Shown: positions 1 to 50,782 of the stretch, piece after piece
Layout: the number at the start of each line of letters is the position of its first letter
Position numbering within the stretch: position 1 is the stretch's first letter
IMG/VR virus record: IMGVR_UViG_3300037607_000006
Span: 1-50,782 of that record
DNA: 50,782 bases
Reading direction: 5' to 3' (one strand)
Origin: a virus
Taxonomy: Duplodnaviria > Caudoviricetes
The notes under the pieces: model-generated
Told to the model about the DNA's origin: nothing
Seen by the model: only the letters and a program-made list of their open reading frames with translations
Databases searched by the model: none
Program-made: the position numbers and the translations under genes

Positions 1-1
1 C

Positions 2-95
2 GACCGATCATCTCAAACTCGTTAATGCCAGCCAGCCGCGCCGCCTTCTTGACCTTCGGGTGATTGCGTATACTCTGATGAGATTCAATCCACAT
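2..95 (-). CDS. N-terminal part of phage replication initiator (continues across the circular junction into 50782..50106)
   Basis: ATG at 95 with upstream GGAG; reads MWIESHQSIRNHPKVKKAARLAGINEFEMIGR and joins in frame to LHCLWWWALDYAQDG at the window end if 1 redundant C is dropped. Confidence 0.8.
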   Translation of the reverse strand, partial: MWIESHQSIRNHPKVKKAARLAGINEFEMIG

Positions 96-114
96 CGCTC
101 TTGCTCCAGTCTGC

Positions 115-265
115 AAACAAAAAACGCTCTGAATGCTGGGTCTGTGTCTGTGCGTGGAAGTGACGGTGCAAGTCGTCAAAGGCCAGTACACAGACGCAGC
201 ATTCAAAGCGTCTTAGTTCTTGCACCGCCGCTTCCACACGGCAGAGATTTTTGTCATTCTCTCAT
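115..265 (-). promoter_or_regulatory. attenuator-like leader with alternative helices, a U-tract and short leader ORFs
   Basis: 188-211 pairs with 124-147 followed by a U-tract; 219-239 pairs with 152-172; leader ORF 257..213. Confidence 0.6.
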
Positions 266-270
266 AGTCC

Positions 271-289
271 ATTATACCATGCGTGTCAA
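271..289 (-). promoter_or_regulatory. short-spacer promoter-like motif TTGACA-N7-TATAAT
   Basis: cTTGACAcgcaTGgTATAAT on minus strand. Confidence 0.55.
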
Positions 290-603
290 GCGTCGATCTC
301 TACAATCTCGATCCCGTACAGCGCCTCGACGAGTTTCTTTTTCAGCCGATACACCGGCGTCCTCACGCCCTTGACATCCTCCACGATCACCTTGCCGTGT
401 TCGATGTACCGGAAGTCTGCAATGTACGTAGCGACATTCTGGCCGTTGACGACGCATTTGTAGTGCGGCTGCAATTCCAGGTCGGTAATCTCACCGGCGC
501 TCTGCAACAGTATCAACTCGGAGTAGCGCCGCGCCTCGGCTGCGCTGGCGAAGCGGATACCGTCTACGGTGGTAGCGCGGGCGTGGTACTTGCTGAGGGT
601 CAC
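286..603 (-). CDS. DUF1064-like PD-(D/E)XK nuclease
   Basis: SKYHA..TVDGIRFAS..EARRY, YIADFRY, VEDVKG motifs. Confidence 0.85.
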   Translation of the reverse strand: MTLSKYHARATTVDGIRFASAAEARRYSELILLQSAGEITDLELQPHYKCVVNGQNVATYIADFRYIEHGKVIVEDVKGVRTPVYRLKKKLVEALYGIEIVEIDA

Positions 604-896
604 GGCTCGCCTCGGATTGAGTTGATGACCGCCTGAGCATTTTGCTGATTGACCCTGACAAGTTCTGCGTGTAAGCGTTCATTCTCGTGCTGCGCCTGCT
701 CCAACTTCCGCGCCAGTTCGTCGCGCTCGGCTTCCAGTTGCGCGGCGCGGGATTCGGCGGCTTCATCCTCAATAAATCCGACAGTAGGATCAACTCCGCT
801 ATCATATGGCCAGCGTGTAGCATAGATGCCCAAAAACTGTACCGGAACTCCCTCTGTCAATTCAACTAATTTGAACACCATCCCCTCATCTCCCAT
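600..896 (-). CDS. hypothetical coiled-coil protein
   Basis: ORF overlaps next gene by 4 nt; heptad-rich C-terminus. Confidence 0.6.
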   Translation of the reverse strand: MGDEGMVFKLVELTEGVPVQFLGIYATRWPYDSGVDPTVGFIEDEAAESRAAQLEAERDELARKLEQAQHENERLHAELVRVNQQNAQAVINSIRGEP

Positions 897-988
897 TCCC
901 GCCGCCGCGCTTAGGCGTTCTGTTATTCGCCGTTACGATGCGCTTCTGTGTCGCACCGTGAGATTTGTCACGCGGCAGCGGGTTGATG

Positions 989-1594
989 TCAGGCTTGCGC
1001 CAGGGCAATTGTCACGATGTTCTTGTACGGCTTTCCGTTCTTGTTCTTGTTGGTGCTGGGCGACCAATCGATAACGGCGTTGATTGCATATTCGCTGGCG
1101 ACCATGTGAGACAACTCAAATGCGCCAATCGGACGGAGTAATGCAACCGCCTCAGCCGGTGTCTTTGTTGCCCTGATGTCTGCGTATTGATGACCCGCTT
1201 CAAAGAAGTTTAGATTAACTTTACCATCAGGGCGAGGCTCAATCTGCAATTTTACGGCGCGGATCGTCTGCACGGCACTCTGAGTGGCGGGATTCGTTGC
1301 GCCTGGAACTGCTGGCGCTGGCGTAACTGTCTGCGCGGTTACGGCTGGATGTTCGATGTTGATTGCATCAGCCGCCGCTTGGCTTGATGGCGCTCCAGTC
1401 TTGTCTAGCCATTCATTCCACCACTTGATCGCCTTCGCCATGTTAAGCAAGTCGTCTTTATCCACATGGGATCGGCAGGTGATTTGCCAGTCATATCCGC
1501 CAATGCGGGCGCGTACATTCGCGCTGCACGGTGCCTCGGTTGAGTGCTGAGGCTGAATCTGTTTGGATATTACTGTTTCTACTTGCTCTGCCAT
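989..1594 (-). CDS. hypothetical protein (possible ssDNA-binding/OB-like C-terminal domain)
   Basis: AGGAG RBS; 201 aa; C-terminal W..S..KNKNGKPYKNIV resembles phage SSB-like proteins (weak). Confidence 0.55.
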   Translation of the reverse strand: MAEQVETVISKQIQPQHSTEAPCSANVRARIGGYDWQITCRSHVDKDDLLNMAKAIKWWNEWLDKTGAPSSQAAADAINIEHPAVTAQTVTPAPAVPGATNPATQSAVQTIRAVKLQIEPRPDGKVNLNFFEAGHQYADIRATKTPAEAVALLRPIGAFELSHMVASEYAINAVIDWSPSTNKNKNGKPYKNIVTIALAQA

Positions 1595-1657
1595 CGTGTC
1601 ATCTCCTGTTAAGGTGTGATGTTCCGGTGCCTGTGTCGTGTGCGTGGTAGGCGCTGC

Positions 1658-2083
1658 TTACCAATGGCCCTCCATCCAGTCGTCATGCTCGATTGGCTCG
1701 GTATCGCCGCAGAGCATCCGCATATGCGCGTCGAAGTCGGCTGTCTGATCGGCAACCCATTCCAGAAAATCATCGCGCTTCTGCGCTGCCAACTTCGCGC
1801 CCTGGGCGTCTCCGTCGCGCTTCCACGCCTCACGCTGCGCGTCGGTTGACCATTTGCGATCTACCTCTTGCGATCCGTCGATGTGCTGCACCATGACGAC
1901 ACGGGGCGGTAGCACCGCGCAACTTCGGCCCAGCAACAGGTCAACATCGTTACGCTGGCCCGCCGGAACCGTCGCCAGTTTCGCGTCAATCGCCTTGACG
2001 CGCTTCGAGTCGGTCAGGCCATCGCGCCGATTGGTCAGGCGGTTGCGCTTTGCAATTTGGGCGTCAATCTGTTCGTTGGTCAT
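1658..2083 (-). CDS. hypothetical protein
   Basis: GGAG RBS, ATGA overlap with upstream HTH gene. Confidence 0.65.
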   Translation of the reverse strand: MTNEQIDAQIAKRNRLTNRRDGLTDSKRVKAIDAKLATVPAGQRNDVDLLLGRSCAVLPPRVVMVQHIDGSQEVDRKWSTDAQREAWKRDGDAQGAKLAAQKRDDFLEWVADQTADFDAHMRMLCGDTEPIEHDDWMEGHW

Positions 2084-2334
2084 GATGTTTTCTCCATGAT
2101 TGCTTTCAACGTGCTTCCGTGCATCGCCATGAACATGGCGCGGCCTAACTGTGCAACGCGCTCATCTTCGCTGGAAATCCACGAGTCGATTCTGTCATCG
2201 CTCGGCGTGTTGGTTCCATTCTCGATCAGGCTGACAGCCTGGAACGACACTCCGAGAAGTTCCGCCGCATCGCGCAGCGTCAAGCCGTGCTGCGTGCGGA
2301 ATGAGGTCATGATGGAGGCGGGGGTAGGGGTCAT
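2080..2334 (-). CDS. Cro/CI-type (XRE) helix-turn-helix regulator
   Basis: FRTQHGLTLRDAAELLGVSFQAVSLIENG..PS HTH_3 pattern. Confidence 0.85.
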   Translation of the reverse strand: MTPTPASIMTSFRTQHGLTLRDAAELLGVSFQAVSLIENGTNTPSDDRIDSWISSEDERVAQLGRAMFMAMHGSTLKAIMEKTS

Positions 2335-2338
2335 GATG

Positions 2339-2491
2339 CTATGCCTTCCCTAATGTTTCAAGTACCGCGTCAATGGCTTTCTTGCTGAATTTAGTCCAGC
2401 CATCGCCAAAGACAGACTTGAGGGACTTAACCTGTTCGTCGGTCAATTTGTAAATCCGCTTGTATGCTTCCACCTTATTCTTGGTTGCCAT
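2339..2491 (-). CDS. small hypothetical protein (50 aa, not in ORF track)
   Basis: AGGAG RBS, MATKNKVEAYKRIYKLTDEQVKSLKSVFGDGWTKFSKKAIDAVLETLGKA; first gene after promoter at 2524-2551. Confidence 0.6.
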   Translation of the reverse strand: MATKNKVEAYKRIYKLTDEQVKSLKSVFGDGWTKFSKKAIDAVLETLGKA

Positions 2492-2523
2492 CGCGCTTGC
2501 TCCTGTCTCTTAATCTTGATTCC

Positions 2524-2551
2524 ATTATATCCATTTATCGTCGTTTGTCAA
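2524..2551 (-). promoter_or_regulatory. canonical sigma70-type promoter for leftward early genes
   Basis: TTGACA-N16-TATAAT; the -35 is one arm of TTGTCAA-N7-TTGACAA palindrome (2545-2565). Confidence 0.7.
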
Positions 2552-2701
2552 GTGGCAATTGACAAGAATACGGGGCAAATTGGCTATGCAACCTTAGAAC
2601 ATTTGATATGCTTCAAACAAAGCGCAAACCGCGCCAGCCTGGGGCGGGGCGGTATTCTGGCTTCCGACTGGGCGGGCGCGTTTATCGTGCGTGAGTTCTA
2701 C

Positions 2702-2720
2702 TTGACAATCATGTTATAAT
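2702..2720 (+). promoter_or_regulatory. short-spacer promoter-like motif TTGACA-N7-TATAAT at start of rightward region
   Basis: cTTGACAatcaTGtTATAAT upstream of GAGG RBS and ATG 2747. Confidence 0.6.
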
Positions 2721-2746
2721 GGTGTATCTCACTCTGCGAGGTACAC

Positions 2747-2977
2747 ATGACACCGACATCTGATCCCGTTCCAAGTTTCACACCGTTTCGAGTTGTCGTT
2801 TTTCTGGCTGGTCTAGTCAGCATCATTTCAGCATTGCCGAGCGTTTCTCCTGATATAAAAGTTATTCTATCCGTTGTCTCTGGCGCGCTGAGTTTAGTGC
2901 TATCTGTGTTCTTCAATGCGGGCACGAGCATCAGTTTTTATCGTCGCGCCATGAATCGTGTACGCGGTGTAAAGTAG
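2747..2977 (+). CDS. putative holin / 2-TM membrane protein
   Basis: 76 aa, two hydrophobic segments, basic C-terminus (RRAMNRVRGVK), GAGG RBS. Confidence 0.55.
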   Translation: MTPTSDPVPSFTPFRVVVFLAGLVSIISALPSVSPDIKVILSVVSGALSLVLSVFFNAGTSISFYRRAMNRVRGVK

Positions 2978-2987
2978 TGACGTTATC

Positions 2988-3013
2988 GAGCCGATCAACT
3001 GGTCGGCTCTTTT
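2988..3013 (+). terminator. intrinsic terminator
   Basis: GAGCCGATC-aact-GGTCGGCTC-TTTT. Confidence 0.7.
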
Positions 3014-3141
3014 GTATTGGCCGCATGAGGCGGCTAACCTCCTGATGCCCGCGCCGTGGGGTCATCGCATACTAATGACGGTGTGCGCTCCGAAAGGGAA
3101 TGGGGCAAGGCAAAGCAACACGGCGCGGGTGAAGGGTCGCA

Positions 3142-3624
3142 ATGCAGAGCGCCGATCTAGCCATTATCATTTCAGCCGTGGCCGTTTTGATCGGCGCGTA
3201 TGCCACGTATCGCAACAGTGTTCGCAAATCTGAGTTCGAGCGATTGCAGGCGCGCGTCGTTGATACCGAAAGGCGATTGGCTGAATCCGAAGCCAGGGCC
3301 GCAGCCAATGAGCGCAGGGCATTAGACAGTGAGCATCGCGCAGACGAATACCGGCAGGCCGTAGTTAAGATCGGTGAGGCGATGGTAGAAGAACGAACTG
3401 AGACGGCGCGAAGGCTGGCGCTGATCGTCTCGGATGGCAACGCAAAGATTCAGAAGGTTGTCATCGTCCTGGAAAAAGTCATGTCGGACCTGGAAGCCGC
3501 CACGGGTACCAAGCCCGATATTGACATGGAAGCGTTGAAGCGCCTGGTCGTCATCGATTCCGTTACGGGGCAGTTGGGGCCGCTTGACGTGGCCGCTGTG
3601 AGACGCTACGAGCAAACACACTGA
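3142..3624 (+). CDS. N-terminally anchored coiled-coil membrane protein (lysis-region protein)
   Basis: one TM (LAIIISAVAVLIGAYA) followed by long coiled coil. Confidence 0.65.
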   Translation: MQSADLAIIISAVAVLIGAYATYRNSVRKSEFERLQARVVDTERRLAESEARAAANERRALDSEHRADEYRQAVVKIGEAMVEERTETARRLALIVSDGNAKIQKVVIVLEKVMSDLEAATGTKPDIDMEALKRLVVIDSVTGQLGPLDVAAVRRYEQTH

Positions 3625-3630
3625 GATTGT

Positions 3631-3948
3631 ATGTGCAATGGCAAAGCAACGATCCTTCACAACACATTCACCATTATCGCCGCGAACGAAGCCGCTTGCG
3701 CGATGTTTAGGTGTGAGGAAGCCGACTTACTCGATCTTGATCTAGTTGAGATCATTACTGATGAATCTCTGCAAGGACTGGCGGCTCTGCGACTTAAGAC
3801 CATGCGAGAATTGCGAGATTTGGGCGATCAGGATTTACCGCTGTGGCGACCGGATGGCACAAAGTTTTGGGTCAACATCAAGACGCGGCGGCTGGAAGAA
3901 AAGTTATACCAGTCTGAGTTGAAATACAAATACGAGATTCCCACATGA
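3631..3948 (+). CDS. stand-alone PAS-domain protein
   Basis: IIAANEAACAMFRCEEADLL..DL.EII and PAC-like LWRPDGTKFWVNIKTR. Confidence 0.8.
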   Translation: MCNGKATILHNTFTIIAANEAACAMFRCEEADLLDLDLVEIITDESLQGLAALRLKTMRELRDLGDQDLPLWRPDGTKFWVNIKTRRLEEKLYQSELKYKYEIPT

Positions 3949-4361
3949 TTAACGGCCTGACTCTGCAATACCTATTTCTGATCGTGATCCTCGCCTCAAC
4001 TGTGGTCATTGCGTCAATCCGAGTCGGGGCGTTGTGGCTGCGGCTGGCGCTGATCGATCTGCTGGCGGCGATAACGGTATTCATCATCGCCGCGATTGAC
4101 CGGGCAAGCGGCGTCATGCGAGTTACGGATGAGATGGCCGATCTGATCACGCTGCTTTCTATCAGCGTGATTTTGTTTGCATTCTTCGCGGCCTATCGCC
4201 GCCGCGCTTATCTGATGCGCGCCGAGCAAGAACGTAAAAATGATCTATGGGTCAAGCATGGCGACACCATCGCCGGCCTGGAGTCAGACCGCGCCATGGA
4301 TGAACACAAGTATAACCACAATTGGAATACGATGGTCACACATCGGATCGGACCGCGCTGA
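3945..4361 (+). CDS. 3-TM membrane protein
   Basis: three hydrophobic segments, ATGA-coupled to the PAS gene. Confidence 0.7.
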   Translation: MINGLTLQYLFLIVILASTVVIASIRVGALWLRLALIDLLAAITVFIIAAIDRASGVMRVTDEMADLITLLSISVILFAFFAAYRRRAYLMRAEQERKNDLWVKHGDTIAGLESDRAMDEHKYNHNWNTMVTHRIGPR

Positions 4362-4362
4362 T

Positions 4363-4716
4363 GTGTCCAAGCACGGCGTTACCGAATGGTTGCAGGTATT
4401 TGAAGATGACCGATCGATCTTCTTTGATCTCGAAACTGATTTGCTCGTGGCGATGGACGAAGGCGGTAACATCTCTGATGTCAATCCGGCATTTGAGAAG
4501 GTGTTGGGCTACAGCAAAAGCGACGTGATGGGCAAGAGTTTAATCATGTTCATTGCGTCCGAGGATTTGAGCAAGACGGCTCCGCTGTTGTGCTTCCTCA
4601 GGCGCGGCGGCGGACAGGTGATTTGTCAGATCATTAAGTGGAGTTACAAGAAGTATCACCACTATGCCATTTTCAGAATTGTCACATCTAAGAGTGGATT
4701 GCAGGGAGCGCAATGA
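4363..4716 (+). CDS. stand-alone PAS-domain protein
   Basis: FFDLETDLLVAMDEGGNISDVNPAFEKVLGYSKSDVMGKSL is a classic PAS S-box; GTG start inferred within ORF 4240..4716. Confidence 0.85.
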   Translation: MSKHGVTEWLQVFEDDRSIFFDLETDLLVAMDEGGNISDVNPAFEKVLGYSKSDVMGKSLIMFIASEDLSKTAPLLCFLRRGGGQVICQIIKWSYKKYHHYAIFRIVTSKSGLQGAQ

Positions 4717-4868
4717 TCGAGGAAGATAGCATTGACTTTGGTTACGCCGATGGCGCCGTAGGATGCTCGTTGCCCGATCTGCGCTATACGTTGGCGCTTG
4801 TCGCGGGCGTTGCTGTTGTCGCCGTTGCGCTGGTAGTCGTGATCGTCAACAAAATGAGGTTGTGGTGA
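4713..4868 (+). CDS. small single-TM protein (51 aa, not in ORF track)
   Basis: GGGAG RBS, ATGA overlap; MIEEDSIDFG...LALVAGVAVVAVALVVVIVNKMRLW. Confidence 0.6.
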   Translation: MIEEDSIDFGYADGAVGCSLPDLRYTLALVAGVAVVAVALVVVIVNKMRLW

Positions 4869-5467
4869 CGCAGTATTACACGATGGCGATCAAAGACGGC
4901 GCGATCACTTTTACGCCAGTGGCTGAAAATCCGCCCAGCGCGCAGACGTTGATCAATGTGCCTTATCTCTCGCAACTCAGCGCGACAGCATCCTACGCTC
5001 CTGGCGACTGTGGCGCGGCATGTTTGGCGATGCTGATTAACTGGCAGGGTAAACAGATCGTGACGGTGGACGATGTGAGCAGGGCGACCGGGCAGCCGCT
5101 AGGCTATAAGGCGCTTTCATTCGATGCGATGATCCACGCGGCGGCGAAGTTCGGGTTGACGCTCAAGCATACCTACGGCTTTCTGGCCGATGACATTGAT
5201 ATAGAAATCCAGATGGGCAAGCCGCTCATTGGATTGGTCAACTACCAAAGCATCCCGCCGGCGTTGCGACGCGAGGCGCTTTACAACGCAGGTCACTGGA
5301 TCGTCGTCGTCGGCAGCGATTTGACCGGCATCACCTATCACGATCCAGACTGGCCAGATGCAAGCGGTGGCGCAAACAAGCGCATGGCTGCGGCCGATTT
5401 CATCAAGGCGTTTCAAGCCGTCGCGCCTGGGAATGCGCTGGCGTCTCATGCGCTGGTGATACGATGA
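4865..5467 (+). CDS. C39-like cysteine peptidase (candidate endolysin)
   Basis: VPYLSQ, DCGAACLAM, GHWIVVVG, YHDP catalytic Q/C/H/D motifs; GTG start inferred. Confidence 0.8.
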   Translation: MTQYYTMAIKDGAITFTPVAENPPSAQTLINVPYLSQLSATASYAPGDCGAACLAMLINWQGKQIVTVDDVSRATGQPLGYKALSFDAMIHAAAKFGLTLKHTYGFLADDIDIEIQMGKPLIGLVNYQSIPPALRREALYNAGHWIVVVGSDLTGITYHDPDWPDASGGANKRMAAADFIKAFQAVAPGNALASHALVIR

Positions 5468-5658
5468 CGGATTACATCATGGCCGAAATCGAGACGGATC
5501 GTTTGTCTGATATAGTCGCGCATCAGCGTGAGCGAGTGACGGCGCTCCCCGACGAGACGAACGACATACCGATCAATGAGGCGGTTGCGGCGTGCCAGCG
5601 CATCAGCGCGGATTTACACAAGAGCATCTATGAAACCGAAGGCGGGTGCCTGACATGA
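5464..5658 (+). CDS. hypothetical protein
   Basis: ATGA-coupled ORF. Confidence 0.55.
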   Translation: MTDYIMAEIETDRLSDIVAHQRERVTALPDETNDIPINEAVAACQRISADLHKSIYETEGGCLT

Positions 5659-5801
5659 ATCAACCAGATTGGATTTACAATGAAGCGCAGCGCATCCAAG
5701 CCGAGCGGCGACTCGCCCGCATCGAAGCCGCGATCGGCGCGGCGGTTGTTGCGGTATGGACAGTGATCATTATCGAGGCGATCAAGGGATTGGTGCATTG
5801 A
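5655..5801 (+). CDS. small single-TM protein (48 aa, not in ORF track)
   Basis: MNQPDWIYNEAQRIQAERRLARIEAAIGAAVVAVWTVIIIEAIKGLVH, coupled overlaps at both ends. Confidence 0.5.
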   Translation: MNQPDWIYNEAQRIQAERRLARIEAAIGAAVVAVWTVIIIEAIKGLVH

Positions 5802-7240
5802 ACTGGCAGAACGTCACGGTAAAACTATCTGACCTGCAACCGTGGGAGCACAACCCGCGCACGATGACGAAGCGGCAAGCGCAACGGCTACTCAAATCAT
5901 GGCAGGATTTGGGGCAGTTTCAGACTATCGCCATCGGGCCATTTATCAAGAATGGCGACGGCAAGTCGTATTGTCCGGTCTATGACGGTCATCAGCGATT
6001 GAGTGCCCTGCAAGCGGCGCACGGCGCAGCATTCCTGATCGATGCGCGCCAGTCGGATCGAGAATTGACCGACGAGGAGCGCCGCGAGTTGACCGTACAG
6101 GCCAATCTCCCGGCTGGCTCGTGGAATTGGGACGCGCTATCCGGTTGGGATGCGGCGCAGTTGCAAGAATGGGGCTTCGATCAAGAAGCGTTGAAGGCGT
6201 GGAATACGGACGCGGCGAATCTGGCGACGATGCTAACGGCAGATAAGATAGCAAATGCCGCCGCACCTGTTTCTGATGGTATCTTTACAAATGAGCAAAT
6301 CATAGATGCGGCGTTTACTTACTTTCGATCTTCTGGATTCCCGTTTTACAATTATCCTATTCATGTTTCAATGCAAGAGATAAACAAACTTTCCAGAACA
6401 GATACAGAAATTTTGTTGCATAGCGATACAGCCTATCATGTGGCAGATACTTATCATCGGCATAGGTTTTTCGTAAGTGCTGAGGGAATGAAAAGCCCTA
6501 TCGATGGATTCAATGATAATAAAATCATGCGTCGCATGATTACACTTGCAATCGAAAGCGGATATACTGTTTCTGATGGCGCGTGGGGGAAAATTTGGAT
6601 TGCGAGTGGAGTGCAGGCGGCGTCAAACTTTAGACCGGCATTCGCGCTTTATCTTTATCGCCGTTTCGCTCCTACCGGCGCTACTATATTAGATACTTCG
6701 ACCGGATACGGAGGTAGACTTGTCGGCTTCATGGCGTCTGGTCTTGATCGGTATATCGGCATTGATCCGAACATTCCGACGCACGAAGGCAATATGCGCA
6801 TGGCGCACGATTTAGGATTTACCGATCGAGTTGAGTTGTATAACCTACCCGCTGAGGATGTGTCGCATGATGCGCTTTCTAATCGTTGTGACTTTGCATT
6901 TACTTCTCCACCCTATTTTTCAAAAGAGCATTACAGCGAAGATGATACACAGTCATGGGTGAGATATAAAACGGGTGAGGACTGGCGCTGTGGATTTCTA
7001 TTGCCCATGATGCGCTTGCAGTACGTAGCACTTAAAAGCGATTCATACTCAATCGTCAACATCGCAGATGTGAAGTTGAGAAATGCAGTTTATCCGTTGG
7101 TACAATGGACTATAGACGCTGGAAAAGAATGCGGATTCGAGTTTATCAATCAAGAGCGTTTCGAGTTGACGCGGCGCTTCGGCGCTGGTCAATCCGATGA
7201 AGTATCGTATGAACCCGTTCTTATATTCAAGAAGGCATAG
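5756..7240 (+). CDS. ParB-like N-terminal domain fused to amino-DNA methyltransferase (true start probably TTG 5798)
   Basis: L.PWEHNPR and YDGHQRL (ParB/Srx-like); ILDTSTGYGGRL SAM-binding and FTSPPYF catalytic motif. Confidence 0.8.
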   Translation: MDSDHYRGDQGIGALNWQNVTVKLSDLQPWEHNPRTMTKRQAQRLLKSWQDLGQFQTIAIGPFIKNGDGKSYCPVYDGHQRLSALQAAHGAAFLIDARQSDRELTDEERRELTVQANLPAGSWNWDALSGWDAAQLQEWGFDQEALKAWNTDAANLATMLTADKIANAAAPVSDGIFTNEQIIDAAFTYFRSSGFPFYNYPIHVSMQEINKLSRTDTEILLHSDTAYHVADTYHRHRFFVSAEGMKSPIDGFNDNKIMRRMITLAIESGYTVSDGAWGKIWIASGVQAASNFRPAFALYLYRRFAPTGATILDTSTGYGGRLVGFMASGLDRYIGIDPNIPTHEGNMRMAHDLGFTDRVELYNLPAEDVSHDALSNRCDFAFTSPPYFSKEHYSEDDTQSWVRYKTGEDWRCGFLLPMMRLQYVALKSDSYSIVNIADVKLRNAVYPLVQWTIDAGKECGFEFINQERFELTRRFGAGQSDEVSYEPVLIFKKA

Positions 7241-7251
7241 GATTTAACAAT

Positions 7252-7782
7252 ATGCCTATTAACACTCATCAGAGCGACATGGTAAAAATGCGCCGTGAGT
7301 TAGTCGGCCAACTCCGCGCCAAAGGCATGACGACCCGCGAGATTGCAACGGCACTCGCACAGCGTAAAGACCCGATCGAGGTCACGCATGTTACAATCGC
7401 CTCAGATTTGAAGGCACTTAAAAAGCAATGGGCAGCGAATGCTGAAGCGTTCATCGGGGAGCATATCGCCCGCGAATTGGCCGAGATTGAAGAAGCCAAG
7501 CGCGAGGCGCGGCAGGCAGGCAATCTCGAAACGTGGGCGCGATTGCTGGCGCTAGAGATGAAACTACTCGGCACGGATGCGCCGCAAAAGACCGAGGATT
7601 GGACAAATAAAGATTGGCGAGAATATGCAAGGCAGCATGGATACAGTGAGGGCGAGGTCATTGCAGAGGCGCAGCGCATTATCGCCGCTTCAAGTCGCGG
7701 CGAATTTGTGGATCAGGCAGGAAGTGATCCAGAAGCCAGCGACGCAGACCCCGCCGAATCTGAATCAATGGATCAACGATGA
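7252..7782 (+). CDS. terS: terminase small subunit (HTH)
   Basis: LRAKGMTTREIA...TIASDL HTH; directly upstream of and overlapping TerL. Confidence 0.7.
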   Translation: MPINTHQSDMVKMRRELVGQLRAKGMTTREIATALAQRKDPIEVTHVTIASDLKALKKQWAANAEAFIGEHIARELAEIEEAKREARQAGNLETWARLLALEMKLLGTDAPQKTEDWTNKDWREYARQHGYSEGEVIAEAQRIIAASSRGEFVDQAGSDPEASDADPAESESMDQR

Positions 7783-9085
7783 GATCACGATCGAAGAACC
7801 GCAAGGCGACACCGTGAGCGTCATCCCGTTTCACTTGTGGCCGGCACAGCGCGACGCACTCGATCTGATTGAGCGTGAGCCGCAGACGATCATCTTGAAG
7901 GCGCGGCAACTCGGTATCTCGTGGCTGTGCATCGCGTATGCGCTATGGCTCTGCTTGTTTCACCCGAACAAACTGGTCATGGTGTTCAGCAAGGATCAGG
8001 ACAGCGCCAACGAAATGATTAGGCGCGCAAAGGGCATCTATCAACGATTACAGCGCAAGCCGGCGACTATGAACGTCGATAACGTCACCACGATCGGCTG
8101 GTCTAACGGGAGCCGCATTAAATCATTTGCGGCGACTGAGGACGCGGGATCATCATATACCGCATCGCTTACGATCATCGATGAATTTGCAAAGATGCGT
8201 TACGCCAACGAACTATATACCAGCGTCATGCCGACGATCGCAGATGGCGGCAAGATGATCATCCTCAGCACGGCGCGCGGCGAGGGCAACCCGTTTCACA
8301 AGTTATGGGAGTCTGCCGTCAAGCGGGCTAATAGTTTCTGCGCGTTATTCCTGCCATGGTCGGCACGGCCTGACCGCACAACCGAATGGTACGCGGCGAC
8401 CGGGGCTGACGCGATCTCATCGGCGCATCACCAGCAGGAGTATCCCGCCACGCCCGACGAAGCGTTTGTATCGATTGGTGAGGATCGTTTTCTTTCCTCG
8501 ATCCTGCTATGGGATGCTTGCCATGAGGATTTGCCGCCGCTGGGCCGTGATGAGCCGATGATCGTAGCCATTGACGCGGGCGTATCTAACGACTCGTTTG
8601 GGTTGGTCGGTGTGACGGCGCATCCGTCGCGCTCTGGTGATTATGCGGTACGCATCGCGCAAGAGTGGAAGCCGCCGCACAATGGCAAGATCGATTTTCG
8701 TGGTAGTGCTGACGCGCCAGGACCGGACTGGACAATCCGCCACATACTTGTGCCGAAGTATGCCATTGTCCAAGTCGTCTACGATCCCTATCAACTTGAA
8801 TCATTGTGCGCCGATCTAATGCATGATGGCGTGATTCAATGTGTACCCTTCACGCAGCAGCGCGATCGGCTTGAAGCCGACAAGTTTCTGTATGATACTA
8901 TTCTGGCGCGGCGCATCGCGCACGATGGTAACGCCGATCTACGGCGACACATTGACAACGCGAACCGCAAGGTTGACCTTGAATCGCGCAAGTTGCGCAT
9001 TGTGAAGCGCGAAGAGTCGTTGAAGATCGATCTAAGCGTATGCTTGAGCATGGCGCTCTATTCCGCGCAAAAGGTAGGACTGTGA
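7577..9085 (+). CDS. terL: terminase large subunit (start uncertain, likely 7625-7700)
   Basis: ILKARQLGISW Walker A, IIDEFA Walker B, LSTARG, AIDAG nuclease aspartate, KIDLSV. Confidence 0.92.
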   Translation: MRRKRPRIGQIKIGENMQGSMDTVRARSLQRRSALSPLQVAANLWIRQEVIQKPATQTPPNLNQWINDEITIEEPQGDTVSVIPFHLWPAQRDALDLIEREPQTIILKARQLGISWLCIAYALWLCLFHPNKLVMVFSKDQDSANEMIRRAKGIYQRLQRKPATMNVDNVTTIGWSNGSRIKSFAATEDAGSSYTASLTIIDEFAKMRYANELYTSVMPTIADGGKMIILSTARGEGNPFHKLWESAVKRANSFCALFLPWSARPDRTTEWYAATGADAISSAHHQQEYPATPDEAFVSIGEDRFLSSILLWDACHEDLPPLGRDEPMIVAIDAGVSNDSFGLVGVTAHPSRSGDYAVRIAQEWKPPHNGKIDFRGSADAPGPDWTIRHILVPKYAIVQVVYDPYQLESLCADLMHDGVIQCVPFTQQRDRLEADKFLYDTILARRIAHDGNADLRRHIDNANRKVDLESRKLRIVKREESLKIDLSVCLSMALYSAQKVGL

Positions 9086-9297
9086 TGATTGTTGCATCCA
9101 TCATTGGCGGCACGATTGGGTTAAGTATTGGCCTGTTAATCATAGGGGCGATCTACAAGGTAATTGACATCCGTGAGCAAATCGTCTTTGAGCGCGAGAT
9201 GGATGCTAAATTGGTAGAGTTCGATAGGTTCGTTAAGCATCAGCAGGTAACATTGAACAATTCTATAATGGAATATCAGGAGCGAAACAATGCCTGA
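9085..9297 (+). CDS. small membrane protein
   Basis: N-terminal TM IIGGTIGLSIGLLIIGAIY; AGGA RBS. Confidence 0.55.
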   Translation: MIVASIIGGTIGLSIGLLIIGAIYKVIDIREQIVFEREMDAKLVEFDRFVKHQQVTLNNSIMEYQERNNA

Positions 9298-11158
9298 TGG
9301 ATTGACAACCGACTTACTACAGCGATCGGTAACAGCCGCCGATCAAGCCGAGTACAAAGGCGGCGGCGTCGTGCAGTTCTTGATCCCGTGGTTCATGATG
9401 GGCGCGGCCAATCTGCCGCTGCCGGCTGACCTGCCGCCGTACTGGACACTAAATCTTGGCATTGCGCGCTATTGGTCGCGTGACATGGTACTGAGATCGA
9501 CAATACTACATGAGGACTTCTGGGCATCGGCCGTGTTCAAGGCGGCGACGAAACAGGCGTCAAAGTCATTTGAGGTCAAGGGGCGCGGTGCCGATCGCTG
9601 GCAGCAGGTATTCCTTGACTGGGGCGGCGATGGTTACGTGCCAAGTCAAGAGCGGGCGATTATCGATTTCCTCAGCACGAACAACGGCGCATTTTGGGAA
9701 GTCGTCAGAGTGAGCAATGCCGCTGGTTCGCGCATCATTGGCCTGGTCCACTTGGATTCATTGCGTTGCATTCGCACGGGCGATCCTGAAATACCCGTTG
9801 TGTTCTGTGACTTGAAGGGCAAGTACCACGAGTTGCGCACGCATCAGGTGCTATCGCTGGTCGATATGCCCGATCCGTCGTCGGCTTCGCTGGGTATCGG
9901 CCATTGTGCCGCAGAGCGTGCCTATCATCACGTCTACGAATTGAGCGCGATCCGGCAATACGTGCGCGAGAAGGTGACGGGCAGCGGCGCGAACGTGCTG
10001 GACTTCATCACCGGCTTGAATGACACGCAATTGAAGGGCGTTGTTGACAGCGCGCGCGAACAGGCACAGGCGCGCGGGCAAGTCTACTACCAAGGCCATA
10101 TCATCACAGGACTACTCGCCCAGGTTGAGCCGAAACTGTTGCAGATCAAACTACGCGATCTGCCCGACGGCTTTGTCGCCAAAGAAGAACTAGAAACGGC
10201 GCTGCTTGTTTACGCGAACGCGATCGGCCTCGATCCGCAAGACATCGATCCGCGCCTGTTGGGCCCGCGTAGTATGGGCGTCTCAGCGCAGGCGAGTGTG
10301 CTTGACGAAAAACAGCACGCCCTCGGGCTGGCGGCATACGACAAGCAAACCACGCATTTGCTCAACAATTGGGTATTGCCGACTTCGGTTACATTCTCAT
10401 TCAATGAGCGCGACTTGCGCGAAGAACAAAGCGCCGCCGCCGTTGCGCTGGCGCGTGAGCAGATGCGCAACAGCATGATCTTAAACGGTGAATTGACCGC
10501 GCAGCAAGGCTTGCAGATGGCGATCGAGTCGAATGACGTACCGCGTGAATTTCTGCCCGCGCCGATTAACACAGATGACACGCCGCTCTCTGACGAAGAG
10601 AAGCCTATCGATCAGGCCGCGCCCGACGTGATGCAAGCACAAGCACAACCGCAAGCCACGCCGCAAACGGCGCAGCCGGCGAAGCAACCCGCGCCGGGGC
10701 AGGGCTTGCGCAAGGACACCAGCGCCGCTGTTAAGGAATTGGCCGATGCGCTGGAGAAGGTCAGCGCAGAGATTGCAACGGCGCGCAAGGTCATTCAAGA
10801 GAAAGAGCAAAAGAAACTGTCCAGCCGCTTGAAGCAATTAGTTAATCGCCCTGAGCCGCAGCCGCAACCCGCGCCACAGGTCAATGTCACGCTACCGAAC
10901 ATCAGCGTGCGCACACCCGATGTTACGATTCACAGCCCGATCAGCATCCCGGCGCAGAAAGAGCAAGCTGCGCCTGTAGTGAATGTGACGAATCAGATCA
11001 ACCCGACTCCGGTCACGGTTGAGAATCAAATTGACGTATCGCCTACGCCGATCGTCAACAAGGTCAAACTGGCTACAGCAGAGGAACGTGTCACGACGAT
11101 CGAACGCGACGCATCAGGCGACATGACACGCACTAAGACGCAGATCACAAGGAAATAA
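9290..11158 (+). CDS. portal protein with long C-terminal extension
   Basis: position after TerL, size, DFL..NNGAFWEV and YANAIGLDPQDI portal-like motifs. Confidence 0.8.
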   Translation: MPDGLTTDLLQRSVTAADQAEYKGGGVVQFLIPWFMMGAANLPLPADLPPYWTLNLGIARYWSRDMVLRSTILHEDFWASAVFKAATKQASKSFEVKGRGADRWQQVFLDWGGDGYVPSQERAIIDFLSTNNGAFWEVVRVSNAAGSRIIGLVHLDSLRCIRTGDPEIPVVFCDLKGKYHELRTHQVLSLVDMPDPSSASLGIGHCAAERAYHHVYELSAIRQYVREKVTGSGANVLDFITGLNDTQLKGVVDSAREQAQARGQVYYQGHIITGLLAQVEPKLLQIKLRDLPDGFVAKEELETALLVYANAIGLDPQDIDPRLLGPRSMGVSAQASVLDEKQHALGLAAYDKQTTHLLNNWVLPTSVTFSFNERDLREEQSAAAVALAREQMRNSMILNGELTAQQGLQMAIESNDVPREFLPAPINTDDTPLSDEEKPIDQAAPDVMQAQAQPQATPQTAQPAKQPAPGQGLRKDTSAAVKELADALEKVSAEIATARKVIQEKEQKKLSSRLKQLVNRPEPQPQPAPQVNVTLPNISVRTPDVTIHSPISIPAQKEQAAPVVNVTNQINPTPVTVENQIDVSPTPIVNKVKLATAEERVTTIERDASGDMTRTKTQITRK

Positions 11159-11159
11159 T

Positions 11160-11603
11160 ATGGCTGAAATCTTTGTAGACGAAGGTCTTGATCACATCAT
11201 GGGCATCTGGCCCAAGAACGGCACGAATGACGCCACGCTTTATATCGGCCTATTCACGAGCAACACGGCTAGCACCGTGCCAGCACGCACGGCAACAAAT
11301 GTCGGGCCGGTCGGCTGGACGGAAGCGGCGGGCGTGAACTATGCGCGTCAATCGATCGCGGCCGCTTCCTGGGGAGCGCCGGCCACGAATGGCAACGGGC
11401 GCAAGATCACGGCGGGGCAGGTGACATTCCCCACGGTGGGTGCTGGCGGCTGGGGCACGGTCAACGGTTTCTTTATTGCCACGACCGTAGATCAATCGAG
11501 CGGCGTGATCATCTACTTTGCCAATTTCGATGACACAACCGCAAAGGTGCTAGTCGCTAACAGCGTTGAAAAAGTAACGCCGAGTATGCAATTCGATGGC
11601 TAA
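11160..11603 (+). CDS. virion structural protein (fibre-associated type)
   Basis: LYIGLFT...YARQSI...VTFPT...WGTV pattern common in phage fibre-assembly proteins. Confidence 0.6.
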   Translation: MAEIFVDEGLDHIMGIWPKNGTNDATLYIGLFTSNTASTVPARTATNVGPVGWTEAAGVNYARQSIAAASWGAPATNGNGRKITAGQVTFPTVGAGGWGTVNGFFIATTVDQSSGVIIYFANFDDTTAKVLVANSVEKVTPSMQFDG

Positions 11604-11919
11604 TCCAACTGACGCTATAGTACAAGTACCGCCCGATTCAACGGGTAAGATGATTGACAACTCACAGGTAACGGTGGGGAGTAACACCGTCGAACGACAG
11701 CGAGTCAACATATCCGATCCATCTGACGCCAACGGGCACGCCGCCGTGATGAGTAGCAATCCAACGGGTAACGAGTTCGGGCTGTACGGCCTAGTTGTGC
11801 GTGCGGTTCCGCCTGACGAACTCTATGATTTCTGGTCGGAGCATGACGTTGATTTTGATGTGATCGATCTGGCGGTTGACATCGTGCATCAATTCCCTAA
11901 TTTCTATTTTGTCACATAG
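11596..11919 (+). CDS. putative virion protein
   Basis: QVPPDSTGKMID motif; coupled ORF. Confidence 0.55.
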   Translation: MANPTDAIVQVPPDSTGKMIDNSQVTVGSNTVERQRVNISDPSDANGHAAVMSSNPTGNEFGLYGLVVRAVPPDELYDFWSEHDVDFDVIDLAVDIVHQFPNFYFVT

Positions 11920-11928
11920 GAGCATGAC

Positions 11929-12576
11929 ATGAGCGATTTACAACGAGTGGGAACCAGTTACGGCCCAACAGGAACGGGCCAGCCGTTTTCGTCTGACACC
12001 ACAGGCGCACAGCGCATCACAGACGCACATGGACGCTATTGGGATTTGGTACGCACGGGGAACGCCTATGCCCTATCTGCGCGCAATCTGACGCTGGCGG
12101 CAGGGCAGGGTTACGCCCAGGCCGCTAATGCGACGATCAATTTTGCCTTCTGGAATCCGCAGAACAGCAATCGCTTACTGTCACTGATGAAGTTTTCTTT
12201 TGCAACGATCAGCGGAACTCCAGCAGCGGGTGAGGTTAATCTACAGATCAGCGCGGGCAACGTGATCACCTCGACAGCGAATGGCGTCCACGTCAATCTC
12301 TTCACGGGTCAGATCGTCGGATCGTCTGCAAAGTCATGGGTCAAGACGACAGCTGCCGCCATTGCGGGCACCGTCGCCTTCACGGATTTGCGGCCAGTAT
12401 TCGCGCAAACCGCAACAGCCGCCGCGAATCCAGTATCCACGATCTGCACCGAGATCATTGACGGCGAGATCGTGCTACAACCGGGCATGGCCTTTACCTT
12501 TGGCGTCGCGGGCGCGGGTACTTCTCACGTAGCCTCGGTCGGGCTGATGTGGGAAGAGATACCGCTATTGGTGTAA
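11929..12576 (+). CDS. putative virion protein (beta-rich)
   Basis: AGGAG RBS; T/A/G-rich; ends WEE like the 40477 protein (WTED). Confidence 0.6.
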   Translation: MSDLQRVGTSYGPTGTGQPFSSDTTGAQRITDAHGRYWDLVRTGNAYALSARNLTLAAGQGYAQAANATINFAFWNPQNSNRLLSLMKFSFATISGTPAAGEVNLQISAGNVITSTANGVHVNLFTGQIVGSSAKSWVKTTAAAIAGTVAFTDLRPVFAQTATAAANPVSTICTEIIDGEIVLQPGMAFTFGVAGAGTSHVASVGLMWEEIPLLV

Positions 12577-12580
12577 TGCT

Positions 12581-13135
12581 ATGACTACTTCTAACACCAT
12601 TGCGAGTATGCCCGCTACTGCGGCAAGCGGAAACGTCACGGCGGAAACGGCTTTTGGCTTAGTGAACGCCTCGACCACTCGCGCCTCGTGCGCGCTGCCG
12701 GCCACTTTTGCGAATCAATATCTGGATGGCCGTGAATTGGCGCTGCGGGTCGGTGTAGTTGTCACGACAGGCGCATCATTGACTTGGCGGCCTGGGATTC
12801 GTTACTATCAGACATTAGCGAATACCGACCTGACTACGTTCAACGCCAACGACACTTTGATTATCAATCCAACCGCGCAGACGATCGGCACGGCGACGAT
12901 CCTCTGGACGCTGAACGCACGGCTGGCCTGGGACGTAACAACCGGCGTCATGACGGGGAGTTACGAGAGCAGGTGCAGCACGGTCAATTATGGCACCTGG
13001 GCAGCGTTGACCGCGAATGTTACCGCGAACATGGCTAACGCGAATCTGATCAGTTTCTTTGTCACGGGGATATTTGGAACGACGAACGGCAGCAACACGG
13101 CGCGGTTGAAGTATTGCGAGTTGGACATCATTTAA
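12581..13135 (+). CDS. putative virion protein (beta-rich)
   Basis: T/A/N-rich ORF in structural operon. Confidence 0.55.
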   Translation: MTTSNTIASMPATAASGNVTAETAFGLVNASTTRASCALPATFANQYLDGRELALRVGVVVTTGASLTWRPGIRYYQTLANTDLTTFNANDTLIINPTAQTIGTATILWTLNARLAWDVTTGVMTGSYESRCSTVNYGTWAALTANVTANMANANLISFFVTGIFGTTNGSNTARLKYCELDII

Positions 13136-13145
13136 CTAACATGCG

Positions 13146-14018
13146 ATGCTACTGGACTATCGGCTATTCTGGCCTAACCCCAACCTCGACACTGGCGGCG
13201 CAGTCTCAGATTTACAAGCCAGCGGCGCGGATGCAGTCACGTATGCCGATACGGGCGGCGCAACATCAGACCTACAGGCCAGTGGATCGAGCATTACTGA
13301 TTTTGTCGATTCAGGAAGCGCGCGATCCGATCTGCAATCGAGTGGCGCAGATGTCATTACATACACTGACACAGGAACAGCCGAGAGTGATTTACAAGCC
13401 AGCGGATCAAGCGCGACAATCTTTGTCGATGCAGGTTCTGCAATCGCTGACTTGCAAGCCAGCGGCGCGGATTCAATTGCCTACATTGACGCCGGCGCAG
13501 CCCTGTCAGATTTACAGGCCAACGGCAGCGACGCAATCGCGTACAGCGATGACGGAACAGGCTATGCCGATCTGCAAGGCGCAGGCAGCGATGCGGTTAC
13601 ATATATCGATGCGGGTTTGGCGACAGCCGATCTACAGGGTAGCGGATCAGACGCACTTGCATTCATTGATCAAGGCGGCGCTCTTGGAAGTTGGCAAGCC
13701 AGCGGCGCAGATGATTTTGTACCATCCGGTCAGCATCACGACAGTGGCACGGCTACGGCGATTCTGTCAGTCAGCGGCGCAGACGCTATCACGTATAGCG
13801 ATGCAGGCTTTGCGATTGCTGTCCTGCGTGCTGGCGGCGTCGATGTGTTCATTGCGCCCGAACCGCCTACGCCTTCTGTACTGCCCGGTGGCAGTGGTAG
13901 CGGCTGGAGTGGCTTAGATATTCAAGACCACTGGCGCGATGATCTGGTTAAGCCAATCGATAAGCGCAAGAAACGCCAGCGCGCAGAAGCCGAGTTATTG
14001 GAATTGCTGAATGAATAA
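13146..14018 (+). CDS. fibre-like protein with ~11 tandem 20-aa repeats
   Basis: DxGxAxxDLQASGxDxxxYx repeats. Confidence 0.75.
   Translation: MLLDYRLFWPNPNLDTGGAVSDLQASGADAVTYADTGGATSDLQASGSSITDFVDSGSARSDLQSSGADVITYTDTGTAESDLQASGSSATIFVDAGSAIADLQASGADSIAYIDAGAALSDLQANGSDAIAYSDDGTGYADLQGAGSDAVTYIDAGLATADLQGSGSDALAFIDQGGALGSWQASGADDFVPSGQHHDSGTATAILSVSGADAITYSDAGFAIAVLRAGGVDVFIAPEPPTPSVLPGGSGSGWSGLDIQDHWRDDLVKPIDKRKKRQRAEAELLELLNE
13188..13860 (+). repeat. degenerate 60-bp coding tandem repeat (~11 units)
   Basis: e.g. DTGGAVSDLQASGADAVTYA / DTGGATSDLQASGSSITDFV / DAGSAIADLQASGADSIAYI. Confidence 0.8.
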
Positions 14019-14661
14019 AGAGGAAAGCCATCTACTTGAATTGATCGAACGCGCCGAGGCGTTGGTCGATGCGTGGCGTCTTGAAGTCACCGTCAAAACG
14101 ATCGCGCAGATCGTCGTATCCTACCGCGATCAACTGACCAATCTCGTGTATGACGTGTTCAACGGCAACAGCGACCCGGTAGACTTTCGGCGTGCGATGA
14201 AAGCACTACTCCGCGAGGATGCGCCGCAAGCGTTTGAAGAGGGGATGCGCGAAGGCGGCATACTCGATCCTGACGACGATGATCAGGCGGCGATGACCGA
14301 GAAGGTGAACGACTGGCTTGGTGAACAGGTGCAATACGTGAATGACTTTGCGAAGGCGATCGGTGAAGCCGCGAAGGACAAGACGCAGCGACAGGTGATC
14401 CTCGATCGCGTCGTGCTGTGGGTCGATGCCATGCGCAACCTGGGCGAGTTGGGCCGCGCTTACGCGATGGGCAACGTCAAGGCAACGTGGCAACTGGGCG
14501 ACCGCGCCACGCACACGTCGGACTGCATCGCACTCAGCAAAAGGCCGGCGCATCGCGTGTCGTGGTGGATGGAGCGCGGGTATACGCCACCGATTCATTT
14601 GGGTTGTGGGTGTGGCCTGATCGACGACAAGACCGGCGAAACGATCATGGGGGAAGGATGA
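14011..14661 (+). CDS. head morphogenesis / minor capsid protein (Mu gpF/SPP1 gp7-like)
   Basis: W.LGD..H.SDC..L ... PPIHLGCGC C-terminal motif. Confidence 0.7.
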   Translation: MNKEESHLLELIERAEALVDAWRLEVTVKTIAQIVVSYRDQLTNLVYDVFNGNSDPVDFRRAMKALLREDAPQAFEEGMREGGILDPDDDDQAAMTEKVNDWLGEQVQYVNDFAKAIGEAAKDKTQRQVILDRVVLWVDAMRNLGELGRAYAMGNVKATWQLGDRATHTSDCIALSKRPAHRVSWWMERGYTPPIHLGCGCGLIDDKTGETIMGEG

Positions 14662-15164
14662 CCTACATCCAGATCACATCTAACTCTGGTCAACTCTCTG
14701 CCTACCTGCTCCGCGTGGTGCGGCAACTGCCCGAAGTGCTAGACGAGGCAGTGCGCGAGTCTGCGGTAGAGGCGCAGACGATGTACGGCGCGACTGTGGC
14801 GACGTGGCGCACACAGCCGACTTTCGAGTTACAGCACGAAGGCACAGGGCGCTGGGGCATCAAGACCGATAGCGAGATTTACGGCTACGTGGACAAGGGC
14901 ACGCCGCCACATGAGATTGTGGCGCGGCGCGCGCCCTATCTGCGCTTTACGGTGCCATTCTCGCCAAAGACTAAACCGCGCTTCATTGTGTCATATGCTG
15001 GTTCGCGCGGCGAACAGTGGGTCAGCAAAAAGAGCGTGCATCACCCTGGCACGAAGGCGCGGCAATTCTCGCAGATCATTCAACAGCGCGCGCAAGCGCC
15101 GACAGCGAACCGACTACGGGCAGCACTCAAACAAGCGACATACGGAAGCGGGGCAGGGATATGA
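14658..15164 (+). CDS. neck / tail-completion protein (HK97 gp10-like)
   Basis: YVDKGTPPHEI..R.A..LRF ... VHHPGTKAR.F motifs. Confidence 0.7.
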   Translation: MTYIQITSNSGQLSAYLLRVVRQLPEVLDEAVRESAVEAQTMYGATVATWRTQPTFELQHEGTGRWGIKTDSEIYGYVDKGTPPHEIVARRAPYLRFTVPFSPKTKPRFIVSYAGSRGEQWVSKKSVHHPGTKARQFSQIIQQRAQAPTANRLRAALKQATYGSGAGI

Positions 15165-15397
15165 GCGAACCACGCGAGCCGTACATCAGCAGCACCGCGC
15201 CGATCGGCACGATCAGCACCGTTACGTTTGACGTGACGCCGGCGGAGCGCAATCTGATTCTACGGCTGCGCCAGCATCGCGGGATGCTGATCGTTGACGC
15301 CGATTCGATGTGTTGGTGGGCGGCAAATAAAATGGAGCAGGGCAACGGCAAAACGCCACAAGCGCAAACACTACCTTATCGCATGGACTTTACTTGA
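15161..15397 (+). CDS. hypothetical protein
   Basis: ATGA-coupled ORF MSEPREPY... Confidence 0.55.
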   Translation: MSEPREPYISSTAPIGTISTVTFDVTPAERNLILRLRQHRGMLIVDADSMCWWAANKMEQGNGKTPQAQTLPYRMDFT

Positions 15398-15413
15398 CAA
15401 GTAGTGCTATAAT
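15394..15413 (+). promoter_or_regulatory. short-spacer promoter-like motif TTGACA-N8-TATAAT
   Basis: cTTGACAagtagTGcTATAAT, 6 nt before ATG 15420. Confidence 0.6.
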
Positions 15414-15419
15414 GGTGAT

Positions 15420-15605
15420 ATGCACGAACCTGGCTATTACTGGATCATAATTAGGGGCAATGATAAGCCTACTATCTGCGAGGTAGATGAGGTAGCAGGG
15501 CATCGGTGGGTTTCAGTCATTGGAACTGATGACGATGTAAGCGAGTCAGATATCGAAACCTGGATCAGCCGCATCAGTGAACCGAGCATAGAGAAAGCAG
15601 TATGA
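15420..15605 (+). CDS. small hypothetical protein (probably leaderless mRNA)
   Basis: MHEPGYYWI...; no SD, ATG at expected transcription start. Confidence 0.6.
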   Translation: MHEPGYYWIIIRGNDKPTICEVDEVAGHRWVSVIGTDDDVSESDIETWISRISEPSIEKAV

Positions 15606-15681
15606 ACCTTTCGCTTATGATGAGATAGCACTACTTCAACTTGAAACTTAAACGCACAGCATAGAAATATGCGTGCCTGGG

Positions 15682-15728
15682 GAAGCCCCCACAGAGTCGA
15701 TATGACTTTGTGGGGGCTTCTTTATTTT
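15682..15728 (+). terminator. intrinsic terminator
   Basis: GAAGCCCCCACAGAGTC-gatat-GACTTTGTGGGGGCTTC-TTTATTTT. Confidence 0.75.
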
Positions 15729-15739
15729 GGGGTAACTAC

Positions 15740-16249
15740 ATGGCACAATTCGATCCGGTATTACTGGATGCACTCAATAAGCAGATTACCAATGAGCGTT
15801 ATAACTCTGCGATCTATCAGGCGTTGGCTAATCGCCTGGACTACCTAAACCTCCCCGGCTTTGCCCACTGGTTCCGCTGTGAAGCCAAGCAAGAGACGAA
15901 GCACGCCGCGAAATTCACTGACTACATCATTGATCGAAACGCCTTCCCGGTCGTCGCGCCGATTCAGGGTTACGCGCCGCCCGAAGCCGACATGCTCACG
16001 GCGGGCACGGTGTGCTTTACGGCGGCCCTGCAGCGCGAGGTCGTTACGACCGAGGATATTAAGACCCTGTACGATCTCTCTGAGCAGGCCGACGATTCGC
16101 AGACTTGCGAGTTCTTATTGTGGTTCTTGCGCGAACAAACCGATTCAGTACGCGAGACGACCGAGATGGTAGCGCGGGCGACGTTCGCGCAGGGCTGCCC
16201 AGCGGCAATCTTGAAGATGGACCACGATCTAGGCAAACGCAAAAAGTAG
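15740..16249 (+). CDS. ftn: non-haem ferritin (FtnA-like)
   Basis: LNKQITNE..S..Y, L.GFAHWF...A.QE..HA.KF..Y, ALQRE, FL.WF..EQ ferritin helices and ferroxidase ligands. Confidence 0.88.
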   Translation: MAQFDPVLLDALNKQITNERYNSAIYQALANRLDYLNLPGFAHWFRCEAKQETKHAAKFTDYIIDRNAFPVVAPIQGYAPPEADMLTAGTVCFTAALQREVVTTEDIKTLYDLSEQADDSQTCEFLLWFLREQTDSVRETTEMVARATFAQGCPAAILKMDHDLGKRKK

Positions 16250-16258
16250 AGGTGTCAA

Positions 16259-17929
16259 GTGCCATTCCATATAAATTCAAAGGGCGACGAGTTCGAGGTA
16301 GTAGACGATGCGGGCAAATCCTACGGCGTCCATAAGACGCGGCAACAGGCGATCGATCAGCAGAAGGCGCTTTACGCCGCTGTGCCAGAGGCGAGTAAGA
16401 AAGAAGCCGAGGATGTGACCGAGAAAGCCGCGTCGGACAATCCCGGCGATTATCTTATCGTGGAAGATCGGGAAAAGCCGACCACCTGGCATTTGCAGGT
16501 GAAGCGCAACGGCACGCCCGATCATGGCTTGATGGGCGACGCGTGGGCCGCGCTGCATGGCGGCTACCGCGGCAACAAGTATGAGGGGCCGCAGAAGGGC
16601 GAGGCGTTGGCGAAGTTGAAGAAGATGTACGATGCCGAGAAGATCGATCAGCCTGAGACAAAAGAGGCTGATGAGCAACCCTCGGCGCTCGAGCGCATTA
16701 TGGGATTCTTCAAGGGCAAAGAAGTAAGTCATGCGCAGGACATAGAGAACTACGTCAAGGACAAAGAAGGCCGCCGTCATTCCGCAACTGACCAAGACGC
16801 AATCCAGCAGATACACGATCTCAGCACGAAGGCCGGCGCGGATTGCGCGCTGATGGTCAAGGAAGTCAACGGGAAATCGCGCTGGGTGCTACTCAGTAGT
16901 AACGCCTACGAAGATCGAGATCATGAGTGGGTATCACAGAAGGCGCAGAAGGCCGATGTCAAGCGCATGAAAGAAACTGGCGTTTATGGCCCGCTGCGTC
17001 TGTGGCATTTGGGCTACCCTGACGTAGAGAAAAAAGAAGCGGGGCCAGGTGTTGACATTGGCGATTGTGATTTTGCTGAGTTTATCGACGGTTTCTGTGT
17101 GGAATCCGGCACATTCCGAAATGAGCGAGTCGCGGCAGCGATAAAAGAGCGCGCGGATCGATGGGGTGCATCAAAGGGATTTTTCCATCCAAATGATCAG
17201 CCCGATCCGGTAGGAGTCTATCACGCAATGCACACCTTCGAGCGATCGTTGTTACCGCGCCCGAAGGCATCGAACACTTTGACGCCCCTTGCGGCGATTA
17301 TGAAGGAGATGTCTGATATGACAACCAAAGAAGAAAAACTCGCGGGGCTGTCAAAACTATTCGACAATGACCCCGAAGTCGTGAAGCTCGTAACCTCTGC
17401 CCTGGATACGTCCAAGAAAGAAGCCGAGCAACGCGGCTTGACTTTGAAGCAAGAGAAGGACGAGAAACCCGAAGCGGCTGAAACCGACAAGGCAAAGAAG
17501 GACGGCGGTGAACCTGACGAAGATGACATGGATGGCATGGATGAGGCAACGGCGAAGGCATACAAGGCCATGCTCCCGCATATCGTCAAGACGATCCATG
17601 CGCTGACGAAAGCCAGCAACATGGAGGACGCCGCCGCGCGCGAGGCGAAAGCCGCGAAGAAAGAAAAGAAACAAAAGAAACTTGAAGAGCGATTCAAGGA
17701 AGTTGACGAGATGAAAACCAAGATCGATCAGATTGCCGCTGCCGTCGCGGAGTTAAGCGGCGACGTACCGCGCGCTTTGCAGGGCGGCTTCCGCGCCACG
17801 CAGAGCGACGCCAATCTGCTCGACTCTGGCGTTGTGGCAGCACTCAAACAAGGTCAAATGCCCGATCCGGTCGGTGGTTTCTTGCATGGCATGGGCCTTG
17901 ATCAATTCAATATGAAAGGCGGCGGCTAA
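16259..17929 (+). CDS. prohead protease/scaffold fusion
   Basis: directly before MCP; protease-like core (SSNAYEDRDHEWVS..LRLWH..ASKGF..ERSLLP..ASN) and charged coiled-coil scaffold tail. Confidence 0.7.
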   Translation: MPFHINSKGDEFEVVDDAGKSYGVHKTRQQAIDQQKALYAAVPEASKKEAEDVTEKAASDNPGDYLIVEDREKPTTWHLQVKRNGTPDHGLMGDAWAALHGGYRGNKYEGPQKGEALAKLKKMYDAEKIDQPETKEADEQPSALERIMGFFKGKEVSHAQDIENYVKDKEGRRHSATDQDAIQQIHDLSTKAGADCALMVKEVNGKSRWVLLSSNAYEDRDHEWVSQKAQKADVKRMKETGVYGPLRLWHLGYPDVEKKEAGPGVDIGDCDFAEFIDGFCVESGTFRNERVAAAIKERADRWGASKGFFHPNDQPDPVGVYHAMHTFERSLLPRPKASNTLTPLAAIMKEMSDMTTKEEKLAGLSKLFDNDPEVVKLVTSALDTSKKEAEQRGLTLKQEKDEKPEAAETDKAKKDGGEPDEDDMDGMDEATAKAYKAMLPHIVKTIHALTKASNMEDAAAREAKAAKKEKKQKKLEERFKEVDEMKTKIDQIAAAVAELSGDVPRALQGGFRATQSDANLLDSGVVAALKQGQMPDPVGGFLHGMGLDQFNMKGGG

Positions 17930-17962
17930 TCAGTCGCGCCTATCTCAATAGGTGAAATCAAA

Positions 17963-19513
17963 ATGGGAAAGAAAGCGAAAGCATTAGCCGCAGAACTTGC
18001 GGCATTGAAGGAAGGTAAGCCAGCGGTACAGCCGCAGATCGACTACTCGACCCTGGCGCAGAATTTGCTTAAAGGCGTCGGGCAGACTGCCATCACGACT
18101 AAGGCCGTCGGTTCAACGCCAACCGCCACTTACGGCCACGGCCCTAGTGGATTGTTTAGCAGCCCCGGCCTATCCGCGCCGCTGTTTAGCGCGATGATTC
18201 TGCCTAACATGGGGCTTCAATCGATTCTGCCTGTGCGACCGAGCCGAGATGCTAACCCGCTGTATGGCATTATCACCGGTGTCACGGCGACGACTGGCAG
18301 CGAAGCGACGATGGGTGTGTGCGATGATCCGCCCGTAGCCGGCCTTGCGAAACTGTGTACGCATACGTTCGTATTCTCTCGCATCTCGCGCATGTCGCCC
18401 GTGATTGATCTGAGCCGTGTCGGGCTGTGGACGAATCGCGGCGAGTTCGGGGATTTGCAACTGATGAATAACCCGTTCCGCAGCGACGTTCAGACGCCGA
18501 CAATCCCCGGCATGGACACCGCGAACATGGCGCGCAACGAAGTCAGCAAGACGCTGTTTGAGTTTGCGACAGCCTGGAGCCGTGACTTCGCCAAAGAACT
18601 TTACACCGGCAACCCGACGAACAACAGCACGGGCGGCGGCCGCAAATACTTCTACGGCCTGGACGCCTTGATCAACGTGGGCTATCGTGACGCTGAAACC
18701 GGCACGGCCTGCGCTGCGGCTGATTCGCTGGTGCGCTCGTTTGGTTCGCTGGACATCAGCGCGCGCGATACTAACGGCAACTTCACGAACGGCACAACCT
18801 TTGTTCGGACCGTGACGAACATGTACCGCAATCTGCGATTCCTGGCCACCCGCGCCAACATGGACCCGGTGGAATGGGTGCTGTGTATGCCGTGGAGCAT
18901 GTTCTACGAAATCACCGAGATTTGGCCGATCGCGTACATGACCTATCGCAACACCGTGAGCGGCACGAATCAAACGCTGTTCAACGACGCGAAGGCCATC
19001 ACGGAAATGCGCGATCAGATGCGCGGCGACATCTACAACCGCACGGGTCAATACCTGCTGATTGATGGTGTGAAAGTGCCGTGCATCCTGGACGATTCGA
19101 TCACTGAGACGGTCTTGGCGGGCGAATCGTTCACGGCTACCATGTACTTTGTGCCGATGACAGTACTCGGTGGAACGCCGGTTACGCTGATCGATTACCT
19201 CCCGTTCGATCAACCGGGCGGGGCGCTGGAAGCGGCTCGACTGTGGGCGCCGGGTAACTCATACTACGTCACCGACAACGGGCGCTTCTTCTGGCATCTC
19301 AAGCCGCCGACGAATTTCTGCGTACAGTTCGTCTCGCTGGCGCAGCCGCGCTTGCTGTTGCTGACGCCGTATCTTGCGGCGCGGTTGACGAGCATCAAGT
19401 ATACGCCGCTTGCTCACGAACGCAGCGGCTTCACCGATTCGTCTTACTTCGTGGACGGCGGGCGCACGAGTGGCAGCGGCATTGGGCCATCGTACTACAG
19501 CCCGACCTCGTAA
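17963..19513 (+). CDS. major capsid protein
   Basis: 516 aa after scaffold gene, followed by hairpin; LYTGNP..FYGLDALI HK97-fold-like segment. Confidence 0.75.
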   Translation: MGKKAKALAAELAALKEGKPAVQPQIDYSTLAQNLLKGVGQTAITTKAVGSTPTATYGHGPSGLFSSPGLSAPLFSAMILPNMGLQSILPVRPSRDANPLYGIITGVTATTGSEATMGVCDDPPVAGLAKLCTHTFVFSRISRMSPVIDLSRVGLWTNRGEFGDLQLMNNPFRSDVQTPTIPGMDTANMARNEVSKTLFEFATAWSRDFAKELYTGNPTNNSTGGGRKYFYGLDALINVGYRDAETGTACAAADSLVRSFGSLDISARDTNGNFTNGTTFVRTVTNMYRNLRFLATRANMDPVEWVLCMPWSMFYEITEIWPIAYMTYRNTVSGTNQTLFNDAKAITEMRDQMRGDIYNRTGQYLLIDGVKVPCILDDSITETVLAGESFTATMYFVPMTVLGGTPVTLIDYLPFDQPGGALEAARLWAPGNSYYVTDNGRFFWHLKPPTNFCVQFVSLAQPRLLLLTPYLAARLTSIKYTPLAHERSGFTDSSYFVDGGRTSGSGIGPSYYSPTS

Positions 19514-19542
19514 CGATCCGAACGCGACCGATCATCTTGAAG

Positions 19543-19569
19543 GGGGCGGCGCAAGTCGCCCCCACTTTG
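19543..19569 (+). terminator. GNRA-capped hairpin / weak terminator after MCP
   Basis: GGGGCGGC-GCAA-GTCGCCCC..CTTT. Confidence 0.5.
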
Positions 19570-19578
19570 AAACCTGCA

Positions 19579-20298
19579 ATGCGCGTATTCATCTACTCAT
19601 CCGACAAAACGCAATGGTCACTCAGGCCGTTTGCATATTTGTTTAACCTCTATTGGTCGAGTGATCAGCCCGTGATCGTGTTCGGCAATAGTGAACTGCC
19701 GTTCAAACTGCCGCGCAATTTCTCATGGCATAGCATTGGGCCGTTTAAGCCGGCTGAGGAATGGACGACCGATCTGATTGACGCGCTCAACTTTATCGAT
19801 GATGAGATCATTTGCCTGATGATGGACGACTACTGGGTTAATCGCATGGTTGATCAGCGGGCGGTACGCTGGTGTTTCCTCTATATGCGCGAACATCCAG
19901 AAGTGGGGCGTTTCGATATCTGCACCGATCGGCTTTATGCGCGAGACATGACGGACTACACTAAGATCGGTTATCTTGACGTGATCAAGAGTGACCCGCT
20001 ATCGCCTTACCATTTCTCTTATCAGGCTAGTTTGTGGCGGCGCGAGACGTTGTTGAAGTGCGTTGCGCCGCACGAGACGCCCTGGCAGTCTGAGATCTCA
20101 GGCGATGCGCGTCTGCGTGAAACCGGCGCACTCGTGCTGGGCACGCGCCAGGGGCCGCTACGCTACACCATCGCCGTGCAAAAGGGTCAGTTCATGCCGG
20201 ACGGCGGATACCAAACGCTGTCAAACGCCATGAATGAGGATGACGTGGCATACATCAGGGGGCAGGGGTGGATACCTGCCGAGTTCCTGGCGGCGTGA
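19579..20298 (+). CDS. putative GT-A fold glycosyltransferase
   Basis: ICLMMDDYW (DxD-like), SYQASLWRR.TL, ETPWQ.E motifs. Confidence 0.65.
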   Translation: MRVFIYSSDKTQWSLRPFAYLFNLYWSSDQPVIVFGNSELPFKLPRNFSWHSIGPFKPAEEWTTDLIDALNFIDDEIICLMMDDYWVNRMVDQRAVRWCFLYMREHPEVGRFDICTDRLYARDMTDYTKIGYLDVIKSDPLSPYHFSYQASLWRRETLLKCVAPHETPWQSEISGDARLRETGALVLGTRQGPLRYTIAVQKGQFMPDGGYQTLSNAMNEDDVAYIRGQGWIPAEFLAA

Positions 20299-20339
20299 AA
20301 TAGTTTTGAACTTAAGAAATATTGAGTCAGATTGTCATT

Positions 20340-21086
20340 ATGACAGAAATCATCGTCTGCGGCTTCCCGAAATCGGGTAATACCTGGCTCACGCGTCTCT
20401 TGTCTGATGCGCTGGACTATCCAGTCATCGGCGTTGACGATGCGATCCCGTTAAGCGCAGAATGGCAAGAGCGACACGGCGACGGCTTGATTCGTCAGTT
20501 GCATCTCACGCCGATCCACAACCACGAGCCGCGCTTCGTCGCTTCGCGCTATTACCTCAACATCGATCGGCACGCCGGCGAGAAGGTGATACACATCTAC
20601 CGCGATCCGCGTGACGTGGCCGTGAGCGTGTGCGCTTATTGGGAACTGGGCGATCTGCCCCGTGTCGTACGTGAAGTCATGGCGACCGGTTCACGGCCAT
20701 TGTGGGGTACGGGCTGGCCTGAGTTTATGGCGACGTGGCGCAAAACGGACCTACCGCATATTGAGACACGTTACGAATGGCTGCACGCTGACACGGCAAC
20801 GGAAATCAGGCGGCTGTGCGACCTGATGGGCGTCAAGATCGTTAAGCCGCTTGACGAAGTGATCCGGCGCAATGCGCTCGAAGCGAAGCGGGCGGCAATC
20901 AATGCGACGGATGACATCGCCACTCACCTGCCCCACGGCAAGCACGCGCAATTGATGCTCCTGCGCGCTGGGCGCGTGGGCGATTGGCGCGAGGCTTTCA
21001 ATGCCGAGGCGCGCACGGCGGCGCACGACTGTTTTGATGATTGGCTGATTGAGTTGGGCTATGAGTACGATCGCAACTGGAACTGA
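20340..21086 (+). CDS. PAPS-dependent sulfotransferase
   Basis: GFPKSGNTWL (5'-PSB loop), YRDPRDVAVS (3'-PB), RYE.L, LRAGRVGDWR. Confidence 0.92.
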   Translation: MTEIIVCGFPKSGNTWLTRLLSDALDYPVIGVDDAIPLSAEWQERHGDGLIRQLHLTPIHNHEPRFVASRYYLNIDRHAGEKVIHIYRDPRDVAVSVCAYWELGDLPRVVREVMATGSRPLWGTGWPEFMATWRKTDLPHIETRYEWLHADTATEIRRLCDLMGVKIVKPLDEVIRRNALEAKRAAINATDDIATHLPHGKHAQLMLLRAGRVGDWREAFNAEARTAAHDCFDDWLIELGYEYDRNWN

Positions 21087-21657
21087 CATTCCGCTGGTCT
21101 TCATCGATCGCATTGCCGATTGGTTCTGTGATTCATTCGGTGATCCATACCACAACCCGCGCATGGACAAATCGCTGGGCTTGTATCGGCTGGCGGCGCA
21201 AGTGAGCAATGGCGTGATCGTGGAGTTGGGTGCGTACCAGGGCAACGGCGCGATCTCACTGGCGAGTGGTGCCCCGCTGCGCCCGGTCTATACCGTCGAT
21301 GACTATAACCATCGCGTCGACTGGATGGGCAACGAGCCGGGGAATGAAGATAAAGAGATACTACACGGCAACATCGAAGAAAGCGGCCTGCCGATCGCGC
21401 ATCTCGACAAGTCGGTTAGCGCGGCGCTGAAAGATTGGCGGCTGCCGATCGGCCTGCTGTTTTGGGATACCGGATCAAATGAAATGTTGGATGATTTCAA
21501 CCTGTGGCAGAAGCACATCATCAGCGGCGGTATGTTCGTGATGCACGACACCGACGACTTCACGTTTCATTCTGACGATGTGACGCGGGCGGCGTTGGCG
21601 CTGGGCTGGACGCTGGGGCCGCAGTATCGCACGCTGTATACTGTGGTGAAACCATGA
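21061..21657 (+). CDS. class I SAM methyltransferase (Methyltransf_24-like, probably sugar O-MTase)
   Basis: IVELGAYQG, YTVDDY, IGLLFWD, GG.FVMHD. Confidence 0.8.
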   Translation: MSTIATGTDIPLVFIDRIADWFCDSFGDPYHNPRMDKSLGLYRLAAQVSNGVIVELGAYQGNGAISLASGAPLRPVYTVDDYNHRVDWMGNEPGNEDKEILHGNIEESGLPIAHLDKSVSAALKDWRLPIGLLFWDTGSNEMLDDFNLWQKHIISGGMFVMHDTDDFTFHSDDVTRAALALGWTLGPQYRTLYTVVKP

Positions 21658-22358
21658 CGATCGCCTTCTGGATTGCCGATCAACCGGGCTACGTCAGCGA
21701 GGCCATGCAAAGCGCGGCGTCATTCAAGCGGCACAATCCCGCTTGCGCGACGGCGCTATTTGGCAGCAGCACGGACAGCGCATTTGATTTCATCTATCCC
21801 CTGCCGGCGCGCCAGAGCGAACATTGGTACTTGGACAGTGTGAGATATTTTAGTCACGCCCTGCATACGCTGCATCATGACAGCCTGATCTATTTCGACG
21901 TAGACACCTACACACTCGCGCCGCTAACTGATCTCATTGCGCTGATCGGACGTTTCGATCTAATTGGCGCGCACGCCCCTGCCCGCGAGACTGCGCCGAC
22001 TGTCAACCCTGTGCCGGATGCGTTTCCAGAAATCAATATCGGCGTGCTGGGCATTGCTAACAATGCCGTAATGAAACGCTTTGTGAGCGATTGGCTGCAG
22101 CGTTACGAGTTGTATCACGCCATCTATGGCAACAACGATCAAGCCCCGTTGCGTGAGGCGCTCTGGTATGCGAAGGTGGTGAATCTCTACGTCATGCCGC
22201 CTGAGTACAATTGCCGCTTTGGGTTCGGCGGCTTCGCGGCCTTGCCCGTTAAAGTGCTGCACGGGCGCGGCATGTCGTTTGAGGCGGCAGAGAAGATCGT
22301 CAACCACGCGCCGGGGATGCGCGCCTGGACGAATGCTGATTTGAGGCAGACGAGTTGA
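21654..22358 (+). CDS. GT8-like / nucleotide-diphospho-sugar transferase
   Basis: IYFDVDT DxD, EINIGV, NDQ.PLR, MPPEYN. Confidence 0.8.
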   Translation: MTIAFWIADQPGYVSEAMQSAASFKRHNPACATALFGSSTDSAFDFIYPLPARQSEHWYLDSVRYFSHALHTLHHDSLIYFDVDTYTLAPLTDLIALIGRFDLIGAHAPARETAPTVNPVPDAFPEINIGVLGIANNAVMKRFVSDWLQRYELYHAIYGNNDQAPLREALWYAKVVNLYVMPPEYNCRFGFGGFAALPVKVLHGRGMSFEAAEKIVNHAPGMRAWTNADLRQTS

Positions 22359-23125
22359 GCGAATATACGTTGTATTTGGGCGATTGTCTTGACTTCATGC
22401 ATGGCATGGATGCGGGTAGCATCGATATGGCATTCCTTGATCCGCCGTTCAATAAAGGAAAGAGGTATCTTTCGTATAGAGATAAACGTATTGACTATTG
22501 GGAATGGACAGAGGCATGGTTTAGTGAAGTGGTGCGCCTATTAAAGCCGGAAGGATCGCTCTACTTCATGCACATTACTGATGGACTAGCTAATGTTCTG
22601 GCGCTTATTGGTAAATTAGAACTTAACTTACAGAACGTGATACCGTGGAAAAATGCGGCTTCAGTTCATACTAAAACTAAGTTCATTAGATGCTATCAGC
22701 CTATTGTATTTGCAACTAAGAACGGTCGTCATTATTTTGACACTTATTATCAGACCAATCCTAATGCTATCAAGTCTTGGAGCAAAGACCGCAGAGACAG
22801 ACAGCGCGGTCAATTGCTGGATATTTGGGACGATATACCAAGAGTATATGCGGGTTCAGTCGTTCATAAAGAGGCTGTCTTACTTCCTGGCACTCGTAAA
22901 AAGGCGCATCTATGCCAAATGCCGATCGGATTAGCTAGTAGAGCAATAGGCTTTAGTTGCCCGCCTAATGGGATGGTATTTGATCCATTTATGGGCAGCG
23001 GCACAACGGGCGTAGCCTGTGTGCCGTTAGGCCGCAACTTCATCGGCTGTGAGATTGACCCTAGCTATTATGCAATTGCAGAACGGCGCATAAATGAATC
23101 AAGAGAGCAGTTGACGCTTATATGA
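22355..23125 (+). CDS. N6A/N4C DNA methyltransferase (beta class)
   Basis: GDCLDFM, DPPF, H.CQMP, VFDPFMGSGTTG, FIGCEID. Confidence 0.92.
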   Translation: MSEYTLYLGDCLDFMHGMDAGSIDMAFLDPPFNKGKRYLSYRDKRIDYWEWTEAWFSEVVRLLKPEGSLYFMHITDGLANVLALIGKLELNLQNVIPWKNAASVHTKTKFIRCYQPIVFATKNGRHYFDTYYQTNPNAIKSWSKDRRDRQRGQLLDIWDDIPRVYAGSVVHKEAVLLPGTRKKAHLCQMPIGLASRAIGFSCPPNGMVFDPFMGSGTTGVACVPLGRNFIGCEIDPSYYAIAERRINESREQLTLI

Positions 23126-23556
23126 GCGAATATAACCCGCTCCAGAATGATGAATACTTTGACCGAGGCAACGCCGGCCACAATGCCCGTTACTACAACG
23201 AACGCGGCATTCGCATTGACACACGCGGCACGCTCCAGATTCACCCTGAATCGCGCTGGGGTTTCTTCGTCACGGTGATCACACTCTCGCATCAGCGCAG
23301 CAAGAACGATCACCTAATCGATGGCGCATTAGTCGATCGGCCTGTCATTGTCGATAAGGACGCCTGGATATGCTCAAATGCTGTACTTTACAACTGCCAC
23401 ATTGGCGAGGGCGCGATCGTCTCGGTTGGCGCGGTGGTGCGCAGTCAAGAGGTTAAGCCGCGCGTTATGGTTGCGGGCAATCCGGCGCGCGTCATTGCGC
23501 GACAGATTGACGGTGAATGGGTGTACGTGAATCCAAAATGGGAAGTGCTTGAATGA
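23122..23556 (+). CDS. left-handed beta-helix (hexapeptide) O-acyltransferase
   Basis: PVIVDKDAWICSNA..IGEGAIVSVGAVV..VAGNPARVI. Confidence 0.85.
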   Translation: MSEYNPLQNDEYFDRGNAGHNARYYNERGIRIDTRGTLQIHPESRWGFFVTVITLSHQRSKNDHLIDGALVDRPVIVDKDAWICSNAVLYNCHIGEGAIVSVGAVVRSQEVKPRVMVAGNPARVIARQIDGEWVYVNPKWEVLE

Positions 23557-24098
23557 GTACCGCGCTTGAATTGGCTGTGGCCTTTGACTACCTGACGGTG
23601 CGTGAAGTGGGCTGCATCAAAACTTACGTGCAGCGTATGCCGCATTTCTCGGTCGGCGTCAACATCGGCAGCGGCGCGGGCACGTCGGTTCTGGCCGCGC
23701 TGGAAGAGCGCAGCGATATAACCCTGTATGACATCGATCTGAATCTGCTGAATGCGTCGGATCAGTATCGCTTGGCAGGCGTCGAAGGCGATGGGCGCTT
23801 GATTCGCATGGAAGGCGACAGTAAGCATTTGCCGTGGACTTACGGGCAGATTCATTACCTGTTCGTGGATGGTGATCACAGCGAAGAGGGCATACGCGGC
23901 GATCTGCATGAGTGGGTGCCGCGTGTAGCACCGGGCGGCTTTATTCTGTTGCACGACTTCTGGCCCTACCCCTCCGATCATCCACAAGCGGGCATTGATT
24001 GGTGGCCGGCTGTGCGCTCCGCGGCGCTGGAGATGCTGGACGATTACGCAGTAGTCGCAGACGTTGATCGGATCAGGGTCTATCAGGTGAGGCAATGA
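23553..24098 (+). CDS. class I SAM methyltransferase (Methyltransf_24-like)
   Basis: VNIGSGAGTS, GDS, LFVDGDHSEEG, PGGFILLHDF, WPAV. Confidence 0.85.
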   Translation: MSTALELAVAFDYLTVREVGCIKTYVQRMPHFSVGVNIGSGAGTSVLAALEERSDITLYDIDLNLLNASDQYRLAGVEGDGRLIRMEGDSKHLPWTYGQIHYLFVDGDHSEEGIRGDLHEWVPRVAPGGFILLHDFWPYPSDHPQAGIDWWPAVRSAALEMLDDYAVVADVDRIRVYQVRQ

Positions 24099-26692
24099 AA
24101 GTCTGCTTACGCCCTCGCCTCTCGCAACTCTCGCCCACGAACGGCATAGGCCGCGTCGCCTACGCGCAGTACCGCGACTTGCCTAAGTATGGGATCGAGT
24201 TCGTTGACGATCCGGCCGAGGCGGATATTTGCGCGGGGCATACGGACGTCTACGACATGCCGCGTATCGATGTACTGCATTGTCACGGGCTATACTGGAC
24301 TGGCGACATTGACAGCGGCGTTTACACATCATACGCAATCAAGGCGAATCAGGCCATTGCTAACGCGGCGCGGCTGGCGCATACGATCACGGTGCCAAGC
24401 GATTGGGTTGCAATGCCCTTCAAACGAGATATGCGCATCAATCCGATCGTCATCGGGCACGGCATCGACTTTGAGGCGTGGAAGCCTGCCGAGTCGGTAT
24501 CTGACTTCGTGCTATGGAACAAGAACCGCGTGATGGATGTCTGCCGGCCCGATGCGCCTTTCGAGTTGGCGAAGCGCGGTATACAGGTTGTCAGCACCTA
24601 CGGGCCCGAAGGCGTGACATGGCCGCAGACATTGATGGTTATTGGCAAGCAAGACGCCGTTTGTATGCGCGATTTCGTCATGCAGGCGTCGGTGTATCTC
24701 AGCACGACAAAAGAGACATTCGGCATCGGCACGCTTGAAGCAATGGCTTGCGGCGTGCCAGTCGTCGGCTGGGACTATGGCGGCACGTCGCAGATCGTGA
24801 CGAGCGGCTATGATGGCATCCTGGTCAAACCGGGCGACTATGACGCCCTAGAAGCCGCCGTGCATGAGGCGAAACGCCGCAGGATCGATTTTGGCAAAAA
24901 TGCGCGTGAGACAGCGCGACGTTACGACTGGTCAAACGTCATCCGGCAATATGCGCGGCTCTATGAGATGGTGCTGGCGCAGAAGCGCAACGAGCAGCAT
25001 GGCGTTAGCGTGATCGTCACCAACTACAACTACGGCGCTTTCGTAGGAGAGGCGATTAAGAGTGTCATGCTCCAAACACGCCCCGCCGATGAGATTATCG
25101 TTGTAGACGATGGCAGCACGGATGAAAGTCCGAGAATAATCCTTGCGACTTTACAGGCTACGCAACCTAATCAAAAATGTCAGTTTATTACTCAGGCGAA
25201 TCAAGGCGTGGCGGCGGCACGGACAGCCGGCATCGCCGCGAGTTCGCAGCCATACCTTGTTTGCCTCGATGCTGACGATAGACTAGCACCTGAGTTCATC
25301 GAAACACTGTTGCCGGTCATCGATGCGCGGCGCGATCTCGGCATCGTCTACAGCGGTATTACGATGTTCAATGATACCGACTCTTGGCACAATGACGGCT
25401 GGCCGCCACCGTTTGACTGGGATGGGCAGACCATGCCGCACAATCCGCCGTCGAATTGCATCCCAGCGGCGTGCATGTTCAGGAAAGATATGTGGTATAG
25501 GGCTGGCCCACATCGCCAGGAATACGCGCCGGGTGAGGATGCTGAGTTTTGGACGCGCGGCCTGTCAGTCGGCTTCACGGCGCAGCGGGTGACGGACGCG
25601 GGGCTGTTCTGGTATCGGCTGCACGGCGAGAGCGCAAGCCGCGTCAAGAAGTACAAGGCCATTGACGATCGCCTGCCCTGGATGCGCGACAAGCAATACC
25701 CATTTGCGGCTCCCGCAAAGGTGACGCCGGTCCGATCTTACAGCGATCCGAAGGTCAGCGTGATTATCCCGGTTGGGCCGGGGCACGAAAACACCGTCAT
25801 CGACGCGATTGAATCGCTGCTGGCGCAGACGATGCGCGAGTGGGAGTGCGTCGTTGTCGATGATACCGGGCTGGACAGTGGCTTGGGAATGTACCTGTTA
25901 GGCCGCTATCCATTCGCTAAGGTGCTGCTGAATCAGCAAGCACCGGGCGGCCCTGGACTGGCGCGCAATGCAGGACTAGAGCAAGCCGCCGCGCCGTTGG
26001 TAGTGTACCTCGACGCCGATGACATGCTTGTACCCACGGCGCTGGAAGAAATGCTGATTGCTCACGTCAACAGCGGCGGGCGATACATCTATACCGATAC
26101 GCTGCGCTTGTCGAAGGACGGCACGCAAGAGACGATCAAGGCCGCCGATTATAAGCAGCACATCTGGCGCGATGACGGATTGCACAGTGTGACGGCTTTG
26201 ATCCCGATCGAGTGGGCGCGGGCAACGCGCTTCAACCCAAAACTAAAGACTTGGGAAGAGGGCGATTTCTATACCCGCATGGCGATCGCGGGCTACTGTG
26301 GGCAGCACTTGGAAAGGCCGCTCTTGATCTGGCGCGACTGGACCGGCACGCGACACGCCGCGAGTAAGGCGAAGCGGGCGGCGGCGCTGCGGCATCAGAA
26401 ACAATTCGAGGGGGTTGAGATGGGATCGTGTTGTGGCGGCGACGGCGGCGCGGCAATCATCGCGGCGAAAGAAGCACTGAGCGGCATGACGATCAAGGCC
26501 GCGCCGATCAATACTGGATTGGTACGCATGGAGTTCATCGGCGATCAGTTCGGGCCAATTACCTTTTTTGGCAGCAAGGGAAAAGAGTATCGCGGCGGCA
26601 AAGAGATTGAGAACCACTTCGCAGAAGTATTGGCCGAGGATGTGAAGCGGTTGGAGTTATCGGGCAAATGGCAAGTCGTGGCGACGTTCTAG
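24095..26692 (+). CDS. trifunctional glycosyltransferase (GT4 + GT2 + GT2)
   Basis: ETFGIGTLEAMACGVPVV (GT4); VSVIVTNYNY..VVDDGSTD..LDADD (GT2); VSVIIP..VVDD..YLDADD (second GT2). Confidence 0.92.
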   Translation: MKVCLRPRLSQLSPTNGIGRVAYAQYRDLPKYGIEFVDDPAEADICAGHTDVYDMPRIDVLHCHGLYWTGDIDSGVYTSYAIKANQAIANAARLAHTITVPSDWVAMPFKRDMRINPIVIGHGIDFEAWKPAESVSDFVLWNKNRVMDVCRPDAPFELAKRGIQVVSTYGPEGVTWPQTLMVIGKQDAVCMRDFVMQASVYLSTTKETFGIGTLEAMACGVPVVGWDYGGTSQIVTSGYDGILVKPGDYDALEAAVHEAKRRRIDFGKNARETARRYDWSNVIRQYARLYEMVLAQKRNEQHGVSVIVTNYNYGAFVGEAIKSVMLQTRPADEIIVVDDGSTDESPRIILATLQATQPNQKCQFITQANQGVAAARTAGIAASSQPYLVCLDADDRLAPEFIETLLPVIDARRDLGIVYSGITMFNDTDSWHNDGWPPPFDWDGQTMPHNPPSNCIPAACMFRKDMWYRAGPHRQEYAPGEDAEFWTRGLSVGFTAQRVTDAGLFWYRLHGESASRVKKYKAIDDRLPWMRDKQYPFAAPAKVTPVRSYSDPKVSVIIPVGPGHENTVIDAIESLLAQTMREWECVVVDDTGLDSGLGMYLLGRYPFAKVLLNQQAPGGPGLARNAGLEQAAAPLVVYLDADDMLVPTALEEMLIAHVNSGGRYIYTDTLRLSKDGTQETIKAADYKQHIWRDDGLHSVTALIPIEWARATRFNPKLKTWEEGDFYTRMAIAGYCGQHLERPLLIWRDWTGTRHAASKAKRAAALRHQKQFEGVEMGSCCGGDGGAAIIAAKEALSGMTIKAAPINTGLVRMEFIGDQFGPITFFGSKGKEYRGGKEIENHFAEVLAEDVKRLELSGKWQVVATF

Positions 26693-26700
26693 GAGGAATT

Positions 26701-26925
26701 ATGGATGGCGTAACAGCTGGACGAATCGTTCACTATGTAGCATATAACAAGCGGTGTCTAGCGGCGATCGTTATCGGTGTGAATGAGGATCAGAGCGCCG
26801 ACATTGTATTGTTTACCAATCTTGAAAACGTGAATGGCGACAAGAACTTTGGACTGCAATTTCACCAAGAAATTCACGGATCAGAGAATAAAGAACCTGG
26901 AACATGGCATTGGCCTGAGCGATGA
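26701..26925 (+). CDS. hypothetical phage protein
   Basis: AGGAGG RBS; GRIVHYV..AAIV..GTWHWPER pattern. Confidence 0.65.
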   Translation: MDGVTAGRIVHYVAYNKRCLAAIVIGVNEDQSADIVLFTNLENVNGDKNFGLQFHQEIHGSENKEPGTWHWPER

Positions 26926-27197
26926 ATGCTTTAACGTTAGTGCTGTTGGTACTGGCAGTATATCGCGTGAGTGTGATGATTGCACAAGAGGAAGGGCCAT
27001 TTAGCATCATGGCATCACTGAGAGAACGAATCGATCCGAATCAGCGAACGTGGCTAGGACGCGGCCTGCGCTGCGTGGCGTGCGTTTCGTTCTGGCTGGC
27101 AGGCATCGCGGCGCTACTGATGCAAGGCACGGTCCTGGATTGGCTTGCCATCGCGGGCGGCGTGCTGGTCATTCATCGAATAGCGAGGGTGCAATGA
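26922..27197 (+). CDS. DUF1360-like membrane protein
   Basis: LAVYRVS..I..E.GPF..LR ... L.C..C.SFW. Confidence 0.7.
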   Translation: MNALTLVLLVLAVYRVSVMIAQEEGPFSIMASLRERIDPNQRTWLGRGLRCVACVSFWLAGIAALLMQGTVLDWLAIAGGVLVIHRIARVQ

Positions 27198-27351
27198 AAA
27201 CAAAGATTGTCTATTTGGGTAATCATATACTGAGATTCTATTCTATTCGACCGCATGTGGATTTTGGGCCGTTCAATATCTACGGACATCGCGGATTTAA
27301 CTTTGGCTGGTTTGGCATCAGCCTCAATCCATATCCGCACGGTGAAAACTA

Positions 27352-28491
27352 ATGGGCGTACCTGTTCTGTATGCGGGATCACTCAATAACGAATCGGGCG
27401 TGTTGGTGCCGATACCAGCGCCGGCTACGCCGCATTTTAGCGCGGCAGAGGTTGGCAATGTTGACGCCTCAACCGTCGCAGTTACATTCGATCGCGCAGT
27501 GCAGGCCGCTGAAAATGACTGGCTCTTCGGCGTGACGATCAAAGTCAACGGATCGCCCGCTTCGATGATTGCTGGCTTCCGGCAGACAAATCACGCAGTT
27601 GTCTACTACGATCTCGTGGCGGCAATTGCCAACGGCGATGTAGTGACCTGGGAATATAGCGGCGGGATCATCGTGAGCGAGGCCGACAGCACGCCGCTGG
27701 CTGATGTCACGGCGCAGACTGTGACGAATAATGTGAGCGGCGGAGGTGATCCGATTGGCGATAGCATACGAGCAAAGGCCATTGCTTATTATAAACTCGA
27801 TGAGACGCCCAGCGGCGCACGCACAAGTTCAACTGGCGTCTATTCGTTGACAGAAAACACCGATCCCGTTCCGTCTGACACGGGCAAATTGGGATTATGC
27901 GCGAAGTTTCAGGACGATCCTAATCTCTATTTCGTGCTTGAGTCATCGCCAACACTACCGGGCACACCGACCACCGACATACCAAATGGCTATACGTCCT
28001 GGGCCTGGATCAAGTGCAATCAGGCTGTTTACATTCTCGATCCGCAGTTTGGGAACTATACTGTAACATCACTTATGGTCATGTCGCCGACTGAAATAGG
28101 ATCAATCCAAGTGGGTCCAGCATCAGATGGTAATTCGATGCGCGTATTTAGTGACACATTTGGAGTAAATACCGGCAATGGATTAACCGACATCATTGAG
28201 CAGACCATCTCAATCAACGAATGGCATTTGGTCTTTGTGTGGTATGACCGCGATGCAAATTTGGGATATTTGCAGTTGGATAACCAGACTCCGGTATCTC
28301 ATGCGCCGTGGGCAGATTTGGTCGCCATGAGTACAGTCTTGCAATTGATCTCATTAGGAACAAATAACGGATCGAATAGCGTGGATACTGTATGGTGGGA
28401 CGAGATCGGAGTTTCGCAGCCGTTGACATCCGACGAACGCGCCTATCTTTACAACAGCGGCGCAGGCCGTGCGCTATTCCCAGCACCCTGA
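27352..28491 (+). CDS. virion protein with Ig/SwmB-like and LamG/concanavalin-like domains
   Basis: VAVTFDRAV..V.VNG..VTNNV; IAYYKLDE, WHLVFVWYD, DEIGV..LTSDE.AYLYN.G. Confidence 0.7.
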   Translation: MGVPVLYAGSLNNESGVLVPIPAPATPHFSAAEVGNVDASTVAVTFDRAVQAAENDWLFGVTIKVNGSPASMIAGFRQTNHAVVYYDLVAAIANGDVVTWEYSGGIIVSEADSTPLADVTAQTVTNNVSGGGDPIGDSIRAKAIAYYKLDETPSGARTSSTGVYSLTENTDPVPSDTGKLGLCAKFQDDPNLYFVLESSPTLPGTPTTDIPNGYTSWAWIKCNQAVYILDPQFGNYTVTSLMVMSPTEIGSIQVGPASDGNSMRVFSDTFGVNTGNGLTDIIEQTISINEWHLVFVWYDRDANLGYLQLDNQTPVSHAPWADLVAMSTVLQLISLGTNNGSNSVDTVWWDEIGVSQPLTSDERAYLYNSGAGRALFPAP

Positions 28492-28497
28492 GGCACT

Positions 28498-29778
28498 ATG
28501 ACACCACTCGTCAGTGTTGAGCAATTCCGGCAGGTCATGCAACTGCACCCGTTTCATTCGTGGACGCTGGCGAATGCGCAAACGCCAGTCGGCGCGAACT
28601 GCAACGATCTGATCCATGAGTACGCATGGCAAGGTGCGGACATGGCAGGCCGCGCCGACATTCGAAACGCGCTTGACGTGGCGGAGAACAAACTGCGCGT
28701 GTACCTCGGCTATTCCGTCGCTCCGCATTTCATCACTGAGCAAACGCTTATGCCGAAGTTTCATGACTGGCGGCTGCACAGGGTAGGCTACCAGGACGCG
28801 GGCGGGCGCTGGCTGGATGTGCAATTGCGCGAGAAGAAGTTGATCACGATTGGCATTGAAACGCGAACGCTGATCGGCTCGATCACCACGGCGGGCTTTG
28901 GGCTGGTCTACACCGACGACGATGGTGATGGCCTGCTCGACACGTTCACGGCGACGATCGCCACGACCGTAACTGATCCCACGCAACTGGCGCTCTACTT
29001 CGCGGCGGCCAATCGGCTCGACGCCGCGCCCGTTAGCGAACGCTGGCGCATCAATCCGGTATCGATCAACATCAGCGGCGGCATAGCGGTTATCAAGGGG
29101 CGCGCATGGCAACTCGTGAGGCCGATCTTGTACGAAGGCGTTGGCTCCTATTACGCCGATCCCGCCTATGCGCTCGATCCGTCTGACGCATCGATCTACG
29201 TGTCATCAGTTGAGGCGTACCGCTATTTCTGCGATCCGACCGGCACGACCGTGGACACGGCGCAAGCAAAACTCATTTGGGAAACGCTACCCTACCCGTT
29301 TTGGGCGACGACGCCGACCGACAACAGCCGCGATCCGGCGGCGCTGGCCACGGCGATCGCACGCTGCACGGCGCGCGACGCGGAGAGTGGCGTCATCGGC
29401 GTGGGTGAGGCGATCTACGATGCGACTACGGGCATCTGGTCAAGCGTTAATCTCACATCCTCGCGCCCGCCCGATCGGATCGAGGTCAGGTACTTCGCGG
29501 GTGATGCGCTGGTCAATAACCAGATCAATGCGTCATGGGTGACGGTCGTGTGCCGCATGGCGGCGGCAGAGTTGGGGCGGCGCGTCTCGCTCTGCCCTGA
29601 GCGCAGCAAAGAATTAGCGTATTGGCAGATCGATCGGGCCTACGCGGGCAGCGCAACCGAGGAAAAGTTTCAGGCCGCGTCGGGTGATCTCGATAATCCA
29701 TTCGGCACGCGCAACGGTCACATCTATGCATGGCACGAGATACAAGCCAAACGGTTGTTTACGGGGGTGTTGTCTTAG
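28498..29778 (+). CDS. putative head-tail adaptor/neck protein
   Basis: AL..AE.KL..YLGY, IEVRY.AG, AAAEL pattern; between head and tail genes. Confidence 0.5.
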   Translation: MTPLVSVEQFRQVMQLHPFHSWTLANAQTPVGANCNDLIHEYAWQGADMAGRADIRNALDVAENKLRVYLGYSVAPHFITEQTLMPKFHDWRLHRVGYQDAGGRWLDVQLREKKLITIGIETRTLIGSITTAGFGLVYTDDDGDGLLDTFTATIATTVTDPTQLALYFAAANRLDAAPVSERWRINPVSINISGGIAVIKGRAWQLVRPILYEGVGSYYADPAYALDPSDASIYVSSVEAYRYFCDPTGTTVDTAQAKLIWETLPYPFWATTPTDNSRDPAALATAIARCTARDAESGVIGVGEAIYDATTGIWSSVNLTSSRPPDRIEVRYFAGDALVNNQINASWVTVVCRMAAAELGRRVSLCPERSKELAYWQIDRAYAGSATEEKFQAASGDLDNPFGTRNGHIYAWHEIQAKRLFTGVLS

Positions 29779-29950
29779 AAGGTGTGCGCGTATTCCACTT
29801 TCTAATAGCCATATATTTACGAACTCTTACAGGGGATGACGAGAAGCATCTTGGACATTTAACGACAAATTTTCTATCGCCGTCTATGTAAGAAATTACT
29901 CTGGCATTAGATGATCCGCAGAATGGACATGGCAATAATGAGTTATCCAT
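29759..29950 (-). CDS. Lar-like (restriction alleviation family) zinc-ribbon protein
   Basis: LLPCPFCGS...VKCPRC...AIRKWNTR signature; AT-rich; antisense to late operon. Confidence 0.8.
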   Translation of the reverse strand: MDNSLLPCPFCGSSNARVISYIDGDRKFVVKCPRCFSSSPVRVRKYMAIRKWNTRTPSKTTPP

Positions 29951-29956
29951 ACTTTA

Positions 29957-29975
29957 ATTTTATCATAGGTGTCAA
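29957..29975 (-). promoter_or_regulatory. short-spacer promoter-like motif TTGACA-N7-TAAAAT
   Basis: cTTGACAcctaTGaTAAAAT, 6 nt before ATG 29950. Confidence 0.55.
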
Positions 29976-29977
29976 GT

Positions 29978-30478
29978 ATGACCGCGCCGTTTGACTGGAA
30001 CATCGTGATCGATAACATCGTTGCGCTGCAAGGCACGGGCGCACTCGTGGGTAGCGGCATCCGCTTTGTGAACGCCACGCCCGACGCCGCCGACGAAGGG
30101 CCGTTGCCGATCTGCTTTCCAAGCGACGATCCCGGTGTGGTGGTGAATAGTTGGGTTAAGCAAACCAGCACTAACCCAAGCACGAAACTATTTCGCAGCA
30201 AGGCTGACTATACCCTGCACTGGATCGAGTTACAGGTAGAGATTCCGCAGGGCATCACGAATTTCAAGAAGGCGACTTATAGACCGGTCATTCGTGAGAA
30301 TGTATCGAGGATTTTCGCGGCGATTTCAGCAAACGCTGTGAATCTCGGTATTGAGTACGTTAAGCCCCTGGTCGGTTCGTTCGATTTCAATATGACTTCG
30401 CCGGCCACGGGCAAGCGTTATCTCGGCGCGACGTTCAGCGTTGAGTGTTACCAATTGGCGGATCAGACCGCCGCATAA
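29978..30478 (+). CDS. putative tail terminator
   Basis: size and position immediately before tail tube. Confidence 0.5.
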   Translation: MTAPFDWNIVIDNIVALQGTGALVGSGIRFVNATPDAADEGPLPICFPSDDPGVVVNSWVKQTSTNPSTKLFRSKADYTLHWIELQVEIPQGITNFKKATYRPVIRENVSRIFAAISANAVNLGIEYVKPLVGSFDFNMTSPATGKRYLGATFSVECYQLADQTAA

Positions 30479-30490
30479 GGAGATGGCACA

Positions 30491-30949
30491 ATGCCTCTAA
30501 CAGCGAGTACTACGGGTTCAATGAGTTGGGAGTTTGCAGAACTAGAAATGAGTACCGATGGTCCGTCAACCTGGGTCAACATCAACAGTTCGACAAACCA
30601 GGTAGACAACGTGGGCGGCGATGTAGCGACGGCTACGGCTTTCACGCACACAAGTTTCATTCCACTCGTGGGCTTCGGGCCGGCGGCGCTGCGTGAAATC
30701 AACCTCGCGGGCCTGTATACCGAGTCGAATACGGAAGCGTTTTACTTGATTCGACAGGCATACAAGCAGCGCAGTAACGTGTGGCTGCGCTTCACGCCGA
30801 AGGGTATTTCGAGCGGCAACAAGAAATACACCACGACGCAGGGCCGGATCACGAAGTTCAAAGACCCCAGCGGCAGCGCGGGTACGGCAAACTTTGTTTT
30901 GCTCCAGGCGACGTGGACCGGTTCATTCGTTGAGGAAGGGACCGTGTAG
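30491..30949 (+). CDS. major tail tube protein
   Basis: AAGGAG RBS; 152 aa beta-rich, WLRFTPKG...G.IT; precedes chaperones and tape measure. Confidence 0.7.
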   Translation: MPLTASTTGSMSWEFAELEMSTDGPSTWVNINSSTNQVDNVGGDVATATAFTHTSFIPLVGFGPAALREINLAGLYTESNTEAFYLIRQAYKQRSNVWLRFTPKGISSGNKKYTTTQGRITKFKDPSGSAGTANFVLLQATWTGSFVEEGTV

Positions 30950-30951
30950 GC

Positions 30952-31281
30952 ATGGCGATTGAGGGCAATCAGCGGGAGTTTACGAACGGTGAGCAAACGC
31001 GCCTCGTCTTGCTGAAATCCGCCGACGATCTCATGCAACGCGACATGGACGCCTTTTTCCTGGCGTATTCGCGCTACCCGCAAGGCAACACGATCGCGGA
31101 GGATAACGGCAAGGTCGTGCGCGCCGCCTTTGATGCGCGCTGGATTTCAGAACTGACGACGCCGCGCGGCCAGGTCAAGGATTCATTCGCGGTCAACGAA
31201 ATGCAACCCTGGGCGGTGCGCTGGGCGGCGATGCAGATCGACGCGGTGATCGGCAAGGCGCGCGAAATCCCAAACGGCTGA
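30952..31281 (+). CDS. tail assembly chaperone (gpG-like)
   Basis: between tube and tape measure; ends in slippery site (IPNG). Confidence 0.7.
   Translation: MAIEGNQREFTNGEQTRLVLLKSADDLMQRDMDAFFLAYSRYPQGNTIAEDNGKVVRAAFDARWISELTTPRGQVKDSFAVNEMQPWAVRWAAMQIDAVIGKAREIPNG
31269..31275 (+). other. programmed -1 frameshift site C CCA AAC
   Basis: X XXY YYZ in correct phase; the -1 frame is open from here to 31568. Confidence 0.75.
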
Positions 31282-31568
31282 TTCTCGCGTGCGCGGATTA
31301 CGCGGAACACAAGACGCAAGACGCGCCGCGAGAGTTGGAAATCTGGTTCGATTGGTCTACCTTCAACCTGCCCTATGTGACTGGCGGTCAAGCCGATCAG
31401 CCGTATGCGCTGATGCGGCGGATTCGTGCAGCGCGCAACGTCTATGAGGCAATGCATCAATTGCGCGTATCGAAAGATTGGGGCGCAATGCAGGCCGAAA
31501 TGCCGGACGCATGGCGCATTGTTGAGATGGTCACGAAACTGAGAGAGGATCGAGCGCATGGCCGATAG
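31275..31568 (+). CDS. tail assembly chaperone frameshift extension (gpT-like)
   Basis: RLILACADY...LPYVTGGQADQP in -1 frame, no independent SD. Confidence 0.7.
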   Translation, partial: RLILACADYAEHKTQDAPRELEIWFDWSTFNLPYVTGGQADQPYALMRRIRAARNVYEAMHQLRVSKDWGAMQAEMPDAWRIVEMVTKLREDRAHGR

Positions 31569-34500
31569 TGATCTAATCTTCAGTATCATCGCGCAGGATC
31601 AATACAAGCAGCAATTCGAGGAAGCCCGCGCCGCTGTGGATCGCATGACACAGGCGGAGAAGGATGCGCTTGCGCTGAAAGCGCCGGTATATGAGGCTGA
31701 AAAGAAGATCGGGGATGCGCTTAGCCAATCCACAACCGCCGCACAGAAATATGGCGACGCATTCAATGATCTCAAGCAAAAGTACATCGATGGAAAAATC
31801 CCGCAGGATGAATACATTAAGGGACTGGCCGAACTCGGTCAAAAGATGGAGGATACAAAATCTTTTGGCTCAACATTCGCGCAGACCTTAACGGGTATTC
31901 AGTCGGGAATATCGATTGCCAAAGAAGCAATCGGCGGCCTTAAAGAAGTTTGGGATTTTGCCAAGCAGGGCGCAGAGAATCAACAGATCGCCGCGTCATT
32001 CGAGCGCACGGCAAAATCGATCGGTGGCAATGCGGGCGAGATCGTATCGGCGCTGGACGCTGCGGCCAAGGGCACAGTAGACGACGAAGAACTAATGCAA
32101 GCCTCAACCCGCGCGCTGACGCTGGGCGTTGCCAAGAATGGCGACGATCTAGTTAAGGTCATGCAGTTAGCGCGATCGGCGGCGCTGGCGTTTGGCGGCG
32201 ACACGGGTCAGGCGTTTGAAACGATCAACTACGCGATCGGCAATCTCGCGCCGCGCGCGCTGAAACAGTTTGGTATTGTCGTCAATCTGAAAGAAGCCAA
32301 TGACGCTTACGCGAAATCACTAGGCGTCACGGCGGATTCGCTTACGGAAGAGCAGCAGCGGCAGGCGTTGCTTAACGCGGTGCTGGAGCAAGGTACCAAG
32401 AACTTCGGCGACATTGCTGGCGCGGCGACCACGACCGCTGAGAAAATGAAGGCCGTTGAAACGCGGCTGGCGAATATCCTAGATGTAGTGAAAGAGGTAG
32501 CGGCAACAGGCATCGGCACGGCGTTAGACATCAGCGACGCGCCGGGAAATTTCCTAAAAGCGTTTACTGAAACCGCCGCAAAGATGCGCGTTGAAGTTGC
32601 GGCGGGGCGCATGTCGGCCGTAGATTATAACAATGCCCTGGCGGGCATGGCGCAAGGGCTGCGCGATAACGGCTTTGTGCTGCCAGTCGTCACCTATAAC
32701 GCTCAACTGCTGAATACGACGATTGACGCTTCCGCAAAAGGCGCTTATGGTTTCGCGGGTGCGCTTGACGAATCAAACCGCGCCGGACGCCGCGCTGCTG
32801 ATGGCGCTGCGGCGTTGGTGATACAAGAGCAACTCCTCAAACAGGCGCAGGAAAACGCGGGGCAAGGCGCATACGCCTTCAACGGCGCGCTCGATGAATC
32901 AAACCGCGCTCTAATGCGTACCAAGGAATCGGCGGCCAATGTCACCGGGATAATGGATGAGCTCAAAGTTGGCATGGCTGGGCAGTTGCAGAATGAGTTC
33001 ACGAGTTTCAATAATAAGCAGGATGACTTGGCGACGAAGGCCGCGAAGGTCAAGGAAGAGTTAGAGAAACTACAGGCTACGCAGGGCCGCGCCATTACCA
33101 CGACGAGCAAGCACGCGCTGACATCGAATGAGGCAACGCTGGCGCAATTGCAACTCGAAAAAGCGCAGCGTGAACTAAACACAGAAACCTCGAAGGGAAA
33201 CCTAACCGCTGATGAGCAAGCCGCGCTAGAGGCAAAGGTTGCACTCAATAAGGAAAAACTAGACGGCGTTACCAAGACTCAGATCAGCAGCAGCAAACAA
33301 CTCACGGCAGCACAGCAAGCCTTGAAGGATGCGCAGGCAGAGTTAAACAACAACACCGATCCGCTGAAACAAGCCAAGTTAGCCGTTGAAGTGGATAACC
33401 TCAAAGAGAAACTAGGGCAAGCAACGGGCGCGGTAGGCAAGTATGTTGACAACTCAAAACGCATCAAAGAATTGCAGGGTCAGTACGACGAGATCACTAA
33501 AGAGGTAGAGGCAAACGCCAAAGCGCACGAGGACGCGACACGCCGGATTCTATTCGGCTATGCCGAGCAACAACTCGCCGTCGGCGGCGTGACTGAAACA
33601 GAAGCAAAGGCGCTTGACGCGCTGGCTGTGAAGTGGGGGCTGAAATCGCAAGAGGATATTAACGCGATGCAGGCGATCCGCGATGCGGCGGCGGGGCTGG
33701 CAGAGGACGGCAGCATTGATAAGTTTGTGGGCAGTTTGAGCGATTCGCTTGACACGGCGGAAGGCAAACTGACCGAGACGCAGCAGCATGTCGTTGATGT
33801 AGCGGCGGGGCTGACGCATGGTGCCCCGATCAATTTCCAAGTGGGTGCGGATACCAAGCCGGCCGAGACGGACGTAGACAACGCCAAGAAGAAGATTGCT
33901 GAAACGCCGCTTGTCATCAAAGCGCAGGTTTCTATCGGCGAACAAATCAAAGGCGCAGCGGGTGATACGCTGGCAGAACGCGCCGCGCAGGTGCGCACAC
34001 AGAACGACGCGATCAAGGGCACGACGCAGAACGTTTTCAATGCAACCGATCTGATCACCAACTACGCCAAAGATGCGATGACAAGCACGGGCAAGGTGGC
34101 CGATACCGCAACCTCTCAGGTCAATAGCCTGGCCGATAAGACTAAAGTCAAATTTGGCGATGTGAGTACCAGCGTGATCAACGCTCTCACCAACATGGCG
34201 ACCGTCGCCACAAGCGACTTGAATCAGGTGCAGAACTACATCGACAAATTGCCGACCTTCAAGGAATTTACCTACAGCATCAAGGTCAAAGGCGGCGACG
34301 ACATTCCCAGTCAGCGCGGCGCGATCGGCGGCGCGGATTACTTCGTGCCCCCTAACCCGCGTGGTGGATCGGGCGACTACTACCCAGTAATTGCCGCGCC
34401 GGGTGAGCATGTCGTGATCACGCCAGCGGGCGCAACGGGGCAAAGCGCGAAGCCGGGACAGGCACAGACCAACGTTACCAACAACAACACATATAACCTG

Positions 34501-34578
34501 TTTGACGCGCTGGCCGCGAAGCAAGTCACCGAACAGCAACGGCTGGAGCGAATTAAATCCGTGGTGGGTGCGATGTGA
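31558..34578 (+). CDS. tape measure protein
   Basis: 1006 aa Ala-rich helical; ALKQFGIV core; internal repeat GAY.F.GALDESNRA. Confidence 0.9.
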   Translation: MADSDLIFSIIAQDQYKQQFEEARAAVDRMTQAEKDALALKAPVYEAEKKIGDALSQSTTAAQKYGDAFNDLKQKYIDGKIPQDEYIKGLAELGQKMEDTKSFGSTFAQTLTGIQSGISIAKEAIGGLKEVWDFAKQGAENQQIAASFERTAKSIGGNAGEIVSALDAAAKGTVDDEELMQASTRALTLGVAKNGDDLVKVMQLARSAALAFGGDTGQAFETINYAIGNLAPRALKQFGIVVNLKEANDAYAKSLGVTADSLTEEQQRQALLNAVLEQGTKNFGDIAGAATTTAEKMKAVETRLANILDVVKEVAATGIGTALDISDAPGNFLKAFTETAAKMRVEVAAGRMSAVDYNNALAGMAQGLRDNGFVLPVVTYNAQLLNTTIDASAKGAYGFAGALDESNRAGRRAADGAAALVIQEQLLKQAQENAGQGAYAFNGALDESNRALMRTKESAANVTGIMDELKVGMAGQLQNEFTSFNNKQDDLATKAAKVKEELEKLQATQGRAITTTSKHALTSNEATLAQLQLEKAQRELNTETSKGNLTADEQAALEAKVALNKEKLDGVTKTQISSSKQLTAAQQALKDAQAELNNNTDPLKQAKLAVEVDNLKEKLGQATGAVGKYVDNSKRIKELQGQYDEITKEVEANAKAHEDATRRILFGYAEQQLAVGGVTETEAKALDALAVKWGLKSQEDINAMQAIRDAAAGLAEDGSIDKFVGSLSDSLDTAEGKLTETQQHVVDVAAGLTHGAPINFQVGADTKPAETDVDNAKKKIAETPLVIKAQVSIGEQIKGAAGDTLAERAAQVRTQNDAIKGTTQNVFNATDLITNYAKDAMTSTGKVADTATSQVNSLADKTKVKFGDVSTSVINALTNMATVATSDLNQVQNYIDKLPTFKEFTYSIKVKGGDDIPSQRGAIGGADYFVPPNPRGGSGDYYPVIAAPGEHVVITPAGATGQSAKPGQAQTNVTNNNTYNLFDALAAKQVTEQQRLERIKSVVGAM

Positions 34579-35969
34579 GTGATCAAACCGTAGCGACATT
34601 ACAACTCGTGAAGCGCAAAGACTCGGATTCGAGCGACATCAATACATTGGACTTGTTGTCTCTCCCAACCGAGTTGCAGTATCAAGGCTGGCAGCAAGCA
34701 TTACCGCAGTCGGGCGCGTCCAGCGTCGATGAAGTCGTAACGCTTCTGATGAATGCGGGCAACGCGGATACACTCGCCACGGCGCTGCAAGCCATCGACT
34801 CTAAGATCAAGGAAACGCAATGGGCACAGGAGCCGCTCAACCCGATCGGCGTGTGGCTGCGCTCGAAGTTGCAGGGCGAGACGAACGCGCGCCAATCATT
34901 TGTGCTGAATATCAACCGGCCACAGGCGGGGCTGGGCATCACGAATCCGCTGGCCTATAACGGTATCATCCCCGACTACGGACTAGGCATCACGCGCATG
35001 CCGGTGTGGGAAAACGTCTTGAAGCAATCGATCACACCCGGCGCGATCACGGCGCATGGCGGCTCGATTTCCTACACCGTGGCGGGCGATGCACACGCGC
35101 GCGTCGCATCTATTACCAACTCTGCCCAATCCGGCAGAACCTACAATGAAATATGGATGGGCGCGAAGGGCGACCGTTACGGCATCACGGCGGCTAACTT
35201 TGTTCCGGTATGGCATTTGGGATTCAATGGCCGCGTGGATGCAGATACCACGCGCGAATTGGATAGCACGGCGTTGGATGGCAATAAATGCGTCACGACA
35301 TTTGCGACCGTAACGACGATGATCACGCGCGTTGCGGCAAGCCTTAGCAGTCTGTCTATTGCGAATCCATCCGATCAGCGCGGCAAATATATTGCCCTGC
35401 TGCGCGCCAAAACAAGCGACGCCAGTCTTGTGGTGAATGTGCGCATCGGTCAGGGTTTCAGGGATAGTGATAATCCCGCCGGTTATCATTCGATGGCTTT
35501 CTTGCCGCGCTATCCGATCTCCAACGCGGCAACTGCTTGGCACTACTACACGCTCGGCACCGTCAAGATACCGGCGATCGACGGCTTTTTCGAGCAGTCG
35601 ATCACGAGTTCGGCGCTGGCGATTCAAGCCGAGAAAGTGTCAGGCACGGGCAACCTTGAAATTGACGCCATTGTGCTGATCCCGGCGGAGCATAGCATCC
35701 ATGCGATTTTGGCGGATAGCGTCTACACTAATAGCATACCGCTGATTTTACTAAGTCGGCCCGACAAGCGGAATTATGCCATTGCTTATGAAAGCGGCGC
35801 GGGCATCATTTGGGGGTCGGCCCCGCCCGATGTGAGCAATTGGTCATTGCCGACCGGCAGCGGCGTCATCATCTGCGCGACGCAGGGCGCAAACAACATC
35901 AAGACGGATGTCTTTACGCCGGTGCTTTCGGTCTATCCCTCATACAACTCTCTACGGGGGTCAGTGTGA
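34575..35969 (+). CDS. distal tail-like protein
   Basis: first gene after tape measure, beta-rich. Confidence 0.55.
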   Translation: MSDQTVATLQLVKRKDSDSSDINTLDLLSLPTELQYQGWQQALPQSGASSVDEVVTLLMNAGNADTLATALQAIDSKIKETQWAQEPLNPIGVWLRSKLQGETNARQSFVLNINRPQAGLGITNPLAYNGIIPDYGLGITRMPVWENVLKQSITPGAITAHGGSISYTVAGDAHARVASITNSAQSGRTYNEIWMGAKGDRYGITAANFVPVWHLGFNGRVDADTTRELDSTALDGNKCVTTFATVTTMITRVAASLSSLSIANPSDQRGKYIALLRAKTSDASLVVNVRIGQGFRDSDNPAGYHSMAFLPRYPISNAATAWHYYTLGTVKIPAIDGFFEQSITSSALAIQAEKVSGTGNLEIDAIVLIPAEHSIHAILADSVYTNSIPLILLSRPDKRNYAIAYESGAGIIWGSAPPDVSNWSLPTGSGVIICATQGANNIKTDVFTPVLSVYPSYNSLRGSV

Positions 35970-37454
35970 ATGACACCCTCACTCAATCTCTATGATCCCC
36001 TGCTCTACGGTAACGGTCCGTTAGGTGACTATACCTCGGTATTCACTCCATCGTGGCGGCGCTCGATCCGCAGGCGCGGCGGCTTTTGGGTCGGCACCGT
36101 CGATGTGACCGAGAAGGAAATGACGCAAGCCGAGATGGAAGATTTCTTCCGCTATGGCCTCATGCGCGAACTGCGCGAAGGGGTCGGCGGGCAGGAAACC
36201 TGGCGCGGCGCATTGATGAAAATGGAGTACACGAAGGGCAATCAACTCTTTACCACTGACATCACGCGCATGAGCAACGCTGTCAAGGTGATCTATACGC
36301 GCATCTGGCCGACTCTACTCACCAACGGATCGGCGGAGTCGGGCGCGTGGGCATCCTACAACAGCGGCACATCGGCGCAGTCGACCGTATGGCACGCAGA
36401 CGGAACTTACTCCGATCTGATCACGACGACCGGCACCACGCAGGGCGCGCGGATTCAGACGACGATCGCGGTTACAGCGGGCCAATCCTATATCATCGAA
36501 GGCCGCCTGAATGTCGTTAGCGGCTCGTGGCGCGTGAGCGCCAATCGCGCCGACAATGATCAATCATTGGCTTTCTTCTCGACACGCGGCGGTGCGCCGG
36601 GTGACTACACCGTGAGCATGACGATCCCGGCAACCTCGACCTATACCGGCAATTGCGATTTGCGCATTACGGCAGAGTCAGGCGGCACGACGCAGATTTA
36701 CGGCGATTCATTTTCGTTCAGACAAACGCCGATCCCAAACGTCAACACTGGCTGGTATCAATCCAATGATTCGATCGCGGTATGGGGCCGAAAAGAGAAT
36801 GTGATCCTGGAGCCAGGCAAGACAACCGCAGCCGCGAACACCGAGGCGCAAACGTACCTCTCGCGCTGGGGCTGGCCGCAGCCCTACCCACCAACGAACT
36901 ACACCGCGATCGCGGCGGGATCAGAAACGCCGGGTTCGCATCTACGCTTGACCTTTGCGGGCTATTGGGCCACGTTGAACTGGCTCAGTGTGCCACAGGC
37001 GATCGACACCGGTACGATCGCCAACCTTGTAACGGCGTTAGTCGGGCAGCAATCCACCTACATCACGATCGCTCAGGTTGAAGCCAACACGACCGACTAC
37101 GCGATCGACAACCGCTCGATCCTGTTGATTGGCGACGTGATCAAGGACATTGCGGGCGACGGTAAATCGGGCGGCGCATTGTATAGCGCGGGCGTGTTGA
37201 CCAATCGCCAGTTTTTCTACAACCAGGTGCCTGCTGAACTGACCTACCATTTGCGCGGAGGTGATCTGTACAGCGTGAGTGATTCGTTGTATGAGCCGTG
37301 GCTGGCGCGTCCGGGCTATGCGCTCTGGCAGGATTTGCCGATTAGCCCCGGTGTGCCTTCATTGTTTGCTAACAACGATCCACGCTGGGTCTACATCGAA
37401 GAAATTGAAATGCTACCGGGCGGGCAACTCACCTACAACCTGGAGCCGCAATAA
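35970..37454 (+). CDS. tail hub/tip protein with carbohydrate-binding-like insert
   Basis: position; LLTNGSAESGAW...V.AGQSY CBM-like segment. Confidence 0.55.
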   Translation: MTPSLNLYDPLLYGNGPLGDYTSVFTPSWRRSIRRRGGFWVGTVDVTEKEMTQAEMEDFFRYGLMRELREGVGGQETWRGALMKMEYTKGNQLFTTDITRMSNAVKVIYTRIWPTLLTNGSAESGAWASYNSGTSAQSTVWHADGTYSDLITTTGTTQGARIQTTIAVTAGQSYIIEGRLNVVSGSWRVSANRADNDQSLAFFSTRGGAPGDYTVSMTIPATSTYTGNCDLRITAESGGTTQIYGDSFSFRQTPIPNVNTGWYQSNDSIAVWGRKENVILEPGKTTAAANTEAQTYLSRWGWPQPYPPTNYTAIAAGSETPGSHLRLTFAGYWATLNWLSVPQAIDTGTIANLVTALVGQQSTYITIAQVEANTTDYAIDNRSILLIGDVIKDIAGDGKSGGALYSAGVLTNRQFFYNQVPAELTYHLRGGDLYSVSDSLYEPWLARPGYALWQDLPISPGVPSLFANNDPRWVYIEEIEMLPGGQLTYNLEPQ

Positions 37455-40400
37455 TGCCGATCGCCTTTGGGGAGCGCCAACACCCCGTTTGGGATGCGCT
37501 GCGCGTGCAGACGTTGCAAGGGCTGCCGACGAGCGATCAAATCAGCGGCGCGGCGGCGATTAGCGGGCTAGGCAATAGCATCATCGTCTACCATTCGAGC
37601 GGCGCTGATTTGGAGTTGTTCGATCCGACGCAGGCAGGTTTGATTTTGGCGCTGGCTGCAGCAGTCAGCGGTGATACCGTATGGCTGCCGTCGATGACTA
37701 TTGCGATTACAGCGGCGCTCACGATCCCGGCTGATATAGCCCTGGTCGGCATCACCGAGAAATCACGAATCAGCGGCGCAACCGTGATCCTCAGCGCCGG
37801 CGTATTTTTAGAGCGAACTACGATCATCAATTCGCAGAATGACGCCAGCGATCATGTTGCGATTCAAGGCCCCGCTACGGGACTAGCCTACATCGGACAT
37901 TGCACGCTGACGTGCATCAACGCGGGCAGCGGCGGTGCGAGTGCAATTAACGGTGGCGCAGGTGCGCTCTATGTCCATGACTCGACCCTCACCGGCACGG
38001 CGTCCAGCGGCGCGGGTTACGGTGTGTTTGCGGGCGCTGGAAACATCACACTTGACGACTGTTGGGTATTGGGTAGCACATCTCCACTGTTCGGCACGGG
38101 AGGCGGAGGCGGCGGAACTGTCTACACGGCAGGCGCAGAGATCAGCACCGGCGCGATCACGGTCAACAGCGGCGCGGGTGACGCCATTAGCGGCCTGAGC
38201 ATCGCATCGTGGTACGCGGTCGAATGTTTCGGCGGCCCGTTCAACGCCAATCCTGCCGATCCGCGCGACTCATATCATTACACCGTCTCAAATGATGGCG
38301 GATCAGTCTGGAGTGGCTTGCTGGGAAATACCGGCATATCGATGCAACTCATCGCGCCGACCTGGGGCGTGAATCCGGTTGACCTTGACGGCCTACATGC
38401 ACGCTTCTTTTTTCAGGCGACCACCACGAGCATCTTGATCCGCACAGGTGATTTCTATTGGGTCGATAACACCGGCACGTTGTCCTGGCGCTTGCGTGCG
38501 GCGACGGCTACGACTGGCGGCGGGACGATCGCCAACATCTATACACACGGCGTACGCATGGCGATCGTGTCCGGCGATCCGCAGTTAGGCGATCGTAGTG
38601 TGTGGGATGTGTTGAATCACGGCGACCGGCACGCAAACGATATTGCGCTTGACACGCCGCTCTATCATCTGCCGACTGCAACCGCAGACGGTCAGGTCCC
38701 GATCTGGGACGCGGCAAGCGGTGAATGGCTTCCGAGTAGCAGCATTACTAATCCGGTTCCCGCCGCGCCGGAAGGCTGGCTTACGCCGTGGCAATATCGT
38801 TACCTCGTGACGATTGCCAACAGTGGATCGCTGCACACAAACTATAAGGTCGCAATCGATGTCAACACGTTACCGTTGGTTGAGGCGGGGCTGTGCAATC
38901 CTGATCTGTCTGATCTACGTGTTACTGCTGCTGATGGTGTCAGCCTTCTCCCCTTTTTCCGCGCAAATGATGCGCTGCTGTTCAATGAGTCTAATTTCTC
39001 ACGCTATGCCAGCAATCCGATTCTAGTCAGCGGCGGCGGCGGCGCGTGGGATAACGGCTGGGTGCATCCCAACAGCCTGATCGATATGGGCAACGGAACC
39101 TATCGGCTTTACTATAGCGCGAACAACACGCCGGGAGATAGCAACACGCCGGACCATATCGGCTATGCCACGTCAACCGATGGGATCGCGTGGACGAAGT
39201 ATGTCAGCAATCCGATTGTCAGCCCTGGCGCGGGCGGCGCGTGGGATGACACGAAGGTCGATCATTTCTGCGTCATCCGCGAGAGTGCATCAGTCTGGAA
39301 GGCGTGGTACATGGGCAGCAATGGATCGTTGCTGCGCATCGGCTATGCCACATCCAGCGATGGGATCACATGGTCCAAATCGGGAAGTAATCCGGTTCTA
39401 AGCAGCACGGCGGCAACGTGGGATTCTGCATTCGTTGTGCCGTCCAAAGTGCTGTTCATCAGCGGCACGTATTACCTATTCTATTGGGGCGGCACATCTA
39501 CCGGCACGCAGACGACCTGGAAGATTGGCCTTGCCACGTCAACCGATGGCATCACCTGGACCAAATCAGGCAACAATCCGATCCTGAGCGGCGCGGGATC
39601 GGGAGATTGGGATGCGGGCGTGTTAGATGTGGATGTGGTCCACATCGGCAATACATTTTTCATGTTCTACCAGGGGAACGTGTCATCTGGAAACAACAGC
39701 GCAATCGGCATTGCTACCTCGACCGATCTGATCAACTGGACGCGCTACAGCACTAATCCGTTTCCACGCGGCGGCGGCGGATCATGGGACAGCGATTGGA
39801 ATGAAGGGCCGACCCTGGCGCGCATCGGTACACAGTGGATGATGTACTACATGGGCAAGGGCAGCACCACCACAAAATCAATCGGCCTGATGGAGTTCCC
39901 CGACACTCGCCTGTGGCCGGTGATCCCAACTGTGCCAGCGGCGGGCAGCGTCGATGTGTTTGTCTATTACGGCAATCCGGCGGCGGCTGATGCTTCAACG
40001 GGCAGCGCGGGAAGTCCAGATGGCAATATCACGACTACGAACGGCACACAGTCAACCCCCGCGCTGGCTGCATGGGATGACGAGGCACAACCCGGCGCAC
40101 ACGCGAAAGACATTGACGACGCGAGTTATACGCTGCACCTTAACCCGGCGCTGAATCCTGATGTGGGCACATTTGGCGATGCCAGCAATATCCCGCAGAT
40201 CACGGTCGACGCGCGCGGCTTGATCACGGCTATCGTGAATGTACCCGTTTCAATTCCGGCACCTGTGATCAACACTTATAATGAAGAAATCACGGCAACC
40301 GGGGCGACTACCTATTACCTCGCCAACTATGCCGTACCGGGAAGTCTGCGCGTCTATATCAATGGTATCTTGCAACCTGTGACCGACGACACTGTGCCCA

Positions 40401-40477
40401 GCGATGTTGTCACCTTTGCGACCCCGCCCGCCCCTGGCGCGTTGATCACATTCGCGTATGATGTGGAGATCGTCTAA
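37454..40477 (+). CDS. receptor-binding tail protein: beta-helix + DUF2341-like + 5-bladed glycoside-hydrolase-like propeller
   Basis: AAVSGDTVWLP beta-helix start; five NP(I/V)....WD repeats with IGYATS.DG..W blades; DLRVT..DG..LLP and VYYGNP DUF2341 halves. Confidence 0.75.
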   Translation: MPIAFGERQHPVWDALRVQTLQGLPTSDQISGAAAISGLGNSIIVYHSSGADLELFDPTQAGLILALAAAVSGDTVWLPSMTIAITAALTIPADIALVGITEKSRISGATVILSAGVFLERTTIINSQNDASDHVAIQGPATGLAYIGHCTLTCINAGSGGASAINGGAGALYVHDSTLTGTASSGAGYGVFAGAGNITLDDCWVLGSTSPLFGTGGGGGGTVYTAGAEISTGAITVNSGAGDAISGLSIASWYAVECFGGPFNANPADPRDSYHYTVSNDGGSVWSGLLGNTGISMQLIAPTWGVNPVDLDGLHARFFFQATTTSILIRTGDFYWVDNTGTLSWRLRAATATTGGGTIANIYTHGVRMAIVSGDPQLGDRSVWDVLNHGDRHANDIALDTPLYHLPTATADGQVPIWDAASGEWLPSSSITNPVPAAPEGWLTPWQYRYLVTIANSGSLHTNYKVAIDVNTLPLVEAGLCNPDLSDLRVTAADGVSLLPFFRANDALLFNESNFSRYASNPILVSGGGGAWDNGWVHPNSLIDMGNGTYRLYYSANNTPGDSNTPDHIGYATSTDGIAWTKYVSNPIVSPGAGGAWDDTKVDHFCVIRESASVWKAWYMGSNGSLLRIGYATSSDGITWSKSGSNPVLSSTAATWDSAFVVPSKVLFISGTYYLFYWGGTSTGTQTTWKIGLATSTDGITWTKSGNNPILSGAGSGDWDAGVLDVDVVHIGNTFFMFYQGNVSSGNNSAIGIATSTDLINWTRYSTNPFPRGGGGSWDSDWNEGPTLARIGTQWMMYYMGKGSTTTKSIGLMEFPDTRLWPVIPTVPAAGSVDVFVYYGNPAAADASTGSAGSPDGNITTTNGTQSTPALAAWDDEAQPGAHAKDIDDASYTLHLNPALNPDVGTFGDASNIPQITVDARGLITAIVNVPVSIPAPVINTYNEEITATGATTYYLANYAVPGSLRVYINGILQPVTDDTVPSDVVTFATPPAPGALITFAYDVEIV

Positions 40478-41727
40478 TGGCAACCGTGAGCAATGCAACG
40501 TCAACCTTTGTCGCGCAGTTCGATCCGTCGAATCTCTCCGCGTTTGGCACGCTCGAAACCGCCGACTTGACACCGGTGCTGCAAGGTGATTTCGTCTACG
40601 GACTCAACACGCAGATTTGGAACACGGCGGTCACATCAGGATCGGGCGCAGCAGTAGACACGAATGCAAGCCGCTTGCGGATTCAGTCAGGCACGAACAG
40701 CGCAGGCTATGCTTACATTCAATCTCGCCGCGCCGCACGCTATCGTGCGGGACAAGGCACAATCGCCCGCTTTACAATGCTGTTCACCACAGGCGCGGCG
40801 AACAATATCCAACTGTGGGGCATGGGATCAATCTCATCTAACGTGCCGTATGATGGCTATTTCTTTGGCTTCAATGGCACGGCCTTTGGGATCGTGCGCT
40901 ATGTGGGCGGCACACCGACCTGGGTTGCGCAGACGGCCTGGAATGGCGACAAGTGTGATGGCAGCGCGGGATCATCGTTCACGCTCGATCCGACGAAGGG
41001 CAACGTGGCGATGATCAAGTATCCCTATCTGGGATACGGCGACATTGATTTCTACATCCTCAGCCCCGGCACCGATCGGTGGGCGTTGGTCCACACGATC
41101 AAATATCCCAACACATCGACGGCAACACAACTCACTAACCCGACGATCCGCTTCACGGGCTTCACACTCAACAGTGGCAACACGACGAATCAAATCATGT
41201 ACTGCGGCTCGGTTGGTGTGTTCATTTCGGGCGTGCGCTCATTTGTCGGCAACCCTAAGTGGGCGATCGACAACAACAAGGCGACGATCACGACCGAGAC
41301 AAACATCCTCACGCTGCAAAACTGCACGACTTATAACGGCGTGGCGAATCGCGGTCAGATCAGGCTTAACTCGATCTCGATCGGCGCGGATGCTGGTAAA
41401 AATGTCGTGGCGACCGCCACGCTGCGGCTTAAGATCAATGCGACATTAGGCGGCTCACCATCCTACACGACGATCAACGGCACAACCGCCGACAACGGCG
41501 TCACCATCACGGCGGGCAATTCGATCGTATCCTATGACGTGGCCGGCACGACGATCGCGGCTGGAGTGCTGATCTTCAACTTGACGATTTCAGAACCGGG
41601 TTGGCAATGGGCCGACCTGACGCCGTTTGATTTATTCGTAGCACCGGGCGAGACGTTGACCATATCCGGTTTTTCGAGCAGCAGCGCGACGATCACGGTA
41701 GCAATCAACTGGACCGAGGATATATAA
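40477..41727 (+). CDS. virion/tail-associated protein
   Basis: T/G/S-rich; RYRAGQG..RFT, GYFFG..G, Y.YLGYG motifs. Confidence 0.6.
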   Translation: MATVSNATSTFVAQFDPSNLSAFGTLETADLTPVLQGDFVYGLNTQIWNTAVTSGSGAAVDTNASRLRIQSGTNSAGYAYIQSRRAARYRAGQGTIARFTMLFTTGAANNIQLWGMGSISSNVPYDGYFFGFNGTAFGIVRYVGGTPTWVAQTAWNGDKCDGSAGSSFTLDPTKGNVAMIKYPYLGYGDIDFYILSPGTDRWALVHTIKYPNTSTATQLTNPTIRFTGFTLNSGNTTNQIMYCGSVGVFISGVRSFVGNPKWAIDNNKATITTETNILTLQNCTTYNGVANRGQIRLNSISIGADAGKNVVATATLRLKINATLGGSPSYTTINGTTADNGVTITAGNSIVSYDVAGTTIAAGVLIFNLTISEPGWQWADLTPFDLFVAPGETLTISGFSSSSATITVAINWTEDI

Positions 41728-42900
41728 ATGACTACATCTCAGGACATGATACGCGGGCGATCGAATGTCGTCACCCTTACCAACAACAGCGGCGGCGCAC
41801 TCGTGGCCGGTGATGTGTGCGTACAGGATACCGCCGGCGATGAATACGTGACGACCACCACCAGCGCGGCGAGTGTGCTTAAAGTTTTCATTGCGGCGGA
41901 GTCGATTGCCGGCGCCGCGGCGGGCCGCTTTTACGCCAGCGGCTATTGCCCGCTCGTCACGCCCAGCGCCAGCACCACGCGGGGCCGCTATCTCTTCACA
42001 CATACCGTCGCCAAGCAAGCCGCCGAAAACGCGACGTATGGCACAGGCGCGTTTGGCGTCATTCTAAAATCAGGCACGACACCGAGTGTGTGGCTGTTCG
42101 GATCGACGGCACAGGGCAGCGGCGGAGTCGCGCGCAGCGGCGCAACCACGGATGGACATTTGGCTGTGTGGAATGGTTCAAGCGCAGACAGCATCAAGGA
42201 TGGCGGCGCAATCGGCGCAGGTGGCGCGGCCACGACCGATCATTTTGTCACTACAGCGGCGGAGTCCGATCTGAGCGCCGAGGTAGCAATCCCCGGCTTA
42301 GCAGGCAGCGCAGACATATTGGGAGCGGCGGGCGCAGGCACCAGCGAGGAATACGACACGGCGACGACTGGCCTGACGTGGGGCAGCGCACCGACGACTG
42401 AAGATAGCAACACGACAGTTAAGAGTCATCTCTATGTAGCCGACTCAAACGCTACAACGAAATACGGTGTCAAGGCGTGGGCTCCGGCGGGCGCATTCGA
42501 TGCCAGGGCAAAAATTGCGATCGGAGCTGAGCAGGCCACGAGCGGATATGAGTTTAGCCTGATCGTCGTCGATAGTGGGACGGTTCCAACAAACGGCGCG
42601 GCGCTGCTGTTTACGGCAAACGTCAATGGTGGGTATCTCGTGCAGGCATTCACGATTGCATCAACATCATTCACGCAGCGCGGCAGCACGGCGACAACGC
42701 ACGTTAACCCGGTCTATTTGCGCATCACGCGCGACGGATCGAACAATGTCAAGTTCTACTACTCCGAAAACGGGATAACGTGGAAGTTTATAGTAACGCA
42801 AAATCACACGTTCACCGTGGCAAAAATCGGGTATAGGATTTCATCGGGTGATGCTGCATCGCACTATGGGATCGTGGATTGGTTGAGGACAAGCGTATAG
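41728..42900 (+). CDS. tail fibre-like protein with C-terminal lectin-like domain
   Basis: TNNSGGALVAGDV, DGHLAVWNG..IKDGG, YLRITRDG...YYSENG.TW. Confidence 0.6.
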   Translation: MTTSQDMIRGRSNVVTLTNNSGGALVAGDVCVQDTAGDEYVTTTTSAASVLKVFIAAESIAGAAAGRFYASGYCPLVTPSASTTRGRYLFTHTVAKQAAENATYGTGAFGVILKSGTTPSVWLFGSTAQGSGGVARSGATTDGHLAVWNGSSADSIKDGGAIGAGGAATTDHFVTTAAESDLSAEVAIPGLAGSADILGAAGAGTSEEYDTATTGLTWGSAPTTEDSNTTVKSHLYVADSNATTKYGVKAWAPAGAFDARAKIAIGAEQATSGYEFSLIVVDSGTVPTNGAALLFTANVNGGYLVQAFTIASTSFTQRGSTATTHVNPVYLRITRDGSNNVKFYYSENGITWKFIVTQNHTFTVAKIGYRISSGDAASHYGIVDWLRTSV

Positions 42901-42911
42901 CGTAGCGATTG

Positions 42912-43178
42912 CTATTTGATACTCTCAGGGTTCATACATTGCGCTTCGTTCGCGCCGTTCGCCCGACATACCGCGCAGTAGTGATTCACGATCTCCCTCA
43001 CCTGCCCGCAACACGCGCACGGCGCGATCTCGCGGCGAACAGCAATGACGCACTGCGGCGAATACACCGACTCAGGAGCGCCCTCACGCGCCCCTGAGTC
43101 GTATGCCGTGTCACGCTTCTTGCCGTGGTTCCGGTCATTGCGGTTTGCGGGCGATTGTGCCCCTAGACGTTTGGACAT
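42912..43178 (-). CDS. hypothetical protein with CxxC motifs
   Basis: CACC...CAVC. Confidence 0.4.
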   Translation of the reverse strand: MSKRLGAQSPANRNDRNHGKKRDTAYDSGAREGAPESVYSPQCVIAVRREIAPCACCGQVREIVNHYCAVCRANGANEAQCMNPESIK

Positions 43179-43640
43179 ACGTTGCCCCCTAGGCTTGCCC
43201 CCTAGACTTTCGGAGCGACGACGCCGAACAAACCGCGCCGCTCGGTCGGGCGTACAACCACTTTCAGCACAAGGTAGTGACCCGGCGGCAGCGTCAATGC
43301 CCGGTCGTCGCTATCGGGTAACTTCACAGTCAAATCAACCCGCTCCGCGTCCGTGATGGCGTGTACGGTCTCAATCGTCTGAATCTCATAGAGTTGTTGT
43401 AGTGTAGTTTTCTGCTTTGCCTCGGCCATTTGTAAGCCTCACAGGTGCTAGATATTTGCTGCGCTTTACCATTTTCGACTTGCCCCCTAGGGTGCCCCCT
43501 AGACTTTGCCCCCTAGGCTCTCGCCAACGCTGATACCAGTATAACGCGGTTCCACCCGTTTTCTTTTTCTCAATCCAACCTCGCCCAGGCAGGACTTCGA
43601 TCAGCGTTTCGTCAACGTTGCCCCCTAGGGTGCCCCCTAG
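43159..43640. repeat. eight direct copies of GCCCC(C)TAG in three clusters
   Basis: copies at 43159, 43184, 43197, 43482, 43494, 43508, 43620, 43632. Confidence 0.85.
43202..43429 (-). CDS. hypothetical protein
   Basis: GAGG RBS, 75 aa. Confidence 0.55.
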   Translation of the reverse strand: MAEAKQKTTLQQLYEIQTIETVHAITDAERVDLTVKLPDSDDRALTLPPGHYLVLKVVVRPTERRGLFGVVAPKV

Positions 43641-43753
43641 ACTGTTATGATCGCCGTCACCGCTAAGTACACGAGCAGGCCGACGACGACTAGCAGCGCG
43701 GCGGCTAGGGCGATCGAGATCAGTGACAGTAGGAATTTCTGTAAGAGTTCCAT
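43637..43753 (-). CDS. small hydrophobic single-TM peptide (38 aa)
   Basis: GAGGGAG RBS; MELLQKFLLSLISIALAAALLVVVGLLVYLAVTAIITV. Confidence 0.5.
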   Translation of the reverse strand: MELLQKFLLSLISIALAAALLVVVGLLVYLAVTAIITV

Positions 43754-43900
43754 GATTATCTCCCTCTATGGTATCTTCCCGATGTTCGCCAGATGCACCA
43801 AGTACGCCGTTGCCAGCATTGCCCACAGGGTGATCAATGCTGGCAGTAATCGGCTCGACCCGCGAAACTGTTGGCGCGGGCTGCGGCGGCGCGGCATGGG

Positions 43901-44788
43901 CTAACCCTTCTTCGCTTTTGGGGGCTTCTCGCCACTGGACGCCATGACGTGGGCAGGCTGAGATTCAGTGGCTTCTAGGCGCCGCTTAATCGATGCCCAA
44001 AAGTTTTCCTCGCGGTCGTCGTCATCGTCGGGCTTCTGTTTCTTATCCTTCGGCTGATCGATAACGTCCGGTAACTCAGTTTGGCCGGGGAGCAGTAGGG
44101 GCACACCCTCAAATTCGCTGCCGTGCTTGCCCCGCAAAATGCCTATGAACATCGGGCGTTGATCACTAGGCAATCGCAGCAATTCCTCGTGAATTGCTTC
44201 CGTCAGCGATGCAGCGTTTCGTACTGCCAATACCGGATCGGACATGCGAAACCGTTCGCGTGTTTCGCGCTCAATCGTGGCGAGTTCTGACTTGCTCGCG
44301 CTTTCGGCGCGTTGGTTGCGCGCGTCAGGGTCAAGCGCCAGAACAGTGATCCACTCCAGCGCCACGATGGGCAGGGTGAGCACGATCGCCAGTTTGGTCA
44401 ACTCAGTGACGAACGGATCGAACGTCCAGCCCAGTGCCGTGCCAAACGTGTGAAACGCGCCGAGGGTCAACGCTGAAAACTCAACCAGCAGAAAAATAAC
44501 CGCGACCCTGAACTGCTGATTGCTTTTCAACAGGCTATTCTTGAAGATCAGAAACACAATCGAGGATGCACCGACAACCATCGCCGCGCCGACGCCGACG
44601 ACTTTCATCACCGGGTCGGCAAATACCGCGCTGGTCGTCTGCGCGAAGATGGCCGACAGAATCAGAATCGCGGCAACAGCTACTAGGTACGCGGCCAACT
44701 TCGCCCAGCCGCTTGCGCCCGTCTTGCGCACTTTGTCCAGTTCCTTCTTGGACGCTTCGCTCTGCTTAAGCATTTCATACCCTGCCAT
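43901..44788 (-). CDS. 4-TM membrane protein with cytoplasmic tail
   Basis: AGGAGGG RBS; four hydrophobic helices then coiled-coil/acidic tail. Confidence 0.75.
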   Translation of the reverse strand: MAGYEMLKQSEASKKELDKVRKTGASGWAKLAAYLVAVAAILILSAIFAQTTSAVFADPVMKVVGVGAAMVVGASSIVFLIFKNSLLKSNQQFRVAVIFLLVEFSALTLGAFHTFGTALGWTFDPFVTELTKLAIVLTLPIVALEWITVLALDPDARNQRAESASKSELATIERETRERFRMSDPVLAVRNAASLTEAIHEELLRLPSDQRPMFIGILRGKHGSEFEGVPLLLPGQTELPDVIDQPKDKKQKPDDDDDREENFWASIKRRLEATESQPAHVMASSGEKPPKAKKG

Positions 44789-44944
44789 GATACCCTCCTG
44801 TTTTCTTTTTGTCTTTACTCCAGAACATCACTTTTGCGATTGTCCAATCGACAACCGGCACGACAACAGCACGCTTCACTTTCGGTTGATAATACGGGCG
44901 GGGCGGTTCCGCCTGTTTGTCATTGAAGCATTCTCGGTATATCA

Positions 44945-45136
44945 TCATGGCTTACTTTCCGTAGGGCGTTGAATAATCTCTACGAGGATTCCTTCAATGG
45001 TTACCTGGTCTTGTGCATATCCTGGTTTACTGAAAACATCCATACCGATCTGCTCAGCGTAGTCGTCAGGACGACAATCTTCCCATGGTGTAAATTCAAG
45101 GACGACATCGGCTTCAACGTGCATAATGTATTTCAT
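44945..45136 (-). CDS. hypothetical protein
   Basis: GAGGGA RBS. Confidence 0.55.
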   Translation of the reverse strand: MKYIMHVEADVVLEFTPWEDCRPDDYAEQIGMDVFSKPGYAQDQVTIEGILVEIIQRPTESKP

Positions 45137-45199
45137 AGCTAGGTCCCTCTGTACGCTGGTTTGAAACGCCCAATGAGGTATTCATCTTTTCATTGAGTT

Positions 45200-45430
45200 C
45201 TATGCACCATGTTCTAGTAACATTTTAAGCAGCATCTTCACCTCCTCTCTATATTGACCTGTGACATTCAGAGGTGACACGATCAGAATTTGACTTCCAT
45301 GATCGATCGCCTCACGCAACCATGTGGACTGTTTATCAGGCGTCCAGTCATCAGATAGATTCAACACATTGAATCCGGGTAGATTGGCAAAACGTCTAGT
45401 GTCTGCTAGTTTTCCAATCACTGTTATCAT
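45200..45430 (-). CDS. hypothetical protein
   Basis: ORF MITVIGK..., AT-rich. Confidence 0.55.
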   Translation of the reverse strand: MITVIGKLADTRRFANLPGFNVLNLSDDWTPDKQSTWLREAIDHGSQILIVSPLNVTGQYREEVKMLLKMLLEHGA

Positions 45431-45440
45431 TCTCGCCCCC

Positions 45441-45469
45441 AAACAAAAACGCCGCTCAACCTGAGCGGC
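45441..45469 (-). terminator. intrinsic terminator
   Basis: GCCGCTCA-3nt-TGAGCGGC hairpin followed by GTTTTTGTTT on minus strand. Confidence 0.65.
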
Positions 45470-45566
45470 ACATTGCTGTATAATGAAAACAGCCCGTCAG
45501 CCGGCAATTCGGTTGATCTGGTTAGCCTCGCCGCGGCTCTGGCGGGAGCGCGGCGGGGCGACTTGA

Positions 45567-45785
45567 TTACGGTCTCAGTGACTTATTCAATTGCGCCTTT
45601 TCCTCTTCGTCCAGAACGTCAAGAGCCGCCTGGGTAGCGGCTCTACTTGCTAGTATCTGGTTGATCAGCACTCCCGGCCGCATCCCCTTACCGCGCTTCG
45701 CCGCAATGATGCGTATGCGCTGGAAGGAATCGCTGTGGATACGTTGCATGACATCGCGTTTGGCTTTGGTGGTGGTAGTATTCAT
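45567..45785 (-). CDS. ribbon-helix-helix-like DNA-binding protein
   Basis: QRIHSDSFQRIRIIAAKRG...LINQIL pattern; own promoter. Confidence 0.55.
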   Translation of the reverse strand: MNTTTTKAKRDVMQRIHSDSFQRIRIIAAKRGKGMRPGVLINQILASRAATQAALDVLDEEEKAQLNKSLRP

Positions 45786-45792
45786 GTACGCA

Positions 45793-45822
45793 AGTATACA
45801 ACGCTACTTGGCTATTTGTCAA
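45793..45822 (-). promoter_or_regulatory. sigma70-type promoter (leaderless transcript)
   Basis: TTGACA-N18-TATACT, 7 nt before ATG 45785. Confidence 0.6.
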
Positions 45823-46135
45823 TAGTCTCTTCTGCGTGCATGGCGCTCAGTTGCGCTTCCAGTTCCGCGATTCGCTCCTGTAGAGGCACCTCGTAAAACA
45901 CTCGGCTCGAATCGTCTAACAATAGCGCGTTAATCGCATCATAAACGCTCTGACCTTCAAGCGGGTCGATGAGTTCTTTGATACCCGCAAACTGCGCTTC
46001 CAGTTCCGCGATGCGCTGCTGAGCCGCTTGCAGGTCGGCGCGGAGTTGCGCGAGTTCGGCGCGGGCGTCACTCGATAATTCGTCAGGGCCGCTTGGCATT
46101 TCCCATAACTCTATCAAGGTTTCAATGTCTCTCAT
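45812..46135 (-). CDS. coiled-coil hypothetical protein
   Basis: duplicated RIAELEAQ motif; GGAG RBS. Confidence 0.6.
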   Translation of the reverse strand: MRDIETLIELWEMPSGPDELSSDARAELAQLRADLQAAQQRIAELEAQFAGIKELIDPLEGQSVYDAINALLLDDSSRVFYEVPLQERIAELEAQLSAMHAEETIDK

Positions 46136-46782
46136 CTCACTCCACCCTTCTGCGACTGTGATGCTGCCCACTGAAACATATCGATCTGCGTCTTGATGTC
46201 AGATTCGTTTATTCTATTTTTCGTCGTGGTCAATGCGGCTAGATCGAGATCAAACGCGATGCAACGTCGGCCGATAAGTTTACACGCGACCGCCGTTGTC
46301 CCTCCGCCGATAAATGGGTCAAGCACAAGATCGTCAGGAGCGCTAAAGCAATCAATATAATAGCGGGCACTCTCAACATCTTGACCCCAATGATGGAAGC
46401 GTTTATCCTTCCCGCCGGGCTGATAGAAATTCAGCACGCTCTTGATGCGCGGTAATCCATCGCCCTTTGAGTAAGCGATGATGGACTTCGCTTTGGCGAC
46501 GACAAAACGTGGCCAGATGTACGGTGCATCTTTAGATGCTACATGCACCATCTCGTAGAAGTAGGTCAAGCCGGCGACGTCAAACATTCTATAAATCTGA
46601 TTAAGATACATGCCGCCTGCCATCGCAATTAGAAATCCACCCGGCTTCAGCACTCGCGCCGCCTCATTGGCTAGCCAGCCATAGCACGGTAGGTATTCAC
46701 GCGGGTATGGCGGATCGGTGAAGATCAAATCAATTGAATTATCTGGTAATGACATGGATTTAACATGAGACAAAGCAATCAT
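46132..46782 (-). CDS. N6A/N4C DNA methyltransferase (beta class)
   Basis: SIDLIFTDPPY, ARVLKPGG, VLDPFIGGGTT. Confidence 0.9.
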   Translation of the reverse strand: MIALSHVKSMSLPDNSIDLIFTDPPYPREYLPCYGWLANEAARVLKPGGFLIAMAGGMYLNQIYRMFDVAGLTYFYEMVHVASKDAPYIWPRFVVAKAKSIIAYSKGDGLPRIKSVLNFYQPGGKDKRFHHWGQDVESARYYIDCFSAPDDLVLDPFIGGGTTAVACKLIGRRCIAFDLDLAALTTTKNRINESDIKTQIDMFQWAASQSQKGGVR

Positions 46783-46882
46783 CTCAACACCTCCGCCGCA
46801 AACAGCATCAGCACCGTCGCGCCGGCAATCAGCGCGAACACGATCTTCGTCCAGCGGGGCGGGGCGACTTTGTAGGCGTGCT

Positions 46883-47383
46883 TCATGGGGTCGCCTTGCT
46901 ATTCAGATCAAATAATGGGAGTCTACTGTCCTCTTTTAATAAATATCCGTGACGCCTAATCAGTCTCTTAAGTGCCCTCCATGATTCCTCACGCGCCTCT
47001 TTTGAGGACTTGTATTTTTTCTTGCCATCGATTAACTGCTTATAATCACAAACGGCGTCAAAGAATCCGGGACTATGCTTTTCAGCTTGATACTCAAAAT
47101 TAAAATAATAAAACTCATCAGTTGGAATATGAAATAAATGTCCGAGTAGTAGATAACGCGCTAGTACATGCCTATGCTCAGCGTGCCATTCTTCAAATTC
47201 TGAATAACCGTCTGCATCCTTCCAGATTTGAAGGTCAACACCATCGTTAACCGCATACAATAATAGCAATCTGTCTTTAATCGCGTAGAATAGTTTTGAC
47301 CACATAAATAGATAACGCCCAACTTCACCACACGCAATCAAATCGTTGACATCTTCATTTGTGACGACCTCTATGGCGTTCAT
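46883..47383 (-). CDS. hypothetical protein (AT-rich)
   Basis: AGGAGG RBS, 166 aa. Confidence 0.65.
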   Translation of the reverse strand: MNAIEVVTNEDVNDLIACGEVGRYLFMWSKLFYAIKDRLLLLYAVNDGVDLQIWKDADGYSEFEEWHAEHRHVLARYLLLGHLFHIPTDEFYYFNFEYQAEKHSPGFFDAVCDYKQLIDGKKKYKSSKEAREESWRALKRLIRRHGYLLKEDSRLPLFDLNSKATP

Positions 47384-47574
47384 GCTTTCACCTCCTGCTT
47401 AATCTCAACTACTATACCCCTCACGGGTTCGCTCATCGGCTCTTCTGTGTACCGCATCCAGCCGCCGCACGACTGGCAGACCATCACCTTGCAACTCATT
47501 TCTTTGCGGCCGCAGTTGTCGCACTTGATAGCATAGAGCGTGCGGTGCTTGATGTACGGCGTGTTATTTTCCAT
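47380..47574 (-). CDS. small zinc-ribbon protein
   Basis: CDNC...CQSCGG. Confidence 0.6.
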   Translation of the reverse strand: MENNTPYIKHRTLYAIKCDNCGRKEMSCKVMVCQSCGGWMRYTEEPMSEPVRGIVVEIKQEVKA

Positions 47575-47842
47575 CGTGCTTTCCTTGCTCTGCTATTGCT
47601 GCATATCGGATGCCATGCTTGTCAGATGCGCTCTTAGACCTAAATTCAAACTTAATGTCAAGATCGAAGGCGTTGAAAATTGCCTGCAATGTTGAGATTG
47701 TACTATTGGCGCGTTCGCTTTCCGCTTCAATTAGCGCGATGCAATTGCGCGATAAGCCAGCACGCTTGGCGAGTTCTGATTGTGACCAGCCACGGCTGGC
47801 ACGAAGCGACATGATTACGGCGGAAAGTTCACTTAGTTTCAT
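47564..47842 (-). CDS. XRE-family HTH regulator
   Basis: LRASRGWSQSELAKRAGLSRNCIALIE. Confidence 0.85.
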   Translation of the reverse strand: MKLSELSAVIMSLRASRGWSQSELAKRAGLSRNCIALIEAESERANSTISTLQAIFNAFDLDIKFEFRSKSASDKHGIRYAAIAEQGKHDGK

Positions 47843-47911
47843 TCCATCATCCTTCGTATGTCCTCTATGATTGATGGTAGCACGGCGCGAAGTGCTGCGG
47901 CTGAACATGCG

Positions 47912-48217
47912 TCAACCGTCTTGCACGGTTAGCACATAGCCAGATTCAAAATCGTTGACATGGCCGCACCTGACGCATTGATTGTGCGCCTCTTCTTTGA
48001 CGCGCTTAGAGATACTCGCCCAGTCTTTAGGATATTCGCCGCGATCGTTTTGTTTCATCTCATCCTCGCTGTACCGCATCCAGCCGCCGCACGACTGGCA
48101 GACCTTGACGTGATCGGACATCTGTTTGCGGCCGCAGTCGTCGCACTTGATGACGTGCTTGACGTGGTGCTTGCAGGGCGTGTTAGTTTGGTGAGTGATC
48201 TTTATATTAGTCATCAA
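47912..48217 (-). pseudogene. zinc-ribbon paralogue fused to truncated HNH endonuclease N-terminus
   Basis: YPKDWASISKRVKEEAHNQCVRCG...VLTV then stop before the HH/N/H residues. Confidence 0.5.
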
Positions 48218-48732
48218 AATGGAATCTCGTCATCTACAGTAGCAGTTGCGTCAATATGTGGCGTCTGCTGGCTGGTTAGCTCTTCTTCCAATTCACCGTA
48301 TATAGCCTTCATTCTTTCCGAGAAATCTGACTGCTCGGAACACACCGTACAGAATCCAGCAAGGATTTCCTCGTGCATAAAGCACAGCGGCGCACCACAG
48401 CATCCACATGCACCGTGTCGTCCATCCCGAAAGCATCCGAACTCAACGCACACATCCTCGATATTGGGTTCATCATCTTCTGGAAATTCTTCTTCGTCGT
48501 CGTCGTAATAATCGTCCATTTCACTCATACCTCCCCTCTGCTCAACCGGCGTCTCTCGCTCAGCGATTATCAGAAACTTGTTCATGTCATAGCGGTGTGG
48601 TGTATCTGTTGGTGCCGGGCCGCTACGCGTAATGTGATAATTGTGGATGCGGCAAAATTCAAATGCCACTTCTGATTCACTGAAAAATCCAGTGATTTCG
48701 ATGCGCTCTAAGTTCTTCAGGACAGTGTGCAT
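48214..48732 (-). CDS. acidic Cys-rich protein ending DDEIPF (internal start 48528 likely)
   Basis: GGAGG before ATG 48528; CGCCGAPLC..H..CTVC; C-terminus VDDEIPF. Confidence 0.6.
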   Translation of the reverse strand: MHTVLKNLERIEITGFFSESEVAFEFCRIHNYHITRSGPAPTDTPHRYDMNKFLIIAERETPVEQRGGMSEMDDYYDDDEEEFPEDDEPNIEDVCVEFGCFRDGRHGACGCCGAPLCFMHEEILAGFCTVCSEQSDFSERMKAIYGELEEELTSQQTPHIDATATVDDEIPF

Positions 48733-48739
48733 ATTAGCC

Positions 48740-49150
48740 TCATTTACTACGCTGCTCTACCGGCGTCTCTGCCCACTCCAGCATCGCCGCGAGTTTCCGC
48801 CGCGTCTCAGGCGACGCTAACCATGCGTCGTAGGCGGCGGCGTTGTCCTCGAACGTGCTGCGGCGCGTGCAGCGTTTGGATACGTGCGCCGCGCCGCACT
48901 TCTGGCAGGTCGGTACTACCGCGTAATCGCCCAGGCCCAGGCGGTGCCGGATGATGCGATCTTTAGGCTCCGTACCATAGACGATAATCCTGTGAATCGT
49001 GGCATGGCTGACACCGTATTTTTTTGCTATGACGCGGTAGGACGTTTTTTTTCCTTTGGCGTCTAGGGCGTCTCTCTGGCGCAAAATGTCTCGTATTAGG
49101 TTATCGAAAGTGTACGGGGCGCGTACGCCCGTTTTGGTTCGTTGGCTCAT
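48740..49150 (-). CDS. HTH + zinc-finger protein
   Basis: SYRVIAKKYGVSHATIHRII; CQKCGAAH...C. Confidence 0.65.
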   Translation of the reverse strand: MSQRTKTGVRAPYTFDNLIRDILRQRDALDAKGKKTSYRVIAKKYGVSHATIHRIIVYGTEPKDRIIRHRLGLGDYAVVPTCQKCGAAHVSKRCTRRSTFEDNAAAYDAWLASPETRRKLAAMLEWAETPVEQRSK

Positions 49151-49186
49151 GGTTATTTCGCCTATCTGATGTCTGATTTAGTCGTT

Positions 49187-49378
49187 CTAGTTGTCCCTCA
49201 AAGTGACCCTGCCATTCTGCTTCCTGGCTACCTTGTGCGCGCTCCCGCACGCCGCGCATAGAACCCACTCGCCCTGGATGGTGTGCGCGGGCACTTTCAC
49301 GCGCTTACCGCACGGAGCCGCGACTACGCTCTGGCTGTACTGCTCGGTCGCCTCTGTCAGTTTGCGTATGTCTGTCAT
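49187..49378 (-). CDS. small zinc-ribbon protein
   Basis: APCG...CAACG. Confidence 0.45.
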   Translation of the reverse strand: MTDIRKLTEATEQYSQSVVAAPCGKRVKVPAHTIQGEWVLCAACGSAHKVARKQNGRVTLRDN

Positions 49379-49569
49379 TTTACACACTCGCCGGATCGTC
49401 AATCCACAATGACACGCCGCAGTCATTGCATTCGATGTTCATTCGGCGCGGCGCTTCTAGGTTCCACGCCGGGACGATTGGCGATCTCTTAGTCTTTGGA
49501 AGTCTGGATAGATTTTCAAGATTGTACTTTCGCATCGCGTCATGCGCGGCCTGGGCGCGGGCGGAGTCG

Positions 49570-50109
49570 TCAAGCATGATGCGCCTCAATCTCTCTCCGC
49601 TTCTGATCTGCGATGCGCTTTATCACCGCTTGTACTTCCGGCAGCATCAGTCGGTCATCGTGCCGCCGTGACTGTTGCGCCGCGTATATCTTCAAGAACT
49701 GCGACCGGATGATCGACATTTGATCATCCTCGATCGCGCAGAAATCTTTCCAGCGTCCAAAGGCTTGCATCGTCTGCGTGATAGTGTCGTTGCTCCAAAT
49801 AGGAACACCATAAGAGCCGACATTTCGCACAGCGTTTATCACTTCGGCCCATGCCTCGTCTGCTGATAGTTCATCATGGTTCGCCATTCGAGCCGCCAGA
49901 TCGCGCAATTCGCCAGGTGCCGGATGAAACGGGTGCGACGTGCTGAGCCATTGCTTCGTCGCTGCCATCAATAGAACATCGTCAATGTCATCTAGTATTT
50001 CGTGGTAGACCTGCAAGGCAAAATCAGCATCAAGATCGGCCTGCTTGAAGTGATGCGGGTAAGCAACGCCTAGCCTAGCCATACACTGATTGACGCCTGA
50101 TTTGCTCAT
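49570..50109 (-). CDS. helicase loader/inhibitor-like protein (G39P-type)
   Basis: MA.L..AYP, Y.EIL.D, F.PAP.ELR, A.EAW.EV; immediately downstream of initiator. Confidence 0.7.
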   Translation of the reverse strand: MSKSGVNQCMARLGVAYPHHFKQADLDADFALQVYHEILDDIDDVLLMAATKQWLSTSHPFHPAPGELRDLAARMANHDELSADEAWAEVINAVRNVGSYGVPIWSNDTITQTMQAFGRWKDFCAIEDDQMSIIRSQFLKIYAAQQSRRHDDRLMLPEVQAVIKRIADQKRREIEAHHA

Positions 50110-50782
50110 GTTAGTTTACCCTCGCTTCGCATGATTGCCCGCAACATCGGGCTAGACGGTTCGGCGCTTCCGTTGCGCCCGTTTCCGTTTGTTTTTGGCG
50201 CGTCCCACTTCGGGAGTGCCTTTTCGATAGAGGCAATAGCCTGCCCCAATCCAAAGCCTTTTGTCGCTGCCCAAGTACAAGCAGCCTGCACATTCTCGGC
50301 AGGGTATCTATCCCATGCAGCCACTAATGCCGCTTGCGTTTTATTGGCGTATCTCTTGGAATTGAATTTCTCTAATACCATGTGCTGCAAATCGTTTAGT
50401 TTGTCCGGCTTTGCCGGCATATTTTGTTTGTTCTGTTCTGTTCTGTTCTGTTCTGTTTGTTCTGTTTGTTCTGTAGCCCCTGTACGTGCAATGGTTGTAC
50501 GCTGCACGTTCGCTGCACGTTTCTCTCTCATTCTATCCCTGTTCGCTTCTCGTTTCTCCAGCAACCTACCACCGTATTCGTGCCAATCGTGAATGACTAT
50601 CGATCCGTCTATATCTTCGAGCAATCCGCAATGTCCATTAAATCCACATTGGAGAAGGGCGTTATAGAATGCACCTTGCTTGCCCTGCCAGTCAACGGCC
50701 ATTTCTATATCGTCTGCGCTGTATTTCGTTACATCTCCATCCTGAGCATAATCAAGCGCCCACCACCATAAGCAATGCAGCC
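50106..50782 (-). CDS. phage replication initiator, C-terminal part
   Basis: LWWWALDYAQDG, IHDWHEY, R..NRDRMR..R, low-complexity linker, DnaD-like tail. Confidence 0.8.
   Translation of the reverse strand, partial: LHCLWWWALDYAQDGDVTKYSADDIEMAVDWQGKQGAFYNALLQCGFNGHCGLLEDIDGSIVIHDWHEYGGRLLEKREANRDRMREKRAANVQRTTIARTGATEQTEQTEQNRTEQNKQNMPAKPDKLNDLQHMVLEKFNSKRYANKTQAALVAAWDRYPAENVQAACTWAATKGFGLGQAIASIEKALPKWDAPKTNGNGRNGSAEPSSPMLRAIMRSEGKLT
50424..50520. repeat. TTCTG/TTTG short-repeat tract and GTACG/GCACG repeats within the initiator gene (candidate origin region)
   Basis: encodes TEQTEQTEQNRTEQNKQN; origins inside initiator genes are known in lambdoid phages. Confidence 0.5.

Follow-up and report, generated by a model that had tools for sequence, protein, structure and literature searches.

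Why should a tailed phage carry two stand-alone PAS sensor genes, interleaved with membrane-protein genes, just before a peptidase gene? The window, by which we mean the whole stretch of DNA analysed, is the full 50,782 nt of IMGVR_UViG_3300037607_000006, a contig of approximately 51 kb from an uncultured tailed phage of sediment (CheckV completeness 89%); a Chloroflexota host is a guess. The sequence-only reading of the locus proposed that each PAS protein pairs with the adjacent membrane protein to make lysis timing conditional on host physiology. We find that this interpretation as a whole is partly supported: comparison of sequences indicates that the locus is a conserved phage module, in which two stand-alone PAS genes are flanked on one side by predicted membrane genes for lysis and on the other by a predicted gene for a C39 endolysin. 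The features concerned, with transmembrane abbreviated as TM, are as follows.

2747..2977, + strand: 76-aa protein with two predicted TM helices and a basic C-tail, holin-like by layout only (hydrophobicity windows)
2988..3009, + strand: intrinsic-terminator-like hairpin directly 3' of the 2-TM gene (9 pairs, U-tract)
3045..3135, + strand: RNA predicted to fold as a three-way junction closed by a 12-bp stem, a short way 5' of the TM-coil start (folding vs shuffles)
3142..3624, + strand: 160-aa 1-TM coiled-coil (TM-coil) protein, candidate 1-TM holin or lysis regulator and candidate PAS1 partner (hydrophobicity, charge, synteny)
3631..3948, + strand: PAS1, 105-aa stand-alone PAS domain (profile, model, Foldseek)
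3945..4361, + strand: 138-aa 3-TM protein with a basic cytoplasmic tail, optional accessory (hydrophobicity windows)
4363..4716, + strand: PAS2, 117-aa stand-alone PAS domain with a GTG start and a conserved N-terminal helix (profile, model, Foldseek)
4713..4868, + strand: 51-aa protein with an acidic N-part and a C-terminal TM, optional accessory (hydrophobicity windows)
4865..5467, + strand: C39-like cysteine peptidase of 200 aa with a GTG start, predicted endolysin (Peptidase_C39_2, PHROG 10051)
5464..5658, + strand: conserved 64-aa small gene after the peptidase (synteny)
7577..9085, + strand: terminase large subunit (profile matches)

The seven open reading frames from the 2-TM gene to the peptidase gene were all confirmed at these coordinates on the + strand, as was the close packing of the genes from 3142 onward, whose junctions are, in order, a 6-nt gap, a 4-nt overlap, a 1-nt gap and two further 4-nt overlaps. 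The cassette stands at the head of the packaging and structural gene run, before the terminase large-subunit gene, the product of which shows no more than 33% identity among the 12 matches listed. Hydrophobicity windows give two TM segments for the 2747 product, one for 3142, three for 3945 and one for 4713, and none for PAS1, PAS2 or the peptidase. Glycosyl-, sulfo- and methyltransferases are also encoded in the genome.

The identification of both 3631 and 4363 as PAS genes holds, with Pfam, AlphaFold models and Foldseek in agreement; both products have the PAS fold, a five-stranded sheet and a connector of helices. PAS2 exceeds the Pfam threshold for PAS (PF00989, E = 6.9e-10, 39.4 bits vs 22.6) and that of TIGR00229, and the top Foldseek hits of its model (pLDDT 75.2) are all PAS, with probability 1.00. 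PAS1 falls just short of the cut-offs of PAS_9 (E = 1.7e-5, 25.5 bits vs 27) and TIGR00229 (22.2 vs 22.9); its homologue in relative L085 passes the PAS_9 cut-off, and its own model (pLDDT 90.5) matches solved PAS domains, again with top hits that are all PAS at probability 1.00. The start of PAS2 was set at 4363, and a longer open reading frame from 4240 rejected, because the N-termini of homologues begin at the former position. Profile identity between PAS1 and PAS2 is 17%, and by their sequences they are two unrelated stand-alone PAS families. Neither gene has an output domain fused to it or within the operon (kinase, GGDEF or HTH, as the sequence-only reading had observed, or receiver), and profile searches of the phage's own genome (89% complete) found no match to HATPase_c, receiver or GGDEF.

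The PAS1 family has at least 50 short stand-alone representatives among its best 150 matches. H10, L50, R54, R73 and F79 are near-invariant, and 54 of the 55 sequences retain His10 and Arg54, although column identity averages only 32%; among the 40 nearest host PAS domains H10 occurs in 17 and R54 in 19, so both residues may be inherited rather than specially kept. In alignment with the heme PAS domain 10jx, the first His lies opposite PAS1 Ala51 and the second opposite Arg54; in FixL-type PAS domains the proximal heme-ligand His is on the F-alpha helix. NCRFL, the cysteine motif of LOV photoreceptors, is present in 0/55 PAS1 and 0/60 PAS2 sequences. For PAS2, 120 of 143 relatives (89-147 aa) were listed. 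Conservation is concentrated at the N-terminus, where the helix residues G5, V6, T7, L10 and F13 each occur in 91-95% of the 120 sequences. Approximately eight residues in the helix region, present in 83% of the family, are missing from the window copy and from its subclade (support 97/84). PAS2 has no match among GenBank phages.

These data bear on whether a host sensor kinase decayed to leave the PAS genes as its fragments, the outcome that the sequence-only reading had set against itself. The order TM, coil, PAS is like a kinase N-terminus, there are weak NCBIfam matches to kinase models, and in the window the TM-coil and PAS1 genes lie in the same frame, two codons apart; but their frames differ in the four relatives, the families are large and uniform in length, pN is below a saturated pS in all pairs, and each family forms one side of a branch relative to sampled host domains (support 100/98 and 1.0). 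The best 80 of 317 GTDB loci are all PAS domains inside frames of at least 200 aa, and none scores above 48.2 bits, vs 133-179 for family members, in a motif-based scan, which could overlook prophage copies that carry different motifs. PAS1 and PAS2 are, to judge from these comparisons, intact stand-alone families apart from host PAS domains and not kinase pieces; decay from a kinase is largely refuted and, in our estimate, extremely improbable.

Gene order was compared across five independent relatives with PAS2 (L004, L006, L085, L086 and L177); L084 was left out as it is 99.97% identical to the window. The order TM-coil, PAS1, (3-TM), PAS2 is kept in four of the five, two of the five relatives with context being contigs of 1.4-1.8 kb that may not be phage. 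In each of the three relatives whose sequence continues past PAS2, a C39 or M23-SH3 hydrolase gene lies no more than three genes away and the locus also holds a terminase gene; both relatives with sequence before TM-coil have a multi-TM gene there. The exception is L086, where PAS2 directly follows a portal gene and neither PAS1 nor TM-coil was found in the stretch covered; PAS2 therefore does not need the proposed TM-coil partner adjacent to it. An unrelated virus contig has a TM gene, an M15 peptidase gene, PAS-PAS and a coil gene in one run. In DNA pattern scans of viral contigs, family members made up 3/10, 2/10 and 3/7 of the matches, and the remainder had no score with the profiles; L168 was a chance pattern match and not a family member.

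The association of PAS genes with membrane genes and a lysin-type peptidase is therefore conserved, in support of the sequence-only reading; the fixed TM-PAS-TM-PAS design is not supported. A 3-TM gene occupies the same slot in L004 (28% identity) and L006 (24%) and is absent from two of the four relatives with both PAS genes (L085 and L177), while in L086 the gene after PAS2 encodes a 72-aa acidic 1-TM protein and L085 and L177 have no such gene there. Since both genes are optional, a fixed pairing of each PAS protein with its own TM neighbour is unsupported. The small gene at 5464 has same-slot counterparts in L085 and L177, to which its product is 51% identical over aligned columns.

The TM-coil gene is the invariant neighbour in the cassette, directly preceding PAS1 in the window and in 4/4 relatives having PAS1, across which PAS1 identity to the window is 26-35%. 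A readthrough fusion of the two genes, in the same frame in the window, was rejected on the differing frames of 4/4 relatives. The TM-coil protein has one N-terminal TM, a charged coiled-coil-like part predicted to be cytoplasmic and a conserved C-terminal GP motif, and hydrophobicity and charge counts predict an N-out/C-in topology. All five TM-coil proteins have one N-terminal TM, with no basic residues before it and 3-4 after it, and tails that are 31-38% charged; by these counts the 5/5 show the features described for LysF1b-type proteins in PMC13056207 (one TM at the N-terminus, a predicted N-out/C-in orientation, basic residues following this TM and 30-50% charge in the tail). Profile searches of the window and relatives gave no match to DUF2746 (PF10874), and a further negative search had silent controls too; the relatives' membrane genes gave weak coil-type PHROG matches (E = 0.0007 or worse).

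The 2747 gene had been called holin-like. Its two TM segments are confirmed, and its product is 25% identical to that of a 2-TM gene in the same slot in L177; it matches neither Pfam nor PHROG at E = 0.01 and has a single weak NCBIfam match (E = 0.059), and none of the window's TM genes has a holin-family match in Pfam, PHROG or NCBIfam, so that the label describes only size, TM count and position. Between this gene and the TM-coil gene lie 164 nt containing the terminator-like hairpin; six terminator-like sites were found, vs 3.5 ± 2.0 in shuffles. The predicted RNA structure at 3045..3135 has a z of -2.83, with 1/200 shuffles as good. It shows no blastn similarity in the five relatives, and Rfam at gathering score gave nothing for a structure of this type in six sources; a riboswitch or ribozyme was rejected, no Rfam family appearing at E up to 5 barring one chance snoRNA.

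That 4865 encodes a C39-like peptidase is borne out by PF13529 (Peptidase_C39_2; E = 6.6e-9, 36.9 bits vs a cut-off of 24). The product also matches PHROG 10051 endolysin (E = 1.3e-6) and cyanophage genes, annotated as lysozyme or endolysin in 4/5 records, in which two phages are filed twice. The catalytic residues Q37, C49, H144 and D160 are intact in the window and invariant in 3/3 sequences. No wall-binding domain was detected in it, and the 56 window ORFs scanned yielded no lysin of another family. According to the available part of PMC6189367, PeiR is a lytic enzyme of the C39 family, and C39 peptidases also process peptides. We regard the 4865 product as a predicted endolysin.

We propose that lysis timing is tuned by the PAS proteins through binding to the coil that the 1-TM holin-like protein has in the cytoplasm, a reading to which we assign a probability of roughly 45%. 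By analogy, the 2-TM protein and the N-out/C-in 1-TM protein would form a membrane lesion, as LysF1a/LysF1b do. PAS1 would contact the coil, because it always lies directly downstream of the TM-coil gene and is predicted to be on the same cytoplasmic side, and would act as the ligand reader, given its conserved His and Arg, which PAS topology would place toward the pocket. PAS2 may be mainly a contact subunit or a second input, since its N-terminal helix is best conserved and the deletion is tolerated. The 3-TM and acidic 1-TM genes would be exchangeable accessories, and lysis timing would shift, via the PAS proteins, with a small intracellular ligand or the redox state of the host. Counter to the lysis model, late-operon position by itself is no proof of a lysis role, and the hairpin and 164 nt set the 2-TM gene apart. 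A broader interpretation, which we hold with more doubt, is that this sediment-phage lineage has a two-input lysis timer, in which two phage-specific stand-alone PAS sensors would respond to cytoplasmic ligands or redox state and influence a 1-TM holin directly, bypassing kinases and transcription, and burst timing would follow host physiology.

Several other explanations need to be weighed. As the main rival, the PAS proteins may be late-expressed modulators or decoys of host PAS kinases or cyclases that are in the cassette for late expression only. The strongly conserved PAS2 N-terminal helix is in keeping with this, as helices of this kind mediate PAS-PAS dimers, and PAS2 occurs without PAS1 and TM-coil in L086; no phage kinase, receiver or GGDEF was found, so any classical output would be the host's. 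A precedent is MopJ, which consists of one PAS domain and interacts with the kinase DivJ (PMC4432633, available part). However, a host-directed effector is not required to stay directly behind the TM-coil gene, as PAS1 does in 5/5 loci across its range of divergence; moreover, PAS2 precedes a predicted hydrolase in 4/4 loci with downstream sequence, window included, and both families are far from sampled host PAS domains. We consider this explanation rather unlikely.

Alternatively, the PAS folds may be ligand-free cytoplasmic antiholins or assembly factors, a sensor fold that now serves for binding and senses nothing. T4 RIII is an example of an antiholin located in the cytoplasm, and the absence of a LOV motif, the residues missing from the window's PAS2 subclade and the mostly N-terminal conservation of PAS2 fit such a role; but the retention of PAS1 His10/Arg54 despite low column identity does not, and two distinct PAS families per cassette are easier to explain as two inputs. 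This we consider improbable. It is slightly more improbable still that the cluster is not a lysis cassette and has, under PAS control, a different role late in infection or in the lysogen (remodelling of the surface, superinfection exclusion or protein processing). The lack of holin family matches, the hairpin of the 2-TM gene's own, the transferases in the genome and a C39 protein without a wall-binding domain, from a family also known for peptide processing (PMC6189367, available part), would be consistent with this, whereas the hydrolase slot of L086 holds an M23-SH3 peptidase matching several PHROG endolysin families and the window yielded no further lysin candidate.

Burst size and spread depend on lysis timing, which the holin itself fixes in the phages studied so far, unless signals of superinfection delay it. 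If the proposed PAS-coil contact is correct, coupling a small-molecule sensor directly to the lysis proteins of the membrane would add a new level of control and settle the question of whether lysis is timed by phages to the metabolism of the host. In public metagenomes both families are common (at least 120 clusters for PAS2 and at least 50 for PAS1). Ligand and binding tests should be easy, because the module is compact and both PAS proteins, which are small, are predicted to be soluble and model well. In the literature searched, by title or abstract opening and largely outside subscription journals, no paper describes PAS genes in a lysis cassette.

Among known systems, PeiR and the PHROG 10051 endolysins share with the 4865 peptidase a papain-like C39 domain with Gln/Cys/His/Asp (for PeiR, PMC6189367, available part); as a difference, no wall-binding repeats were detected in the 4865 peptidase. 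MopJ of Caulobacter crescentus, compared by its description in the available part of PMC4432633, is likewise a single-domain PAS protein without an output domain that acts by protein contact, but is a chromosomal cell-cycle regulator acting on DivJ, neither phage-borne nor lysis-linked. In mycobacteriophages Girr and NBJ, LysF1a/LysF1b consist of a 2-TM gene followed by an N-out/C-in single-TM protein, with endolysins (PMC13056207, available part), and LysA2a/LysA2b of D29 are a comparable pair (bioRxiv 10.64898/2026.08.27.747656, available part). PAS genes are present here, whereas none is described for the LysF1 and LysA2 cassettes in the available parts of those sources (PMC13056207; bioRxiv 10.64898/2026.08.27.747656). 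The likeness to LysF1a/LysF1b is one of layout only (a small 2-TM gene, then a 1-TM protein in which basic residues follow the TM and the cytoplasmic tail is helical and charged), with no sequence link by DUF2746/PF10874 matching, in which one search's controls were silent. The TM-coil proteins are 124-192 aa long vs 92-150 aa in the LysF1b type, and 164 nt with a terminator-like hairpin stand in place of the 4-nt overlap of the LysF1 cassette.

In T4 lysis inhibition, which involves holin T and the antiholins RI and RIII, accessory proteins adjust holin triggering to conditions; there the signal is superinfection, no PAS fold is known to be involved and the topology of holin T is opposite to that predicted for TM-coil. 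The VqmA-Phage receptor of vibriophage VP882 carries a PAS sensor. It resembles the present case as a phage-encoded receptor linking a host-derived signal to phage fate, and the term 'PAS domain' occurs in both papers on it (PMC8284805, PMC12802170). VqmA-Phage is a DNA-binding transcription factor for the lysogeny-to-lysis switch, whereas the PAS genes described here are without a DNA-binding domain and lie among late membrane and hydrolase genes.

Gene calling in the window bore out the order and tight junctions that the sequence-only reading had described for a putative lysis cassette, in which two stand-alone PAS genes are interleaved with membrane genes.

2747..2977: two-TM gene (2-TM), holin-like by layout
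3142..3624: single-TM coiled-coil gene (TM-coil)
3631..3948, + strand: PAS1, 105 aa
3945..4361: three-TM gene (3-TM)
4363..4716, + strand: PAS2, 117 aa
4713..4868: acidic 1-TM gene
4865..5467: peptidase (C39), predicted endolysin
5464-5658: small gene 3' of C39, conserved in the same slot in two relatives, L085 and L177

The cassette lies at the head of a long rightward gene run, directly ahead of a ParB/methyltransferase gene and the terminase, in a linear record of 50,782 bases (89% complete by CheckV). The gene order is no assembly artefact, as one contig of a separate run covers 2809-5900 with one base different. The 2600-5800 stretch is present in at least 24 public DNA runs (23 sediment metagenomes and one freshwater). 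Two of them are possibly the source, and a single campaign may account for the 2020 sediment runs. Profile matches elsewhere in the record are as follows; the 19537-26692 cluster is a possible virion or DNA modification pathway.

7577-9085: terminase large subunit
19537-26692: sulfotransferase, two Methyltransf_24, DNA methylase, hexapeptide-repeat and multi-domain glycosyltransferase genes, amid structural genes
31558: tape-measure-like protein
37454-40477: 1007-aa tail-region protein (glycoside hydrolase 130/32N and DUF2341)

The PAS assignment held: PAS2 is above the Pfam PAS cut-off and PAS1 slightly under it, both model as PAS folds (pLDDT 75.2 and 90.5, respectively), and solved PAS domains are the top structural matches of both models. 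As BLASTP yields no alignment between them and profile-profile identity is only 17%, we conclude from sequence comparison that they are not recent paralogues. The absence of kinase or GGDEF output was likewise upheld, as no HATPase_c, Response_reg or GGDEF match emerged from six-frame searches of the genome or of three related records; controls gave matches.

That the PAS genes are decayed fragments of a host kinase is highly improbable, being contradicted by family sizes, score gap, branch separation and substitution pattern. The PAS2 profile search found 143 relatives (120 examined, 89-147 aa), although fused forms are not excludable by it because it was restricted to 48-217 aa; DNA scans without a length limit, in 80 of 199 confirmed metagenome loci and 80 of 317 GTDB loci, gave 133-179 bits for PAS2 members and at most 48.7 for PAS domains in long frames. 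The best 150 matches of a PAS1 search without a length limit comprise 50 short proteins (88-128 aa) and 100 multi-PAS proteins (427 aa or more); in the latter, the best single domain scores at most 43.9 bits, versus 91.9-137 for the short proteins, from which the scoring profile was itself built. In trees, family members and host domains occupy separate sides of a branch (28 PAS2 rows and 27 host domains, support 100/98; 51 PAS1 rows and 40 host domains, support 1.0), partly by construction because members were picked by similarity. Saturation has been reached at synonymous sites (pS 0.60-0.88), and pN is lower than pS in every pair (PAS2 0.28-0.41, PAS1 0.36-0.53).

Five independent loci carrying PAS2 were compared; L084, 99.97% identical to the window, was omitted.

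L085: 3-TM gene, TM-coil, PAS1, PAS2, C39, small gene, terminase, portal
L177: 2-TM gene, TM-coil (61% identity to that of the window), PAS1, PAS2, ~630-aa protein, C39, small gene, terminase
L004 and L006: TM-coil, PAS1, 3-TM, PAS2 (short contigs, ending at PAS2)
L086: portal, PAS2, acidic 1-TM, 354-aa protein, M23-SH3 peptidase (PAS1 and TM-coil both absent from the available part)

TM-coil is immediately 5' of PAS1 in all four relatives having PAS1, the 3-TM gene lies between PAS1 and PAS2 in two of these four, and a predicted hydrolase follows PAS2 in 3/3 relatives whose sequence reaches that far. These counts define a conserved core of membrane gene, TM-coil, PAS1, PAS2 and hydrolase, with optional TM accessories; the proposed synteny thus survives as this core and fails as a fixed TM-PAS-TM-PAS alternation. 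Three PAS1/PAS2 pairs have longest contigs of equal size (2763, 7946 and 6906 bases), a hint of further co-occurrence.

The 354-aa (L086 6669-7733) and ~630-aa (L177 4289-6175, - strand) proteins, both directly after PAS2, are related (E 1e-11). Neither matches Pfam or PHROG, nor the former PDB; judged by motifs, both resemble glycoside-hydrolase-type barrels, and both are candidate new lysins.

No membrane gene matched a holin family in Pfam, PHROG or NCBIfam profile searches. All five TM-coil proteins have a single N-terminal hydrophobic segment, with no basic residues before it and 3-4 after, and a tail that is 31-38% charged and terminates in a conserved GP motif. Segment position and basic-residue distribution predict an N-out/C-in topology, in which the tail would lie on the same cytoplasmic side as both PAS proteins. 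The protein at 4865 is a C39-like peptidase with Q37, C49, H144 and D160 invariant in three of three aligned copies; among 40 listed of 152 strain differences, 19 of the 23 in its gene are at third codon positions.

The cassette is accompanied by the following signals.

2524-2551, - strand: perfect (12/12) sigma-70-type promoter, directed left into early genes
2712-2720, + strand: extended -10-like sequence 5' of the 2-TM gene, read from sequence and not listed by the promoter scan
3045-3135, + strand: predicted RNA fold, a three-way junction closed by a 12-bp stem (z -2.83), immediately 5' of the TM-coil ribosome-binding region; no Rfam match

A 77-nt hairpin-forming spacer separates PAS1 and PAS2 in L177, with no sequence similarity to 3045-3135 found. 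In a related strain (run X7), a contig joins the window at 3010 with different upstream letters, which by eye end in a lysine/alanine-rich stop comparable to that of the 2-TM genes of L177 and L085; the holin-like gene and the terminator-like hairpin at 2988-3009 might be subject to exchange.

The LOV motif is absent from all 55 PAS1 and 60 PAS2 sequences, and alignment of PAS1 with heme PAS 10jx revealed no clear FixL-type heme histidine. H10 and R54 are retained in 54/55 PAS1 sequences; by general PAS topology they presumably point into the pocket, suggesting that the ligand is polar or anionic. As they recur in 17 and 19, respectively, of the 40 nearest host PAS domains, PAS1 probably originated from a host subfamily with such a pocket. 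Conservation in PAS2 peaks at the N-terminal helix and first strand, and about eight residues further along are missing in 17% of members, window copy included; this combination would fit a contact role better than a fixed pocket.

We tentatively propose, at a little under even odds (about 0.45), that the PAS proteins would engage membrane lysis proteins by way of the TM-coil tail, and that triggering of lysis would depend on a signal in the cytoplasm. This proposal draws on the folds, families, gene order and absent output domains; to these it adds holin activity, binding and sensing, which we infer. Action on host kinases, as described for MopJ (PMC4432633), is favoured by L086 and is a less probable alternative. 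Use of the fold as a ligand-free antiholin seems unlikely, and a late function other than lysis slightly more so.

In mycobacteriophages, a role of LysF1a/LysF1b in lysis timing has been established by genetics (PMC13056207). LysF1b there has the same 1-TM description as TM-coil and is preceded by a small 2-TM gene, LysF1a; the likeness is one of layout. No DUF2746 match was found in TM-coil, and we do not place it in the LysF1b family. Other phages and giant viruses also encode PAS-fold proteins; several of these are short and carry no annotation beyond PAS domain. An unrelated viral contig, L087, carries at 4096-6351 a TM gene and, after it, a 308-aa PAS-PAS protein placed between an M15 peptidase and a coil gene whose holin match is weak; judged by its genes, it is a separate instance of PAS beside lysis genes. 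We found no published description of PAS genes inside a lysis cassette in the literature searched; the nearest phage precedent found there, VqmA-Phage, is a transcription factor. The cassette studied here reads as a holin-endolysin cassette with previously undescribed regulators and, if PAS binding and timing effects are true, would represent a new kind of lysis control.
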